This document shows, piece by piece, positions 1-64,000 of a stretch of DNA of 64,000 nt. Each line of letters starts with the position of its first letter. Position 1 is the stretch's first letter. A program made the translations under genes and the position numbers. Below the pieces are notes generated by a model. The model was not told the DNA's origin. It was given only the letters and a program-made list of their open reading frames with translations, and did no database searches. The stretch comes from Planctomycetota bacterium (GTDB lineage: Bacteria > Planctomycetota > Planctomycetia > Pirellulales > Pirellulaceae): positions 202-64,201 of the forward strand of contig JANOFL010000142.1 in the NCBI GenBank assembly GCA_031405895.1. Direction: 5' to 3'.

Positions 1-917
1 GCGTCAAAGGTCGCACCTGCCACCAAATCAAGATTGCTATCTCGCATGCCGGTGAGGCTCGGCAGGAGCACCTCGTTGCCCGACCGAACCTTGAACTCCA
101 CGCCTACTGCATCCTGTAAACTGGAAAGTTCATAGCTGGCCCTTTCCAAGTCGAAGAGCGTTCGTGCACCAACCTGAGCGTTCGTTTTTGTAATCGCAGT
201 CAGGTTTTGCAGATTAATGTCGCCACCAGTGTGAATCCAGAACCTCAATGTATCGTTGCCTTGTGCTCCGTCGATCGACTGCGTACCTGATAGATCAATC
301 ACCCCTCCCTGTCCGGCTTCGACGGTGTGAACATGAGAGTCGTTATTGATGTCACCGTTCGAGTCGAATGATGTTAAATCGCTTAAGTTCAGCTGCGATC
401 CACTGCCCAAACTGGAAATAAATGTCCGGCCATACCAACGGTTATTGACATAACTATTGGCGGCAATGGAAAGCACTGCGCCATTTGATGCGTGCAACTC
501 GGGACTGGGTTGGAACACGGTTAAAGCCGATGTCGCCGTGAAATTGCTTCCGACTCCGTTGGCGGTGACGATACCGGCGACAAGCGTGAAGCCGGAGACA
601 TGGAGCGAATGGCCGCCGGCGATGTTGATTTTGCCAGTGTCTTGGAGGTTCAGGCCTGAAATCGTGCTATTGGCCCCAATGTCGAACTCGATGGTCCGAC
701 CGGCGGGGACGATCACGTTGTAAGTGTTTGGGCCATTGTTGATCGGGACGACTCCAATGTCCCAGTTGGCGGGGTTGGACCAGTTGCCGGTGGCCGGGCC
801 GATCCAGGTAGCAGTGGTCTGGGCGGAGGCGTCGACCGATGCCAAAGCGACCACCAAGCCAGCCAGTGCCGACAGGATTGGGAATTTCTGGATCCTGGGC
901 AGATTGATCGTGCGCAT
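1..917 (-). CDS. Secreted autotransporter-like beta-helix repeat protein, N-terminal part (3' end runs off the window start)
   Basis: Absent from the ORF track because it has no stop in the window. Reverse-strand translation from ATG 917-915 gives MRTINLPRIQKFPILSALAGLVVALASVDASAQTTATWIGPATGNWSNPANWDIGVVP... This is a signal peptide followed by a W..G...NW....NW opening like that of the proteins at 40249-42858 and 51199-53271. Confidence 0.7.
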   Translation of the reverse strand, partial: MRTINLPRIQKFPILSALAGLVVALASVDASAQTTATWIGPATGNWSNPANWDIGVVPINNGPNTYNVIVPAGRTIEFDIGANSTISGLNLQDTGKINIAGGHSLHVSGFTLVAGIVTANGVGSNFTATSALTVFQPSPELHASNGAVLSIAANSYVNNRWYGRTFISSLGSGSQLNLSDLTSFDSNGDINNDSHVHTVEAGQGGVIDLSGTQSIDGAQGNDTLRFWIHTGGDINLQNLTAITKTNAQVGARTLFDLERASYELSSLQDAVGVEFKVRSGNEVLLPSLTGMRDSNLDLVAGATFD

Positions 918-1421
918 AGATGCGTTTGTTGGCGACGATTCGCAATGCTCTCTGACTGGACAGGAACGGGTCGTTCCGGTGCGGGGTGACTGAATCATGA
1001 TGGCGGGTCCTGAATTGTGTTGCGGGGCAGTCGACATCGGAGAATGGCCGGCTCCCGACATGAGCCGCGTTAAGGCTGCAAGGCAGCGGTTGCGCGGCGG
1101 AGTTGGCCAGTTCTGACGTTGGTTGATCCGGCAAGCCGGCGGGAATCCCTTGGCAGGATGGAACAGATTTCAGGGTATTTCTGGTGGGCAGCCTGAGAGC
1201 TTTGGGGGAGCCACGGGAAAACCAGTGACCAAACCGTGAATCCGTTTTGTTTTGGTCGGCGATCTGGTCAGAGTTGGCGGATTAATTGGTGTGGGAGTTG
1301 ATTGCGGGAGTGCGGGAGACGGTTCAGAATCCGGCTGGTATGGGGTTCCGGAGGAGAGTCCCGGCAAAGTAAGCAATCATTCGGTCACGTCAGGGCGAAA
1401 GCCTGTCCCACATTGCGCGGT

Positions 1422-1492
1422 CGCCCCTCACCCCCCCGGCCCCCTCTCCCCGTTCCCCGCTCAAGGCAGCGGGAAACGGGGAGAGGGGGAGA
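1422..1492. repeat. Palindromic REP-like element, family A (CCCCTCTCCCC...GGGGAGAGGGGG hairpin)
   Basis: The sequence cgcccctcacccccccggccccctctccccgttccccgctcaaggcagcgggaaacggggagagggggag has long complementary arms. Related copies are at 4237-4293 and 7185-7234. Confidence 0.8.
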
Positions 1493-1580
1493 AACAGAAG
1501 GTGTGTGGGACGGGTTTGAGTTTGGAAGTACTGACTGTCCTGCCCGAAGTGTTCCTGTTCAGCCTGAAAAGTCACGAGCG

Positions 1581-3938
1581 ATGACGGCAGCAGACTCAGA
1601 AACGACAGGCGACCAGGGTGACCGGGACCAGGCATGTAGCCCTGCCGGGACAGATGGGGCCGGTGTCGCGGGTAGGGTGGGGCCGGAAAAGGCAGAAAAC
1701 TGCTGTGAGCTGGGCCTTGATGCCTGGCAGCGGAGGGCGGCGGAAGAAGGGTTTCTGGACTGCGGGGAGGGCGGGGTGGATGGTGCGATTCGTACTATGC
1801 CCAGCGCTGGCAACGAAGGCGTCGGACCACGGAGTGATCCGCGACTGTCGCTGACCACTCTGTGGTCAGATCTGTCCGATCGGAATGCGAATGCCGGTGC
1901 CCACGAGCCGGCTGCGTCAGAAAAAGCAAACCTGGTGGCCGGCCAAGAAACCACGCTGGAGCCGGGGGAGACGGTTTCAGGAAAGGAGGCGGGCGACTGG
2001 GCGGGAAAGAAGATTGGGGCGTTTACGCTCGGCAGGCGGATTGGCGGCGGCGGGGGAGGGGTGGTTTACGAAGCAGTCCAGGGGGCACCAGTTGAACGGA
2101 GAGTCGCGGTCAAGTTGCTGAACCAGCCGGTGGGGCTGGATGGACGGCGATGGGAAACCGAGGCTCAGGCGATGGGGGCGGTGCAGCATCCGAATCTGAT
2201 CTCGATCATTGACGCGGGAGTGACCAGCGAAGGACTGCCGTATCTGGTGATGCCGCTGGTCGATGGGGTCAGGATTGATTCCTGGGTTGAATCGGGAAAG
2301 ACCGCGCCGCGCGAAATTGCGCGCGTGATGCTGGAGGTGGCGCGGGGAGTCGCACATGCCCACGAGCGAAATATCCTCCATCGCGATCTGAAGCCGGGGA
2401 ACGTGCTTGTGACGGCCGACGGGATGCCGGTCGTAACCGATTTTGGTTTGGCCAAGTGGCTGGAGGCGGATCCCGACAAGTCGGCCACTCAGAGTGGCGC
2501 GACGATGGGGTCGATCGGCTTTCTCGCACCGGAACAGGTGTTGTCGTCCAGCGTCGCCGCGACGCCCGCGGTCGATGTTTACGGCTGGGGAGCGACGCTT
2601 TACCGTTTGCTGACCGGAACCCCGCCGACCCGGACGGAGAACTGGGCCGTTTGCATGGACGACTTGCGGAATCGCGAGCCGACGATGGTTCGGCGGCTCC
2701 GGCCAGGCGTGCCGCGCGACCTGGAATCGGTCTGCCTGAAGTGTCTCGAAAAGAACCCGGTTCGCCGGTATCCGTCCATGGCCGCCGTGGTCGAGGACGT
2801 GGAGCGGTTTCTCGCCGGCCAACCTGTGATCGCCCGGCCGGTGGGACGAAGACAACGGCTGTGGCGCTGGGCATTGCGCGAGCCGGTGGTGGCCGGATTG
2901 ACGGTGGCCATTTCAATGCTGCTGCTCGCCGGTTCGATTGTCTTCGGATGGCTTTGGCAGAACTCGGAGCAAAACCGCCGGCGAATCGACGACGACCTGG
3001 ACCGGGCGCTGGCCCTTTTGGAAGAGCAGGCGAGCAATGCACGCGAGATGCTGCAAACCGTGCCCAACGCGCTTGCTTTCCGCCAAAAACAGCTGGAGTC
3101 GACGATCAGGAATCTGCTGGAGTTGCGTGGCAAGAATCCGGGTGAAGAACAGATCGAACGGCACTTGGCGCGGAACTACTACCGGCTGGGAATGGTTTGC
3201 CACTATCAGCAGGACCTCGACGGCACCAATGCGAATCTGGCTGAGTCCGCGCGCCGCTATCGACAGCTGGTTGCCAAGTATCCCCATGACGAAGAGGCAA
3301 GTTTTGGTTTGTTCCACACGCTGAAGGCAACTCCACAGAACAACTGGAAATCCTGGGAGGCAGGCGACGAAGCACCTTTCATTCGCGAGTCGTTGCCGAT
3401 CATCGAGCAGTTGGCAGTCCGCCATCCGATGAACCCCGATTATCAGGACGCGCTGGCGGCATCGTTGGCCGAGGTCGCGAAGCTCGAGGCGCTGGATGGC
3501 GAAAAGGTCAAGGCGCGACAAATGTACGAACGGTCGATAGCGATCGCCCGCAAGCTAACGGCCGAATTCCCGGACCGGCCGATGTTTCAAAAACACATCG
3601 CGTCGGGGCTTTGGGGCCTTGCGAACCTTGAGATCGAATCCAACCGACTTGATCGCGCGAAGGAACAAATTGCCGAAGCGGTAACAGTCTGGCGGAAGCT
3701 CGCCGCTGCGACGCCCGACATCATCGACAACCGGCGGTTTCTCGGCGTGTTCATCGCCTTTGCGGCCCGAGTGGAAGTGTTGCGGGGTAATCGCGTGGAA
3801 GCCGCCAAGTTGCAGAGCGAGGCTGTGGGAATCCTCGACCGGGCCACGGCCGACTACCCGGACTGGGTGGCGTTTCAGGATTCACGCGATGCGATTGTCG
3901 CTTCCTTTGCGCGGTTTCTGGCGGGAGGGCGGGAATAA
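1581..3938 (+). CDS. Ser/Thr protein kinase with transmembrane segment and C-terminal TPR-like repeats
   Basis: Track ORF 1302..3938. I moved the start to ATG 1581 (MTAADSE) because the upstream extension reads through repeat 1422-1492. Kinase motifs present: GGGGGGVVYEA..VAVKLL, HRDLKPGNVL, DFGLAK, LAPE. A hydrophobic span (VVAGLTVAISMLLLAGSIVFGWLW) follows, then helical repeats. Confidence 0.85.
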   Translation: MTAADSETTGDQGDRDQACSPAGTDGAGVAGRVGPEKAENCCELGLDAWQRRAAEEGFLDCGEGGVDGAIRTMPSAGNEGVGPRSDPRLSLTTLWSDLSDRNANAGAHEPAASEKANLVAGQETTLEPGETVSGKEAGDWAGKKIGAFTLGRRIGGGGGGVVYEAVQGAPVERRVAVKLLNQPVGLDGRRWETEAQAMGAVQHPNLISIIDAGVTSEGLPYLVMPLVDGVRIDSWVESGKTAPREIARVMLEVARGVAHAHERNILHRDLKPGNVLVTADGMPVVTDFGLAKWLEADPDKSATQSGATMGSIGFLAPEQVLSSSVAATPAVDVYGWGATLYRLLTGTPPTRTENWAVCMDDLRNREPTMVRRLRPGVPRDLESVCLKCLEKNPVRRYPSMAAVVEDVERFLAGQPVIARPVGRRQRLWRWALREPVVAGLTVAISMLLLAGSIVFGWLWQNSEQNRRRIDDDLDRALALLEEQASNAREMLQTVPNALAFRQKQLESTIRNLLELRGKNPGEEQIERHLARNYYRLGMVCHYQQDLDGTNANLAESARRYRQLVAKYPHDEEASFGLFHTLKATPQNNWKSWEAGDEAPFIRESLPIIEQLAVRHPMNPDYQDALAASLAEVAKLEALDGEKVKARQMYERSIAIARKLTAEFPDRPMFQKHIASGLWGLANLEIESNRLDRAKEQIAEAVTVWRKLAAATPDIIDNRRFLGVFIAFAARVEVLRGNRVEAAKLQSEAVGILDRATADYPDWVAFQDSRDAIVASFARFLAGGRE

Positions 3939-4236
3939 GCCCTTGGGGAATCAACATCGACAATGAATTGTCGCTGTTGGGAATCGCGAGTCTCATTGGG
4001 CGACTGCCGCGCAGCGGCCTCTTTGAAGCTTTGAGCCCAAGCCGCCAGCCGACATGGGCGGGGGACATTTCCGCGTCCATCAGGACGCAGCCTCTTTTTC
4101 CGGGCGCAGTCCCGGACAAGGCGTAGAGCCTCTGGTTGTCAGATGCGCGATTTTGGCGAGTCTCCTTTGGTTCGGGATTCGTCAGGTTTTTTATCCGTCC
4201 TGCATTCAGGAAACGAACGCCAACGCGAAGAAATTG

Positions 4237-4293
4237 CCTCCCCCTCGCCTCTCGTGGCCCGGTTCTTTCCGGGCCACGGGAGGAGAGGGGGAG
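4237..4293. repeat. Palindromic REP-like element, family A (opposite orientation)
   Basis: gcctccccctcgcctctcgtggcccggttctttccgggccacgggaggagagggggagcc has perfect inner arms GTGGCCCGG/CCGGGCCAC and outer CTCCCCCTC/GAGAGGGGGAG arms. Confidence 0.75.
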
Positions 4294-4482
4294 CCAGATT
4301 TTTGTCCGCGGTTGCGGGCGATGCCAGCCTTAAGAGAACAATCGGCGATTCTTGAAAAAAGCCTGGAGCATTCGGACTGGAAAGATCGCGTAAGGGGGCA
4401 GGAGTGGCATGTCCGGTCCATGCAGCGGCAAGTTACGGGACGCCACAAGTTCGGCCAAAATCGCCCTGCGGAGGTATTTCCC

Positions 4483-6543
4483 ATGCGACACAAGACAATT
4501 TTTCTGACGGCATTCGTGGCTGTGGCCACGATTGGCATTCCCCTGTTTCAACCCGCTCTCCACGCCCAAACGGCGCGGGCTGACTTTAACGGCGATGGCC
4601 GGGAGGACCTCGCGATCGGTGTTCCCAACGAGAAAGTCGGCAACAAGAACGCGGCCGGAGCAGTTCACGTCCTCTACGGCTCAACCAGCGGCACGACGGC
4701 CACTGGCAGCCAGTTCTGGAGCCAGGATGGAACCGCGGTCAAGGATAGTCCCGACACCAACGATCACTTCGGCTCGGCCCTCGCGGCCGGTGACTTCAAC
4801 GGCGACGGTTTCGCCGACCTCGCCATCGGCGTGCCGGGCGAAGACGAGGGGCTGGACACCGACTGCGGTGCGGTCAACGTGTTGTATGGCAATTCCGATG
4901 GCCTGCGCGGCTTCAACGACCAGCTTTGGTCGCAGGGCACGCGGGGCATGAAAGGCTTCAAGCAGGACCTCGACGCCTTCGGCTCAGCCCTCGCGTCGGG
5001 CGACTTCAACGGGGATGGTTTCGATGACCTTGCGGTCGGCGTGCCGCTTGAGGATTCCTTCGTGTTTGACGTCCTTCCCAACTCGCGTTTTGTCAACGGT
5101 GGCTGCGTCAATGTGCTCTTCGGCACCGGCCGCGGACTCGACTCCGTCGCGATCACCGGCGACGAGCTGAACGACCAGGTGCTTCAAAACAACCTCGCGT
5201 TCCTGTCGATCAACGAAAACTTCGGGGCGAGCCTCGCGGCCGGCGATTTCAATCACGACGGGCGCGATGACCTGGCGATCGGCATTCCCGGCGACATCGT
5301 GGTCTCGGGAGTTTCCAACAGCGGTTCGGTGAACATCTACATGGGCACCGAGGAAGGTTTCCTCCCGGTCTCGCTGCCGCTCCCGACGCAGCGACACAAT
5401 GGCCCCGCCGTCAACAACATCCGCTTCGGAACAGCCCTCGCATCGGGCGACTTCAACGGCGACCTGTTCATCGACCTGGCGATCGGTTCGCCGTTTGAAT
5501 CGGTCGGCTCGACCACCCAGGCGGGCGTCGTCAAGGTCTTTCGCGGCAGTCTGAGCCTGCTCCAGCCGCTGGTCTCGCCCGTTACGATCAGCCAGCAATC
5601 CGCCTCGGTTCCCAACGTCTCGCAGTCCGGCGACGAATTTGGCGGAGCCTTGGCGGCCGGCGACTACAACGGCGACGGTTTTCAGGATTTGGCCGTCGGC
5701 GTCCCCGGCGAGAACATCGGCACGCTGAACAATTGCGGCGCGGTGAACCTCCTGTACGGCAAGGCCACCGGTCTCGACGGCATCGGTAGCACCGAATTCC
5801 ATGAAGACTCCTTTGCGACCGTAGGAGTAACCACTTTCGGCATAAGCGACATCGCCGAAGCCAACGACCAGTTCGGCCGAACCGCTTTCGCGGGCGACTT
5901 CAACAACGATGGCCGGGACGAACTCGTGATCGGCGTGCCGGGCGAAGCCAGCGGTTCGGGTGCCGTGCATGTCTTCCGCGGTGCCGGGCTGGGCATTTCC
6001 GTACTGAATTCGAACCAATACTGGACGCAAGGCTCGACGGGCATCGCCGGGGGAGTTGAAGCGGGCGACGCTTTTGGCGGTGGACTGCCCTACAGCCCGC
6101 GGCTCGGCCCAGGCGGCCCGGGATTCTCCGGCGTCTGGCAATCCGCGTCGTTCGACTTGCGACGCCGCCAGGACAGGTTTGATTCGCGGGTTCGCGGGGA
6201 GCTGGTCGTGTTCAACCCGGGTGGCGAGCCGGCGGCTGACTCGGTAGTCGAAATCTGGCTGTCGAATGACGACCAGATCTCGGCCGATGACACGCTGATC
6301 CATAGCGAGCGCCGCTTCAAAGCCCTCAAGCCAGGCGAAAGCCACGTGCTGAAGTTCACCGCAATCGTCCAGGGACAGAACGCCTACGGCAAGCGGCTGA
6401 TCGGCTCGCTCGACGCCACCAACGTGGTGGTTGAGGCCAACGAGGCCAACAACCACGTCGTTTCCGATCCGCTTCATCACCAGTTGTGGTACCTGCTCCA
6501 GGGTGCCTGGCAACTGCTCGGCAACCGGTTCGGCTGGCTGTGA
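4483..6543 (+). CDS. Secreted FG-GAP (integrin-alpha-like) repeat protein with C-terminal CARDB-like module
   Basis: Track ORF 4054..6543. Start moved to ATG 4483: MRHKTIFLTAFVAVATIGIPLFQPALHAQ looks like a signal peptide, GGAGG lies at 4470-4474, and the longer ORF reads through repeat 4237-4293. There are seven copies of the signature G.ALA.GDFNGDG..DLA.GVP. Confidence 0.85.
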   Translation: MRHKTIFLTAFVAVATIGIPLFQPALHAQTARADFNGDGREDLAIGVPNEKVGNKNAAGAVHVLYGSTSGTTATGSQFWSQDGTAVKDSPDTNDHFGSALAAGDFNGDGFADLAIGVPGEDEGLDTDCGAVNVLYGNSDGLRGFNDQLWSQGTRGMKGFKQDLDAFGSALASGDFNGDGFDDLAVGVPLEDSFVFDVLPNSRFVNGGCVNVLFGTGRGLDSVAITGDELNDQVLQNNLAFLSINENFGASLAAGDFNHDGRDDLAIGIPGDIVVSGVSNSGSVNIYMGTEEGFLPVSLPLPTQRHNGPAVNNIRFGTALASGDFNGDLFIDLAIGSPFESVGSTTQAGVVKVFRGSLSLLQPLVSPVTISQQSASVPNVSQSGDEFGGALAAGDYNGDGFQDLAVGVPGENIGTLNNCGAVNLLYGKATGLDGIGSTEFHEDSFATVGVTTFGISDIAEANDQFGRTAFAGDFNNDGRDELVIGVPGEASGSGAVHVFRGAGLGISVLNSNQYWTQGSTGIAGGVEAGDAFGGGLPYSPRLGPGGPGFSGVWQSASFDLRRRQDRFDSRVRGELVVFNPGGEPAADSVVEIWLSNDDQISADDTLIHSERRFKALKPGESHVLKFTAIVQGQNAYGKRLIGSLDATNVVVEANEANNHVVSDPLHHQLWYLLQGAWQLLGNRFGWL

Positions 6544-6575
6544 TCAACCATCGTCGGCGGTGATTTCAGATCAGG

Positions 6576-6607
6576 CCCCGGATTCGAAACGAATCCGGGG
6601 TTTTTTT
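6576..6607 (+). terminator. Rho-independent terminator after the FG-GAP gene
   Basis: Perfect 11-bp stem ccccggattcg / cgaatccgggg with loop aaa, followed by a run of 7 T (6601-6607). Confidence 0.8.
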
Positions 6608-6667
6608 GTTCCGCCGCACTTCCCAGGATTGCCATGCGACGTCAATCTCGGCCATCGGTTCAGCCGT

Positions 6668-8953
6668 TCAGGAAACGGACTTGAGCTTGTCGCGGAGCAG
6701 GCGGCGCATGACCTTGTTGCTGGCGGTGCGGGGGAGGTGGTCGACGGGGTGGATGGCGCGGACTTTGAAGAGCGGGTTGAGGTCGGATTTGAGGCGGGCA
6801 TTCATGGCGGCGAGAAGGGCGGCGGTTTCTGAAACGGTGGCACGTTGCAAACCTGCTCCACCCGGAACGACAGGCTGGAAGCCCATCCCACGGACAGGGA
6901 CGAAGAAAACGTGTAACTCCTCCGGGCCGCCGGAACCGGACCAGGCGACGGCGGCTGTTTCGTGGACTCCGGGGACCTGGTTGAGGACCCGTTCGAGTTC
7001 GGCCGAACTGGTTTTGATGCCGCCGAGGTTCATCGTGTCGTCAACCCGGCCGCCGGCGCAGAAATAGTTGCCAGGCAGGCGGCGGAAGTGGTCGCCGTGG
7101 CGGCGCAAGATGGGGAGCGCGAACGGGGAATCATATCGAGGAGCGCTTTCGGCGAGGTTGAGTGCGGGTTCGCTTCCGGCCGCCGGCCCCTCACCCCCCG
7201 GCCCCCTCTCCCCGAAGACGGGGCGAGGGGGAGATTTTTTGTTTTGGGCTGCTCCGCTGGCTGTGCCGCCGGGTGGGCAGGGTGGGGTGTCGGCGTAGTA
7301 GGTGGCGAAGTGGTCCCGGTTGAGGAGGCTGGTTGAGAGGCCGACGCAGGGCGGAATGATGAAGAGTTCGCCCTGGTCTGTCGGCTGGCCGGCTTCGTCA
7401 AGGATCACGAAATCGATGCCGGCGGCAGGGATCGAGAAAGCGGCGGGGACGTTGGGCAGGAGCAGCGTGGACGAGATGTAGCCACCACCGATCTCGGTGC
7501 CGCCACAGTACTCGATGACAGGTCGCATCCCGGCGAGACTCGCCAGGTAGAACATGTCGTCGGCCCGCGAGCTTTCGCCGGTCGAGCTGAAACAGTGAAT
7601 CCGCGACCAGTCGAAGCCTTCCATCGCGCGACTTTCGCGCCACGCCCGGACGATCGTCGGGACCACGCCGAGCATATTGACCTGGGCGTCCTCGACGAAC
7701 TGGCCAAAGCCGGCACCCATGGGGGCGTCTTCGAATAGCGCGATCGTGCCGCGATTGATCAGGGTCGCGAAGATCAGCCACGGGCCCATCATCCAGCCGA
7801 GGCTGGTCGGCCAGCAGCAAACATGACCCGGCCGGATGTCCTGATGGACCAGACCGTCGACGGCGCACTTGAGCGGCGTCAAATGCGTCCACGGGATGGC
7901 TTTCGGGTCGCCCGTCGTGCCGGACGAAAACAGAACGTTGATGATCTCGGTCGATTCAGCGGAATGCCAAGCGGAGTCGAAACTGCCGGCCGCGAGAAAA
8001 TCGCTCCAGCTCCGGTCGTTGGGCCGCAAGTCGATCGCCAGAGAGGGAAAGGTGGGAGGGAGGGGGTCAGACCCCAATTCGCTCCGAAGACTGCGCGAAT
8101 TGGCGTCAGACCCCGGCGCGTCGGCAATCACAATGGCGGGAAGGTCGGTAGCTTGCTGGACGCGCTGACCCAGCGGAAGCGTTTTGCCACCGCGCACCTG
8201 GACATCACAGGTGAAGACGGCCCGCGCGCTGGCGATTCGCAGGCGGCTGCCAATTTCGGGCGGGGCGAAACTGTCGGCGATCGAGACGACGCGGCAACCG
8301 GCGGCGAGGATGCCGAGATAGAGCGCGACGGTCGTCGGCGTGAGCGGCAGGACGACACCCAGCGCGTCGCCGGCCTCGAATCCGGCCGCCCGGATCGCGC
8401 CGACAATCTGGTTGACCTCGTCGCGCAGCGCGCTGACGGTCCAATGGCGGAGGGTGTTCCCAGGCCGTTGGGACACAATCGCGATCGAGTCGTCCGGTGC
8501 GAGGAAACAGCTGCGCGCAATGTTGAGCCTGGCACCGGGAAACCACTGCGCGCGGGTGCCGCGGAATTCGTCGATTAACGTGGTCGTGGCAGGTTTGTCG
8601 AAAACGATTCCGAGCCGGCTGGCGGCAGCGGTCCAAAACTGGTCGCGATGTGCAAGCGACCAGGCGCGGAAGGCTGCGAAATCCAGGTCGCCGCGTTTGC
8701 GCATCCAGGCGGCGAGCTGTGAGCTTTCGAGGGCGTCCTCATCGGGGAACCACATCGCCGCGGGAGTATCGGTCAGCACTCCCTTGACTTTTTGCGATTC
8801 GACCCACAAGGCGCGCCAGTGTTCGGGTGATAGCGAAAGGGTCTTCGCAGCTGACAGGACGGCTTGCCAGACTTCATCCGGATGATTCGCGCCAGACTCG
8901 CGGCGCAGGCATTCGATGAAGGCGACCGCGTCTGTTTCAGGGCCGAGTGTCAT
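6668..8953 (-). CDS. AMP-dependent synthetase/ligase (acetyl-/acetoacetyl-CoA synthetase-like) carrying two in-frame palindromic-element insertions
   Basis: 761-aa ORF with adenylate-forming motifs SSGTTGDPKAIPW, YCGGTEIGGGY, GRVDDTMNLGGIKTSSAELE and PRTASNKVMRRLLR. The peptides SDANSRSLRSELGSDP and KSPPRPVFGERGPGGEGP are translations of repeats 8062-8116 and 7185-7234. Confidence 0.85.
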   Translation of the reverse strand: MTLGPETDAVAFIECLRRESGANHPDEVWQAVLSAAKTLSLSPEHWRALWVESQKVKGVLTDTPAAMWFPDEDALESSQLAAWMRKRGDLDFAAFRAWSLAHRDQFWTAAASRLGIVFDKPATTTLIDEFRGTRAQWFPGARLNIARSCFLAPDDSIAIVSQRPGNTLRHWTVSALRDEVNQIVGAIRAAGFEAGDALGVVLPLTPTTVALYLGILAAGCRVVSIADSFAPPEIGSRLRIASARAVFTCDVQVRGGKTLPLGQRVQQATDLPAIVIADAPGSDANSRSLRSELGSDPLPPTFPSLAIDLRPNDRSWSDFLAAGSFDSAWHSAESTEIINVLFSSGTTGDPKAIPWTHLTPLKCAVDGLVHQDIRPGHVCCWPTSLGWMMGPWLIFATLINRGTIALFEDAPMGAGFGQFVEDAQVNMLGVVPTIVRAWRESRAMEGFDWSRIHCFSSTGESSRADDMFYLASLAGMRPVIEYCGGTEIGGGYISSTLLLPNVPAAFSIPAAGIDFVILDEAGQPTDQGELFIIPPCVGLSTSLLNRDHFATYYADTPPCPPGGTASGAAQNKKSPPRPVFGERGPGGEGPAAGSEPALNLAESAPRYDSPFALPILRRHGDHFRRLPGNYFCAGGRVDDTMNLGGIKTSSAELERVLNQVPGVHETAAVAWSGSGGPEELHVFFVPVRGMGFQPVVPGGAGLQRATVSETAALLAAMNARLKSDLNPLFKVRAIHPVDHLPRTASNKVMRRLLRDKLKSVS
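7185..7234. repeat. REP-like element family A inside the synthetase ORF
   Basis: ggcccctcaccccccggccccctctccccgaagacggggcgagggggaga shares its left part almost base for base with 1424-1452. The reading frame stays open across it. Confidence 0.8.
8062..8116. repeat. REP-like element family D (GGGTCAGACCCC...GGCGTCAGACCCC long hairpin) inside the synthetase ORF
   Basis: gggggtcagaccccaattcgctccgaagactgcgcgaattggcgtcagaccccgg has roughly 19-nt imperfect complementary arms. An inverted copy lies at 10904-10957. Confidence 0.8.
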
Positions 8954-9132
8954 CGCGGGTTCCGGTCGCGGCGGGGGGCGGCAAGAAACTTGCGGCCGAA
9001 CCAGAACCGGAGGGCGGCGAGCACCGCGATCATCACGACGATAGCGACCAGGTGAACAGGTTCGGAGAGGTAGTGGTCCAGCGTGTGCCCGTGACCGGGT
9101 TGCCCGTGGCCTTCGTGAAGAAAGGAGAGCAT
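8950..9132 (-). CDS. Small His-rich single-pass membrane protein (hypothetical)
   Basis: MLSFLHEGHGQPGHGHTLDHYLSEPVHLVAIVVMIAVLAALRFWFGRKF... Its stop overlaps the synthetase start in an ATGA junction at 8950-8953. I saw no clear Shine-Dalgarno sequence. The track ORF's TTG start at 9204 is not preferred. Confidence 0.35.
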   Translation of the reverse strand: MLSFLHEGHGQPGHGHTLDHYLSEPVHLVAIVVMIAVLAALRFWFGRKFLAAPRRDRNPR

Positions 9133-9192
9133 GACAGGATGGACAGGCCGGACAGGAAGATTGCCAAAAACGTTATTTCTGATCCATCGAAA

Positions 9193-9228
9193 CTGAAATC
9201 TCAAATCTCAAATTTGAAATCTCAGATC
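9193..9228. repeat. Short direct repeat AAATCTCA x3 around a TCAAATTTGA palindrome
   Basis: ctgaaatctcaaatctcaaatttgaaatctcagatc, in the gap between the mrp-like gene and the small ORF. Confidence 0.5.
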
Positions 9229-9273
9229 CTGTTTCCCCTATTTTGACACACCTTTCGCCTCATCCTTCTTCCC

Positions 9274-10341
9274 TCATCCCAGCACTGGCAATGAGACATT
9301 GAGCGGCCGGGAGGCGGCTTCATTGGCGAGGTGGCGGGACAGGTTCCAGGCGATTCGTTCGAGATGGGGCGCGACGAGCGGGTCGCTAAAGTTTTCCATG
9401 GGCGAGCCGCTGTCGCCGCGCTGCCGAAGGCTGATGTTGATCGGGATCTCGCCGAGGAACGGGATGCCCGCGTCTTCCGCATACTGACGGGCACCGCCTT
9501 TGCCAAAAATGTCGTATCGCTTGTTGCAGTCGGGGCAGATGAACCCGCTCATGTTCTCGACCAGGCCGACGAGCGGAATTTTCACCTGGCGGAACATGCC
9601 GACGGCCTTCACGGCGTCGATCAATGCGACTTCCTGCGGCGTGCAAACAACCACCGCCCCCGTGACGGGCAACTGCTGGGACAGGGACAACACAATGTCG
9701 CCCGTGCCCGGCGGCAAGTCGATGATCAGCCAGTCGAGCGGACCCCAGTCGACATCGCGCAGGAACGTCGTCACGGCCGAATGCAACATTGGGCCGCGCC
9801 AGATCACGGCCTGGTCGGGCGGGACCATAAAGCCGATCGACATCAGCGGCATGCCGTCGAGGTGGTGCGGCGCGATCTTGCTGCCGTCTTCGGACTTGCC
9901 GACCTGGCCGCGAACGCCCGTCATCTGGGGAAGGCTCGGGCCATAGACGTCGGCATCGAGCAGGCCGACCCGGCAGCCCGCCCGCTTGAGCGCGAGCGCG
10001 AGGGCCAGCGCGACGGTGCTTTTCCCCACGCCCCCTTTGCCGCTGCCGACCGCGATCACAGCCTTGGCAGTCAGGCTGATCTTGCCCAGCGGCAAGACTT
10101 TGCGTTCGACCAGGTGGACATTCGCCGAAGCATCATCGACGCCGGAGACATTGCGGGCAGCATCGACCAGTTCACTTTCAAAGTCCCGTTTTAGCGGCGC
10201 CGCGAAGGTCCCAAGCTCGGCCTCAATCGCGACCTTGCCAGCGGTGACTGCGACCGTTCGCAGCTGGCCAGTCTTCGAGAGCGGCCGGCCGGTTTCCGGA
10301 TCGCGGATGGCTTCGAGCGAGGCACGAACGAGGGCTTGCAT
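9274..10341 (-). CDS. apbC: Mrp/ApbC/NBP35-family iron-sulfur cluster carrier ATPase
   Basis: Deviant Walker A GSGKGGVGKST, a CPDCNKRYDIFG cysteine motif, and an N-terminal DUF59-like segment (LEAIRDPETGRPL). Confidence 0.9.
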   Translation of the reverse strand: MQALVRASLEAIRDPETGRPLSKTGQLRTVAVTAGKVAIEAELGTFAAPLKRDFESELVDAARNVSGVDDASANVHLVERKVLPLGKISLTAKAVIAVGSGKGGVGKSTVALALALALKRAGCRVGLLDADVYGPSLPQMTGVRGQVGKSEDGSKIAPHHLDGMPLMSIGFMVPPDQAVIWRGPMLHSAVTTFLRDVDWGPLDWLIIDLPPGTGDIVLSLSQQLPVTGAVVVCTPQEVALIDAVKAVGMFRQVKIPLVGLVENMSGFICPDCNKRYDIFGKGGARQYAEDAGIPFLGEIPINISLRQRGDSGSPMENFSDPLVAPHLERIAWNLSRHLANEAASRPLNVSLPVLG

Positions 10342-10401
10342 GGCGAATTCAGGTGGCTGGGTCGGACGATATTCAGGAGAAGAGCCTATCCGACAAACGC
10401 T

Positions 10402-10426
10402 CCTTGCTTGCGCTGCGGGCTGGTAT
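10402..10426. repeat. REP element family E, solo arm (CCTTGCTTGCGCTGCGGGCTGGTAT)
   Basis: The same 25-mer, or its reverse complement, occurs at 13770-13794, twice in 34090-34216, and at both ends of 38527-38797. Confidence 0.8.
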
Positions 10427-10473
10427 CTGGCTTTGCCCGTATAGGCGGGTGTTTGCCGGTTCCCGGACAGGTT

Positions 10474-11142
10474 TTATGGCAGAACGGCGGCCCAGTTGAC
10501 GTCCGAGGCATGACGCGGCCAGGGAAGTTGCCGGAGGACCGGTGCGGGCCAAGGCCGCGGTACCGGCAATTGTCCCGAAAAGTGTGCGGCTGCCAACCGG
10601 AGCAATCGGTCGGCTTCGGCGACTGAACCGATGATCGCGGCGAAACCCGACTCCAGAAACAGCAACGTCGCCCGCGGATCGGCATCGTTCGAGCTGGCCA
10701 CCAGCATCACCGAGCGTGGCAAGTTCATGGTTGCGACGGAGGCACAAATCTGGATCAGCCGCGCAGGCGGCACATCGACAAGGACAAGCGACCGCTCAAG
10801 CCGGCCCGCCATCGCTGCCGCGTCGGCAAGGTCAAGGGCCGGGACAACAAAACGGGCCGGGTTGTCGTGAGCCTGTAGCGCCTTGGAGCCAATCCGGGAA
10901 CCGCCGGGGTCTGACGCCAAATCGCGCAGTCTTCGGAGCGATTTGGGGTCTGACCCCTTCTCTTCGCGGTTCGCGGATTGGCTCGTGGACGTATTTTGAC
11001 GTCCAGTGGCGCTTCCTCTTCCCGCAAGCATGGACCGGAGCAGCCCCAGCCACCGGCCCGCAGGATCGAGCACGATGATCCGCTGGAAATGGGGACGGGT
11101 GAAGACAACCCGACCGCCTCCAGCTGCAGTGTCTCCATTCAT
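10474..11142 (-). CDS. Hypothetical protein, possibly a degenerate CheY-like receiver, with an in-frame repeat insertion
   Basis: 222-aa ORF whose start overlaps the upstream regulator's stop (ATGA at 11139-11142). The pattern RIIVLD...VLVDV...VMLVASSND...GFAAIIG resembles a receiver fold. EKGSDPKSLRRLRDLASDPGG is the translation of repeat 10904-10957. Confidence 0.5.
   Translation of the reverse strand: MNGDTAAGGGRVVFTRPHFQRIIVLDPAGRWLGLLRSMLAGRGSATGRQNTSTSQSANREEKGSDPKSLRRLRDLASDPGGSRIGSKALQAHDNPARFVVPALDLADAAAMAGRLERSLVLVDVPPARLIQICASVATMNLPRSVMLVASSNDADPRATLLFLESGFAAIIGSVAEADRLLRLAAAHFSGQLPVPRPWPAPVLRQLPWPRHASDVNWAAVLP
10904..10957. repeat. REP-like element family D inside an ORF
   Basis: ccggggtctgacgccaaatcgcgcagtcttcggagcgatttggggtctgacccc is close to the reverse complement of 8062-8116. 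Confidence 0.8.
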
Positions 11143-12563
11143 TCCTGCACCTCGTCGAATTCGACCGGCTCGAAGTCGATGGCTTCACCCGGCAGGACGA
11201 TCCCGAGGTGAGCACAGCGGCGGAGGAGTTTGGCACGGCTCAAGCCAAGATGCCGGGCCGCTTCGCTGCGGTTGTTGCGGCACAGGGCCAAGGCCCGCTC
11301 CATGACTTCCCGTTCAACGGTCTCCAGCAGCTTCTCCAGATCGACCTGCTCGGCCGGCAAGCGGCTGCCGCGCTGGGCCGCGATCCCCAGCCGGATCGCC
11401 TCGGGCAGGTCACCGACCTCCAGCGTCTTGCCCGACGGCTTGGACAGCATCTGGGCCAGGGCGGAGGAAAGCTCGGCCACCTCGCCCGGCCAGCTGTACT
11501 CGGTGAGCGTTTCAATCGCGACCGGCGAAAGCGTGACTGGACCGTGCCCCTTTTGCCGGCTGGCCGAGTCGGTGACCGCCGCCATCATCCCGGCCAGGTC
11601 CATGCGACGTTGCGCCAGCTGTGGCAGCACGATGGTCTGGGCTGAGAGCTGGGCTTCGAGAAACGTATCGAACGGGGCGGGCGACTCTTCGTCGTTGACG
11701 GCGCCGCGTCGCGCGACGGTCCGGGTCGCAAACAGCCGGATCAACGCCGGGCTGATGCGGAGGAACCCGGCCAGTTCCGTCTGCGAGCCTGAATCGAGCC
11801 GCTCGACATCTACCAGCAACAGGCAAACCACTGGCGGGTCGAACTGGCTTCGCTCGGCCAGCGCGTGACGGATGACATCCTGGATGAAAGCTTGATCGGC
11901 GGCCCGGCACTGGACCGGCGTCAGCGGTGGCGACTTGCCCGATTTGACGTACCGCAAGGCATGAATCCGCCGCGCGAGCAGCTCCTGTTCGCCCCCCGCC
12001 GGTCCGGCGACCATCACATGCGAGTCAGCCGTGCTGGCGGCGTGGACTTGGGCCCGCAGCCGTTCGGCGACGGGGCTGCTTCCGAGCAGCGAAAAGACCT
12101 GAGCCGCGCGGGCGGTCTGGGCTCGTTGCCGGGCAAGTTCCACCCGGGCGGTGGCCATCGCCGCTTCGGCAACACGGCGCTCCGTTCCCTTGCCAGCGTC
12201 GTGGCCGACGATCGTCAGCAGCCAGGCTTCCTGTCCGTCGCCGGCGGGCACGACCAGCGTCTGGGCCGACACGACGACAGGCTGACCGGCGTCATCGAGC
12301 GAGTAGACCAGCGTGCTTTCCGCGTTGCCCGATCCAACCTCAATCGCCAACCCGGCCAGTCGCCGGTCGAGCGGTTCGGCGGAACCGGAGTTGCCCGGAT
12401 GCGAAGTCCGGCCCAGCGCATCTTTGACTTCGACGCCGAGCCAGCTGGCGGCGGCCGCATTGAGCGTGAGAATCAAGCCGGCTTCGTCCCGCAGAATCAC
12501 GGGCTGGGCGCACGCGGCCAGCCACTCGGGAAGTTGCGGCTGGTTGGCGCGGCGTCGGCCCAT
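11139..12563 (-). CDS. Transcriptional regulator related to sigma-54 activators (PAS-like N-terminus, degenerate AAA+ core, Fis-type HTH)
   Basis: C-terminal HTH RSEAARHLGLSRAKLLRRCAHLGI. The central region is alignable to NtrC-type ATPases, but the Walker A position reads GPAGGEQE and the Walker B position reads LLLVDVERL. Confidence 0.7.
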   Translation of the reverse strand: MGRRRANQPQLPEWLAACAQPVILRDEAGLILTLNAAAASWLGVEVKDALGRTSHPGNSGSAEPLDRRLAGLAIEVGSGNAESTLVYSLDDAGQPVVVSAQTLVVPAGDGQEAWLLTIVGHDAGKGTERRVAEAAMATARVELARQRAQTARAAQVFSLLGSSPVAERLRAQVHAASTADSHVMVAGPAGGEQELLARRIHALRYVKSGKSPPLTPVQCRAADQAFIQDVIRHALAERSQFDPPVVCLLLVDVERLDSGSQTELAGFLRISPALIRLFATRTVARRGAVNDEESPAPFDTFLEAQLSAQTIVLPQLAQRRMDLAGMMAAVTDSASRQKGHGPVTLSPVAIETLTEYSWPGEVAELSSALAQMLSKPSGKTLEVGDLPEAIRLGIAAQRGSRLPAEQVDLEKLLETVEREVMERALALCRNNRSEAARHLGLSRAKLLRRCAHLGIVLPGEAIDFEPVEFDEVQE

Positions 12564-12739
12564 GTTCGGCAGGATGCAATCAGTCAGGAACGGTTCACGC
12601 CACTCGCTCCGCCGGCAAAGCGGTTGGCGAAAACTGTTATCATGATCGCCGCAAACGGTCCGCGCAAGTATCCGGCCGTGGGGACGAAGCTCCCGCTTTG
12701 TCCTCCTGACTGGATTCTCCCCGCAAACCCGCCCCCCGC

Positions 12740-13759
12740 ATGGCCCGCGAAAAACTGCTCGCCAACGAACCGCCCGCTGTGGAAGACGACCTCAGCCTGC
12801 GTCCGGGCCAGATCAGCCAGATGGTCGGCCAGCGGGAAGTCATCGAGCGGCTGCGGATCGCCATCGACGCCGCCAAGAACCGCGCCGAGCCGCTGGGGCA
12901 CATCCTGCTCGACGGCCCCCCGGGACTGGGCAAAACCACCTTCGCCCACTGCATCCCCAAGGAACTCGGCGTCCACATCGACTTCCTCAGCGGCCCGTCG
13001 CTCAAGGCCCCCAAGGACCTGATCCCGAACCTGACCAACCTGCAAAGCCACCAGGTCCTCTTCATCGACGAGATCCACCGCATCCCCAAAGCGGTCGAAG
13101 AGTACCTCTACACGGCGATGGAAGATTTTCGGATCGACCTGATCCTCGGCGAAGGGATCAACGCACGGACCCACAACTTCCGATTAAAACCCTTCACCAT
13201 GATCGGCGCCACCACCCGGGCCGGCATGCTCACCGGCCCGCTCCGCGACCGCTTCCAGATTCGCGAGCACCTCGACTTCTATTCGCTCGACGAGATCACC
13301 GAGATCATCCGGCGGAACGCGAAGAAACTGGCCGTCGGGATCGACGACGACGCGGCCGTGGAGATCGCCCACCGCAGCCGCAGCACGCCGCGAATCGCCA
13401 ACAACCGGCTCCGCTGGGTCCGCGACTTCGCCCAGACCCGGGCCAACGGCCACGTCAGCCTTGCCGTCGCTCAGGCCGCACTCCTGATGGCCCAGATCGA
13501 CACGCTCGGCCTCGACCGCCAGGACCGGCGTTATCTGGAAACCCTGATCCGCGTCTGCGGCGGCGGCCCGACCGGCATCGAAACCATCGCCGCCACCATG
13601 AACACTTCCTCGGACACGCTCGAAGACGAAGTCGAACCCTTCCTCCTCCGCATCGGCCTGATCCTGCGGACAGCACGGGGGAGGATTGCAACGTCATCCG
13701 GCTTTCGCCACATTGGCGATGAACCTCCAGCGCAGCCGCAAGGCCAGCTTTTTGATTGA
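12740..13759 (+). CDS. ruvB: Holliday junction branch-migration helicase RuvB
   Basis: LRPGQISQMVGQREV..., Walker A GPPGLGKTT, Walker B LFIDEIHR, sensor TTRAGMLTGPLRDRF, and the typical C-terminal winged-helix region. Confidence 0.95.
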   Translation: MAREKLLANEPPAVEDDLSLRPGQISQMVGQREVIERLRIAIDAAKNRAEPLGHILLDGPPGLGKTTFAHCIPKELGVHIDFLSGPSLKAPKDLIPNLTNLQSHQVLFIDEIHRIPKAVEEYLYTAMEDFRIDLILGEGINARTHNFRLKPFTMIGATTRAGMLTGPLRDRFQIREHLDFYSLDEITEIIRRNAKKLAVGIDDDAAVEIAHRSRSTPRIANNRLRWVRDFAQTRANGHVSLAVAQAALLMAQIDTLGLDRQDRRYLETLIRVCGGGPTGIETIAATMNTSSDTLEDEVEPFLLRIGLILRTARGRIATSSGFRHIGDEPPAQPQGQLFD

Positions 13760-13769
13760 CGCCTGTCCA

Positions 13770-13794
13770 ATACCAGCCCGCAGCGCAAGCAAGG
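13770..13794. repeat. REP element family E, solo arm
   Basis: ataccagcccgcagcgcaagcaagg, immediately after the ruvB stop. Confidence 0.8.
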
Positions 13795-14038
13795 AACGAT
13801 TGCCGGTTGCTCGTTAGCAACGATCGAGATGCGCCGCGCGGGCGGAACGTGGGCGCAGATTGGCGTCTCGCAGCTGGCCACCTTTATCGACACCACCCCG
13901 CCGCTCGTAGCTGGCCAGCCGGAAACGCGCGAGTACCGCTGCCAGGGCGTAGTCGGCAACCAGCGCACCGGCGAAGTCTCCGCCACCGTCTCCATCGTCA
14001 CCGTGCCGTAGTCTGGGGAATTTTTTGACTTCCTTGAC

Positions 14039-15811
14039 TCATCCCCGGATGAGTTTTTCCATCAGTTCGCGGTTGATCGACATTTTGCGAAACTCTTCCT
14101 CCATTTCCACTTTGGCTTTTCTCACATTCTCGGCCGTTCGTGCACCGGGATTGGCGACCAGTTTGTCAATCGCCTTGAAATAGCGGTCGGCCTTCTGGAC
14201 GACCGGCTTGATGTCCTCGTTGCAGATCTTGAGCAGTCGCGCCGAACCCTGAACCATTGTTTTCATCCGGTCGCGCGTGATTTTCTCGTAATCGGGATCT
14301 GTTACCGACCAGACCATGTCCTCAAGCGGGGCCATCAGCCTCGACAGTTCATAGAGGGTCGCATTGCGGGACAATGCGCCGCTGTTCCGACCTTGCGCGA
14401 TTTCCAGCAGGATCCGGGCTGACTCATGGTTGGGTGCCAGGTCCAGCACCGCCTGCAGTGCCGCCTGGACTTCGGACTGGGCAAGTCCCGATTCGCCCGT
14501 TTCGGCCAATGTAGCCTGGAGCGCGGTGAACTGTTCGATCGCCGCCGTGATCTTTTCCGGGCGGTCGACGCGGGCAAGCTCGATCATGGATTGAAGGTCG
14601 GGCACCGTGAAGAGCTGCACTTTCCACGCGTTCTCTACGGCGGACTGGATCACAAGGTCATTGATCGCGTCCACATTCTCAGCTGGAATCGCGACCACTT
14701 TTTTCTGGTCGGCAATTGCGCCGAGGATTTTGGGTACGACCGCCCCCACTGCCACCACTTTCCAGTTGACCAGGATATCGCCGGTCGCGGCAAAATCATG
14801 GTCGATCGAAAAACCCTCCAGCATGGACAACATCAGGACGGCATAGGCGGCTCCGGCAGAGCCTCCTCCCATGGGTGAATACTTGTCGCCAAAGCTGATC
14901 TGAATGCCGCCGTCGCCCCATTTCGGATAGCGGAGCTGGACGGCCCGAATCGCCTCATCCAGTGAAACGCGCATTTCTTCGGAGATTTCCTGACGACCAA
15001 CAAAAAAAGCCGACACGTGGTGGCGTTGATCTTCCCGCTGGGCAATCACATCCACGGCCACACCCAACACCTGGCCATCGCCGTTCTCCTGGACCATCAG
15101 CGCCTGAATCGTGGCCAGGTTCGCAACAATCTCTTTTTCCTTGTCGGCATATTCCGGGCGGGCAATTCCGTTGCTTCCGTCCACGATCGAACCGTCAATG
15201 ACAGGCACAGCCCCGGTGTCAATGGTTTCCGGCGGGGCTTCCGGGGTTACTTCAGGCTGTCCAGCCCCGGTCGATTCAGCCACATCACTGCTCGCGGCGC
15301 TCTCGGCGGTCTTGTCGCTGCTGTCGGCAGGTTGGTCCAAAGGCGGCATTTCGCCAATTGCCCTGGCGTGGTTGAGGATGGCGTCCCGCAAGGGGAAGGA
15401 TGTTCCGTGTTTCATATACACTTCACCTGTCTTGCCTGTGCGGGTGAAGACCTTCCTGCCGTCCAGCGTGTAACGCAGCCGAAGGGCATCTTTTCGCCTC
15501 GCCCCCGGCAGCCCGAGGCCGTCCGGAGTAACCACGATGACTCCATTCGGGTCGTTGGCCCAGAACACCTTGAGCTGGTCAATACAGTTGATGCCGCCAG
15601 CTCCCTGCCGATGGCTGCCGTAGTAGGCCAGCGTGAGTTCGATCACGGGCTCGGCGGCTGACTCCGACTGCCCCATCGCAACCGGCAGTGGCAAGGTGAA
15701 CGCAGCAACCACGAACGCGGTGAAGCAGGCCACGACTTTTCCAGCAACCCTGGGACCACACCAAAGGCCTGGCTTGTCCAGATTCACCCGGAGGTTTTTA
15801 GGGAAGGTCAT
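14039..15811 (-). CDS. Exported protein with a Lon-protease (S16)-like proteolytic domain
   Basis: N-terminal hydrophobic signal/anchor (VVACFTAFVVAAFTLPLPVAMGQ). The internal segment PMGGGSAGAAYAVLMLSMLEGFSIDHDFAATGDILVNWKVVAVGAVVPKILGAIADQKKVVAIPAEN matches the Lon C-terminal pattern G.SAG...TG.i...G.v..iGG...K..aA...g...viiP..N, with Ser and Lys candidates present. Confidence 0.7.
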   Translation of the reverse strand: MTFPKNLRVNLDKPGLWCGPRVAGKVVACFTAFVVAAFTLPLPVAMGQSESAAEPVIELTLAYYGSHRQGAGGINCIDQLKVFWANDPNGVIVVTPDGLGLPGARRKDALRLRYTLDGRKVFTRTGKTGEVYMKHGTSFPLRDAILNHARAIGEMPPLDQPADSSDKTAESAASSDVAESTGAGQPEVTPEAPPETIDTGAVPVIDGSIVDGSNGIARPEYADKEKEIVANLATIQALMVQENGDGQVLGVAVDVIAQREDQRHHVSAFFVGRQEISEEMRVSLDEAIRAVQLRYPKWGDGGIQISFGDKYSPMGGGSAGAAYAVLMLSMLEGFSIDHDFAATGDILVNWKVVAVGAVVPKILGAIADQKKVVAIPAENVDAINDLVIQSAVENAWKVQLFTVPDLQSMIELARVDRPEKITAAIEQFTALQATLAETGESGLAQSEVQAALQAVLDLAPNHESARILLEIAQGRNSGALSRNATLYELSRLMAPLEDMVWSVTDPDYEKITRDRMKTMVQGSARLLKICNEDIKPVVQKADRYFKAIDKLVANPGARTAENVRKAKVEMEEEFRKMSINRELMEKLIRG

Positions 15812-15988
15812 CGGTCAACTCCTCCAGAACTCGGGAACCGTAGTGCTGTCCGTCTATGCCTGCCCTTATTTTCAGGCCACCGGACGGGCCATGTCAACCC
15901 ACAAGAGTGCAACCGGCGACATGTCCCAACAAGACTCATGTTGTGCCTGCTCCGGCAGAGGGACAGAAAACCGGAGTGCCGCGATTTC

Positions 15989-18712
15989 TCAGGCAATGCA
16001 GTTGCCGGTTTCTTTCAGGGTAACCGACATATAGTCGTGGAAGGTCTCGATTCCCTGTCCCGCACTTCCGACTGCGCCGGGACGGTCGGTATAGACCATG
16101 AACCGGACGAGGCCGCTTTCATCGACGTACCGCGAGAAATCCGAACGGATGGAACCCGTCAGAGACCCATCCAGATTGCCCGCCCAGCTGTCCATGTACC
16201 GGTTTACGCCGGTCAGTCCGTTTCCATCGCCCCAGTTCTGGGCCACGTGATCCCAGACATACAGCTCGACCTGCGTTGAGTAGTCGCCGTAGCCTTCCCA
16301 CAGCACATCGAGCTGATCCATTTCGCTGGTCGGCGAGCCCAGCTGCCAGGTAAAGACATGCGTGGACTCGTTGCTGCTGGGGCTCGGCACTGGCGCAATG
16401 TACCGGTTCGTGTCCGCATCGTTGCCGCCCACGGCATTGGAAGTCGCCAGACGGGCATAGTTGGCAGAGGTCAGCTGGGAACTGACGGGCAACGGGTTTC
16501 CATTGACGTTGGACCAGGTGCCGGTCTGGCTGCCGTAGGCAAACCTGTCCACGCCGGAGCCGCTGGAGAAATCATGCGTGACGCGATCGCCTGACGTGAT
16601 GGAGAACGGATTGCTTTGAACCCGGGTCCTGGTTCCGCTGGCCGATATTGCGGTCAAGCGAATGACAACGGTTGGTTCACAGGACACCTGCGGCCCTGGT
16701 GTCCAAAGGTAACTGCCCGTATCGGCGGTTGATGCGATTCGCGTGAAACTCGCGCCCAGGTTGTAGGAGACGGTGATTTCAATCCTGACCGGATCGGCAT
16801 TGTTGTTGGCCATGGCTGACCATTCGATCCGGAACGGCACGGACGGCGTGAGGATTTCCCCACCCGCCGGCGAGAGCAGGTCGAGGGCCGGCGAAGCACC
16901 GGTGTACCGGGGTACCTGCATGACGATGCAGTGAATGGCTCCCGCAGAGGGGATCACCCCTGAACTCTGGATGGGAATCACCTCCACACCAGGACCAGCC
17001 GCGGCTTGCCAGGCCTGCATGGCCTGATCGTCCCGGCTGTTGTAAGCCGAATTCCCTCCCGGCTTGTACGCGGTGCCGTACACGGGAACAAAGAGCCGGT
17101 TGTTCACGCGGAAGGCATTGGCATAGGTGAAGTGCGTCCCACCCGAATTCCAGGCGGGAGTCCGGAACACCTCGAATCCCAGGTTCTGCATGTAGCCAAC
17201 GGCATTATTGGTGACCTCGATGGCCGTGCTGTTGGAGCCGGGCAGGAACTCCGAGATGACCACCGTATCCGCGTCGACCAGGTACATCCACATGTCGATG
17301 TGCCCGGTGGCATCGACCGACGAAGGCAATTGTGGCAGCACGTGCAGGGTGTCGATTCCAAGGTACTGCTGGTGGAGTTCCGAAATCAGGCCTGCATCGA
17401 AACCGTCAGCGGCCGGATTGTGCGAGTTCACCAGCGCCGTCACAAACCCGCTGCGGTTGGGTCCAGGCTGAAAATTGCCGCCTGAAAAATAGAGCCCCAT
17501 ATCATAGGTCGGCACCCGGAAATTGTTGTCGCCGGTCAATGTCGGAATAAAGTTGTCCAGTGGACGTGTAGGATAGTAATGGCTGTCGACAATCGCGAGG
17601 GCGTTATCCACCGTCACGAAATGCGGGCCGTAGTCGCGGATCCAGACTGAGTCCATCGGCTGGATGAAAAACTGCACGCGGGACAGGTTGGCGCCGGCGT
17701 TGATGAAGGAATTGGTCGCCGAGGTGCGCTGCGACTCGCTGGTCACCACCACATAGGCGATGTCGTCGGTGGTCGGGTCTTCCGTCAGCTCCTTGACCAT
17801 GTCAGTCACGACCGAGGAGAAGGATGCGTACGAGTAGAGCACGCCGCGCATGGGGTCATATTCAGCGGGTGATCGAACCACGCCAGTCGTCGGCCCCCTC
17901 AGCTGAACAGGGTTACTGATGGCGTAGGGCAACCGCGGTTGTCCCGGCACTTGGTCGTTGCGGCGGCCAAGAAGTTCCGCCGGCAATCGATGTTGACTCT
18001 CGCTGCCCGCTGGCGGGGTTTCCGCTGAAAGTCCGCTGGACGCGTCCCTTGACGCGTTCAAGGCAGAGACCCATGCTCCGTCCGAAGCGCTGGCAGGAGT
18101 ACCGGCTGCGGCGAGGTGCCCAGTCGATGCTCCCACGTTCATCTGCAGACCTGACCCGACGCTGCCCTGGCCGGCTCCGGGAAGAATGGGAGACCCAACG
18201 GCGACGAATCCCGCCTTGAACGATTGGCGCACCGGCCCAGAAGCAGGACGAGACCATCGGCCGCCCGCATTTCGGCCTGATTCAGCTCCGGCCAGTGCCT
18301 TGAATTCCGACCCAGCCAGAGGCGAAAGATCTTCAAGGCCATTCCCGGCAGTTCCTCCAATGCTCAAGTCCGTCCGCAATCCTCTCAGGGAATGCTGCAG
18401 GCCGGTGGTCACATCGGCAGAAAGATCGAGGACGGTCTCCCGATCGCCCCAAATGTCAACCAGTGACTGGTCCAGGAGCTCCGGGCCGGAGGCTTTCACT
18501 CCCAGCGCCAGCGACTCTGGGCGTGATCGGCTATCGCCTGCAACCTGCGGTGCTCCGCTGTCCAGATCCTGTTGCACGTTTCCAACTGGTGCCAGGCCCG
18601 GATCGAGCAATGAACCAGGTGCCAGACGACCTTCAAGAATCACATAGCCGAAAGTGGGAAACCGCTGAAATCGATTCTTCGATTGCGGATGAGTTCGTCT
18701 TTTCCTGGCCAT
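15989..18712 (-). CDS. Large secreted protein with an agmatine deiminase / Porphyromonas-type peptidylarginine deiminase domain
   Basis: Motifs AEYDPMRGVLYSY, WIRDYGPHFV, GGNF, TGHIDMWMYLVD and GAIHCIVMQVP (catalytic Cys context), flanked by about 280 aa N-terminal and about 290 aa C-terminal extensions. Confidence 0.8.
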   Translation of the reverse strand: MARKRRTHPQSKNRFQRFPTFGYVILEGRLAPGSLLDPGLAPVGNVQQDLDSGAPQVAGDSRSRPESLALGVKASGPELLDQSLVDIWGDRETVLDLSADVTTGLQHSLRGLRTDLSIGGTAGNGLEDLSPLAGSEFKALAGAESGRNAGGRWSRPASGPVRQSFKAGFVAVGSPILPGAGQGSVGSGLQMNVGASTGHLAAAGTPASASDGAWVSALNASRDASSGLSAETPPAGSESQHRLPAELLGRRNDQVPGQPRLPYAISNPVQLRGPTTGVVRSPAEYDPMRGVLYSYASFSSVVTDMVKELTEDPTTDDIAYVVVTSESQRTSATNSFINAGANLSRVQFFIQPMDSVWIRDYGPHFVTVDNALAIVDSHYYPTRPLDNFIPTLTGDNNFRVPTYDMGLYFSGGNFQPGPNRSGFVTALVNSHNPAADGFDAGLISELHQQYLGIDTLHVLPQLPSSVDATGHIDMWMYLVDADTVVISEFLPGSNSTAIEVTNNAVGYMQNLGFEVFRTPAWNSGGTHFTYANAFRVNNRLFVPVYGTAYKPGGNSAYNSRDDQAMQAWQAAAGPGVEVIPIQSSGVIPSAGAIHCIVMQVPRYTGASPALDLLSPAGGEILTPSVPFRIEWSAMANNNADPVRIEITVSYNLGASFTRIASTADTGSYLWTPGPQVSCEPTVVIRLTAISASGTRTRVQSNPFSITSGDRVTHDFSSGSGVDRFAYGSQTGTWSNVNGNPLPVSSQLTSANYARLATSNAVGGNDADTNRYIAPVPSPSSNESTHVFTWQLGSPTSEMDQLDVLWEGYGDYSTQVELYVWDHVAQNWGDGNGLTGVNRYMDSWAGNLDGSLTGSIRSDFSRYVDESGLVRFMVYTDRPGAVGSAGQGIETFHDYMSVTLKETGNCIA

Positions 18713-18914
18713 GGCCTTCCTCGCCTGTGAATCGATCCGGACGCCTGAACGGATTCAATGGTACTTAGGGCCATCCGACGGCACCAGTACATCCATGGCC
18801 GGCCAGCGCACCACGACCGAAATCGTCAAGGCTGGTTGAGCCATGCATTCGAGAGTGGTTGCATGAGGCCAGCGAGAGCGCGACTGTTGAAGCTTGGCAA
18901 AGTCATTCGGAAGT

Positions 18915-18935
18915 GGTGCGTTTCACGCACCCTAC
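18915..18935. repeat. REP element family C (GGTGCGT-loop-ACGCACC hairpin plus CCTAC)
   Basis: ggtgcgtttcacgcaccctac. Reverse-complement copies lie at 22572-22592 and 22603-22623, with larger-loop variants at 53447-53476 and 53609-53638. Confidence 0.8.
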
Positions 18936-19321
18936 TTTAGCCGTTCGAGGCGGCCTTTGCGTTTCACGATGTTCTTGTAGTCCCACTGGATCTCACGGCA
19001 CTTGCCGAGCCAGCGGCGGAGGTTGCGGACTTTCACCTGGTCGACGGCCGTGAAGCGGGCTTCGGCGGCCTTGATGGAGCCTTCGTTCGCCAGCCCCGGC
19101 TCGTCAAACGACTGGCCACTCCAGAACAGCAGCCGGATACAGTTTTTCAGTTTGCTGTAACCGACGACGGGGTTGCCGTCGAGAAACCAGACCGGATGCG
19201 CGTGCCAGATCCGGTTTTCAGCCTCCGGCAGTTTCCGGTCGATCTCCGCGGCCAGCAGATCGCAAATCGCCTGGTCGGCGGTTGAAAGGGCACTGTTGTA
19301 TTTCGCCGTATCTGGTTGCAT
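18932..19321 (-). CDS. DUF1801 (YdhG-like) domain protein
   Basis: Track ORF 18932..19411. Start moved to ATG 19321 (MQPDTAKYNS...), with GGAGA 7 nt upstream. The sequence pattern ...IWHAHPVWFLDGNPVVGYSKLKNCIRLLFWSG... is typical of this family. Confidence 0.7.
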   Translation of the reverse strand: MQPDTAKYNSALSTADQAICDLLAAEIDRKLPEAENRIWHAHPVWFLDGNPVVGYSKLKNCIRLLFWSGQSFDEPGLANEGSIKAAEARFTAVDQVKVRNLRRWLGKCREIQWDYKNIVKRKGRLERLK

Positions 19322-19434
19322 GGGGAATCTCCAGGAATTGCCTGACAGTTTGTGGGGACCTGAGTGTCCGCGCGGTTTCCCATTGCCCCTTTCAGCGATG
19401 TCCAGCTTCATTCAGGACTGGGTGCCGCGAATGA

Positions 19435-19848
19435 TCACCTGGTTCGCTTCCGGTTCTTGCGGGAACGGTCGCCGGTCTTGCCATCGTTGTCAGGGCAAGC
19501 CTTTGGGCCGTCGAGCCGGCGTTTGGCGTTGGCGGCGAGTTCCTGCGCCATCGCGTGGGCCAGGTTCATGGCCGGACGGACCAGAGCGACGCGCGCGGGC
19601 TTGAGCCGGACATGGGTGCAGCCGGACTTGCCCCACTGACCGCGGGCCGGAAAGAAAATGTCGGGTTCCGAAGTGAGGAAAACCCTCTGCTGTTCGGGTT
19701 CCAGACGCACCATCCCGCAGGTTTCGTCAGGTGCCCCGAGCGTCGCGAAAATTCTGCCCGCAACGCGGAAGTCGGGATGCCCCATATGGGAAGCTTCGAT
19801 CACGCCTTCCAGCGCGAGAGCCATTTTGCGGAACGCGGCGGGGGTCAT
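19435..19848 (-). CDS. MmcQ/YjbR-family protein
   Basis: MTPAAFRKMALALEGVIEASHMGHPDFRVAGRIFATLG... matches the family's conserved N-terminal pattern. Confidence 0.7.
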   Translation of the reverse strand: MTPAAFRKMALALEGVIEASHMGHPDFRVAGRIFATLGAPDETCGMVRLEPEQQRVFLTSEPDIFFPARGQWGKSGCTHVRLKPARVALVRPAMNLAHAMAQELAANAKRRLDGPKACPDNDGKTGDRSRKNRKRTR

Positions 19849-20286
19849 GGCTGGTGTTTGTGAAAAGCGGGCTGGTTCGTCTGCATGCCATCCTACCTAC
19901 CAGGTCCGCTACTCGGTCCGGGGCTCCGCCCTGGACCGCAATGACCAGAGGCTCAGCCTCAAGTGCATGGGATCGCGCGGAATGCGGACTCGCAGGAAGG
20001 AGGTCGGAAGGCAGCGCCTTTGGTCAGTGCGTTCCACGGCAGGAGCCGTGGAACGAGTCAAACGAGAAAAGCGAGAAACTGTGTCTGTACGAAGCGTGCG
20101 CATTTCGTCGCAGCTGCGGTTGACGCGGGCCGGTTCCACGCGGTGGAAATCGACTGACCGTTGTGCAATACTCAAACGGCCCGGAGAGGGGTGCCGCAGT
20201 CCCGGTGGGCGGCCGGATGCAATGTCGATCAACGAACCACACGCCGGCCCATTCAAGGCCGCAAGCAATCGAGGGGAAAGCGTTTC

Positions 20287-22575
20287 ATGCCTGGTTTGAA
20301 TGCAGTTCACGGAATGGTCAAGCGAACCCATACAGCGATTGCGACCGGCAGTGGCTCCAGCCCGCAGTACGCAGGGAAAGGACGCGCGTGGCGTTGGTCC
20401 CCGAGCCTGCTCGTCGTTCTGTTCTCGGCCTTTACCACCCTGTCATCGGCCGACGAACCGCTCGACTGGCATCGCTGGCGCGGGCCGGAAATGAATGGCA
20501 TGTCGCGGGAGAAGAATCTGCCCGAAACGTGGTCGCCGAAAGGCGAAAACCTGCTTTGGCGGAAGGCCGAATACGGCACCCGTTGCTCGCCGATCGTGAT
20601 GAACGACCGGGTTTACTTCATCTGCCGCGACAAACCGGAAACAACGCAGGAAGGCGAAAAAACCGTCTGCCTCGACGCAAAAACCGGCGAACTGCTTTGG
20701 GAAAGCGTTCATAACATGTTCCTCACCGACGCGCCGGCCGAGCGGGTGGGCTGGGCGAGCTGCGTGGGCGACCCGGAGACGGGCAACATCTACGCACTCG
20801 GCCTGGGCTGTCTCTTCCAGTGCCTCAACGGCGAGACCGGCGAAGTCATCTGGCAGCGGCCGATGAGCGAAGAGTACGGCTTGCTGAGTACCTACGGCGG
20901 GCGGACCAACGTTCCCGAAATTTTCGAGAACCTCGTCATCATCAGCGGTGTGATGACGCAATGGGGCGAGAACGCGGTCCCGGCCCATCGGCTGGTCGCC
21001 TTCAACAAACTGACCGGCGAGCCGGTCTGGCTGATGAGCACCCGCATCCGGCCGGAAGACACGACTTACAGCACGCCGGTTTTCACGACGTTCAACGGCC
21101 AGGCGGCACTCGTGGTCGGATCGGCCGACGGCGCGACCTACGCGATCCAGCCGCGGACCGGCAAAGTGATCTGGAAGTACGACGTCTCGCCGCGCGGCTT
21201 CAACACAACTCCACTCGTCGTCGACAACACAGTCTACTGTGCCCACGCCGAGAAAAACCGCTCGGACATGAACGTGCTCGGCGCGGCCTTTGCCATCGAC
21301 GGCCGGATGACGGGCGAGATCAAGGAAGACCAGATCCTCTGGAAGAATCTTTCCCGCGCGGTCAGCCGCAGCTCGCCCCTGATGGTCGATGGTCGGCTCT
21401 ATTTGGTCGAGGACGGCGGCTCGCTGCTTTGTATCGACCCGAAAACGGGTGCAGTGCTCTTCGAAAAGAAGGTCGGCCGGATCATGTTCGGCTCGCTCGT
21501 CTACGGCGACGGCAAAATCTATTGTGCCGAGGCGACCGGAAACTTCTGGATTTTCAAACCCACGGCGGATGGCCTTGAAGAACTCTGCCGGGTCCGGCTG
21601 AACAACGAAGAGATTCTTTCCTCACCCGCGATCTGCAACGGCCGGATCTACCTGACAACCCTCGAAGCGATCTACTGCATCGGCAACGAGTCGGCCAAGG
21701 TCGAAGCCGAACCGGTCCCGCCACCGGCCCCTGAAACTCCGGTCGATGCCAACGATGCGGTGGCCCACATCCAGGTCGTGCCGGTGGAGGCTCTGCTCAG
21801 TCCGGGTGAAGCGGTCCAGTACCGGGTCGAGACCTTCAATGCCAACGGCCAGTCGCTGGGCACGCGCGCGGCCGAGTTTTCACTGGAAGGCGACGGTGCT
21901 CTGGCAGCTGGCAAGTTCACGGCTCCGGCCGACGGCGTGCATCGCGTGATCAAGATCACCGCCAAAGTGGGAGAGCTGACCAGCGTGGCCCGGGCCCGGA
22001 TCATTCCGCCCTTGCCGTGGAGTTTTGATTTCAACGATGGCCAGGTTCCATCGAGCTGGATCGGGACGGCTTACCGGCACCAGCCCAAGGAGTTTGATGG
22101 CGAAAAGTGCCTGGTAAAGATCAGCACGATTCCGAAGGGGACCCGCAGCCAGAGCTGGATGGGGCACACGACCCATCACGACTACACGATTCAGGGCGAT
22201 TTCCACGCCACGGGCGACCCCGACCGCCGGCCCGACATGGGGCTGATCAACCAGCGCTACACGCTCGACCTGATGGGCAAGAACCTGCTGCAGATCCGCT
22301 CGTGGACGTCGCGGCGGGAACTGCGTTTTGCCAAGACCATCGACTTTCCGTGGCAGGCCGGCCAGTGGTACACGCTCAAGTTCCAGAGCGAAACCGGCGA
22401 CGGTGGCGTCACGCTCCGCGGCAAGGTCTGGAAACGGGGCGAAGCCGAACCGGCCGCCTGGATGATCGAGGCCACCGACGCGACCCCCAACCTGAACGGC
22501 AGCCCCGGCCTGTTCGGAAATTCCAGCCTCGCCGAATACTACATCGACAACATCAAGGTTTTTTCCAACCAGTAG
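20287..22575 (+). CDS. Secreted PQQ-like beta-propeller repeat protein with C-terminal extension
   Basis: Track ORF 20161..22575. The likely start is ATG 20287 or 20314, ahead of the hydrophobic LLVVLFSAFTTLSSA. It has the opening W.RWRGP..NG and repeated G..(L/I)W propeller blades. Confidence 0.8.
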   Translation: MPGLNAVHGMVKRTHTAIATGSGSSPQYAGKGRAWRWSPSLLVVLFSAFTTLSSADEPLDWHRWRGPEMNGMSREKNLPETWSPKGENLLWRKAEYGTRCSPIVMNDRVYFICRDKPETTQEGEKTVCLDAKTGELLWESVHNMFLTDAPAERVGWASCVGDPETGNIYALGLGCLFQCLNGETGEVIWQRPMSEEYGLLSTYGGRTNVPEIFENLVIISGVMTQWGENAVPAHRLVAFNKLTGEPVWLMSTRIRPEDTTYSTPVFTTFNGQAALVVGSADGATYAIQPRTGKVIWKYDVSPRGFNTTPLVVDNTVYCAHAEKNRSDMNVLGAAFAIDGRMTGEIKEDQILWKNLSRAVSRSSPLMVDGRLYLVEDGGSLLCIDPKTGAVLFEKKVGRIMFGSLVYGDGKIYCAEATGNFWIFKPTADGLEELCRVRLNNEEILSSPAICNGRIYLTTLEAIYCIGNESAKVEAEPVPPPAPETPVDANDAVAHIQVVPVEALLSPGEAVQYRVETFNANGQSLGTRAAEFSLEGDGALAAGKFTAPADGVHRVIKITAKVGELTSVARARIIPPLPWSFDFNDGQVPSSWIGTAYRHQPKEFDGEKCLVKISTIPKGTRSQSWMGHTTHHDYTIQGDFHATGDPDRRPDMGLINQRYTLDLMGKNLLQIRSWTSRRELRFAKTIDFPWQAGQWYTLKFQSETGDGGVTLRGKVWKRGEAEPAAWMIEATDATPNLNGSPGLFGNSSLAEYYIDNIKVFSNQ

Positions 22576-22623
22576 GGTGCGTGAAACGCACCAAGTCCAT
22601 TTGTAGGGTGCGTGCAACGCACC
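22572..22623. repeat. Two tandem family C hairpins
   Basis: gtagggtgcgtgaaacgcacc and gtagggtgcgtgcaacgcacc, separated by 10 nt, lie between the two propeller genes and overlap the stop of the first. Confidence 0.8.
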
Positions 22624-22674
22624 AGTTTCCGCCCAATCCCACCGCCCGCAATCTCCCGCCGGAGTTTTCAGTCC

Positions 22675-24372
22675 ATGTCGTTTCGCTTTTTGACAACTGT
22701 TGTTCTTGTCGTCACGGTTGCAGCCGGATCACTCACAGCCCAGCAGCCTTCCGACCAGGCCGCGCTCGCCCGGGAGGCGATTGCCGATCTCAAGGTCGGC
22801 CCGGCCGATTGCCCCCAGTGGCAGGTCTCCCCGCTGCGGAACAACGTCGTCCAGTCGGAGAAGATCCCGACCACTTGGGACATCGAAAGCGGCGAGAACA
22901 TCGTCTGGTCGATGCCGCTGGGCTCGGAAACCTATGGCAACCCGATCGTCGCGAACGGGAAGGTCTACGTCGGGACCAATAACGGGTCGGGCTACATCAA
23001 GCGTTACCCCAGCACCACCGACCTTGGCGTGCTGCTCTGTTTTGACGAGGCCACGGGAAAATTTCTCTGGCAGCATTCAAGCGAAAAGCTGCCGACCGGC
23101 CGCGTGCACGACTGGCCCGACCAGGGGATCTGCTCGGCCCCGCTGATCGACGGCGACCGGCTCTGGTTCGTCAGTAGCCGCGGCGAAGTCCTTTGCCTCG
23201 ACACCGAAGGCTTCCTCGACGGCGAAAACGATGGCCCCTTCACGACCGAGGCCGAGCTGGTTGCCAAGGACGCCGAAGTCGTCCAGGAGCAGGAAGCCGA
23301 TGTCGTCTGGAAGCTGAACATGATGAAGGAACTCAATGTCTCCCAGCACAACATGTGCAGCTGTTCGATGACCAGCGCCGGCGACCTGCTCTTCGTCAAC
23401 ACCTCCAACGGCGTCGATGAAGGCCACGTCAACCTGCCCGCCGAAGACGCCCCCAGCTTCCTCTGTCTGAAGCGAAGCACGGGTGAAGTCCTCTGGACCG
23501 ACAACACGCCCGGGGCCAATGTCCTCCACGGCCAATGGTCATCGCCCGCGTACGCGGTCCTCGATGGCGTGGCCCAGGTGATTTTCGGCTCGGGCGATGG
23601 CTGGGTCTATTCGTTCGAGGCGGCCGGCGAAAACGGCCAGCCGAAAATGCTCTGGAAGTTCGACTGCAACCCGAAGAAGTCCCGCTACAAGCTGGGTGGC
23701 TCGGCGACCCGCAACCACGTGATCGGGACGCCGGTGATCTACGAGGGTCTGGTTTACGTCGGAGTCGGTGAAGACCCCGTGCACGGCGAAGGCGAAGGCC
23801 ATCTCTGGTGCATCGACCCGAAGGGCCGGGGCGACATCAGCCCGACGCTGGTCTTCAATGGCGCCGACCTCGACACGCCGATTGCCCACAAGCGGCTGCA
23901 GGCCTGCGTCGAGGAAGAGGGCGACATCGAACGGCCGAACGACAACATGCACGCCGTCTGGCACTACGAGGGCAACAACATCGAGGAATTCGAGTCGACG
24001 ATGCACCGCAGCTGCGGCTCGGTCGCCATCAAGAACGACCTGCTCTACATCGCCGACTTCAGCGGCCTGTTCCACTGCCTCGATGCGAAGACCGGCGTCG
24101 CCCACTGGACCCACGACATGCTGGCCGCCTCCTGGGCCTCGCCGCTGATTGTCAACGACCGGGTCTACATCAGCAACGAGGACGGCGCGGTCTATTGCTT
24201 CGAGCTGTCGAAGGAGAAGAAGATGCTCGCCGAAAACTTCGTCGATACGGCGGTCTACACGACTCCGATTGTGGCCAACGAAAAACTCTTCATCGCCAAC
24301 CGCAACCGCCTCTTCTGCATCCAGGAAGGGGCCCAGTCAGGCGATGCCGAAACAGCCGGGGCGGGCGAGTAA
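22675..24372 (+). CDS. Secreted PQQ-like beta-propeller repeat protein (paralog of the upstream gene)
   Basis: Track ORF 22612..24372. Start moved to ATG 22675 (MSFRFLTTVVLVVTVAAGSLTAQQ, signal peptide), with GGAG 11 nt upstream. It shows the same blade pattern (GKVYVGTNNG, DRLWFVSSRGEVLCLD, LLYIADFSGLFHCLDAKTG, DRVYISNEDGAVYCF). Confidence 0.85.
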   Translation: MSFRFLTTVVLVVTVAAGSLTAQQPSDQAALAREAIADLKVGPADCPQWQVSPLRNNVVQSEKIPTTWDIESGENIVWSMPLGSETYGNPIVANGKVYVGTNNGSGYIKRYPSTTDLGVLLCFDEATGKFLWQHSSEKLPTGRVHDWPDQGICSAPLIDGDRLWFVSSRGEVLCLDTEGFLDGENDGPFTTEAELVAKDAEVVQEQEADVVWKLNMMKELNVSQHNMCSCSMTSAGDLLFVNTSNGVDEGHVNLPAEDAPSFLCLKRSTGEVLWTDNTPGANVLHGQWSSPAYAVLDGVAQVIFGSGDGWVYSFEAAGENGQPKMLWKFDCNPKKSRYKLGGSATRNHVIGTPVIYEGLVYVGVGEDPVHGEGEGHLWCIDPKGRGDISPTLVFNGADLDTPIAHKRLQACVEEEGDIERPNDNMHAVWHYEGNNIEEFESTMHRSCGSVAIKNDLLYIADFSGLFHCLDAKTGVAHWTHDMLAASWASPLIVNDRVYISNEDGAVYCFELSKEKKMLAENFVDTAVYTTPIVANEKLFIANRNRLFCIQEGAQSGDAETAGAGE

Positions 24373-24377
24373 TCGGC

Positions 24378-24650
24378 TGCGGGAGCAAGCAAGTTCTATT
24401 CCGGCTCCCTCGCACGCCTCTGCTCTGAGCGGTGCGGGGAGCAAGCAAGTTCTATTCCGGCTCCCTCCCACGCCGCTGCTCTGAGCGGTGCGGGGAGCAA
24501 GCAAGTTCTATTCCGGCTCCCTCCCACGCCGCTGCTCTGAGCGGTGCGGGGAGCGGTGTGGGGAGCCCCCAAGTTCTATTCCGGCTCCCTCCCACGCCGC
24601 TGCTCTGAGCGGTGCGGGGAGGGCGGGGGGAGGGGGTGTCCGCGCAACTC
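24378..24650. repeat. Tandem array of REP element family B (4 units, period 56, 56 and 68 bp, plus a terminal partial unit)
   Basis: ggtgcggggagcaagcaagttctattccggctccctcccacgccgctgctctgagc recurs, with starts at 24431, 24487, 24543 and 24611. Units abut with no unique spacers. The reverse complement matches the single copies at 53521-53580, 53681-53740 and 58141-58200. Confidence 0.85.
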
Positions 24651-24796
24651 GCAAATTCTGTGTATCGTGCCCTCCCGTCTTTCATCCAACTCATTACCTC
24701 TCGCCCGAAACTCGATTCGCCTGGAGAATGCAGGGGCTGAAAAAGTCCCGAACGCAATAGCCAGCACGGCCATCCACACTCTTCCGGAGAGACCCC

Positions 24797-25171
24797 ATGC
24801 CAGTCCTTGCATCCGAAACGGCCAGCGCGACCGCGGGCCGGGAAGGCAAAGCCTCCAGCCCGGACGGCAAGATCAACCTGAACCTTTCCCCGCCCGGGTC
24901 GAACGGCCCCGGCACCAACCCGGAGCAGTTGTTCGCGGCCGGGTACCCGGCCTGCTTCGGAGGTGCAATCGGCGCAGCGGCGAGCCTCGCGAAAACCCCC
25001 CTGAAGTCCAGTGATATCAAGGTGACTGCGACCGTGAACCTCGACAAGGACGACAGCGGCTACTTCCTCGATGTGACGCTCAACGCCGGGTTGAACGGAG
25101 TTAACCAGTTACCAAGGGCGAATGTCAGGCTGCAATCGTGCAGCCTGCAGGAAACAGGCGCATCAAACTAA
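24797..25171 (+). CDS. ohr: Ohr/OsmC-family peroxiredoxin-like protein with an aberrant C-terminus (possible pseudogene)
   Basis: GTNPEQLFAAGYPACFGGAIG matches the Ohr first-Cys region. The expected distal AH.VCPYS...RGNI.V motif is missing and the last ~20 residues look out of frame. Confidence 0.55.
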   Translation: MPVLASETASATAGREGKASSPDGKINLNLSPPGSNGPGTNPEQLFAAGYPACFGGAIGAAASLAKTPLKSSDIKVTATVNLDKDDSGYFLDVTLNAGLNGVNQLPRANVRLQSCSLQETGASN

Positions 25172-25199
25172 AAACACGTTCAGCAACTGACGCTTTCAA

Positions 25200-25994
25200 A
25201 TGACATTTCCAATCGCAATAACAGCCGCCGTGATTGTACTGGTCCTGTTGACCGGAATCCGCATTGCCCAGGAGTACCAACGCGGCGTTGTGTTTCGCCT
25301 TGGTCGCTACCAGGGCCTTCGGGGGCCGGGCCTGTACTGGATCATTCCCCTTGGCGTTGAGCGTTCCGTGACCATCGACACGCGCACGCGTACAGTCTCG
25401 GCCGAACAGCAGGAGACCATCACGCGCGACAGTGTGACGGTAAAAGTCAACGCCGTTCTCTGGTATCACATTATCGATCCAGCGAAATATGTCATCGCGG
25501 TGACCGACGCTTCGGCAGCAGTCTACCAGCTCACACTGACAAGCCTGCGCAACATCATCGGCCAACATGACCTCGACGAGGTCTTGCAGGAACGGAACAA
25601 GATCAATGGACTGCTGCGTGACAATATCGCGGGCGTAACTGTCCAGTGGGGTATCGAGGTTGAACGGTGTGAAATGAAAGATGTAGAACTGCCTGAGGCG
25701 ATGCAGGAAGTAATGGCGATGCAGGCGCAGGCCATCCGGGAGAAGCGGGCACGCATTATCAAGGCTGAGGCGGAACTCGAAGCATCAAGCAAACTCGGCG
25801 AAGCCGCCCAGCAGATGGCCAACAATCCTGTCGCGGTGGAGCTGCGGCGAATGCAAATGGTCACGGAGGTCGGAGCCGAGAACAACAGCACCACGATACT
25901 GCTGGTTCCGTCAGATTTTGTCACCTTGGCGAAGAGTCTCACGCAGTATTTGAACGAGCACACTCCAGGCATAAAGGGGTCCGCCAGGAATTGA
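25200..25994 (+). CDS. SPFH/Band 7 (stomatin/prohibitin-like) membrane protein
   Basis: N-terminal TM segment, then EYQRGVVFRLGRYQGLRGPGLYWIIP, then a coiled-coil region AIREKRARIIKAEAELEAS. Confidence 0.9.
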   Translation: MTFPIAITAAVIVLVLLTGIRIAQEYQRGVVFRLGRYQGLRGPGLYWIIPLGVERSVTIDTRTRTVSAEQQETITRDSVTVKVNAVLWYHIIDPAKYVIAVTDASAAVYQLTLTSLRNIIGQHDLDEVLQERNKINGLLRDNIAGVTVQWGIEVERCEMKDVELPEAMQEVMAMQAQAIREKRARIIKAEAELEASSKLGEAAQQMANNPVAVELRRMQMVTEVGAENNSTTILLVPSDFVTLAKSLTQYLNEHTPGIKGSARN

Positions 25995-26527
25995 TGCGCC
26001 GGATGGAATCGCAAATGCCGAACAAGGCGGCGACCGGAGCGGCGGTTGGTCGGTTCTTCAAATTCCAGGATTTCTGGTTGCCGCCCGGTTACCTTAAGGG
26101 TTCGGCGGCGGAGGGCGGAGGGTTCGGTGTGACGTTACCCGAGCAACGGGTGATTCCCGCATTGCGGATTACTGACTACGAGCGGAGCAAGGCGTATTAC
26201 GTCGGCGTGCTCGGTTTCGTGGTCGAGTGGGAGCACCGCTTCGAGCTGCATTTCCCGGTGTTTATGTCCGTCGTCCGGGACGGCATGCAGCTCTACTTGT
26301 CGCAACACAGCGGCGATTGCCAAGTGGGCGGCCTGGTCCACTTCGTGATTCCAGACGTGGATGCCTGGCACACGGAGTTCCGGGAACGCGGAGCTGCGGT
26401 CGCCGAGGCCCCGAATGACGATCTGGGGTTCCGCAACATGACGGTGGTGGATCCGGACGGGAATCAGTTGCGGTTCATGGCCCCTGCAAGCCCAGACGCC
26501 GAACCAGGCGCTGCAACATCGAAGTGA
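25994..26527 (+). CDS. VOC-superfamily protein (glyoxalase/bleomycin-resistance-like)
   Basis: IPALRITDYERSKAYYVGVLGFVVEWEH...MQLYLSQHSGD...FRNMTVVDPDGNQLRF. The start is uncertain: ATG 25994 overlaps the upstream stop, and later ATGs are possible. Confidence 0.7.
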   Translation: MRRMESQMPNKAATGAAVGRFFKFQDFWLPPGYLKGSAAEGGGFGVTLPEQRVIPALRITDYERSKAYYVGVLGFVVEWEHRFELHFPVFMSVVRDGMQLYLSQHSGDCQVGGLVHFVIPDVDAWHTEFRERGAAVAEAPNDDLGFRNMTVVDPDGNQLRFMAPASPDAEPGAATSK

Positions 26528-26685
26528 AACTTCAGGCGAACGGCAGTCCGGTGCCGACAGCCGCAGCGGCAATCGAGGGCGACAGGTCCGGCGGGCTTGC
26601 TCTCAGGCGGCGATGGGCCTGTTCCGCCCTTGGCGGATATGCCCTTCCGCCATTGAGGGGGCAACGGCTTCGGTTCAGCGTATGG

Positions 26686-28023
26686 CTAACCATGCGACTT
26701 CTTTGAACCAACGATAATGCAACGACGCCTCGCACGTTCAATCAGATCATCGTACGTAATGATCTCCGCGTCTACCACTGATCGTCTAGCACGCAACAGT
26801 TCGTCGTATTCGTGTCCGCAAGGCGTACGTCCGATGACGACTGCGATCTTCGGCTGCCACGCGCGAAGTCCGTATCGACTGTAAAACTCATTGCGTCGTC
26901 GTGAACTACCAAAGTAATCACGATACTCGCGCAACTGATAGACCGCGCTATTCACCGCGGCAGAAAAGCCTCGCCGATTCTTCGTCCCTATGATCAATTG
27001 CTCATTGGGCTTTTTGAGATCAATTATGTCAACGTAGTTGCGATGTCCAAGTTCCGCGAAGAAGTCGGGTACTAACGGCCCCTCGTCTGCACGGGCGAGC
27101 ACCAGCTCGCTGTGCAATGCGTAATACTGATCGCCCTGCAACAGGTGCGGTTGCCGCAACAAGTATTGGTGGATGTCTCGTTCGGAGACACTTGGCCAGT
27201 TTATCAACTCTTCAAATTCTTCGACTGCACGCTGGTCGACAAAAGGAGCGGCGGCGGAAACCTGAACAACCAAGTCTTGTGGTGCGACATTCCGCTCCTC
27301 GTATTTCAATCCGTCAAGCAATGCAAACGTTTTTAGCCGTAAACGCCCGCCGGGGCCAAAGCTTAGTAGAAACTGCTGCGTTTCTGCAAACGGTTCAAGT
27401 GTTTTGAACCGTGCGAGTTCGGTACGAAGGCGATCCTGAGAAACACGCGCCTTCCGGAATATCTCGGAAGTGAAGGGAAGCTCTGCGATCGCCGGGATGA
27501 AGTCTATAGTCTCTATTCTGTTACGATGGTCCGCCGTAGCCGCTGCCAAGGCACTTAAAAAGATCTCTGGCGTTGATGCATCGAGAATGCGCCCGGCGGT
27601 CGCATAGTCGGGTTCTCCTTCGACACCGACATACTCGAGTTCGGGTGTCTCCTCGTCGCGGCTAATGTAGTCGATGTCGCCGTCACCGAAGTCATAGTCG
27701 CGGAAGAGTCGATCGGTCTCTTTGAAGCCCTTTAATCTCAACTCTTCTCGGACAAAGTCTTCGTCCTTGGACGAGGCTTGCCAGATGGCTAGATCGTCTG
27801 TCTCGGTGAAATCGAGATGGAAGCGGTCCGTGATGTGAGCTAGGACGGAATTTGTTCTTCGCAAACCGAGGGAAACGAATGTCTCGTCGCAGTATTTTAT
27901 TGAACCTGAGAGCCCAATCGCTGTTGCAAGTGATCGACGTGCCTTGTCAGTAAGCGCGAAGCCGTGGCGCGTGAAGTAGTTTGAAGTGATTGCTAACAGG
28001 TCCACCAAAGATCTCCGACTCAT
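26686..28023 (-). CDS. sduA: Shedu anti-phage defence protein (SduA, DUF4263 PD-(D/E)xK nuclease domain)
   Basis: The C-terminal half follows the DUF4263 pattern: ERDIHQYLLRQPHLL, LVPDFFAEL, NYVDIIDLKKPNEQLI (D...D-x-K), SAVYQLREYRDYF, PKIAVVIGR, AEIITYDDLIERA. The gene is markedly AT-richer than its surroundings. Confidence 0.85.
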   Translation of the reverse strand: MSRRSLVDLLAITSNYFTRHGFALTDKARRSLATAIGLSGSIKYCDETFVSLGLRRTNSVLAHITDRFHLDFTETDDLAIWQASSKDEDFVREELRLKGFKETDRLFRDYDFGDGDIDYISRDEETPELEYVGVEGEPDYATAGRILDASTPEIFLSALAAATADHRNRIETIDFIPAIAELPFTSEIFRKARVSQDRLRTELARFKTLEPFAETQQFLLSFGPGGRLRLKTFALLDGLKYEERNVAPQDLVVQVSAAAPFVDQRAVEEFEELINWPSVSERDIHQYLLRQPHLLQGDQYYALHSELVLARADEGPLVPDFFAELGHRNYVDIIDLKKPNEQLIIGTKNRRGFSAAVNSAVYQLREYRDYFGSSRRRNEFYSRYGLRAWQPKIAVVIGRTPCGHEYDELLRARRSVVDAEIITYDDLIERARRRCIIVGSKKSHG

Positions 28024-28330
28024 CTGACAAACGCGAACACTAACCTGCCCGAGCGGTTGGTACGGAAAACTGCAGCCTTGGCAGTGGCCAATGGTGACTC
28101 GAAACCCCGCTTGCCTTGGAAACGCCCCTCGCGGCTGAACACGCGATAGGCAGACTTGATTAGGAACCGTTCAATGGTGATACCCTCGGCACTTTCGCAG
28201 AACAAGCTGGGATTGATCTGTCCTCCAATGTCTTAGTCGAACGCGCTATAGTGGCCGCTTCTGAAATCCCTTAAACTGCGACCGTCGTCGGCCTCTTGGA
28301 CGAAGACTGAAGCTGAAACCGGAGGACACC

Positions 28331-29608
28331 ATGATCGCACTTTTCCGGACCCCGACCGCCACGTGCCGGGCCATTGGCGGGCTCCTGCTGATTTTGCTCG
28401 CGGCGCACTGCCCGGTTAACGTCATTGGCCTCGCACCGAGGGCGTTGGCCCGGCCTGCCCAAGAAGTGTCGGTCACCGGTACATGCCTCGACGAAGCCGG
28501 TCAGCCGCTCGCCGGGGTCATCGTGTCGCTGTACCACGAGGACTTCAAGGCAACGAAACACGAGAAGTGCGACACCTGCGAAACGGGGGACGATGGCCAG
28601 TTCGAGTTTTTTGACGCCCCTGAACTTGCCGAGGACTGCGGGCTCGGTGTGGCCTTCACCAAAACCGGCTGTGGGTCAATTATCAGGTCACTGTACCCCC
28701 ACTTTTTAAAGAAGCCACTTGAGGTCCAGTTCCGCCCTGCGGAAACCCTTCAGGGGCGGCTGACCGATGAAGCCGGCAGGCCGGTAGCCGGCGTTCGCGT
28801 TTGGTGCCACCAGTTTCGCACCGGGCCGCTTGAGGGCGTTTCCAACGCTGTGAGCGACGCCGATGGCAAGTACGCGATCACCGACATCGGCCGATGGACC
28901 GATGAGGATGCTTGGCCGAATACGGGAAAATTTTTCTTCGACGTGCACCACCCGGACTATGCACACGAGCGACCAACGTGGGAACGGATTCCGACGACTG
29001 TGGACGTTGTCCTACACCCGGGCGGAATTATCGAGGGCAAGGTGACCGATCTGGTGACCGGCAAACCGGCCGCCGGGGTGAGGGTGTCGCTACAGGGAAT
29101 TAAGGGGCTGCCCATGTGGGACGAAGCCCTGACCGGCCCGGACGGTAAGTATCAGATTCGCTGCCTGAAAGCCGGCCAATACAACCTATGGGCTGAAACC
29201 GCCGACCGCGCATGCGCTGCCATCGATTCACTTAGCGTCGGCGTTGGCAAAACCTTGGACAGCCAGGACCTGACCCTGGTCGAGGGCGGGTGGATTGAAG
29301 GCCGCGTGTTGGACGCGACGACCGGAGAGCCGATCACTGGTACGCCGGACCAGCCGCTGCATGTGGCCTGCTACGGGCCAGGGCGGCCGAAGTCCGGGTC
29401 GGCTTGCCAGTCGGCTACGGTGGACGAGATGGGGCAGTTTCGGCTGCGCGTAGCGCCCGGACTGAACTACCCGTACGTCATGTCTCCCGATCTCTGGTCG
29501 CGGACAGAGGGCCGGGACGCCTTCCAGGCGGGGATGGAGGTGAATGAGGGTATGTCGACCAAGATGGACTTCCGTGTCGTTCCGGCCCCGCTAGGTCCGG
29601 CGTACTAG
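28331..29608 (+). CDS. Secreted protein with four carboxypeptidase-regulatory-like (CarboxypepD_reg) domains
   Basis: Signal peptide (IGGLLLILLAAHCPV), then a repeated module: GTCLDEAGQPLAGVIVSLY, GRLTDEAGRPVAGVRVWC, GKVTDLVTGKPAAGVRVSLQ, GRVLDATTGEPITG, each followed by a DG.(Y/F) motif. Confidence 0.75.
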   Translation: MIALFRTPTATCRAIGGLLLILLAAHCPVNVIGLAPRALARPAQEVSVTGTCLDEAGQPLAGVIVSLYHEDFKATKHEKCDTCETGDDGQFEFFDAPELAEDCGLGVAFTKTGCGSIIRSLYPHFLKKPLEVQFRPAETLQGRLTDEAGRPVAGVRVWCHQFRTGPLEGVSNAVSDADGKYAITDIGRWTDEDAWPNTGKFFFDVHHPDYAHERPTWERIPTTVDVVLHPGGIIEGKVTDLVTGKPAAGVRVSLQGIKGLPMWDEALTGPDGKYQIRCLKAGQYNLWAETADRACAAIDSLSVGVGKTLDSQDLTLVEGGWIEGRVLDATTGEPITGTPDQPLHVACYGPGRPKSGSACQSATVDEMGQFRLRVAPGLNYPYVMSPDLWSRTEGRDAFQAGMEVNEGMSTKMDFRVVPAPLGPAY

Positions 29609-29621
29609 GTATTGTAACTGA

Positions 29622-29673
29622 CCGCGGCGGCACGACGGGAAAACAGAGTTCAGAGCATCAACTGCCGCCGCGG
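29622..29673 (+). other. Inverted repeat (11-bp arms, 30-nt loop) in the gap before the RelA/SpoT-HEPN gene
   Basis: ccgcggcggca (29622-29632) and tgccgccgcgg (29663-29673) are perfect complements. This could be a terminator of the upstream gene or a leader structure; there is no T-run. Confidence 0.4.
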
Positions 29674-29708
29674 CAGGCGAATTCAACTGTTAGACCCACG
29701 AATTGATT

Positions 29709-31028
29709 ATGGGGGCCATCGACGAGTTTATCGGTCGGTACCGCAAGGAATACGACTTCTACGATCAGGCAGCGCGCCTAGTCGCCCAACTCCTTGAGGC
29801 TCGCCTCCAAGCCTCCGGCGTTCGAGCGATGGTAACTTTTCGTGCAAAGACCATCGGCAAGCTCGAGAGCAAGGTGCGAGATCGAGAAAAGCGCAAGAGT
29901 TATTTGACGGTCGACGATATCTACTCGGACATTCCTGATCTGGCCGGTGCACGGGTCGCGTTGTATTTCCCGGCACAGCGGAACCAGGTCGAGTTGCTCA
30001 TCAACGAGAGTTTCGTCATGGTCAAGACGAAGTCGTTTCCAGACGGGACAACTTCCGCTTACCCAAAGCGATTCTCGGGGTATTCTGCTACCCACTATAG
30101 GGTGCGGCTACGTGAGAGCGCGTTGGTCGATTCGCAGAAGCGGTATGCGGAAGCGCCAGTTGAAATTCAGGTCGCGTCGGTCCTGATGCATGCTTGGTCA
30201 GAGGTGGAACACGATCTTGTATACAAACCCTACCAAGGCACCTTGTCGGAAGACGAGTACGCGATCTTGGACGAGCTGAATGGGATGGTCATGGCTGGCG
30301 AGATCGCTCTTGAGCGTCTCCAGAGAGCGGGCGATGCACGCGTCGCTGCTCGCGGGCGGGTGTTCGCGAACCACTACGAACTCGCCGCACACCTTCTAAG
30401 CGTCTTACGCGGCTTCGCTGAGCCCGACGTCCTGAAGGCCGGATTGGGCCGGGTTGATCTGCTGTTCGACCTGCTCGCTCGACTGGTACTGGGTACACCA
30501 GAAGCCATCGATCGTTATTTGGAAGCCCTTCATCCGGACTTGGAGCGCCGCCCGATCGCCGATCAGATCGTGGATCAAGTGCTGTCAGAGGACGCCGGGC
30601 GCTATCAGACCTACGAGGCGATCCGCGCGGCCCGACCGTCTCCGGACGTTGCGGCAGCAGCGATTGAACCCCTTCAGCCCGACGTCCATGAGGCAATGGG
30701 TGAGTTCCTGAGCGCTTGGATCGAGTTCGAACGGCTGACACGAGAGATGGTTCCCCCCGATGCACGTCAGCGAGGACCCATAATACCGACACTAAGAGTT
30801 CTGTCTTCGCTTGCCAATCTTGATGACGACACCCGTTTCCAGTTTGAGCGACTACGCAGGATGCGGAACCAGCTAGTGCACGGAATCGAAATACCTGACC
30901 CAAGGGATCTGCGGGAAGCCGCGCGGCAACTCGATGGAATTCGGAATCGCCTATTCCCTCAGCCACCGGGGTCTAAACAGCCGATGCAGCCGACCGGATT
31001 CGCCGACGGCGGAGCTTTAGGCCTTTAG
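29709..31028 (+). CDS. RelA/SpoT-type nucleotidyltransferase (small-alarmone-synthetase-like) fused to a C-terminal HEPN-like domain
   Basis: N-terminal ~185 aa carry every RelA_SpoT synthetase motif: FRAKTIGKLESKV, DLAGARV, GYSATHY, EIQVASVLMHAWSEVEHDLVYK. The C-terminal ~110 aa read EFLSAWIEFERLTRE...FERLRRMRNQLVHG, with R-x4-H at nt 30864-30881. No hydrolase (HD) domain and no signal peptide. The first ATG is at 29709 (the track starts at TTG 29703). Confidence 0.8.
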   Translation: MGAIDEFIGRYRKEYDFYDQAARLVAQLLEARLQASGVRAMVTFRAKTIGKLESKVRDREKRKSYLTVDDIYSDIPDLAGARVALYFPAQRNQVELLINESFVMVKTKSFPDGTTSAYPKRFSGYSATHYRVRLRESALVDSQKRYAEAPVEIQVASVLMHAWSEVEHDLVYKPYQGTLSEDEYAILDELNGMVMAGEIALERLQRAGDARVAARGRVFANHYELAAHLLSVLRGFAEPDVLKAGLGRVDLLFDLLARLVLGTPEAIDRYLEALHPDLERRPIADQIVDQVLSEDAGRYQTYEAIRAARPSPDVAAAAIEPLQPDVHEAMGEFLSAWIEFERLTREMVPPDARQRGPIIPTLRVLSSLANLDDDTRFQFERLRRMRNQLVHGIEIPDPRDLREAARQLDGIRNRLFPQPPGSKQPMQPTGFADGGALGL

Positions 31029-31194
31029 GGAATTCACAGCAGTGACTAGCGATCAGTAATTTGATGACGTACAAGGGCGACTAACCATTGGCCCGTTTGT
31101 CGACACGGTCGTTGAATTTCTAACTCGTGGGCGGCGGTGCCTCGGATTGGCTCTGTTTGGCCCCGCCCCGTGTTTTCAAGGCCTTTGGCCGGCG

Positions 31195-31420
31195 GGAGTG
31201 ATTCCCCATTCGCGGGGAACGGCCGCCGATCCGGGTGGCACGAGTCGCTGGTGGGGGGAGCCGTTCCATCCTTGGGGGGAACCATTGCCGCCTTGGGGGG
31301 AACGGCCGCCGATTGGGGTGGCGCGGTCCGCTGGTGGGGGAAACGGTTCCCGCCGCGGAGGGAATGACCTCCAATTCGCGGGGAATGATGGCCCCTGGTG
31401 GGAATGGCTTGGGATGGCTT
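31195..31420. repeat. G-rich tandem repeat (two 54-bp cores 83 bp apart plus a partial third unit) in a convergent intergenic gap
   Basis: 31214-31267 (ggggaacggccgccgatccgggtggcacgagtcgctggtggggggagccgttcc) matches 31297-31350 (ggggaacggccgccgattggggtggcgcggtccgctggtgggggaaacggttcc). attcgcggggaa recurs at 31207 and 31374. ccttggggggaac occurs at 31271 and 31291. More than ten G3-G6 runs lie on the + strand. Confidence 0.75.
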
Positions 31421-31425
31421 GCCCG

Positions 31426-31905
31426 TCAGGAGCTGGCGTGCGTCTGCGCGGCTTGCGCGAAAACGATTTCGCCGACTTCGGCCTCGAGCTCTTCCGGCAG
31501 GTCGGGAGGCGAAGCGAATTGCCATTCGACGGCAGGTGCCGTGTAACCTGTGCCTGCGGAAGCACGGGATCGCTGGCGGGACTTGAGTGGCACGCCGAAG
31601 ACCCTTGCAAAATCGTCTGTCGAGCCTTCAATGGCGATTCCCGACAGACTGGAACGGGCGACATGAAGGCCCAGTTTCCGGAGTGCCTTGGACACCCGTT
31701 CCACCCGTGGCTGGTCGACTGCAATCGCAGCCTGGCCACGTTCGGGGGAACGGGCGGAAGTTTTGCTGATCCGTTGGGCGTTGCCGGAGAACGTCACATA
31801 GGCGCGGACCGTCGATGGCTGGCGCTTGCCTTTCGTCGCGGCAGGCTTTGCTTTCCTGGCTGGTTTCGCGGTCTTTTCTCCGCCAACCGGCTTGCGCTTC
31901 GCCAT
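31426..31905 (-). CDS. Stand-alone protease-prodomain-like protein with Lys/Ala/Pro-rich basic N-terminal tail
   Basis: MAKRKPVGGEKTAKPARKAKPAATKGKRQPS, then VRAYVTF...RVERVSKALRKLGLHVARSSLSGIAIEGSTDDFARVFGV. This aligns with residues ~53-130 of the adjacent subtilase (IVAYVSP...RVTTAARNKLEAMGFQIERVSQLSIRVSGPAKLFQQKMGV) and has the look of a pro-kumamolisin/I9-type activation domain. It lies 35 nt downstream of the S8 gene on the same strand. Confidence 0.7.
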   Translation of the reverse strand: MAKRKPVGGEKTAKPARKAKPAATKGKRQPSTVRAYVTFSGNAQRISKTSARSPERGQAAIAVDQPRVERVSKALRKLGLHVARSSLSGIAIEGSTDDFARVFGVPLKSRQRSRASAGTGYTAPAVEWQFASPPDLPEELEAEVGEIVFAQAAQTHASS

Positions 31906-31940
31906 GTTTCGAACAGGCTCTCAATCGGTGGATGAATCGG

Positions 31941-33503
31941 TCAATGGCATGCCGCGGCCGCGTCGACCAGACCGAATCCGGTGGCCAGGTCACGACCGGG
32001 ACCAGCCGGATCACCCATGCTGCTCTGGCCCTTTTTCACGTCGCGACAGGAGGTTTCAAGCCGCTTTCGGACTTGGGCCAGAGTCAGGTTGGGGTGTTTC
32101 GACAGCATCAATGCTACGACTCCCGCGATCATCGGACAAGCCGCGCTGGTGCCGCTGAACACTCCCCAGCCATCGTTCTTTTTCGTTTCGTCGCCGTTGG
32201 GCCAGGTTCCCCCGGCGAGATTCTTGTCCAGCTCGCAGCCGGGCGGAATGGGCAAAGCGATGTACTTCGCGCCGGGTTGCATCCCGCACAGTCCGCAGAC
32301 ATCCGGAACTTGCCGGCCGGGGAACCGGAAGCTGTTGAAACTGCTGGCGTAGTCCGAAGCTTCCAGTTTGCCGTCCTGCCTCTGATGAACGCCGCCCACG
32401 CTGATCACATCCGGGCAGCTCGCTGTCGCCGACATGTGGCCATTGCCCGCGGAAAAGAGCACGATCATGCCGGCTTGGGCGCAGAGGCCGATTTCAGCGA
32501 GTACCAGCGACCAATAGGGATCCCAGGTGCTGAACGGACCATCGGTGGGGCTCGCCGATCCCCAGCTGTTGCTGACGATCTTGACTTTGAGGTCATCGCG
32601 CGCGATCTGGAACGCCGCGACGGCATCGTCCATCTTGAGCCCATGCAGTTTGACTTTGGGCGCGATCGCCAGCAGGTTGGCGCTCTCGCCTGTGCCGTGT
32701 CCATTGGAGTCGGTGTCGTTCGGCGATGGCGCGCTGAGTGAAAAGCCCTTGCCCTTGAACCACGGATGCGACCAGTCGAAGCCGCTGTCGATCATCGCGG
32801 CCTTGACTCCCTGGCCACGTTTGCCCGACGCATGGACCGGCCCGGCATTCAGGATCGCGACGAGGTCGTCGGGGACATTGAGATGGAAGTAGTTCAGGCT
32901 GGGCGGCGTGGGAGACGGGCCGCTGGCTGCCGCCGGTGCCGCCCGGCGTGACGCTTTCCGTGTCGGCCGGCGGGCCGGCCGAGCGGACGCCGCCGTTTTT
33001 TTCTTCGCGTGCCACTCGATGGGTTGGGGAAACGCCGCGCCCTCCAGCACCTCGGAGCCAAGGTTCAGCGCGTTCATTGCGCTTTCAGCCGTTGGCAGAT
33101 ACATCGCCGAGGTGTCCTTCTCGAACTTGACGCCCATCTTCTGCTGGAAGAGCTTCGCCGGCCCGGAAACCCGGATGCTGAGCTGGGAGACGCGCTCGAT
33201 CTGGAAACCCATCGCCTCGAGCTTGTTCCGCGCCGCGGTTGTCACCCGCTTTTCCGACCGGAATGCCGACACATTCGCCGCCGCCAGATTGGCCGCCGGA
33301 TCAAACAGGCTTTGTCCGCCGAGCGAACGGGGCGAGACATAGGCCACGATGTGGTCTTTGGAAGTGTTGGTCATGGGAGCATGGCCAGAGGAAGTCCCAC
33401 TGGATCCTGCCTTCCCTTTGGGGGACGCCGAGCGCTTGCGTTTGGGGGACGCGGAACGCTTGCGTTTGGGGGACGCCGAAGCCTTGCGTAATTGGGCAGC
33501 CAT
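31941..33503 (-). CDS. Subtilisin-family (S8) serine peptidase without signal peptide, with SPKK-like basic N-terminal repeats and an internal prodomain
   Basis: Catalytic triad contexts MIDSGFD, NGHGTGESA and SGTSAACPMIAGVVAL, plus oxyanion SAGNG. The N-terminus is MAAQLRKASASPKRKRSASPKRKRSASPKGK, with a second basic linker KKKTAASARPARRPTRKASRRAAP. The first ATG is at 33503 (the track starts at TTG 33509). Confidence 0.85.
   Translation of the reverse strand: MAAQLRKASASPKRKRSASPKRKRSASPKGKAGSSGTSSGHAPMTNTSKDHIVAYVSPRSLGGQSLFDPAANLAAANVSAFRSEKRVTTAARNKLEAMGFQIERVSQLSIRVSGPAKLFQQKMGVKFEKDTSAMYLPTAESAMNALNLGSEVLEGAAFPQPIEWHAKKKTAASARPARRPTRKASRRAAPAAASGPSPTPPSLNYFHLNVPDDLVAILNAGPVHASGKRGQGVKAAMIDSGFDWSHPWFKGKGFSLSAPSPNDTDSNGHGTGESANLLAIAPKVKLHGLKMDDAVAAFQIARDDLKVKIVSNSWGSASPTDGPFSTWDPYWSLVLAEIGLCAQAGMIVLFSAGNGHMSATASCPDVISVGGVHQRQDGKLEASDYASSFNSFRFPGRQVPDVCGLCGMQPGAKYIALPIPPGCELDKNLAGGTWPNGDETKKNDGWGVFSGTSAACPMIAGVVALMLSKHPNLTLAQVRKRLETSCRDVKKGQSSMGDPAGPGRDLATGFGLVDAAAACH
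33417..33488. repeat. 3 x 24-bp perfect-phase tandem repeat encoding (RKRSASPK)n
   Basis: tttgggggacgccgagcgcttgcg / tttgggggacgcggaacgcttgcg / tttgggggacgccgaagccttgcg, inside the 5' end of the S8 gene. Confidence 0.85.
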
Positions 33504-34089
33504 GTTCAAGACCTTTCAGAAAAACCGGGAACGAAGTTGAGGCCGGCAATGCTCACATCCGGCGTTACGGTATTCAAGCATGCTCCCCCTTGAACTTGAG
33601 TGCCCGACCGCGCAATCTGCCCCCGGCCGCGACACGGGTTTGAAGCCAGCCGTTAGCGGAGTGGCCGCGACCTGAAATTCCCGAAACGCGGGGAGCCGTT
33701 TCGCCCAACCACGACACTTCTTGCTGCCGTGTTCACGAAACGGCAACGCTCCATCAAACGGCAGAACTGGCCGCAACGCATGCGGGTTCACCAGTCGCAA
33801 TCAGTCCGCAGGGCAAGTCCCTGGTTCTCTGGACTGGTCGACATGGCGTCGTCAACTTCGGCGACTGGACCGACCAGCTTGGGATTGTTGGCGGCCGGCT
33901 GCAGCGCTGCGACCGGGCCGAGTCGCTGGATTCACTTCGGAAGGGGGACGAATGGAGGACACCGGCAAATCCGGAGTTACCTGAAGACGCGCCAGTTCTG
34001 GATGAAGTCCGCGCGGAAATTGTTTCGATGCCTGGAAGTGACTGATCCCGCGCCAGCACAGCCGTGCAGTCAACCAGGGCCAGTGGCGC

Positions 34090-34216
34090 ATTTTGAAGTT
34101 GCGCTTTGTGGTTTTTGCCGCAGAAATACCAGCCCGCAGCGCAAGCAGGGACCGCCCCAGGGCTGCTTGTCCCTTGCTTGCGCTGCGGGCTGGTATCGAA
34201 ACCGCAACTTCAAAAG
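34090..34216. repeat. MITE-like nested palindrome built from family E arms
   Basis: Outer arms are ttttgaagttgcg (34091-34103) and cgcaacttcaaaa (34203-34215). Inner arms are ataccagcccgcagcgcaagcaggga and tcccttgcttgcgctgcgggctggtat. Confidence 0.8.
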
Positions 34217-34583
34217 TGGAGCATGGGCGCCAATTGCTTGCCTCAACGCTTTCGCCGCGGTAGCGTGTTGAACTCCACGCGACTGCCTCCGTGGACAAGA
34301 GTTGCCTTGTTTCGCTCCGTTCCGGACCAACGATCTGGTGTTCGAAACGCGAAGCCCCTTCCGCTGTGCTGAACATCCGTACCCGCCGGCCGTAATGGTC
34401 GTGCCGGACGGCTTCGTTCAGACAGTGTTTCCCGGGCGAAGCTGACTTGTTGCAGAAAAAAACCGGACGGACGCCAGCAGTTTGGGCCAGGCTTGCAGCA
34501 GGTGCATGGCGTTGACCGCTTCCCGTCCGCCCGATTGGCCCGAGCCATCGGGACGAACAGACTCTTGAAACGAGGAACCAGCG

Positions 34584-37500
34584 ATGCGTGGACCGAGGAG
34601 CAGAACTGCACGTCAAGTCCGCACGAAACCGGGTGCCAGTCGCCGGCCGGCCACGGCAAGCCAGGCCGGCTACTCGGTCCTCGAGGATCGTGTGCTGCTC
34701 GCCGCGGCTGGCAACTGGGAAGTCCGCAGTCCGGGCGGTGGGGGGGCTTTGTTCGCGCCGGCGATCAGTCCGCACAACCCGGCCGAGATGTATGTCCAGT
34801 CGGACATGTCCCAGACTTTCCGGACCCGCGATTCCGGCGCGTCGTGGTCCACGCTCGATTTCGCACAGCTCGGTGGCGGCAACCGCGGCGGGGTGCAGTA
34901 CACCAGCAACGCGAATGTGCTGTACGCGATTGACTTTGCCGCCATCGACTCGCTCGACGCGGCCGTGCCGGTTCGCAGCAGTGACGGCGGCAATACCTGG
35001 GTTCACTTGAACGACCCGACCGGCCAGGAGGCGTTTTACCTTTTCGCCGACTACGGCCAGCCCGATCGCGTGATCGTGACCGACTGGACAAGGCTGTTCC
35101 TTTCGGTCGATGGCGGGAGCACCTGGACGCTCAAGTACACGGCTCCGTCCAGCGACGGCCTGCACGTGGGCGGTGTCTTCTTTGATGGCGCGAACATCCA
35201 TGTCGGGACGAATCACGGGCTGCTGAGGTCAACCAACAGCGGATCGACGTTCCAGATGACCGCGCTGACGGGATTCGCTGCGGGCGAAGACCTCGTGACG
35301 ATGACCGGTGCGCGGGAAGGCAATACTGTGCGCCTCTATGCAGTCGCGCAGAGCACTCAGGTCTGGGGCGGCTATGGCGCGGCGGACTGGTCCGACTACA
35401 GCAACGTCTATCGGCTGGACGTCGGTCAGGCGAGCTGGGTCCCGGTCGGGGCGGGATTGCCGGCCGACGCGAAGCCGTTTTTTGTCGACATGGCCCGCAA
35501 CGATATCGATGTCGTTTACGTCGCCGGAAACGACGAGAACGCGTTGCCGCTGATCTACAAAAGCACCAACAGCGGCCAGACCTGGAGCGACGTCTTCCGC
35601 TGGCAGAACAACGAGAACATCGCCACCGGCTGGCAAGGGCAGGGGGGGCACATTTACTGGTGGTGGGGCGAGGGAGCGCTCGGTTTCGAGGTCAACCCGG
35701 TCAACTCGGCCCAAGCCCTCGTCACCGATTTCGGTTTTGCCCACACCACGGACAACGGCGGGACAACCTGGCGGAACGTCAACGTGGTTCCGGCTGATCT
35801 CAATCCGGTCGGCGGGCTGACTTCGACGACGCGGCCCTATCGCTCCAGCGGCCTGGGCAACACCGCGATCTGGAACCTGACGTGGCTCGACCAGCAGAAC
35901 ATGCTGGCCGGCTTCAGCGACATCGAGATGGCGCTCAGCCACGATGGCGGGCAGGGCTGGTCGTTCGACTATTCGGGCCTGGGACAGAATTCGCTTTACC
36001 GGGCCGTCGTTCACCCGCAAAACGGCCACATCTACGCCGCCACCAGCACGGTCCATGACTTGTACGAATCGACCCGGACGACGGACTCGATCATCGACTC
36101 CGGCTCGGGTCGGGTGATGGTCTCGTCCAACGACGGCCAGTCATGGCAGCTGCTCGAAGACTTCGGCCACGTCGTCCGCTGGGTTGAACTCGACCCGGCC
36201 AATCCGCAGCGGATGTACGTCTCTGTCGTTCACAGCACGGACGGCGGCATCTATGTGACCAACAATCTGAGTGCGGGGAGCGCTGCGACCTGGCAGCGGC
36301 TGACGGCTCCGCCGCGAACCGAAGGCCACCCCTACAACATCCACATCCTCGACGATGGCACGTTGTTGACGACTTGGTCAGCCCGCCAGCCCGGCTCGGG
36401 CGGCGGCAATTTCACGGCCAGCAGCGGGGTCTTCATCAGCACGGATGGCGGCAACAGCTGGCTTGACCGGACCGATCCGCGGATGCGTTACTGGACCCGC
36501 GATCTCACGGTCGATCCACACGACCCGACCCAGAACACCTGGTTCGCCGGCGTCTACAGCGGCTGGGGCGGCCCGGCCAACGACCTCGGTGGGCTTTACC
36601 GGACGACGAATCGCGGGCAGACGTGGGAGCTGTATTACGAAACGCACCGCGTGACATCGGCCACTCTTCATCCCGTGAATCCCGATGAGCTTTACCTGAC
36701 GACCGAAACGGATGGACTGATTTTCAGCGGCAACCGCCGCGCGGCCCAGCCAACGTTCTCGCGCGTGGCGGGGATGGATTTTCGCCAGCCGCTGCAAGTC
36801 CACTTCAATCCGTGGAACGCGAACGAAGTCTGGGTCACGACATTTGGCGGCCAGCTTTGGGTGGGCACGACTCCCGATCCTGTCGCGGGCGGCGATTTCA
36901 CCTTGGCCAACGGCAAACTGACGCTCGATGGTCGCGCGACGGGACAAGTCATCACGGCGACGCGCGAGGGAACGAACTACCGCTTCACGCTGCAGGCGGG
37001 GAACTGGTCCGGCAGTCCCGTTTCCGGAATCGCCGGAGCCGGCACGGGCAGCCTGCTCGTGGCGCGGACGTGGCTCGATGGATTGACGAATGGCTTGTTG
37101 TTGCGCGAAGCGGCCGGCTCGGTTGTCGATCTCGTGTTTGCCGGCACGGCGGACTTTTCGACGATGGCCGGGCCGTTCGCCACGGAGTCGCTCGACGACA
37201 TCACACAGGCAAACGGATCCACCGCGCGCTTCAACCGGGTTCAGCTGGGCGGTTCGGAGATCCGCCTGAAAGAACCAACCAACGTTTTCGGGAGCCTGGC
37301 TGTTCAGGGGACCACGGTCGAATTGACCGCCGGCTCAGCGCTCCTGCTGGAAGGTGCGAGTAGCGCCGGACAGATGACCTTGCGCGCGACGGGCCGGATC
37401 GGGAACCTCATGGGAGCCTCGATCGCGGTCAGCGGCAACCTCCTGGCGGAAACCGGGCAGCGAATTGACTTCGCGCGCGACGCGGGTGACTCGTTCACTG

Positions 37501-38471
37501 TGGGCGGAAGCGCGACGTTGAGCTCCGGCAGCCAGCCGTTGATCGTCGGTGACCTCGGCCTGGCCAGTTTCGGCGTGCTCTGGATCGAGTCGGCCGGCTT
37601 TGTGCGGGTACGCGAAACCGGTGACACGCGGATCGGGCGGCTCGTCAGCAACGGATCGGCACTGGTGACTTCGACAGGCGGAATCGTCGATGGTACGCAA
37701 ACGCGGGTCGATGTCCGCTACCAGCTGGGCTTGACCGCGGGCAACTGGATCATCGTGAGCGATTCGGCAGCCGATTCATGGAGTGTGGGCGGGCTGGCCG
37801 AGTTCCGGGCCGGGTCTTCGGTCAACGTGCTGCCGGCCGGTCAGACCGTTTTGGGTCAGGTCACGTTTGTTGCCGGATCCACTGCGACGCTCAACCTCGA
37901 TGGGCCGCTGTTCCTTGCGGGAACCAGTACCGCGATCAATGCCCGGCTCGTGTCCACGGGAGCGATTGGCGATTTGACCGGAGCCGACTTGCGGGTGACC
38001 GGCGGACTGACGCTAGTTGCCGGTTCGCGGATCGATCTGGCTGACGCTGCCGGCAATGACCTGGTCGTGGGGGGACGACTGGATGTTGCGGCGGGTGAAG
38101 CGGTCCAGTTGCTGGCGGCCGGGCTAGTCCAGTTTGGCCAGCTGCGATTCAGCGCGCCTTGGGTCCTGGTCCAGGCCGACGCGCGGATTCATCTCGCGGG
38201 CAGCTCTACGGCCGGGCTGCTGCGGCTGGAAACGGCGGACGTGATTTCGGACGCGACGGGTGCGTCGGTCGAAGCGACCACGAATGCGATCTTTGTCGCC
38301 CGAGGTGTTTCGCTGGCCGATCAGGCCAGCGACCGGTTGCATTTCTGCCCGCACATCAGACTGGAGGTGACGGAATTCGCGCTGATCCACGCCCCCGGCA
38401 ACGTGACGATTGACAGTTACTGGGTCACGCCGGGAGTCTGGAGTTCGTTTAGCGTGGACTCGCTTTGTTGA
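34584..38471 (+). CDS. Giant secreted BNR/Asp-box (sialidase/xyloglucanase-like propeller) repeat protein with long C-terminal beta-helix-like region
   Basis: About ten Asp-box motifs (SDGGNTW, VDGGSTW, TNSGQTW, TDNGGTTW, SHDGGQGW, SNDGQSW, STDGGNSW, TNRGQTW ...). GAGGA lies 9 nt before ATG 34584. The N-terminus is basic, followed by YSVLEDRVLLAAAG. Confidence 0.85.
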   Translation: MRGPRSRTARQVRTKPGASRRPATASQAGYSVLEDRVLLAAAGNWEVRSPGGGGALFAPAISPHNPAEMYVQSDMSQTFRTRDSGASWSTLDFAQLGGGNRGGVQYTSNANVLYAIDFAAIDSLDAAVPVRSSDGGNTWVHLNDPTGQEAFYLFADYGQPDRVIVTDWTRLFLSVDGGSTWTLKYTAPSSDGLHVGGVFFDGANIHVGTNHGLLRSTNSGSTFQMTALTGFAAGEDLVTMTGAREGNTVRLYAVAQSTQVWGGYGAADWSDYSNVYRLDVGQASWVPVGAGLPADAKPFFVDMARNDIDVVYVAGNDENALPLIYKSTNSGQTWSDVFRWQNNENIATGWQGQGGHIYWWWGEGALGFEVNPVNSAQALVTDFGFAHTTDNGGTTWRNVNVVPADLNPVGGLTSTTRPYRSSGLGNTAIWNLTWLDQQNMLAGFSDIEMALSHDGGQGWSFDYSGLGQNSLYRAVVHPQNGHIYAATSTVHDLYESTRTTDSIIDSGSGRVMVSSNDGQSWQLLEDFGHVVRWVELDPANPQRMYVSVVHSTDGGIYVTNNLSAGSAATWQRLTAPPRTEGHPYNIHILDDGTLLTTWSARQPGSGGGNFTASSGVFISTDGGNSWLDRTDPRMRYWTRDLTVDPHDPTQNTWFAGVYSGWGGPANDLGGLYRTTNRGQTWELYYETHRVTSATLHPVNPDELYLTTETDGLIFSGNRRAAQPTFSRVAGMDFRQPLQVHFNPWNANEVWVTTFGGQLWVGTTPDPVAGGDFTLANGKLTLDGRATGQVITATREGTNYRFTLQAGNWSGSPVSGIAGAGTGSLLVARTWLDGLTNGLLLREAAGSVVDLVFAGTADFSTMAGPFATESLDDITQANGSTARFNRVQLGGSEIRLKEPTNVFGSLAVQGTTVELTAGSALLLEGASSAGQMTLRATGRIGNLMGASIAVSGNLLAETGQRIDFARDAGDSFTVGGSATLSSGSQPLIVGDLGLASFGVLWIESAGFVRVRETGDTRIGRLVSNGSALVTSTGGIVDGTQTRVDVRYQLGLTAGNWIIVSDSAADSWSVGGLAEFRAGSSVNVLPAGQTVLGQVTFVAGSTATLNLDGPLFLAGTSTAINARLVSTGAIGDLTGADLRVTGGLTLVAGSRIDLADAAGNDLVVGGRLDVAAGEAVQLLAAGLVQFGQLRFSAPWVLVQADARIHLAGSSTAGLLRLETADVISDATGASVEATTNAIFVARGVSLADQASDRLHFCPHIRLEVTEFALIHAPGNVTIDSYWVTPGVWSSFSVDSLC

Positions 38472-38526
38472 CAGAGGGCCGACATGGATCGCAGCCAGAG
38501 GCAGACGCCATTGGGACGTTCCGGCA

Positions 38527-38797
38527 GTACCAGCCCGCTGCGCAAGCAAGGTAAAACCAGCCAATGTGGTCCTTGTGATCGCTTTTTGAAGTTGCGCTGT
38601 TTGGGTCAAGACCAGAGACAGACCGCCCAAATCGGCCCTGTTTCGTGTTCTTGCTCAGTCCCGGTCTGGCGGGACAGTGCTCGTGATCGTACTCGAATAA
38701 AGTCGGCCGATTACGAGCACGAGCACCATTTCATTGAGCACGAGCACGATTCAGAGTCGAAAGGCGCAACTTGAAAACTTGCGCAGCGGGCTGGTAT
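38527..38797. repeat. MITE-like element bounded by inverted family E arms, with internal GAGCACGAGCAC repeats
   Basis: Left end gtaccagcccgctgcgcaagcaagg, right end cttgcgcagcgggctggtat. Inner inverted pair tttttgaagttgcgc / gcgcaacttgaaaa. The internal sequence tacgagcacgagcacc...gagcacgagcacgat has its complement gtgctcgtgatcgtactcg nearby. Confidence 0.7.
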
Positions 38798-38833
38798 TGC
38801 ACTGCGGACGAGTACCGGGAATCCCGATGACTG

Positions 38834-39532
38834 TCAGACCAATGGCATTGCCATCCCCAACCACCGCTTGCGGGCCATCGTCAGCGCGGCGCAGACCAGC
38901 GTCAGGGGCAGGCCCAACACTGGCTCGGGAACAAAAGCCGTGAACTGCAGCCGGACGTTGTCGATCGTGGTCGAGCCGCCGACGCCGCTGCTGACCAGGA
39001 ATCGCAGCCGGACATTGTCGCCAAAGCCGACGGTCCCGTTGGTATTGGTTGGCAGGACCGTCCACTGTGCGGAGGCCGACTGAAAGAGCCCTTCGCCGGG
39101 CGCCGGCACAGTCGTGAAGTCGTCAATCAGGATTGTGCCATTGGCGAGGAGGCTGAGCCCAACGGGCGGGAATGCCTCGTCGAGGCGGTTGCCGATGTCA
39201 AACGTCAGCAGGTAAACACCGTACGCAAGTGTGGGGGCGAGGTCCTGGTGAATGATCGTCCCGCCGGCACCCATCACCAGCAGGTTTTCGCCATCGGTCG
39301 TGTTGCCGTCCGGAAACTGGGTCTCCGTTGGGTCGAGCACGCTGCCCGGCCCGAGCCGGCTCCAGCCGACGATGGTCGTGGTCGAATCGCCCGGATTGAG
39401 GGCCGTTTCCTCGAAACTGTGATTGGCGATGAAAATCTCGTCGGCCATGGCTTGCCTTGCGGGCATCAGGGCGAAGAGTGCCTGACTGGCAACGGCCAGA
39501 CAGAGGATTGAAATTTTTGTTGGGCGACGCAT
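38834..39532 (-). CDS. PEP-CTERM-anchored secreted protein (DUF642-like N-terminal domain)
   Basis: Signal peptide, then IANHSFEE...IVGW (DUF642-like). The C-terminus VPEPVLGLPLTLVCAALTMARKR is PEP plus a TM segment plus a basic cluster. Confidence 0.75.
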   Translation of the reverse strand: MRRPTKISILCLAVASQALFALMPARQAMADEIFIANHSFEETALNPGDSTTTIVGWSRLGPGSVLDPTETQFPDGNTTDGENLLVMGAGGTIIHQDLAPTLAYGVYLLTFDIGNRLDEAFPPVGLSLLANGTILIDDFTTVPAPGEGLFQSASAQWTVLPTNTNGTVGFGDNVRLRFLVSSGVGGSTTIDNVRLQFTAFVPEPVLGLPLTLVCAALTMARKRWLGMAMPLV

Positions 39533-39988
39533 GGTCAGGACTCCGGGTCAGGTCGGATGGGCAGGACTGCCATGCTCCCAGGGGCGGCAATTCCGCGGCG
39601 GGTCCGATTTGGTTCCCGCCACCCTTCCACGCGACAGTTCCGGGTCGGGCGCTCCGATATTTCCAACGAAGCCTGGAGATTCCACGCCGGTATCTGCGGG
39701 ACGCCATCATGAAATACTTCCAGCTCCCTCTCCGTGGCAGCTGGAGGAAAACGGCATCCAGCTCAGGCACGATTTAAACCCGATGAATGCCCGGTTGAGA
39801 AAAAGGTCATGTCTTCAACGGGCTGACTGAGGGGAGGATTGGGAAGGGGTTTTTGTGCCCCACGATTTCAAGTAGCCCGCTTCCGCGCTTCTTTGTCTGG
39901 CATCCCGGAATCAGGTACCGGATAAAGCGTTGAAAAAGGTGGTTGAGGCGATTCGGCAGGCTGTGGAATCGAGCCGGTTGAGGTGCTG

Positions 39989-40042
39989 CCTTCCCCCCCT
40001 CCCCAACCCTCCCCGCCGAGGGGAGGGAGCCGGAAGTTCTTC
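39989..40042. repeat. REP family B variant with shortened hairpin
   Basis: ccctccccgccgaggggagggagccggaagttcttc shares the CCCTCCCCG...GGGAGCCGGAA ends of family B. Confidence 0.6.
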
Positions 40043-40248
40043 TGAATGGGACTCCACTGACGGGATTCAGCCGGATTTCTTTTTGTCGGCCTTTTTTTGT
40101 CGCGAACGCCGTCACTCTGGGACGGGGGACGATTCGCCACCGGAAGCGAAACCGGTCGGGTTGGATCCGGTCGCGCCCGGTAAACTGTCGCAGACGAGGG
40201 TGGTCGTCGAGCCGAAGAGCTTCGAGCGGTTCAGCTAACGCGCCTCGT

Positions 40249-42858
40249 CTACACCGTCACGCTCTTTTTCAGCACGGTCCTGCCCCCATTTTCGTCAGTC
40301 ACGATGATCGTCACCTGCCAGGTCCCTGGCCGGTCAAAACGGTGCCGAAGCGTAAAGTGTCCCTGGCGTCCCACCCGCCGTTGGTGAGAACCGGAGCCGT
40401 CCCCATAGTCCACCGAGAGAGTCAGCCGGTCCTTGCCTGGATCGTTGACCCACCCGGAAAGGACCACCCGGCCATTTCGCTGTCGCTTTACGGTCCATTG
40501 CAACTCCGGTGCCACGTTGTCGACCTGGACCTGGAACGTTTTGCTGTTCCCCTGGTCGTTCTGGTCCAGCCAGACAAAGCGGGCCTGGTAAACGCCATCC
40601 TGCTGATAGCGATGGCTGTAACTGAACTGGTCGCGGCCGGGACGCACGGTCTGCCGGCTGCCATCACCCCAATCGATGAACAGGCGAAGACGGTCATCCC
40701 TGTCGGGATCAACCAGACTTCCAGTGGCCGTGACGATGCCGCCTTCATTGATCCTCGTCCTGTCGAGGGTCAGATTTGGAGCCATTGGGGGCGTATTCTG
40801 CAGGGTCAGGACCAGATCGTTGTTTAAAAGGCCGCCCGACTGATTGACGGCCAGCCTCTGGCCACCCGTCGCTGTCAGGAAACCTCCTGCACTTGGGGGA
40901 ATGAAAATGAAACCGGAGATCGGATCGGTGTTGCCGTTGTTGATGACCCGGTAGTTCTGGCCCGGACTGACGTTGCCGCCCATCGTGGCTTCGATCAGCG
41001 CGCCATCAAGCTGGACAGTCCCCAGCACATCAATTTGCTCATGCTGAACGCCGGCAATGGGGCCATTGAGCTGAACCTCCATGATGGCTCCGGCAGCCAT
41101 CGTCAGGTCGCCGGTGATGTTCAGCGTACCAGGCTTGAGACTGGTGCCGCGAAGCAGTTCTGCAATATCGGGCAGGGTCAGCTCAAAATTGACTGGACCG
41201 GGACGCACACGACCGCCCGCATTCACCGTCAGGCTTCTGATCGTCGCGTCGCTGGAAAACTTTCCGCCGGCGTTCACCGTGACATCCACCTGGGAATAGT
41301 TGAAAAGAACATCTTCCCGCCGGAACTGGGCCAGATTCAGGTGTCCGGCATTGACCACATAGTCTTCCATCGGCTTGTCCTGGAGAACGGTGGTGCCCGT
41401 GCCGCCAAAGGTCAACACCGTTCCATTGCTGCTGAGCCTGGAGTTCACCAGGAAGTCGGTGGCTCCCGCCCCGTCGTTGACCTGAACCAGGCCTGAAGTG
41501 GAGGTCAAATTGAGGTTCAGGTCTGCCAGGTGAGCTGCCCGTCCGGTACTGTCCGAAGTCACCACCAGCTGATTGGCCTGCCAGTTCGCGTTGTTGAATG
41601 GATAAAAGCTCTTGACGAAGTCAAAAATCCTGGTGGTGGGAGGAAAAATCGCGGCAATGCCGTCGACAAGTGCGTCAACAAGGTTGATGTGATTGCCCGA
41701 GATCAGTCCACCCTGCATCACCAGTCTGTTGACGGTCTCGTCGAAGCCATCGGTGTCGAGGAAACCGCCGCCGGTGACTGTGACCGTGGCCCCATCGCCA
41801 ATCTGGTTCGGTCCAAGCATCCGCAACCTGCCGGTGTTTCCAATGGTCAGGTTGCCCGGGATCGAATTATCCCCGACATGGCCCAGCAGCAGCCTCCCCT
41901 GGACGTTGGTCAGTCCCTGAAAGGTGTTGCCAGTGTCGCCGCGCAACAGGACCAGCCCGCTGCCGTTGGCAATGGTAATGCCGCCTGCGCCGCTAATCTG
42001 TCCGGTGACGCGCAGTCGTTCGAAGCCGCCGCCATCGTGCTGCAGCGTCGCGGTGCCGTTCGTCACGAGTTTGCCACGCAGCTGGACATCGTTCAGCGCG
42101 CGGACACTGCCACCATTCTCAATGGTTATGGGCTCATCCACCCGGAGTACTGCAAGAGGCAAGTTGTCATTCACCAGGAGCTGCGCTCCGCCGCGAATGA
42201 TCGTCCGGTTGGCGATACCGCCAAAGGAGCCGAGTGCCTGATCCCGCTCGATGAAGAGCCGGCCAGCATGGATGTCCGTGACGCCCGAGTAGCTGTTGTT
42301 GTTTCGCAAGGACAGATCGCCCCCGCCCGTTTTGCTGAACCCATTGCCGCCGGCAATGTTGTCGTTCATGAACAGCGTGGACCCGGCATTGACCTGGATG
42401 GGTCGATTGGCACTGCCTGCCGCACCGAGGTTGACCTTGTTTCGGATGAGATTGGAACTGCCACTGCTGACGATGCCGCCTGAGCCCAACTGGATACGGG
42501 CACCGCGAAGTTCGTAGCCGCCCGCCAGGCTGATGGTGCTGAAAAGAGTGTCCGCCGCGAAGTTGTTGTCGGTTACCTTGTCCGAAACGCCCGCCGGAAA
42601 GACCAGATTGTCCCCGGCCACAGGGGCGATGTTGTTCGCCCAGTTCGTGGCGTTGGTCCAGTTGTTGTTGATCCCACCGCCATCCCAGACTCGCGTGGCC
42701 ATCAACTGCCGAACTTCGAGGGCCTCGTAAGTCAACTTGGGACGGCTTGCTGCTCCGCGGCTCTTTCCCGGTTGGGTCATTCGCTTCAGAAGTTTGCGCA
42801 ACGTGCTGGATTCTCCCTGGGTACCTGCGGATGACCGGCTGACAATGCGGCGTTTCAT
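40249..42858 (-). CDS. Secreted autotransporter-associated beta-strand repeat protein with two C-terminal PKD-like modules
   Basis: Only the part of track ORF 40249..43974 downstream of ATG 42858 (MKRRIVSRSS..., GGGAGA upstream) is credible. It has the N-terminal basic region plus YEALEVRQLMA, then VWDGGGINNNWTNATNWANN. It also has many G..L...N.Y.G.T.I..G.L repeats and the PKD-like modules FIDWGDGS and VDYGDGSG. Confidence 0.8.
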   Translation of the reverse strand: MKRRIVSRSSAGTQGESSTLRKLLKRMTQPGKSRGAASRPKLTYEALEVRQLMATRVWDGGGINNNWTNATNWANNIAPVAGDNLVFPAGVSDKVTDNNFAADTLFSTISLAGGYELRGARIQLGSGGIVSSGSSNLIRNKVNLGAAGSANRPIQVNAGSTLFMNDNIAGGNGFSKTGGGDLSLRNNNSYSGVTDIHAGRLFIERDQALGSFGGIANRTIIRGGAQLLVNDNLPLAVLRVDEPITIENGGSVRALNDVQLRGKLVTNGTATLQHDGGGFERLRVTGQISGAGGITIANGSGLVLLRGDTGNTFQGLTNVQGRLLLGHVGDNSIPGNLTIGNTGRLRMLGPNQIGDGATVTVTGGGFLDTDGFDETVNRLVMQGGLISGNHINLVDALVDGIAAIFPPTTRIFDFVKSFYPFNNANWQANQLVVTSDSTGRAAHLADLNLNLTSTSGLVQVNDGAGATDFLVNSRLSSNGTVLTFGGTGTTVLQDKPMEDYVVNAGHLNLAQFRREDVLFNYSQVDVTVNAGGKFSSDATIRSLTVNAGGRVRPGPVNFELTLPDIAELLRGTSLKPGTLNITGDLTMAAGAIMEVQLNGPIAGVQHEQIDVLGTVQLDGALIEATMGGNVSPGQNYRVINNGNTDPISGFIFIPPSAGGFLTATGGQRLAVNQSGGLLNNDLVLTLQNTPPMAPNLTLDRTRINEGGIVTATGSLVDPDRDDRLRLFIDWGDGSRQTVRPGRDQFSYSHRYQQDGVYQARFVWLDQNDQGNSKTFQVQVDNVAPELQWTVKRQRNGRVVLSGWVNDPGKDRLTLSVDYGDGSGSHQRRVGRQGHFTLRHRFDRPGTWQVTIIVTDENGGRTVLKKSVTV

Positions 42859-43052
42859 GACTGTTCTCCCTATTTCGTGGCGACGGGCGGGATTTTCGGG
42901 GGCGGAGGGCCGTTTCCTGAACAGCCAGAATACTCCGCCATCCCTATCCGCGCCTTGTCCGGGCCGCGCGCTCCGGATTTTTTCGGAATTCCGGAAAATC
43001 GGCCGAAGTAACGCCTTTCCCGGGCAAAAACCGCTAGAAAAAGGGCGCCAGG

Positions 43053-44003
43053 GGCTCTGTAGAAAACTGTATCCCACCAGAGAATCATGATGTTGTGGGT
43101 CAGAACCATGAGCGCCAGTTCGCGGCTGCGGTTCCATTACGTTCTGGCCCTGACCACTGAACCTTGCCGTCTCTTGATCATCGAGATGGTGGTTTCGACC
43201 TGGCAGCGCTGGCGGTAGCGGGTCGGGTTGAATCGGGCTTGCGTCAGCCGCCGGTAGCGACCGGTGGCCGGCTTTTGGGTCGGCCGTCCATGCCGGGGCG
43301 GGATCAGAGTCTGGAGGCCTTTCGCTTCGCGCGCGAAGCGATGGTTGGCTTCCGAATCGTAGCCCGCATCGGCCAGCACGCAACGGATTCTGGCCCACCG
43401 GGAGGCCTGTTCCAGCAAGTGGTTGAAAGTGTCGACATCGGGCCTTGGTCCCTAGCTGGTCTGGAAGGCCAGAATGAAGTGATTGCTCGTGTCGCAAACC
43501 AGCCCCAGTTTGGGGAAGTGGTGGTACGCCATCGTTTTCCACGCTGATTCGGCCTTGGCGCGACGCCGCATGCAGTACCCGGATGCCGTCGTGCATGCGA
43601 GGCCGGTGAAATCGGCCGCCACCGTCCTGATGCCGGGATTGCGTCCCAGCATCTGCTCGACGGTCTCGTCGAGCAGTCGCTTGGGTTGGGGGCCTTGCAG
43701 CAGACGATGGGTCGTTTTCTGGAAGGTAGTGAAGCGGGGAATCGACGTCAGCACAATCGCCTCGGCCAATGCCAGGCAGTCGCGGAGGGTGCGGCACAGC
43801 CCGCGATAATCGGCTCTGAGGAAGTTTTTCAGGACCACGCAGGCAAAGAGCTGCTGCTGGGTAAACTTCTTGGGGCTGTCCCGATGCGAGAATGCTGCCA
43901 TGCAGTTGAATGCAGTCAACCACGCTTCGACAATCACATCCCGCGGCGATTTGCTGGTCTGGCTCACGCCGCAACCTGCGACCGCAGATCGTAGACGGTT
44001 CAA
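43053..44003 (-). pseudogene. IS5-family DDE transposase interrupted by two in-frame stop codons
   Basis: Track ORFs 43452..44003 (FTQQQLFACVVLKNFLRADYRGL...), 43137..43418 (ADAGYDSEANH...YRQRCQVETTISMIKRRQG) and 42870..43109 (MVLTHNIMIL...) are all in one frame. They are separated only by TAG 43452-43454 and TAA 43137-43139. Confidence 0.8.
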
Positions 44004-44031
44004 CCTCTTTCGTTCAGTTTTCTACAGAGCC
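43053..44031 (-). mobile_element. IS5-family insertion sequence (979 bp) with 17-bp perfect terminal inverted repeats
   Basis: ggctctgtagaaaactg at 43053-43069 is the exact reverse complement of cagttttctacagagcc at 44015-44031. The element encloses a DDE transposase reading frame. Confidence 0.85.
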
Positions 44032-44195
44032 GGAAGGACCCCCAACAAGCCAAGGAACGACCGTTCGAGAAAGTGAGCGGCCACGCAGGGATAAACTCCG
44101 TGAAACGCAAGAGGTTACAATCATGCTGGCAATTCGCTTGTGGGAGTTGCGCGAACCAATGCCTTTCGCCATCTTCAGAATTACCGGGTGAAACC

Positions 44196-45287
44196 ATGAA
44201 TTGGAAACCGATTTGTTTTTTATTGATCGCCTGTTTGACCACGCCGGCAGTCTGGACCACGGCGCAGGAGGCAAGTAACGATCGGGATTTGACCCGCTCC
44301 GATTTTGTTTCTGATGCAAGCCATATCGTCGGGACCCTCATTCCAGCGGATACCGATTACTCGCCCGATTCGATGGCGGCGGCGGGAAACGCGTTCGCTG
44401 AGGCCCTGTCGGGCGACTTGCTCAAACGTGGAGTCCTGGAGCCGGGTGATCCGGAGCGAAAGGAATGGACCAACCTTCCGCCCAAGCCTGACGCGGGGGG
44501 TGTGCGATTGGGCGAATTGAACGCCGAGCAACTGAAGTCGGCTTGCAACCTGATGGCGGCAATCCTGAGCAAGACTGGCTATCAGAAAATGTGCGAGATC
44601 ATGCTGGGGGATGACCAGTTGTTGAACGGCGGTCGCGCTCGTTCCGGGTTTGGGACCGAACAATTTTCGATCATGGTGTTCGGAATCCCTTCGGCAACGG
44701 AACCGTGGGCAGTTCAACTGGACGGGCACCATATCGGGCTGAATGTTTCCATTCATGGGACGGATGTCGGGCTGTCGCCCAGTTTTATCGGTGCCCAGCC
44801 CGAGACTTTTGAAATCGCCGGTCGAAGGTTTCGCCCGTACGCTGGCGAAACCGATGATGCCTATGCGCTGATTGCCACTCTGTCGGATGACCAGCGTCGC
44901 CAGGCAGTTGTCAGTCCCAAGCGGGGCTTCATCCGAACGGGTCCGGGCGCGGATGGAGAAGCACTGAACCCGGAAGGCGTTGAATGCGGCGGATTCGACG
45001 AGGCTCAAAAGGAGAAGCTGAAGAAACTGATTTGGAATTGGGTCGGCATCCTTCCGCCAGCCCACGCAGACAAAAGAATGGAACAGGTAATGGGAGAACT
45101 CGACAAAATGCGATTCTCATGGAATGGTGCAACCGACCCACGCAGCGATGTTTCGTGGACCATCCAGAGCCCAACGCTGATCATTGAGTTTTCCTGCCAG
45201 GAACTGGGTGGCGATCCGCTCAACCATCTTCACTCGATGTATCGCGATCCAACAGCGGAATATGGACGGCAAATCGAACTGAAATAG
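44196..45287 (+). CDS. DUF3500 domain secreted protein
   Basis: Track ORF 44073..45287. Start moved to ATG 44196 (MNWKPICFLLIACLTTPAVWTTAQE, signal peptide). The pattern WTNLPP...GVRLGELNAEQ...LSKTGYQK...FGIPS..EPWAVQLDGHH...FIGAQP is typical of DUF3500. Confidence 0.75.
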   Translation: MNWKPICFLLIACLTTPAVWTTAQEASNDRDLTRSDFVSDASHIVGTLIPADTDYSPDSMAAAGNAFAEALSGDLLKRGVLEPGDPERKEWTNLPPKPDAGGVRLGELNAEQLKSACNLMAAILSKTGYQKMCEIMLGDDQLLNGGRARSGFGTEQFSIMVFGIPSATEPWAVQLDGHHIGLNVSIHGTDVGLSPSFIGAQPETFEIAGRRFRPYAGETDDAYALIATLSDDQRRQAVVSPKRGFIRTGPGADGEALNPEGVECGGFDEAQKEKLKKLIWNWVGILPPAHADKRMEQVMGELDKMRFSWNGATDPRSDVSWTIQSPTLIIEFSCQELGGDPLNHLHSMYRDPTAEYGRQIELK

Positions 45288-45319
45288 AGTCTGGGAAGGA
45301 CCGGCTGAGGTGGACCCCG

Positions 45320-45870
45320 TTATTGGGACCACTGGGCTGGTATTGCTCCGTTAACTACGGTGGTTTGGCGGCGATGAGTGCCTGGACCTCTTTGCCGCAG
45401 AGTGGGCATCGGGCGCACCAGCAGTCCGGGAGTGACTGGAGTTGCTCGCGCAGGAACGGCAGGGTCAGTGGATCGCCACTTTTTTTGGCGGCAGCGAGGG
45501 TTTTGGAGGAATGCGCAGGCCAACAGCACGAATAAGACAGGATGGTTCCAGCCCTGCCATGACCGGCCCTCAAAATGATCCAGGCCAAGTTCGTCCTTCA
45601 GTTCGCGGTAGCCGTGTTCAATCAGCCAGCGGCTCCTGGCCACGGCGACCAGCCGCCTGAGACTCGTGGCGGAGGGCAGATTGCTGAAGAAGTACCTGGC
45701 CGGCTGCTTTTCGTCGGCCGGCCATTCGACCAGCAGGCGGCCAGCGGTTCCCTTCCGGCGGAGAGCTTGTGGGCCGGCCGCACACGCCAAGCGGCGTAGC
45801 GGCCCGTCATCGGTCCTTTCGATCCCGTCCGCCACGTCAGGGCGCGGAAGTCTCTGGGAGGAAGTTTGAA
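45320..45870 (-). pseudogene. IS701-family transposase remnant (5'-truncated, frameshifted)
   Basis: LVEWPADEKQPARYFFSNLP...RWLIEHGYRELKDELGLDHFEGRSWQGW lies in one frame. LTWRTGSKGPMTGRYAAWRVRPA and the Cys-rich tail LTLPFLREQLQSL...CARCPLCGKE lie in other frames. The N-terminal half is absent, and the fragment begins just past the stop codon of the neighbouring kinase gene. Confidence 0.75.
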
Positions 45871-45872
45871 GC

Positions 45873-48800
45873 TCAGTCTTCCAGTGACTGCAACAGGGCC
45901 TTGAAATCTTCGCGGTCCCGCAGCGGGCTCAGACTTGGGTCGGTGTTGACGGACTCCAGGATCTCTGTCCGCTTGTCGGGATGGGCATCGCGCAGCCGCG
46001 TCAGAATCTCCACCGCCTCGGCGGAGTACTCTTCGGCCGTATCTTCGTCGCCGGTGTTTTGGCTGCAAATGGCAAGAATTCTGGCGGCGTCCCTCAGTCC
46101 ATTCGGATTGGTTCGGGCAAGTTCCAGGGCAAACTCGGCAGCTGGACCGGGGTCCAGCCACGCAAGGCAAGTCGCCCGGCGAATCCGGACCACGAGGGAT
46201 GCGGGATCCAGCGCCAGGACCTGGTCCCACGCGGCCAGGGACTGTTCAAAGTCTTCAATCTTCATCAGCGTCAGGGCGCGGGAATACAGGCTGTTGACCA
46301 GAAACTTCCGCACGTCGGCCATTTCGGCATTGCGTTCAAACAATGGCTGCAGCAGCGCAATGGCCCGGTCAAATTGTTGGAGCGCAAGATCGAATTCGCC
46401 GAAGTCGCGACGCGCGATGCCGGCATTGCAGCAGGCACCGGCGAGCGAAATCTGCCAGGCAGGCTGTTCCGGAAAATCCTCGACCAGGCGCTCGAGGAGG
46501 GCCATGGCCCGGTCCAGCTCGAGCTCCGCCTCGCGCGGTTTGCCCATCCGGTTAAGCAAGGCAGCGAACGAAACATGCGTATTCGCCAGTTCGGACTGGT
46601 ATGCCGGGACCGAGGGGAACTCGGCCGCCAGTTTCTGGCGAACGCCGAGCGCTTCCCGGTATTCCACGTCCGCCTGTCCGAACTGCTTCATGTCGGAGAG
46701 CAGGTTGGCCAGGTTGTGGTGGGCGTTGGCGAGGAAACTGTTTCGTTCGGCCGTGGCCGGAGTTGACTCGTCTGTTTCGCCATACAAACCGATGGCCCGG
46801 GTGTAGGCCGCGACAGCTTTTTCGCCGTCGCCCGCCCGGCGATATAGCACGCCCAGATTGACTTCCAGCCGGCCACGGATGTCGAGGGCAAAGGCCGGAT
46901 CAAAAGCGGAATGAACTTCGCAGAGCTCGAGGGCTTCGCGGTAATCGCGCCCGGATTCCTCGAGCCGGCCACTCCGCCCCCGGTGATTCCCCCGTTGCAG
47001 GAAAGTGTGAATGAGCAGCTTGCGGGCATCATGGCTGTTTGCGTCTTCGTTCAGCAACTCCAACAGGGTCTCAATGCTCTTCCCGAAGTCAGTCTCGCAT
47101 TCGCTGTCGTTTCCCGTCCTGGCCCAGGCGTCTCCCCGGTCAACCAGCGTTTCCGCGAGGAGTCGCCGGTATTCGGCGGACGCCGGGAAATCTCCGACCA
47201 GTGAATCGAGTATTTCCAGACTGCGCGAACAACATTCCTGGGCGGATTTCGCGTCGCCCAGGACCAGGTGAATGTGTCCGACCCGTGTGTAGCCCTCCGC
47301 GCGAATGACCCGGCTTTCCGCGTCATCCCCGGCCAGCGTGACCAGCCCCTGGTACTGTTCAATGATCCGCCGCAGAAACGACTTGTCACCCGCGTCCAGT
47401 TCCGTCTGCCTCGCCAGGAGACGCTCGACCGCCGAGTCGGTCAGCGTCCGCAGCGCGCTCATCGCCCCTTCCCGCGCCGCGCGCTCCGATTTCAGGGCGG
47501 AACGAGTCTTCTCCTGTTCCCCGGCCAGCCGTTCGAGCGCCTTGTCCTTGTCGTCCCGTTCGCCTTCGGCAATGACACGCTGCCGATTGGCACCGATCAT
47601 GCCCACGGTGGTCCCGATGCTCCCGGCGACCAGCGCAAGGACCAGCAGGCTTCCCCCGATTGTGGCGGTCCGGTTGCGGCGAACGAACTTGCGAAGGCGG
47701 TATGCCAGCGATGGTGGAGTCGCGTCCACCGGCAAGCCGGCGAGATGTTTTTTCAGGTCGCTGGCCACGGCGCTGGCCGACTGGTACCTGCGGGCCCGGT
47801 CCTTGTCGATCGCTTTCGCCGCAATCCAGTCAAGGTCTCCGCGGAGTTCGGCCGCCAGCCGAATCGGGCTGGCGGCGTAGCGGTTAGCTGAGATGGTTGC
47901 CGGGTCAGGTGTCGAAACGACTCGCGTGCTCGGTCGCTGCGGTTCCACTTCCCGGACCAGCCGCATCAGCTCCAGCGGGCTGGAATCGCCAGGCATTGAC
48001 CGGTTGATCGGCGTTGATCCGGCCAGCAACTGGTACAGCATGACACCCAGCGAGTAGACATCGGATCGCGTATCGACGTCAGCCGGATTCCGCCCCGACT
48101 GTTCGGGGCTCATGTATTCGAGCGTTCCAACCGCCTGGCCCCATTCCGTGTGAAGGGAATTTTCCGTCAGCCGGTTGCCAAGAGCCTTGGCCACGCCGAA
48201 GTCGATGACCCGCGGGACCGCATCGCAAACCGGGATCAGCAACTCGAGCCGCTGGCGAATGTTGAGCCGGTGCGAATCGGCATACAGGACAATCGACTGA
48301 CCGTCGATCAACTCCATTGCGAACCAGGGCTGTTCGAAGCCCAATTCGCCCGAAGCATCAGGCCGTGTCGCTTCCCCGCACAGTGCAGGGCGGGGGTGGA
48401 AATGTCTTCCGGACTTGCGGTTCGGGCAGATGCGGCTCGCGGTGCTGCAGCGTCCGTCGCCGTCTCCGGAGGGCATTCCAGGCGAAAGACGCCGGCGTCG
48501 GGAATGCGGGCGATATTGGGATGGTCCATCAACGCCAGGCTTTGGCGCTCCGCGTCGAAACGGGTCAGGATGTCGCGTGAGTGAATCCCCGGGCGGATGA
48601 GTTCAGTGCCACCCGCCGACGGACCGGACTCTCCTGGGTCGCCTCGAACACGGCTCCCATGCCGCCGTGTCCCAACAGAGCTCCCAGCCGGAACGGTCCA
48701 ATCTGTTGTCCAGGTGCCAGAAAACCGCCCGCGAATACCCCGCTCGCCGGAGGAGACATGGGGATGGCCGGCCGATCCAGAAAATCGCCGGCCGCCTGGT

Positions 48801-48930
48801 GCGACTGGAGCAGGGAAAGGACTTCCTCGCGCAGGCCCGGTTCTTTTTCAAGGGCGCGCTTGAGGAACTCTTCGCGGGAGGAGGCATCCGCCTGGTCGAT
48901 CGCGTCAAGAAAAATGTCTTCCGCTTTCAT
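45873..48930 (-). pseudogene. Decayed Ser/Thr kinase-TPR gene (frameshifts, an insertion and loss of the catalytic loop)
   Basis: The N-terminus and glycine loop (GHGGMGAVFEA..RRRVAL) are in ORF 48565..48930. Subdomains II-III (IRPGIHSRDILTRFDAERQSLALMDHPNIARI) are in a second frame. The rest (WFAMELIDG...) is in ORF 45873..48476, where CDAV runs directly into PRVIDFGVAKA with no HRDLKPSN segment. The TM and TPR part is intact. Confidence 0.7.
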
Positions 48931-49106
48931 GGTGCTCCCGACCCGGCTGGCCGAAGTATAGCCCGGCAGCCGGTTGTTTTTCCAGCCGCGGCCGACAGGC
49001 AGTTCTCGCGATTGAAACGGCAGGCTTCTGCAACTCCCGGTTGCCGCGGGGCAACCGGTTGGAGCAGACTGACTGCGACGCGGGACTGCCTGGCAGCTGG
49101 ACGCGG

Positions 49107-49958
49107 CTATTCCCGCACGTCGATCGATCCGACGTCCAGCACCCGGCTGGCCGAGTCGAGCAGCTGGAACTCGCCCTGGAAGGCGGTCACCGTGCCGCTG
49201 CCGTCGAGTTCAGCAGCGCCACGGGCGACGAGGAATCCGTTTTGGTTGACGCCCACCAGATAGGTCCAGCGATCGGACGAACTCAAGGTCACGTCGAAGC
49301 CGTCGGGGTCGTCGGCTCGACCCAGCCGTCCCGTTGCCGTGCGATTCGCGTCAAATCCGCTGATCACAAGATCTTCGTGGTTCACGACGCCAAGGGCCCC
49401 GTCGAGGCGGGCGGTTTTGTCGCTGGTTGAAATGAACAGGGCATCCTCGATGGGCCGAAGCACGCCAAGGTTGCCGAGATGCTTGCCTTTGGGCAAGGCC
49501 CCGCCCGTCGTGGCCTGGGTAAGCGTGACCTTGCCGAGCAGGGCAAACGATTCGGCGTCGAACTCGCTTTCGGCCAGCTTCAGGCCCCCGCTTGCCGTGC
49601 TGGCCTGCAGCTGGACGTTGCAGTTTCCGCTGGCTGCAAGTGTCCCGGCCGCGAGGAGCGTTGTCGAACGGAGGTTGACCGGATTGGAGAACGAAAACGT
49701 GCCATCCACTTGCCGATTCTCGAGAATGTCGAAATTCAGCAGCGAAGGCAGCGAGGGAACCAAATGGCTGGTCCCGTCCTTGATGCTGGTCGTGCCCACG
49801 AACTCCGACAGATAGCGTTGGGCGAACGACGGGACCGGCAGAACCGCCAGGGCGATCAGGACCAGCCCGGCCAGTGGCAGGGATGACGGTACAGGGGATT
49901 TGCGCTGACCACCGGGGGCGGGGCAATGGACGGCTGTCGAGTGAGAATTCCGGTGCAT
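49107..49958 (-). CDS. Hypothetical secreted protein
   Basis: Track ORF 49107..50315. Start moved to ATG 49958 (MHRNSHSTAV...LPLAGLVLIALAVLPVPSFAQ, signal peptide), with AAGGA upstream. I recognised no motif. Confidence 0.55.
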   Translation of the reverse strand: MHRNSHSTAVHCPAPGGQRKSPVPSSLPLAGLVLIALAVLPVPSFAQRYLSEFVGTTSIKDGTSHLVPSLPSLLNFDILENRQVDGTFSFSNPVNLRSTTLLAAGTLAASGNCNVQLQASTASGGLKLAESEFDAESFALLGKVTLTQATTGGALPKGKHLGNLGVLRPIEDALFISTSDKTARLDGALGVVNHEDLVISGFDANRTATGRLGRADDPDGFDVTLSSSDRWTYLVGVNQNGFLVARGAAELDGSGTVTAFQGEFQLLDSASRVLDVGSIDVRE

Positions 49959-50367
49959 GGCTGATTTTTCCTTGCTCGCGTGGGTGAACTGGAAACCGTA
50001 ACCCGGTATCCTTTCATCAACGCGACTTCTGACCCGAGCGCGCACCAGGACAAGGCGGAATTCAGGTTTCTTGGCCAGAAAGAGTCCGCCCGCCGTGGGA
50101 TGCAGGTGGGCACGGGTGCCGACGAGTCTCCGGGCTGTAGAGCTTTGGGAATCTGCACACAAAGGGATCTTCCGTCCATCGCCCATTGAGCGGCCACCCC
50201 CTCCCCACGCCGTCCTCAAGCGGCTCAATGTCCGCTGCCGCGACGCGGGATAGAGAATGGGTTTGGAACCGGACTTTGGTACCTCCAAAACAAACTGCCG
50301 GGAGACGTTTGTCACCCGGCAGCGTCAGATCTTGGCGTGCGGTCCGCCGTGGCAGACCGTTCGCCCA

Positions 50368-51060
50368 TTACGTTTGTTTTTGACCGCTCCGAGCATGGCC
50401 CCGGCGGTGAGAGGCCAGGCCCAAAACGTTTGCGATGCCCAGCAGCGGGAGGGCGGGCGATTCGGGGACGGACGCCGTCAGGGTTACGTTATCGAGCGGA
50501 GAGATAAAGTTGTTGGATGCACTTCCGTTGAAGAACGTCAAGCTGGTCATGACACCCACAGCCGTAAACGGCACGCTGAAATGTTTCCAGTCGAGCGTGT
50601 TCGCCGGTCCGGTTGGGTTGAAGTAGCTCACGCGAGCACCGCCATCGATGCTCAAATCCACCGTAGCCGGGAAAAAGAACGGACTGGCAGTGGCCGACCC
50701 GACGTAGAACTCAAGAAGGTACTCTTGGCCTGGCACAGTGGTGACAAGCTGCCGCAAGCCACTGCTACTCGAATTGGAAGTGACTCCCGCCATATCGGCC
50801 CACTGGATTCCGGCTTGTGCCTGGAAGGTAACGCCGCCTTGCATAAAGGTGGCACTGACAATCGAAGAGTCAACGCCCACGACCGTCCAGCCTGTGATGG
50901 CTGTCGACCCGGCCCCGAAATTGGTGAACGAGCCGTTTGGGACCGCGGGAAATTCAAAGGAACCGTTGAAGATCAAATCGGCATTGACAACTGACGAGCC
51001 GGTGACGACAAGCGTCAAAATCAGACTTCTGAATGCGTTATTCAATGCTGAGCGAGTCAT
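50368..51060 (-). CDS. DUF642-like PEP-CTERM protein
   Basis: Signal peptide, then LIFNGSFEFPAV...ITGWTV (DUF642 signature). The C-terminus VPESPALPLLGIANVLGLASHRR is PEP-CTERM-like. Confidence 0.75.
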   Translation of the reverse strand: MTRSALNNAFRSLILTLVVTGSSVVNADLIFNGSFEFPAVPNGSFTNFGAGSTAITGWTVVGVDSSIVSATFMQGGVTFQAQAGIQWADMAGVTSNSSSSGLRQLVTTVPGQEYLLEFYVGSATASPFFFPATVDLSIDGGARVSYFNPTGPANTLDWKHFSVPFTAVGVMTSLTFFNGSASNNFISPLDNVTLTASVPESPALPLLGIANVLGLASHRRGHARSGQKQT

Positions 51061-51198
51061 GTCTTTCTCCAGAAAAAGGGTTTTAAGTTGTTTGTCGACC
51101 GGGGTAAATCCGCAGCCGTTCCAGATTGCTTCTGCCGGGAATCGCTCCTCCGGCAGCGCGAATCTGCAAACAAAACTTGCTTGGAGTTTTGATTGACT

Positions 51199-53271
51199 TC
51201 AGCTATTGCGACGTCGACGAGAAGCCACGCCCAGAACAGCTGCGATGCCGACCAGCGCGAGCGCCGACGGCTCGGGGATCGCCGACGTAAACAGCCCGAC
51301 TCCGCCGTTGCCGCCGAAACCGTTGTAGGTGATGAACAGATCGGTCCCGCCAAAATTCCCGACCAGACTTCCTTCGCCAAGACCTGCGAACTGGCCAAAC
51401 AGGCCGCCGTTCACGTCGGCGATCAGGAACTGCATGTCGTTTGACAGGGCAAATCCGTCCCAGAGCGCCACGTCCAGCTGGCTGTTGTCGAGAAGCAGGT
51501 CGCCACCGACGAACAACTGGTCAAAATCGCCTGAGTTCAAGCCTCCCAGTTCCATTAGCAGAGACGCGGTACTGCTCATCACCAGGTCGCCCCCAAAGCT
51601 CATCGAGCCGGGGCTGTTCCCTGGCCGCAGATCGCCTTCCATGAAAACAGTGCCTGCACCGGTGTAACTGCCTCCGCCGGATACTTCGCCAAAGAAAACA
51701 GTCGCGCTGCCCGCGGAGGTCCGAAGCTCGCCGCCATTTTCCTGGGCGAAGTCACCGTAAAAATTGGTCGTCCCATCTCCGCTGGTGACGATCGCAGCAC
51801 CCTCCTGGTTGTAAACGTCACCGTGGATATCCGTGACCCCCTGACTAAATGCCATGACACCCTGGTTGCTCCAGCCGCCCATGGCGACGAATTGACCCCG
51901 GCCTGAAATCATGCCGCCATACAGATTGTTGACCGAATCCGCGACGAACGAGTTGCCAAAGTTATTGACTTCTCCGTTCTCCTCATTCACAAAACCCCCG
52001 CCGAAGCGGACTTGTCCTCCAAAGACATTGATCTGCCCCGCGTTGGTTCCGCCACCGGCAAATCGCATCCGCTCGTTCCCGACCGTTTCGACTTCACCCG
52101 ACGCCGTGTTTCTCAGACCGCTTCCGAGGACTGCGTTTCCATACAGTCCACCGGAATTGACAAGGTTAACCTCAGTCATTTCCAGATTGGAGTTTTGGAG
52201 CGTCGTCATCGAGGCCACGTTGGTGTAACCGGCGTGAAGGACGTTTCCAGCAAGCGAACCACTGGACCCGCTGATCCGGTTCATGCTTGCCAGACTCATC
52301 GTCCCAAACTCAAATCGTCCCCCGTTCAGGTTGACGCTGCTGGCTGAACTGACCGACGTAGTTCCGCCGACCGTGACCAGTCCATCGTCTTCGATGTCGA
52401 GAATTCCGGTTCCCGTTCCGCCAATGATGAGCGCGCCTGTGTTGTTCCACTGGGAGCCAGCTCCGGACACCAAAACGGTGCTGGTTGAGGATTGAAACCG
52501 GCCAATTCCGCCACTCACGCTGGTTACCCGGCCCCCCTCCCTGACTCTCAGCGTGAACCCTTCACCTGCCCCCACTTCCAGCTGGTTCCCAATGTTCCAT
52601 TGCGAGCCGGCTCCGCGCACGCTCGCGTTTCCAGTCGCAAGCACCGTCCACATGCTGTTTAAGACACCACCATCCAGAACGTTCGCGCTACCGGTGACTT
52701 CGAATAACTGGCCTTCCACCGACATCCTTGTACCGGCCGAGTGCAAGCCGTCGAGTGTCAGGCTTGAATTGAAGACTCGCGCCCCGCCCAGACTGCGCAA
52801 ATGGATCCCCCGAAGCGTCAGATCGCTACCGTCCAGAACTGAAAGGTCCGATGAAAATCCCAAGCCACCAGAACCGTTGATCGTCAATTGATGCTGGGGG
52901 CTGGCATCCAGGTTCCGAAATGTAACATTGCCAGCCTGTACTTGCAGAAAGCCCACGGAAGGAGTCAAACTCGCCGTCCCGTTGTCCCACCAGACTTGAT
53001 AGGTTCCAGGCTGCCCAAACCTGGCCGTACCACCTGAGCTTGGCGCTCCAGCAGGGTTCCAGTTCGCGCTCCTGTCGTACCAGGCAAAAGTGTTGCTGGT
53101 GTTGACCCAGTCCCTGATCTGGGCCTGAACTGGCAGGGCCCGACAACTGACGGCGATCACCACCGCCATGATGATCAGACGGGTGACAGATAGGCCTCCT
53201 TGTCGGCAATGTGTGGGTGATGTCGCAGGGGACAATGTGGGCAAGTTGCAAATGGTTTTCGATTGGGTCAT
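51199..53271 (-). CDS. Autotransporter-like beta-helix repeat protein with PEP-CTERM anchor
   Basis: Signal peptide (LIIMAVVIAVSCRALPVQAQ), then WVNTSNTFAWYDRSANWNPAG and repeated G(A/S)GSQWN... units. The C-terminus IPEPSALALVGIAAVLGVASRRRRNS is a canonical PEP-CTERM. An internal ATG start is possible. Confidence 0.8.
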   Translation of the reverse strand: MTQSKTICNLPTLSPATSPTHCRQGGLSVTRLIIMAVVIAVSCRALPVQAQIRDWVNTSNTFAWYDRSANWNPAGAPSSGGTARFGQPGTYQVWWDNGTASLTPSVGFLQVQAGNVTFRNLDASPQHQLTINGSGGLGFSSDLSVLDGSDLTLRGIHLRSLGGARVFNSSLTLDGLHSAGTRMSVEGQLFEVTGSANVLDGGVLNSMWTVLATGNASVRGAGSQWNIGNQLEVGAGEGFTLRVREGGRVTSVSGGIGRFQSSTSTVLVSGAGSQWNNTGALIIGGTGTGILDIEDDGLVTVGGTTSVSSASSVNLNGGRFEFGTMSLASMNRISGSSGSLAGNVLHAGYTNVASMTTLQNSNLEMTEVNLVNSGGLYGNAVLGSGLRNTASGEVETVGNERMRFAGGGTNAGQINVFGGQVRFGGGFVNEENGEVNNFGNSFVADSVNNLYGGMISGRGQFVAMGGWSNQGVMAFSQGVTDIHGDVYNQEGAAIVTSGDGTTNFYGDFAQENGGELRTSAGSATVFFGEVSGGGSYTGAGTVFMEGDLRPGNSPGSMSFGGDLVMSSTASLLMELGGLNSGDFDQLFVGGDLLLDNSQLDVALWDGFALSNDMQFLIADVNGGLFGQFAGLGEGSLVGNFGGTDLFITYNGFGGNGGVGLFTSAIPEPSALALVGIAAVLGVASRRRRNS

Positions 53272-53446
53272 TGGTTTTCACCTGTTCTTGGGTCTTGAGT
53301 TCTTCGTCAACCGGGACGATTCGCGACTGATCGAGCCTGCTTCCTCCGACCGTTACTGCGCGGGACTTGACGATGCGTCGAAGATTCCAGGAATAATCTG
53401 GAGAGTGGCCGGCGGTTGGAGCTGCGGCGTGGGAGTCGGCTCGCGT

Positions 53447-53741
53447 GTAGGGTGCGTGAAGTCTTCGGAACGCACCAGAACACGGTGGTCGGCGAAAACG
53501 GCGGATTGCGCGGCCGCCCCCCGCCCCCCGCCCTCCCCGCACCGCTCAAAGCAGCGGTGGAGGAGGGAGCCGGAATAGAAGAATGAAGTGCCGTCTGCAC
53601 ACTCAGGCGTAGGGTGCGTGAAGTCTTCGGAATGCACCAGAACACGGTAGTCGGCGAAAACGGCGGATTGCGCGGTCACCCCGGCCCCCGCCCTCCCCGC
53701 ACCGCTCAAAGCAGCGGTGGAGGAGGGAGCCGGAAAAGAAC
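53447..53741. repeat. Two copies (period about 162 bp) of a ~135-bp composite element made of a family C hairpin, a spacer and a family B hairpin
   Basis: 53447-53581 and 53609-53741 are near-identical (gtagggtgcgtgaagtcttcggaa(c/t)gcaccagaacacggt(g/a)gtcggcgaaaacggcggattgcgcgg...ccctccccgcaccgctcaaagcagcggtggaggagggagccggaa). They sit in the divergent gap between 53271(-) and 53852(+). Confidence 0.85.
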
Positions 53742-53851
53742 TGGCTTAATGCCCTACACCACTCAAAGTCCGCCTGTGGCAGACGTTGGAGCGGAAGATT
53801 TTTCCAGTTGGCCTGACGCATGACTTTCCGGCGCGCAGTTACAATCCGGGG

Positions 53852-54478
53852 ATGAACCAGTCACCGTCGAATTGGGAGGGGGAGCAGGTCGACGGGGCGG
53901 AAACGCTGCCGGCCTTGCCTGAATTGTTTGAACAGTTTCGTACCCGCCTGCGCACGCTGGTGGAGATGCGGGTCGACCGGCGGATTCGCGCGCGGGTCGA
54001 TGCTTCCGACGTGATTCAGGAGGCTTTTGCCGAGGCGATCCGGCGTTTTCCGGAGTACGAACAAGAAAGGAAAATGACGCCCTACATCTGGCTCCGGTTT
54101 TTGACCCTGCAGCAGCTCACGCTGGCCCACCGCCGGCACCTCGGCGTGAAGGCACGGACGGCGACAGTCGAGCAAAGGCAGGTCGTCGGCGAGGAGACCG
54201 GACTGGAGTCCAGCGCCATGGCGATTTGCCTGGCGGGAGGCGAGAGCACGCCGAGTGTGAAGGTTTCGCGGGCTGAAGAAATTGCGCAGATGACTGCGGC
54301 GCTGGATCAACTGGAGCCGCTGGACCGGGAAGTACTGGCTTTGCGGCATTTTGAACAACTGGAACATGCAGAGATCGGCGAGCTCCTTGAGCTGTCCGCC
54401 GCAGCGGTTTCGTCGAGGTACCGCCGGGCACTGACCAAAATTGGGATGGCAATCAAGAATCAACATGGAAACCGCTGA
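53852..54478 (+). CDS. ECF-type RNA polymerase sigma-70 family factor
   Basis: Track ORF 53786..54478; likely start ATG 53852. Region 2 reads DASDVIQEAFAEAIRRFPEY and region 4 reads LDREVLALRHFEQLEHAEIGELLELSAAAVSSRYRRAL. Confidence 0.85.
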   Translation: MNQSPSNWEGEQVDGAETLPALPELFEQFRTRLRTLVEMRVDRRIRARVDASDVIQEAFAEAIRRFPEYEQERKMTPYIWLRFLTLQQLTLAHRRHLGVKARTATVEQRQVVGEETGLESSAMAICLAGGESTPSVKVSRAEEIAQMTAALDQLEPLDREVLALRHFEQLEHAEIGELLELSAAAVSSRYRRALTKIGMAIKNQHGNR

Positions 54479-57400
54479 CCAGGACAGAACCGCGCTGCTC
54501 GACTCGATTCTCGACGAGGCCTTGCAATGTGTTCGACAGGGAGGCGTTTTCGGAATTGACGAGTATTGCCGTCGTTTCCCCGGGCTGGCCGAAGAATTGC
54601 ATGTGATGCTGCCAGCGTTGACGATGCTGGAAAAGCCGTTTCAGGACGCCACGGTCGCTCATTCAAAAGTGTCGGGCACCAGCGCTCCGGTCCCGCCGAA
54701 TCTGGCTGACTTTCAGATTGTCGCGGAAATCGGGCGGGGCGCGATGGGAGTCGTTTATGAAGCGATTCAGCGCCCGTTGTCGCGCCGGGTCGCGCTGAAA
54801 GTGCTGTACGGCGCGGGAAGCCAGGACGACTCGCATCCGCTTCGATTCCGTCGCGAGGCGGAAATCGCTGCCCGTCTGCACCATACGAATATCATCCCGG
54901 TCTTTGAAGCGGGTGAGTCGGCTGGACATGTCTACTACGCGATGCAGCTGATCGAAGGCGCCAATCTGCAGCAGCTGATCGCCGCCCAGGGGAGCACAAA
55001 TGGCGGAGCGAATGAGGCTGGCCCCGGCGGCGTTCCGAATAACCTGGAGCAGGTACCACCCGGCAACCGGATCTCGCAGTCGGATGAAACCGTATTGCAA
55101 CACGGCAGTACGAAAGTCAGCCGGCAACCACCACTTTCCGGGAACCGGCACCGGGCCGCCACAATTGCTGTTGAGCTGACACCGCAAACTTGCGCCCAGA
55201 TCGCCTTGCAGGTCGCCGAGGGTCTGGATTTCGCCCACGAACGGGGAATTCTGCACCGCGACATCAAGCCGTCCAACGTCATGCTGGACCAGGATGGCCG
55301 GGCCTGGATCGCCGATTTTGGCTTGGCCAAAGCCAATGAAGGGGTCGAGCTGACGGCGACTGGCGATGTTGTTGGGACAGTTCGCTATCTTGCCCCCGAA
55401 CGGTTTCGGGGTCAGTCCGACCACCGCAGTGACATCTACGCCCTGGGCCTGACGCTGTTTGAAATGCTGGAGCGCCGCCCGGCCTGGCCGGCAACGGATC
55501 GAGCCCAGCTGATTCAGCAGATTGTGGGTGGTGGCGGTTTCCGGACTGCTGGCCGGGCGGTCGGCTGGTCGGCGGACTTGCGGAGGATTGTGGAGAAGTC
55601 GACGGCATGCGATCCGGTCGAGCGTTACCAGCGGGCGGGTGAGCTGGCGGCCGATCTGCGCCGTTTTCTCGACGGACGACCTGTGCTGGCCCGAAAACAG
55701 TCCGTGCTTCGAAGCCTGCTGTTCTGGACCAGACGAAACCCGTTGCCGGCCTCACTGGTTGCGACTATTGCCGCCCTGCTGGTCGGCGGCCTGGTGGCCG
55801 TTTCCATTCTGCTGGTCCGCGAACGCAGGCAATCCCGGATTGCGGACGAGAACTTTCACACCGCTCTGGAAACGGTAAGGACCTACCTCACAGCCGTCAG
55901 CGACAGCACCGAACTCAAGGCCAGCGGCGCCGAACAGTTGCGGCGAGAGCTGTTGACCGCGGCCCAGTCCTACTACGAGTCGTTCGCCCGGAATCACCGC
56001 GACGACCCTGAGCTGCGCAGCGAGCTTGCCGATGCGGAGTTCCTGCTGGGGCGGATTCATCAGGAGACTGGAGACCTGGCGACGGCGGTTGCGTGTTTTG
56101 AGCAGGCGCGCGAGCTGCTGGCCAGCGGGCCGGAAGTACCCGCCGGGTCAGGCGATCCCGCATACCTGATCCGGCTGCTCCAGAATCTGGGCGACGCAAA
56201 CCGCCTGCTCGGAAACTGGGAGGCGGCTGAACGCAGTTTCATCGAGGCACGAGACCTCGCCCGCCAACTTTTCAAACGGTCGCCCGGCAATGTGGGGCTC
56301 AAGCTGCAGGTTGCGGACATCGAAAGCCAGCTGGGGCTGGTCTATGGTTCGATGAACCGGGCAGATGACGAGTCGGGCTGTTATGACCAAGCCAGTGACC
56401 TGGTGGCCACAGTCGGCCCCGGCCTGCTTGACGACGACGAGTTAACCGGGGACTTGATCAACATTCTCAAAAAGCTGGGTGCCGCGCGCCGGTTACAGGG
56501 GCGACTGGATGAAGCCCGCGTGCACTATGGAACCGTCATTGACCTCAGCCGGCAACTCAGCCAGCGCCAGCCTGACCAGTCGCAGCACGGTGCCAGCCTC
56601 GCCAATGGATACCTGAGACTTGGCGAACTCGACATGTTTGAGGGTCGACTGCCGGAATCGCGCGAGGCCCTGACTGAGGCAGCAGAAGTCCTCGATGGGC
56701 TGATCGACCGCCATCCGATGATTGTCTCGTATCGCGAGGGCCGTGGGACTTGCCAGGTCAATCTTGGCCAGACCGAACTCGCGGCGGGAGAATTCGCGGC
56801 CGCGGAAAGTGCCTGGCTGTTGGCCCTGCAGACCTATACCCGTCTGGCCGAGGACTGCCCCGCGAGCCTCGAGTATCGTTTCGCGACGGCCCAGACCCAG
56901 GCCAATCTTGGGAGTGCCTGTTATCGGCTGGGTCGACCGGCCGACGCCATTGAGTACACTCGCCAGGCGTTTCGCAACCTGCAATTGCTTTTGGAACAGA
57001 ATCCGGATCACCCCGAGTTCGCCGAAGTCCATTCCGGAATTGGCAGCAATCTCGCGGCCCTTCTGAATGCTGATGGCCGCCCCGACGAGGCCATGGAAAT
57101 CCTCCTCGACTCCATCCGGGTCCATGAAATCCTGTTGACCAGGCAGCCCGGCCTGCTATCCACGCGGGCGGCACTGGCCAATGCTCATATCAACGCTTCG
57201 AGCGCAGCGAAAGAGATGATGGCAACGGCCGACGCCCTGCGCCATCTCGGCCAAGCCGTTAGTCTCCTCGAAGGCCTCCGGACTGAACACAGCGGCGTTG
57301 CCGAGTATCGTGTGTCGCTTGCCGTTGCGCGAAATCTCGCCGGAATGATCCACTATGAGGCTGGGCAGACCAAGGCTGCCGAACCCGAGTTTCGCGAGTC

Positions 57401-58079
57401 ACTTTGGTTGTATGAGGCACTTGCCGAAGAACAACCGGACAACCCATCGTTGTTGAGGTGGACCGGAATGCTGCACCACAGCCTCGCGATGAATCTGCGC
57501 GAAGCGGGGCGGTCGGACGAGGCTTTGAAGCACTTTGATTCTGTGATTGAGACGCTCGAGGCGGTACAGGAATTGACCGCGCCCGGAATCCCGGCCGGGG
57601 TCGGGAACTACCGGCTGGAGCGGGCCAAGGCGCTGGGTCGGCTCGGCCGATTCGCGGACGCGATCACCGAATGCCAAAGGGCCTGCGCTGCGGGCGGCGA
57701 AGTCGACCGGGACTGTGCGGCTGCCATCACCGCGCAGATGCTGGCCGCAAAGGGAAACTGGGAAGAAGGCCTGCAGGAGGTCTGCCAGCTCGACGGCGTC
57801 CGCTTTGGCGATCCCCGCGACGCGATCGAACTCGCGGCCGCGTGGGCGCTGCTTGGCCAGGCCGTCGTCGACGGATCGTTGACGCTTGAGGCGCTGGGAG
57901 AAGACTCGCCGGCGTCCGCCGAAGGCTGCTTTCTTCGCGCGATTGCGTTGATTGAGACGGCGATCGGGCAGGGGTTGCGGAACGTCGCACTGTTCGATTC
58001 GATTGCAGCGCTCGACGCCTTGCGCGAGCGGGAAGATTATGGATTGCTGATGGAAAGAATTGGTCTGGAACCGGACTGA
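54465..58079 (+). CDS. Ser/Thr protein kinase with TM segment and very long TPR region, overlapping the ECF sigma gene
   Basis: ATG 54465 (METADQDRTALL) lies 14 nt inside the sigma gene. Motifs: GRGAMGVVYEA..RRVALKVL, HRDIKPSNVML, DFGLAKA, YLAPE. A TM segment (LVATIAALLVGGLVAVSILLV) follows, then about 700 aa of TPR-like repeats. Confidence 0.9.
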   Translation: METADQDRTALLDSILDEALQCVRQGGVFGIDEYCRRFPGLAEELHVMLPALTMLEKPFQDATVAHSKVSGTSAPVPPNLADFQIVAEIGRGAMGVVYEAIQRPLSRRVALKVLYGAGSQDDSHPLRFRREAEIAARLHHTNIIPVFEAGESAGHVYYAMQLIEGANLQQLIAAQGSTNGGANEAGPGGVPNNLEQVPPGNRISQSDETVLQHGSTKVSRQPPLSGNRHRAATIAVELTPQTCAQIALQVAEGLDFAHERGILHRDIKPSNVMLDQDGRAWIADFGLAKANEGVELTATGDVVGTVRYLAPERFRGQSDHRSDIYALGLTLFEMLERRPAWPATDRAQLIQQIVGGGGFRTAGRAVGWSADLRRIVEKSTACDPVERYQRAGELAADLRRFLDGRPVLARKQSVLRSLLFWTRRNPLPASLVATIAALLVGGLVAVSILLVRERRQSRIADENFHTALETVRTYLTAVSDSTELKASGAEQLRRELLTAAQSYYESFARNHRDDPELRSELADAEFLLGRIHQETGDLATAVACFEQARELLASGPEVPAGSGDPAYLIRLLQNLGDANRLLGNWEAAERSFIEARDLARQLFKRSPGNVGLKLQVADIESQLGLVYGSMNRADDESGCYDQASDLVATVGPGLLDDDELTGDLINILKKLGAARRLQGRLDEARVHYGTVIDLSRQLSQRQPDQSQHGASLANGYLRLGELDMFEGRLPESREALTEAAEVLDGLIDRHPMIVSYREGRGTCQVNLGQTELAAGEFAAAESAWLLALQTYTRLAEDCPASLEYRFATAQTQANLGSACYRLGRPADAIEYTRQAFRNLQLLLEQNPDHPEFAEVHSGIGSNLAALLNADGRPDEAMEILLDSIRVHEILLTRQPGLLSTRAALANAHINASSAAKEMMATADALRHLGQAVSLLEGLRTEHSGVAEYRVSLAVARNLAGMIHYEAGQTKAAEPEFRESLWLYEALAEEQPDNPSLLRWTGMLHHSLAMNLREAGRSDEALKHFDSVIETLEAVQELTAPGIPAGVGNYRLERAKALGRLGRFADAITECQRACAAGGEVDRDCAAAITAQMLAAKGNWEEGLQEVCQLDGVRFGDPRDAIELAAAWALLGQAVVDGSLTLEALGEDSPASAEGCFLRAIALIETAIGQGLRNVALFDSIAALDALREREDYGLLMERIGLEPD

Positions 58080-58140
58080 CACGATTGTTGGAGTGACACC
58101 TCTGATTGGGGTCCGCCGAAATCCGGTCAATGTTGCGCAG

Positions 58141-58200
58141 ACGCCCCCCCTCGCCCTCCCCGCACCGCTCAAAGCAGCGGTGGAGGAGGGAGCCGGAAGA
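58141..58200. repeat. REP element family B, single copy
   Basis: ccctccccgcaccgctcaaagcagcggtggaggagggagccggaaga, in the convergent gap after the kinase gene. Confidence 0.8.
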
Positions 58201-58219
58201 GAACAGAGTTTTTTGTTGC

Positions 58220-59668
58220 TCAGAGACTCAGCAACCAGAGCGGGACTTCGCCTTGCGGATCGTTGAAAAGCAGGCTGAAGACATCGTCACCGCTGTTGCC
58301 ATTGATCAGGAACCGGCCGAGAGTGCCGTAGTTCACGCCGGCCCGGTCGGAGCCGTAGAAGCTGATCCGGTCGGCACCCGAGCCGCCGCGGATTCGGCCG
58401 TAGACCAGGCCGTTCGCGTTGCTGCCAGCGTCGATATCGACCACGGCGTTGATCGTGTCGTCGCCCGAATCGCCGTTGATTTCGACCAGGTAGCGGCCAG
58501 TCGCGCCCAGCCGCAGGTTGGCGAGCGTACCGCCGAACTGGTCCTGGGTGCTGAAATTGACCGTGTCATTTCCAGCATTGCCGTTGAGAACGTACTCGAC
58601 TTCGCCGTTCAGGACCGCGTCCTTGCCCTGCAGCGTGAACGGAATCACAAGCAGTGAATCGTCGCCCGCGCCGGCGTTGACGACGAAACTGGCTTTCGCT
58701 GTCGCATCGTTGACGAAGTTGTCGTAGCCCAGGGTGCTGACGAAGGCATCGTTGCCACTGCCGAGATTGCCCACGAGTGAAACGCTGGAGTCCGTCGAAA
58801 CGCCCGCGTTGAGGCGGAAATTCAGCGCGTCGTTGTCGCCGTGGGCGTTGGCGACGTACCGCATGGTCGAGCCATTGCGGATGTCGGACGAGTTGATGCA
58901 GACGCTGATCGCGTCATTGCCACTGTGGGTATCAGCAATGAACGACAGGTGCGAGTTGTCGATCAGGGCCTGCCGCTGGATGAAGACATTCTCCGTGTCG
59001 ACCCCCTTGGCCCCCGACATGTACGAGTCGAAGGTCGAGTTCATGATCGGGCCGCGGAGCAGGTAGTACATCTGGTCATTGCCTTCGCGGAAGGTCACAT
59101 CGACATCGACGTCGCTGCCGTAGATGGCGTTGAACTCTCCCTGGAAGAAGTCGTTGCCCTTCGTCCCCAGCATCCGGACGTTGAAGTCCGACTGCTGGAT
59201 GTCGAAGCCGTTGGCGTCGACGAGCAGGTTCATCCCGCCGGTGTCGCCACCCCAGACTTTGAGATCCCGTTCGCCACTGTTGAGGTTGTTCATGAGCCGG
59301 AACTCGACCCGGTCGTCGCCGCCCGCCATGTGGAAGACGTAGTGGTCGAACTCGGGGATCCCGAAGAACAGCTGCGAATCGAGAAAGACATCGAGCGCCC
59401 CGTCGCCGTCGGTGTCGATGTTGATCGACGAAGTGACCCCCGGCGTATCGAGCACGATCACGGTCTGCCCGACAGTGTCACCGGTCAGGGTAAACGTCTT
59501 GTTGACCCCGTCCGGCACCCAGATCACGGCCAGCAGCCGCCGGGACTCCAACGCCTGGTACGCCTCCGTCCCGCTGCCGGCCCCCCGGCCTCCGATCGGG
59601 GAGGACCTGCGAATCTGGCGACTGGATCCCGTACTGTTCCCGAAAAAACGTGGAAAAATGGCTTTCAT
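58220..59668 (-). CDS. Secreted protein with degenerate hemolysin-type (RTX-like) calcium-binding repeats
   Basis: GGSGADRISF, GNSGDDVFSL, GDSGDDTINA, GNAGNDTVNF, GAGDDSLLV, GSGNDAFVS. The N-terminus is basic, followed by YQALESRRLLAVIW. Confidence 0.75.
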   Translation of the reverse strand: MKAIFPRFFGNSTGSSRQIRRSSPIGGRGAGSGTEAYQALESRRLLAVIWVPDGVNKTFTLTGDTVGQTVIVLDTPGVTSSINIDTDGDGALDVFLDSQLFFGIPEFDHYVFHMAGGDDRVEFRLMNNLNSGERDLKVWGGDTGGMNLLVDANGFDIQQSDFNVRMLGTKGNDFFQGEFNAIYGSDVDVDVTFREGNDQMYYLLRGPIMNSTFDSYMSGAKGVDTENVFIQRQALIDNSHLSFIADTHSGNDAISVCINSSDIRNGSTMRYVANAHGDNDALNFRLNAGVSTDSSVSLVGNLGSGNDAFVSTLGYDNFVNDATAKASFVVNAGAGDDSLLVIPFTLQGKDAVLNGEVEYVLNGNAGNDTVNFSTQDQFGGTLANLRLGATGRYLVEINGDSGDDTINAVVDIDAGSNANGLVYGRIRGGSGADRISFYGSDRAGVNYGTLGRFLINGNSGDDVFSLLFNDPQGEVPLWLLSL

Positions 59669-59939
59669 CGTCGTGGCTCCTGGTGGTGAAACAAACCGTC
59701 ACATGTCCGGACATGCCTCCATTCCGTTCCGGACACAGACTACCGCGCCATGCCGGCACCTGTGGCGCCTCCGCACATTCCTGGAAATCAGCAATAAAAC
59801 CAGTGGTTGCTCACGGTCAGGTGAGAGTCTTGCCCGGCGTACGAAAAACGGGCCAAACAGGTCACAGCGAGTTGGGACGGGAATCCGCTATCTTTGACCG
59901 GTTGTCGATTTCCCAGTCCGAGGCCGCGAGTGTTGGTTG

Positions 59940-61841
59940 ATGTCGCTGTTGCTTTCTGTCCGGTCGATTGAAAAGAAGTACTCCCAGGAGCCGTTGCTGG
60001 TTGACGTTTCGTTTGAGCTGCGGCGGGGGGACCGGATTGGGCTGATCGGACCGAATGGCTGCGGGAAGACGACGCTGCTCAAGATTCTGCGCGGCGAGCT
60101 GGCGGCGGACCGCGGCGAGATCGAGGCGGGCAGGGGCGTGACGCTGGGGTATCTCGAGCAGGCACCCAAATTCGCGGCCGGAGCGACGCTCCGCGAAGTG
60201 GCGTTTGGCGCGCTGGCCCACATTCAGGTCATGGTGGACGAAGCCGGGGATCTGGCTGGCCGGATGGGATCAACCAGCGAACCTGGCGAACTGGCGCGGC
60301 TGGGCGAGCGATACGACCGGCTGCACGCCGAGCTGGAACGGCGGGACGCGTTTCAGCTTGACCACAAGGTGGAACGGGTGCTGCAGGGGATCGGCTTCCA
60401 GTCTGCCCAGTTCGACCAGCTGGCCGCGCAGCTGAGTGGCGGGGAGGCCAACCGGCTGATGCTGGCCGGGCTGCTGCTCGGCGAGCCGGATGTGATGTTG
60501 CTGGACGAGCCGTCGAACCACCTCGATATCGTGGCGACGGAATGGCTCGAGGCGTTCCTGCGGCAGACCCGCAGCGCATTCCTGCTGGTCAGCCACGACC
60601 GCTATTTTCTCGACGCGGTTACCAACCAGACGCTGGAGCTGGTCAATGGCACGGTGGATGCCTATCCGGGAAACTTTACGCGCTACCGGCTGCTCAAGGA
60701 CGACCGGCTCAAGGTCCAGCAGCGGACCTGGGAAAAACAGCAGGAAGAGATCGCCCGGATCGAAGACTTCATCCGCCGCAACCACTATGGCCAGAAGGCG
60801 ACGCAGGCCGAAGACCGCCGCAAGAAGCTGGAGCGGATTGAGCGGGTGGCTCTGCCGCGAACGATCAGCGTGCCGCCGATGGCCTTCGCCGAGCCGGAGC
60901 GATGTGGCGACATCGTGTTGCGGGCCGAGCAGCTGGCGATGGGGTTTGGGCAGCGGCAGCTCTTCAGCCGGCTGAGCTTCCAGATCGAACGGCGCGAACG
61001 GTGGGGAATTGTCGGGGCCAACGGCAGCGGCAAGTCAACGCTCTTGAAGTGCCTGACGGGCGAGTTGCGGCCGGCCGGCGGAACGGTCGGGACCGGGACC
61101 GGCGTGACGCTCGGCTACTTCGACCAGCAGCAGGCTGTGCTTGATTCGGACCTGTCGGCGGCGGAGGCGGTCCGGCCAGCGCATCGCGAGATGATCGATG
61201 TCGAGCGGCGCAGTCTGCTGGCCCGTTTTGGAATCACGGGCGAAACGGCCTTGCGGCCGACGCGGACGCTGAGCGGGGGCCAGCGCAGCCGGGTGGCACT
61301 GGCGCGACTGGCGGCGCTGGACGCCAATTTCCTGATCCTCGACGAGCCGACCAATCATCTTGACCTCTGGTCGCGCGATGCCCTTGAGCAGGCCTTGCGG
61401 GAGTTTGAGGGAACAGTGTTGTGTGTAAGCCACGACCGGTACTTCCTGAACCAGGTGTGCGACCATCTGCTGGTGTTCGAGGGCGAGCGCGTGCTGGTCT
61501 ACCCGGGCAACTGGGACCAGTACCGCTATCAAAGTGAAGAGCAGGAGACTCCCGCCGTGACCGCCCCGGCCCGGGCCGCCGGGAGCGAGCCACGGATCGC
61601 CGAAAACGGTCGCGCCGGCCGCGCGCGGCGAAAATTTCCCTATCGCAAGACCAGCGACATCGAGCGGGAAATCGCCGAGCGTGAAGCGGCGGTCACCGAA
61701 CTCCATCACGAGCTGATCCGGCCCGAAAACCTGCGCGATGGAACGAAAATGGTGCGATTACAGCAGACGCTTGGCGAGCATCGGGCCGCGCTGGAGCAGC
61801 TCTATGAGCACTGGCAGGAGGCCGTGGAGCTCAACGGCTGA
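59940..61841 (+). CDS. ABC-F family ATPase (tandem ABC domains, no TM domains)
   Basis: Two full cassettes: GPNGCGKTT / LSGGEANR / MLLDEPSNHLD and GANGSGKST / LSGGQRSR / LILDEPTNHLD. There is an inter-domain linker and a C-terminal coiled-coil tail. Confidence 0.9.
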   Translation: MSLLLSVRSIEKKYSQEPLLVDVSFELRRGDRIGLIGPNGCGKTTLLKILRGELAADRGEIEAGRGVTLGYLEQAPKFAAGATLREVAFGALAHIQVMVDEAGDLAGRMGSTSEPGELARLGERYDRLHAELERRDAFQLDHKVERVLQGIGFQSAQFDQLAAQLSGGEANRLMLAGLLLGEPDVMLLDEPSNHLDIVATEWLEAFLRQTRSAFLLVSHDRYFLDAVTNQTLELVNGTVDAYPGNFTRYRLLKDDRLKVQQRTWEKQQEEIARIEDFIRRNHYGQKATQAEDRRKKLERIERVALPRTISVPPMAFAEPERCGDIVLRAEQLAMGFGQRQLFSRLSFQIERRERWGIVGANGSGKSTLLKCLTGELRPAGGTVGTGTGVTLGYFDQQQAVLDSDLSAAEAVRPAHREMIDVERRSLLARFGITGETALRPTRTLSGGQRSRVALARLAALDANFLILDEPTNHLDLWSRDALEQALREFEGTVLCVSHDRYFLNQVCDHLLVFEGERVLVYPGNWDQYRYQSEEQETPAVTAPARAAGSEPRIAENGRAGRARRKFPYRKTSDIEREIAEREAAVTELHHELIRPENLRDGTKMVRLQQTLGEHRAALEQLYEHWQEAVELNG

Positions 61842-61862
61842 AGCGGCTGCGAAGCAGAGTGC

Positions 61863-61896
61863 GAAAAAGATGCGGCGGAGGCCAACGGCCTCCGCC
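61863..61896 (-). terminator. Rho-independent terminator for the minus-strand gene 61950-62870
   Basis: Perfect 10-bp stem ggcggaggcc / ggcctccgcc (61874-61883 and 61887-61896). On the minus strand it is followed by GCATCTTTTTC. Confidence 0.55.
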
Positions 61897-61949
61897 TTCG
61901 CTGCCCATCGCGTCCGCGCGACTTGGACTTTTCCCGGAAATTCCCCGGC

Positions 61950-62870
61950 TTACTTCTTTTCGCTGAAGCGGGTCATGACTTTCTGGACCAGGCTTTGGGC
62001 AATCGTTTGACCCTGAGCCTGGATTTCCATGATCATGTCCTGGTTCATCGTCGTCGATTCAATTCGCCCGGCGTTGTTGTCGAAATGGATGAACCCGCTG
62101 TTTTCCTGTTCCACGACCTCAACCGAAACGTCGCCGGCCACCGGATCGAGCTCGAATTCCATTTTGATTTCCATCCCGATCCGGTGCAGCTCGCGGCCTT
62201 CGACCTGCTCGGTTCCTTCGTACTTGTAGGTCGTCCCCAACAAGAGTTTGCCCATCCCGGGCAGGGCCATTTCCGAGTCGCGCGTCCACGTGTCGCCAAC
62301 CGCCAGCTTTTCCGGGAAAGCCGGTGACGCGTCGCGGGTCAGCCGTTCGAGCGTTTCCTTGCCGAGATTGACACTTCCCGCTCCCGCCTGATCCAGACCA
62401 TCGAGGCTGCCCTCGGGAATCTGGACCTCGGTGATTTCCCCGGTCGGCTTCATGACCGTGGCGGTCTCAACACCAATCATCGGGCGATAGACTTTCTCCA
62501 GCTGCGCGCCGGCCGGCCCTTTCGTCTGCTCCGGGTCGCTGGAGTCGAAATGGCTCGTGCCTTGCATCGGCACTTCGATATCGGACATGGCGCGGTCGAT
62601 CATGGTCAGGACCCGTGCCGAGCCGTCCTCATTGACCGAATCGACTTTCCAGGTCATCCAGTTGCTGGACTTGTTGACCGTTTCCATCTTCTGCCCGGCC
62701 ACATTCATGATCATGTTCATGTCCTGGACCATTTCGACCTGGATCACCCGGCCTGCTTCAAACTTCCAGCGCAACTCGACGCCGCCATCCTGGCCCGATA
62801 ACACGCTGGACGACAGCAACACTCCGACAAGCACGACCAGCGACGAACAACGGACAGCGAGAGAGGGCAT
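61950..62870 (-). CDS. Hypothetical secreted protein
   Basis: 306-aa ORF with signal peptide MPSLAVRCSSLVVLVGVLLSSSVLSGQD. It has ordinary, non-low-complexity composition and no recognisable motif. Confidence 0.6.
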   Translation of the reverse strand: MPSLAVRCSSLVVLVGVLLSSSVLSGQDGGVELRWKFEAGRVIQVEMVQDMNMIMNVAGQKMETVNKSSNWMTWKVDSVNEDGSARVLTMIDRAMSDIEVPMQGTSHFDSSDPEQTKGPAGAQLEKVYRPMIGVETATVMKPTGEITEVQIPEGSLDGLDQAGAGSVNLGKETLERLTRDASPAFPEKLAVGDTWTRDSEMALPGMGKLLLGTTYKYEGTEQVEGRELHRIGMEIKMEFELDPVAGDVSVEVVEQENSGFIHFDNNAGRIESTTMNQDMIMEIQAQGQTIAQSLVQKVMTRFSEKK

Positions 62871-63159
62871 GGATCACCTCGGGGAATGCGGACAAAACCG
62901 TTTGCGGCTGGAGGAATTGTATCCGCCAGCGAAGAGTTTCAGGCCAGCCACGCCAGCCGGGCCAAAAAACCCTGTTCCCGGTGGGTGAACGCCAGCCCAT
63001 CCGCATCCGACGGGCAACTGCACCCGATTAGCAGTGCCGAAGCTGGCGGCCCGCCTGCAACGCGGCCCGTTTCAAAGCAAGAAAAACGCCAAGCCGCGCT
63101 GGCCTGGCGTGAACTGTTGGTCGAGCCCGATGCCCCGACAAGGGGCGGGGCGCGGCGGT

Positions 63160-63546
63160 TCAGAAGTTGAGATAGATCGAGCCACCCCCATGGTAGCCGC
63201 CGCAGCCGCCACCGTAGACCGGCCGGCCGTAATAACCCTGGTATCCGCCGTAGACGGGCATCTGGGGAACACCATAAACAGGACGGTAAACGTTGTGTCC
63301 GCAGCCGTATCCGGGTGAGCTGTAACCAAAACCGCCGTAGGGGTTGCCGTAGTTGATCCCGATCGAAAAGTTCGACGAGTGGCCATGCTCACCACCGTGA
63401 TAGCCACCGCCGTGGTGTCCACCGCCGTGGTAACCACTGTTGTGGTAGTGACCGTGTCCCTGATGGTGATGGCCCTGGGCCGAAGCCGAATCGCTGGACC
63501 AGGCCATGATGGCCACGGCCGCGAGCAAGGCAGCACTTCGCAACAT
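63160..63546 (-). CDS. Small secreted Gly/His/Tyr-rich protein
   Basis: Track ORF 63160..63651. Start moved to ATG 63546 (MLRSAALLAAVAIMAWSSDSASAQ), with AGGAGA 7 nt upstream. The mature part reads GHHHQGHGHYHNSGYHGGGHHGGGYHGGEHGH...YGGYQGYYGRPVYGGGCGGYHGGG. Confidence 0.6.
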   Translation of the reverse strand: MLRSAALLAAVAIMAWSSDSASAQGHHHQGHGHYHNSGYHGGGHHGGGYHGGEHGHSSNFSIGINYGNPYGGFGYSSPGYGCGHNVYRPVYGVPQMPVYGGYQGYYGRPVYGGGCGGYHGGGSIYLNF

Positions 63547-63822
63547 TGTCAGTTCTCCTGAATGTAGGGGAGTGGGGGAGAGAAGACCCCTGTCGAAACG
63601 GGCTGAGGCCAGTCGATGGTCTTCGCCGGGGCTTTCAAGCGATGCAAGCATTGTGCCAAAGCGGCGCGATGTTGCCCGGCCGCATCAACCGGGCTATTCT
63701 CGCGAAACACGGTTCAGAGTCGGCCCGGACATGGTTCAGACTGACCACGGATTGAGATCGGTTTGATAACGATCGGCCAATCCGGTTGACTCGGACTGAC
63801 CGCTAACGTCATCCGGACCAGC

Positions 63823-64000
63823 ATGAACGAACTCCATCCGGTCACGCTTCCGCCGGGACAGCAGCTTGTTGCAGCGGACAAGTGGCCGATCATTGGCGAG
63901 CGGAATCCGCCCGTCCTGAACGCACCGTTTGTGCTCCGCGTCGCCGGCCTGGTCGAGCGGCCCGTGGAACTTGGACTGGCCGGTATCGAAGCCTTGGGAA
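63823..64000 (+). CDS. Probable sulfite-oxidase-family molybdopterin oxidoreductase, N-terminal fragment (runs off the window end)
   Basis: Not in the ORF track. ATG 63823 gives MNELHPVTLPPGQQLVAADKWPIIGERNPPVLNAPFVLRVAGLVERPVELGLAGIEAL. The W.l.V.G.V..P..l pattern is typical of the start of the Mo-cofactor domain. Confidence 0.4.
   Translation, partial: MNELHPVTLPPGQQLVAADKWPIIGERNPPVLNAPFVLRVAGLVERPVELGLAGIEALG

Follow-up and report, generated by a model that had tools for sequence, protein, structure and literature searches.

A leaderless S8 subtilase and an adjoining free-standing prodomain paralogue: a putative prokaryotic protease/trans-inhibitor pair

The S8 gene and its smaller neighbour

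The window analyzed here, a stretch of 64,000 nucleotides on contig JANOFL010000142.1 of a Planctomycetota assembly (GCA_031405895.1), carries a gene for an S8 subtilase on its minus strand and, immediately downstream, a short gene with its own start and stop. The features referred to below are the following.

31941-33503, minus strand: S8 subtilase gene, 520 aa from the ATG at 33503, stop codon 31941-31943 (open reading frame list)
33375-33503, minus strand: possible S8 N-terminal tail, aa 1-43, with SPKRKRSA three times (SPKR, SPKR, SPKG); AlphaFold (AF2) pLDDT below 50; translation uncertain
33417-33489, minus strand: 24-bp in-frame tandem repeat, 3.0 copies, encoding SPKRKRSA (Tandem Repeats Finder score 116, 88% matches)
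33372-33374, minus strand: alternative S8 start codon, Met44, the start in the public NCBI gene call
33009-33374, minus strand: S8 prodomain, aa 44-165, sedolisin/Pro-kuma_activ-like, ending ...FPQPIEWH
32904-33008, minus strand: Lys/Arg/Ala-rich S8 linker, aa 166-200, directly past the predicted prodomain/catalytic junction; pLDDT 61-83
31944-32903, minus strand: catalytic subtilase domain, aa 201-520
32787-32789, 32697-32699, 32442-32444 and 32145-32147, minus strand: codons of D239, H269, the oxyanion N354 and S453, read from the sequence
31906-31940, minus strand: spacer of 35 nt between the S8 gene and the small gene, an operon-like layout
31426-31905, minus strand: free-standing prodomain paralogue, 159 aa (open reading frame list, iterated HMM, hhalign, AF2)
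31813-31905, minus strand: basic Lys/Ala/Pro N-tail of the small protein, aa 1-31 (sequence)
31438-31812, minus strand: aa 32-156 of the small protein, a prodomain-like fold whose last residues are ...FAQAAQTH; only ASS and the stop codon follow

The larger protein matched Pfam Peptidase_S8 over aa 230-489 (E 1.1e-26), with a PF00082 score of 94.3 bits against a gathering cut-off of 21.8. It has the D/H/S order and the oxyanion Asn of Peptidase S8, and D239, H269, N354 and S453 were invariant among the 72 aligned homologues, which bears out the intact triad described in the initial annotation of this DNA. More than 2,000 S8 homologues were retrieved. A PDB sequence search with the protein returned generic subtilisins only (7xr8, E 2e-20), with the similarity confined to the generic catalytic domain.

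The protease had also been described as leaderless, in agreement with the hydropathy data: the best 12-aa Kyte-Doolittle mean within the first 70 aa was 0.73, and a hydrophobic N-terminus was likewise absent in 119 of 120 homologues scanned. In the AF2 model (pLDDT 90.6), the N-terminus was disordered and basic. The possibility of a classical secreted subtilisin was ruled out on the absence of a signal peptide. The second basic linker reported ahead of the catalytic domain, KKKTAASARPARRPTRKASRRAAP, was confirmed in the translated sequence. A basic insertion of 20-40 aa right past the motif '..ELH' characterizes the subclade made up of P0001-P0023, P0027, P0029 and P0039; in sister S8 clades the linker is 14 aa long and non-basic.

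The basic repeat reported at the very N-terminus is encoded in the DNA (SPKR twice and SPKG once, all upstream of Met44) but is possibly not translated. Its translation is uncertain because NCBI calls the gene from Met44, giving a protein of 477 aa (P0001, 100% identical), and because the nearest S8 homologues, P0002-P0013, begin with 'M.NTSKDR' at a Met aligned to Met44; the Logan call starts at Met1 and gives the 520-aa protein. Genuine basic N-tails are present in more distant S8 homologues.

For the small gene, the coordinates, the 35-nt distance and the Lys/Ala/Pro tail were all as originally reported. No internal Met occurs ahead of strand beta-1 (VRAYVTF, aa 33-39), and therefore most of this basic tail must be translated. 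Similar tails were observed in the relatives P0128, P0140 and P0144. The correlation between a basic S8 linker and a basic partner N-tail holds only partly, with the basic segment of the partner being C-terminal or short at loci L091 and L092.

Standard annotation had little to say about the small protein. It fell under every threshold in the Pfam search, no NCBIfam model matched it, and its relatives are always annotated as 'hypothetical protein'. With the 159-aa protein as query, word-indexed searching for homologues recovered nothing but the query itself, and relatives surfaced only by exhaustive phmmer (24 matches) and by profiles. A chance open reading frame was ruled out by conservation in at least 66 loci. 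Promoter and terminator scans at the locus gave results no better than shuffled sequence, and the Rfam search returned only a weak palindromic hairpin (34116-34206) matching miRNA models on both strands.

Two related prodomain modules

The initial annotation regarded the small protein as essentially a second copy of the N-terminal module of the protease and named profile-profile and structural comparison as a check. By pairwise BLASTP, the small protein resembled the S8 N-domain only marginally (27% identity over 107 aa, E=0.035). With hhalign, the S8 N-domain family and the small-protein family aligned end to end over 105 columns at a probability of 99.5% (E 2.5e-23), compared to 0.06% for the control alignment of the catalytic domain with the small-protein family. 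The ...FAQAAQTH end of the small protein was aligned by hhalign with FPQPIEWH of the S8 prodomain, and the small-protein HMM matched S8 aa 44-137 (E 8.6e-12).

The homology of the two modules is thus upheld, but the small protein is an ancient paralogue and not a recent copy. Identity within the pair of the window is 16%, and the nearest neighbour was of the same kind in 66 of 66 cases, prodomains grouping with prodomains and small proteins with small proteins; both observations point to ancient paralogy and rule out a recent tandem duplication. As judged from these comparisons, the small protein is an anciently diverged prodomain paralogue, and the two form separate, co-inherited lineages.

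Structure prediction agreed with the reading of the S8 N-terminal module as a prodomain. The best PDB matches of the full-length S8 model were intact zymogens (1t1e, 1r6v, 3afg and 3whi), the set comprising pro-kumamolisin (1t1e), fervidolysin, ProN-Tk-SP and pro-subtilisin E. In Foldseek the top match was 1t1e (E 7e-19, 580 columns), with the prodomain predicted to dock as in the zymogen. The model of the small protein, of moderate confidence (pLDDT 74), had pro-kumamolisin 1t1e and TPP1 3ee6 as its top PDB matches, and the predicted structure aligned with 1t1e, again ranked first by Foldseek, over 133 columns (E 5e-3, probability 1.0).

The Pfam family PF09286 (Pro-kuma_activ) was matched by 32 of the 63 aligned small-protein relatives (best E 2.3e-7) and, weakly, by 2 of 72 S8 proteins. 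Neither the small protein nor the S8 prodomain of the window matched it at E <= 0.01-0.1, and no Inhibitor_I9 match was found in the prodomain families with Pfam. Based on the models, both modules are predicted to have the sedolisin-type Pro-kuma_activ prodomain fold, a type that the initial annotation had missed.

The likeness to S53 sedolisins and tripeptidyl peptidase I lies in the best structural matches of both models and in the Pro-kuma_activ matches of half of the small-protein family. Unlike sedolisins, the protease described here has a classical S8 catalytic domain with D/H/S and an Asn oxyanion residue, and not the S53 Ser/Glu/Asp. Sedolisins are secreted or lysosomal acid proteases, and we know of no free-standing prodomain partner described for them.

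Conservation of the pair and a proposed restraint in trans

Co-occurrence of the two genes in other genomes had been named as a further check. In a sample of 82 related S8 loci at species level, the small gene adjoins the S8 gene in at least 66, distributed over many bacterial phyla and archaea; no detectable small partner was present at about 14 of the 82. The pair was also found in all five further loci that were fetched (L084-L088, two of them near-identical), and Logan contig L002 has the same layout as the window. Gene order and strand vary among loci while adjacency persists, which argues that the linkage is functional rather than merely historical.

The ends of the small proteins are conserved as well. 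In 63 of 66 pairs, the small protein ends 0-4 residues past the point that aligns with the prodomain/linker junction, the end of the HMM being defined by the small proteins themselves. Additionally, the junction residue agrees by clade between the S8 prodomain and its partner (His with His, Phe or Tyr with Phe or Tyr), an agreement that could partly stem from shared ancestry.

We hold with moderate confidence that the pair constitutes a self-contained two-gene module, in which a cytoplasmic subtilase zymogen would be accompanied by a separately encoded, trans-inhibitory prodomain paralogue. The first gene would encode the cytoplasmic zymogen, with its divergent sedolisin-type prodomain, disordered basic linker and intact S8 catalytic domain, and the second the free-standing paralogue, which terminates at very nearly the same point as the cis prodomain (...P-x-x-x-H). 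The protease would fold and then cleave off its own prodomain, after which the free prodomain would dock on the same surface as the cis prodomain, its C-terminal residues occupying the substrate cleft in the manner of a cleavage product. In this way the mature intracellular protease would be kept tightly inhibited, to be released on degradation, titration or displacement of the inhibitor.

Trans-inhibition is the best reading of the small protein, which is for now a putative inhibitor; its ending at the prodomain/linker junction fits a product mimic acting in trans. Of the functional claims made originally, restraint by a trans prodomain is therefore the one with the best support, the inhibition itself being predicted. 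The basic tails of the small protein and of the mature protease N-terminus may localise both partners to a polyanion, be it nucleic acid, polyphosphate or membrane; the tethering to nucleic acid originally proposed is something that we purely infer. A cyanobacterial subclade has a lipoprotein-type signal peptide on the small protein and none on the S8 protein, an arrangement that a simple model of cytoplasmic inhibition does not easily accommodate.

Small, separately encoded proteins of prodomain fold linked to a subtilase are known as stand-alone inhibitors of the I9 type, including yeast PBI2, Pleurotus POIA1, Arabidopsis SPI-1, Toxoplasma MIC5 and Plasmodium SUB1-ProM. To our knowledge, the characterised stand-alone propeptide inhibitors are all eukaryotic and mostly secretory or vacuolar. 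In eukaryotes such propeptide-like proteins are potent subtilase inhibitors, and SUB1-ProM, a potent and selective one, is encoded beside subtilase genes (PMC6993865). The pair described here differs in being prokaryotic, leaderless, operonic and spread over many phyla and archaea, in having a prodomain of the sedolisin Pro-kuma_activ type instead of Inhibitor_I9, and in that its inhibition is predicted. Literature searches on bacterial subtilases paired with free prodomains, on stand-alone PF09286 proteins and on TIGR03975 found nothing relevant. Inhibition by stand-alone propeptides is a known principle, of which the pair appears to be an undescribed prokaryotic variant.

Bacillus ISP/AprX and Clostridium CspB are likewise subtilases with a site of action within the cell or spore, and some of the S8 homologues retrieved here carry the JGI label AprX. 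In ISPs the inhibitory element is a short N-terminal extension, and we know of no ISP, AprX or CspB with a separately encoded prodomain paralogue. In this group the prodomain is reported to be retained as an inhibitor (for CspB, PMC3567191); the sequence similarity of the S8 protein to these enzymes is confined to the generic catalytic domain.

Alternative readings and significance

The initial annotation placed the pair in a defence-type island and ascribed to it a toxin-antitoxin-like logic. The S8 protease would then act as an effector of suicide or dormancy, with the free prodomain as a labile antitoxin, the loss of which on phage infection would free proteolysis. This proposal goes beyond the inhibitor mechanism in assigning it a biological role, and we regard it as unlikely. 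A Shedu SduA gene is located 3.4 kb away (26686-28023; Pfam SduA_C E 4e-15, PADLOC SduA E 7e-22), and a RelA_SpoT-like gene with a weak PADLOC PDC-S33 match lies directly downstream; together with the small prodomain gene and a Sortilin-like gene, the latter makes up the neighbours of the S8 gene in the window. The patchy spread of the pair over bacteria and archaea suggests horizontal transfer, and protease-based defence modules are widespread (PMC12642450).

The Shedu and RelA_SpoT-like neighbours, however, belong to this locus, and across the family the neighbourhoods are heterogeneous. A census of 134 nearest-neighbour genes at 80 loci found no recurrent Pfam family, any one family being matched by at most 3 of the 134, so the neighbourhood statistics proposed as a check did not favour a defence context. 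(BLAST clustering of neighbour open reading frames was swamped by shadow frames of the S8 gene and gave little yield.) The neighbourhoods inspected carry housekeeping genes for ribonucleotide reductase, DnaE, PBP and TilS. No phage record contained the S8 gene, and only 25 megaplasmid records did, most of them non-mobilizable. PADLOC returned for the catalytic domain only the generic subtilase model PDLC03014 (E 4.8e-13) and had no match for the small protein, and the module contains no sensor domain.

With ietAS and other protease defence systems, the locus shares an S8-type protease, a region that contains Shedu and a PADLOC 'subtilase' match. The ietAS system consists of the S8 protease IetS and the adjacent ATPase IetA; no IetA-like ATPase was present among the neighbours and the PADLOC match was generic, which rules out this identity. 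Unlike other protease defence systems, the locus has no STAND, retron or other sensor domain, and in the place of the MBL, alpha/beta-hydrolase, Pepco or EACC1 partner of protease-effector modules it has an inhibitor-like prodomain.

In a second alternative, which appears quite unlikely to us, the pair would be a RiPP-like system for maturing peptides or proteins. The small protein would serve as its scaffold or precursor, and the S8 protease would be a dedicated processing peptidase that recognises the small protein and perhaps also modifies and trims it. At 11 of the 82 loci, relatives that the initial annotation had missed, a 'RiPP maturation radical SAM C-methyltransferase' (TIGR03975, E ~1e-197) is encoded between the S8 gene and the small gene, a hint that modification plays a part in some lineages. 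At these rSAM-type loci, a conserved protein of 213-250 aa follows the rSAM enzyme (a PDB sequence search with the 213-aa protein found no match), and the small proteins bear a short additional C-terminal 'DFGPxxx'. At L087/L088, an APH-HopA1-LANC_like triad adjoins the pair. Against this, 55 of the 66 pairs lack the rSAM enzyme, and the rSAM HMM matched none of the open reading frames of the window, where no other modifying enzyme was found either; a RiPP cluster was thereby ruled out for the window. The small protein of the window also stops 3 residues past the junction and leaves no core peptide, and over its whole length the small protein forms a conserved globular domain, in contrast to the usual leader and core.

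A third option is that the free prodomain folds and activates the catalytic domain as an intermolecular foldase instead of restraining it. Prodomains of subtilases and of alpha-lytic protease can be foldases in trans (PMC6993865), and the operon coupling of the two genes is tight. We consider this role very unlikely, since the S8 protein already contains a well-conserved cis prodomain, for which the model predicts zymogen-like docking with high confidence, and a second foldase would be redundant. Hardly credible, finally, is a latent effector or decoy substrate cut by the protease as in Pepco/EACC1 protease-effector modules: cleavage-activated toxins can be small proteins adjoining defence proteases (PMC12642450), but this one folds as a soluble prodomain, lacks any hydrophobic or pore-forming stretch (maximum 19-aa hydropathy mean 0.76) and has nothing releasable beyond the junction.

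Returning to trans-inhibition, a more far-reaching version would see a widespread, hitherto unrecognised prokaryotic 'zymogen held in trans' switch, with the trans prodomain degraded, displaced or, in certain lineages, rSAM-modified, the protease serving as a cell-fate or defence effector, and the H1-like tails of the planctomycete/verrucomicrobial clade parking both partners on nucleic acid. We offer this version as speculation and think it improbable.

How prokaryotes regulate intracellular proteolysis by subtilases is poorly understood. The module is compact, with two genes, and unannotated, and its S8 relatives and the frequency of the partner at the sampled loci make it widespread. Should the free prodomain prove to be a dedicated inhibitor, inhibition by stand-alone propeptides, so far known from eukaryotes only, would extend to bacteria and archaea and would provide a simple, testable on/off switch for a protease. 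The rSAM, membrane-anchor and basic-tail variants suggest that the same core was rewired repeatedly, and for this reason the family would be a useful entry point to the targets that cytoplasmic subtilases cut.

The subtilase and its free-standing prodomain homologue

The pair consists of two genes in the same direction, with 35 nt between them.

31941-33503, minus strand: S8 subtilase gene (ORF), 520 aa from the ATG at 33503
31426-31905, minus strand: small gene (ORF), 159 aa

Peptidase_S8 was the sole Pfam match of the large protein (aa 230-489, E 1.1e-26), and the intact D/H/S triad described in the initial annotation was borne out by alignment of 72 homologues, in which D239, H269, the oxyanion N354 and S453 were invariant. 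No hydrophobic stretch was found at its N-terminus (top 12-residue Kyte-Doolittle mean of 0.73 in the first 70 aa), nor in 119 of 120 database homologues, so that the family lacks Sec, Tat or lipoprotein signals and the description of the subtilase as leaderless holds. The AlphaFold model was confident (pLDDT 90.6, pTM 0.88) except in the low-confidence linker (aa 165-200) and the disordered aa 1-43. Intact zymogens were its best PDB matches: pro-kumamolisin (1t1e), fervidolysin (1r6v), ProN-Tk-SP (3afg) and unprocessed pro-subtilisin E (3whi).

The small protein had no match in Pfam, NCBIfam or PADLOC, and its pairwise BLASTP alignment to the subtilase (27% identity over 107 aa, E=0.035) is marginal alone. 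Starting from the 159-aa protein, an HMM search iterated over the ORFs of 82 related loci retrieved, in 66 of them, small proteins 76-235 aa long, and also matched the subtilase N-terminal domain at essentially every locus (E 1e-10 to 1e-22; in the window, aa 44-137, E 8.6e-12). Profile-profile comparison of this N-domain with the small-protein alignment gave a probability of 99.5% (E 2.5e-23, 105 columns) and spanned both domains end to end, with the motif FPxPxxxH at the C-terminus included; when the catalytic domain was compared with the small family as a control, the probability was 0.06%. Pfam Pro-kuma_activ (PF09286) was matched by 32 of 63 small-protein relatives (best E 2.3e-7), though not by the window copy, and the moderate AlphaFold model of the small protein (pLDDT 74) had the prodomain-bearing sedolisins 1t1e and 3ee6 as its best PDB matches. 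Homology between the small protein and the subtilase N-domain is therefore firm, established by several independent lines: the protease truly carries a sedolisin-type prodomain as its N-terminal module, and the product of the gene downstream is homologous to that prodomain but stands alone.

Upstream of the subtilase gene, a stretch of about 1 kb (33510-34583) seems to hold no genes. It contains a palindromic hairpin (34116-34206) that miRNA models match weakly on either strand (E 0.03) and that is probably no more than an inverted repeat.

Distribution, age and neighbourhood of the pair

The subtilase family is large (>2,000 matches) and phylogenetically scattered, with members in Planctomycetota, Verrucomicrobiota (Luteolibacter), Actinomycetota, Cyanobacteria, Bacillota, Bacteroidota, Deinococcota, Acidobacteriota and Proteobacteria, and also in the archaea Methanosarcina, Methanotrichaceae and Thermoplasmatota. 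Co-occurrence in other genomes, raised as a question in the initial annotation, was common: the small gene adjoins the subtilase gene in at least 66 of 82 loci, and in 5 of 5 further loci (L084-L088, two near-identical). Its place varies: it can directly precede or follow the subtilase gene, sit on the other strand, or lie some 2 kb downstream, and retention of the pair despite this changing order argues for a functional link.

In a joint alignment, the nearest neighbour was always of the same kind, for subtilase prodomains (66/66) as for small proteins (66/66), and identity between the two within a locus had a median of 20% (16% in the window). Judged from these sequences, the duplication that gave the small protein is ancient. 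The "second copy" of the prodomain proposed initially is thus homologous to it, but is better described as an old paralogue co-evolving with the protease than as a copy of its own prodomain.

Individual loci showed further variation. In Luteolibacter sp. (CP161812.1, L001 7423-7896), the annotated 102-aa partner (7588-7896) is missing beta-strand 1 of the domain; a 157-aa ORF from 7423 regains this strand and gains a basic tail, which makes an error in the public start codon probable. No free partner was found by HMM in loci L089, L012 and L056. The first, on a 557-kb Bacillus wiedmannii megaplasmid (NZ_CP133558.1, L089 5992-12201), has a cluster of three S8 peptidase genes, with the prodomain-like N-domain in two and none detected by HMM in the third. 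In a B. cereus locus (L083), an upstream 213-aa ORF (4950-5591) holds a prodomain-like domain (E 3e-15). Trypsin_2 and Endonuclease_NS (non-specific nuclease) genes adjoin the pair at two basic-linker-clade loci (L090 2137-3941, L091 1-1818), fused in the latter into one 734-aa protein.

A toxin-antitoxin or defence role, as first suggested, is possible and draws on two neighbours in the window.

26686-28023, minus strand: Shedu SduA C-terminal nuclease-domain protein, 445 aa (Pfam SduA_C E 4e-15; PADLOC SduA E 7e-22)
29703-31028, plus strand: protein with N-terminal RelA_SpoT (small alarmone synthetase-like) domain, 441 aa, convergent to the S8 operon

The former, a true defence gene, lies at a distance of 3.4 kb from the pair. 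The latter, whose unassigned C-terminal ~250 aa carry an RNQLVH (Rx4H, HEPN-like) motif and which matched PADLOC PDC-S33 weakly, may be a toxSAS/CapRel-like element. The remaining window neighbours encode secreted or repeat proteins of kinds usual in planctomycetes. This local association is not, however, repeated across the family: no Pfam family is common to the nearest genes on either side in 80 loci (at most 3 of 134 genes in any one), the neighbourhoods inspected contain housekeeping genes, the protease was absent from phage records and occurred in only 25 from plasmids (most of them megaplasmids of Bacillus and Rhizobium), and the sole PADLOC match was to the catalytic domain, by a generic subtilase model. 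Beyond local association, the defence role is therefore unsupported.

A RiPP-like function competes with the protease-prodomain reading for the family, since a TIGR03975 "RiPP maturation radical SAM C-methyltransferase" (E ~1e-197) lies between the two genes in 11 of 82 loci, but not for the window, whose ORFs gave no radical SAM match and which has no such cassette feature.

L079 5788-10666: S8, TIGR03975 B12/radical SAM C-methyltransferase and small prodomain protein (cassette also in L008, L013, L019, L037, L042, L044, L061, L065, L070 and L077)

In the cassettes read in detail (L079, L019, L070, L077), the subtilase has a C-terminal acidic tail and Pro-rich repeat. The small gene is followed there by a conserved protein of 213-250 aa, without family assignment, that bears an HxD...H-like motif. 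Small proteins of most radical SAM loci end in "DFGPxxx". Separately, the pair in L087/L088 is closely followed on its downstream side by a triad (11117-14640) of APH kinase, HopA1-like lyase and LANC_like cyclase, reminiscent of class V lanthipeptide machinery.

Basic segments

The basic linker ahead of the catalytic domain, KKKTAASARPARRPTRKASRRAAP, is certainly translated, as originally read; it belongs to a clade-specific Lys/Arg/Ala insertion of 20-40 residues exactly after "...ELH", and in sister clades the linker has 14 residues and is non-basic. For the SPKRKRSA tail, the underlying 24-bp in-frame tandem repeat (x3.0, 33417-33489) is real, but translation of the first 43 codons is doubtful, since the NCBI call and the nearest dozen homologues start at Met44 (the aligned Met, "M.NTSKDR"), against Met1 in the Logan call. 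GC3 was 0.65 in the tail versus 0.77 in the rest of the gene. Clear basic N-tails do occur in more distant subtilases (16 of 120 annotated homologues, e.g. P0014, P0048 and P0054). The basic tail reported for the small protein is largely translated, as no internal Met precedes strand beta-1.

Partner extensions vary, with basic tails in some clades and none in many. Cyanobacterial small proteins P0238, P0242, P0251, P0259, P0260 and P0234 carry a lipoprotein-type signal peptide (e.g. MKSSIIVLIFIIVLVAASNSC; example locus, L026 872-1408) with an internal Met just ahead of the domain, and their partner subtilases have no signal peptide. Because it differs by clade, the extension looks like an exchangeable localisation module. 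Nucleic-acid tethering of the pair would be one use of the basic segments, and DNA binding by the tails is only a guess.

The junction and possible inhibition in trans

Product-mimic inhibition by the cleaved prodomain is classical for subtilases. In 63 of 66 pairs, the small protein stops 0-4 residues past the position aligned to the end of the cis prodomain, and the junction residue of subtilase and partner agrees by clade. In the window, the subtilase reads ...FPQPIEWH/AKKK (slash, junction) and the partner ...FAQAAQTH-ASS-stop; in the cyanobacterial and Deinococcus types, these are ...PPILF/ESP and ...EPPEFF-stop. The activation site of kumamolisin, ...GPH/FF, would be a similar junction. 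Such ends as those of the small proteins are expected of a partner whose free C-terminus sits in the S-subsites in the manner of a cleaved prodomain; a cut at the junction would leave mature S8 starting with the basic linker tail.

Homology, predicted structure and conserved synteny agree in supporting a leaderless subtilase with a trans prodomain, the core of the earlier reading, and we infer that the small protein may inhibit the protease. The stand-alone propeptide-like inhibitors characterised so far (PBI2, POIA1, SPI-1, TgMIC5 and SUB1-ProM) are all eukaryotic (PMC6993865), whereas the window pair is prokaryotic, and a literature search found no paper on a prokaryotic subtilase/free prodomain pair. 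The pair would represent a prokaryotic version, not previously described, of a known regulatory principle.
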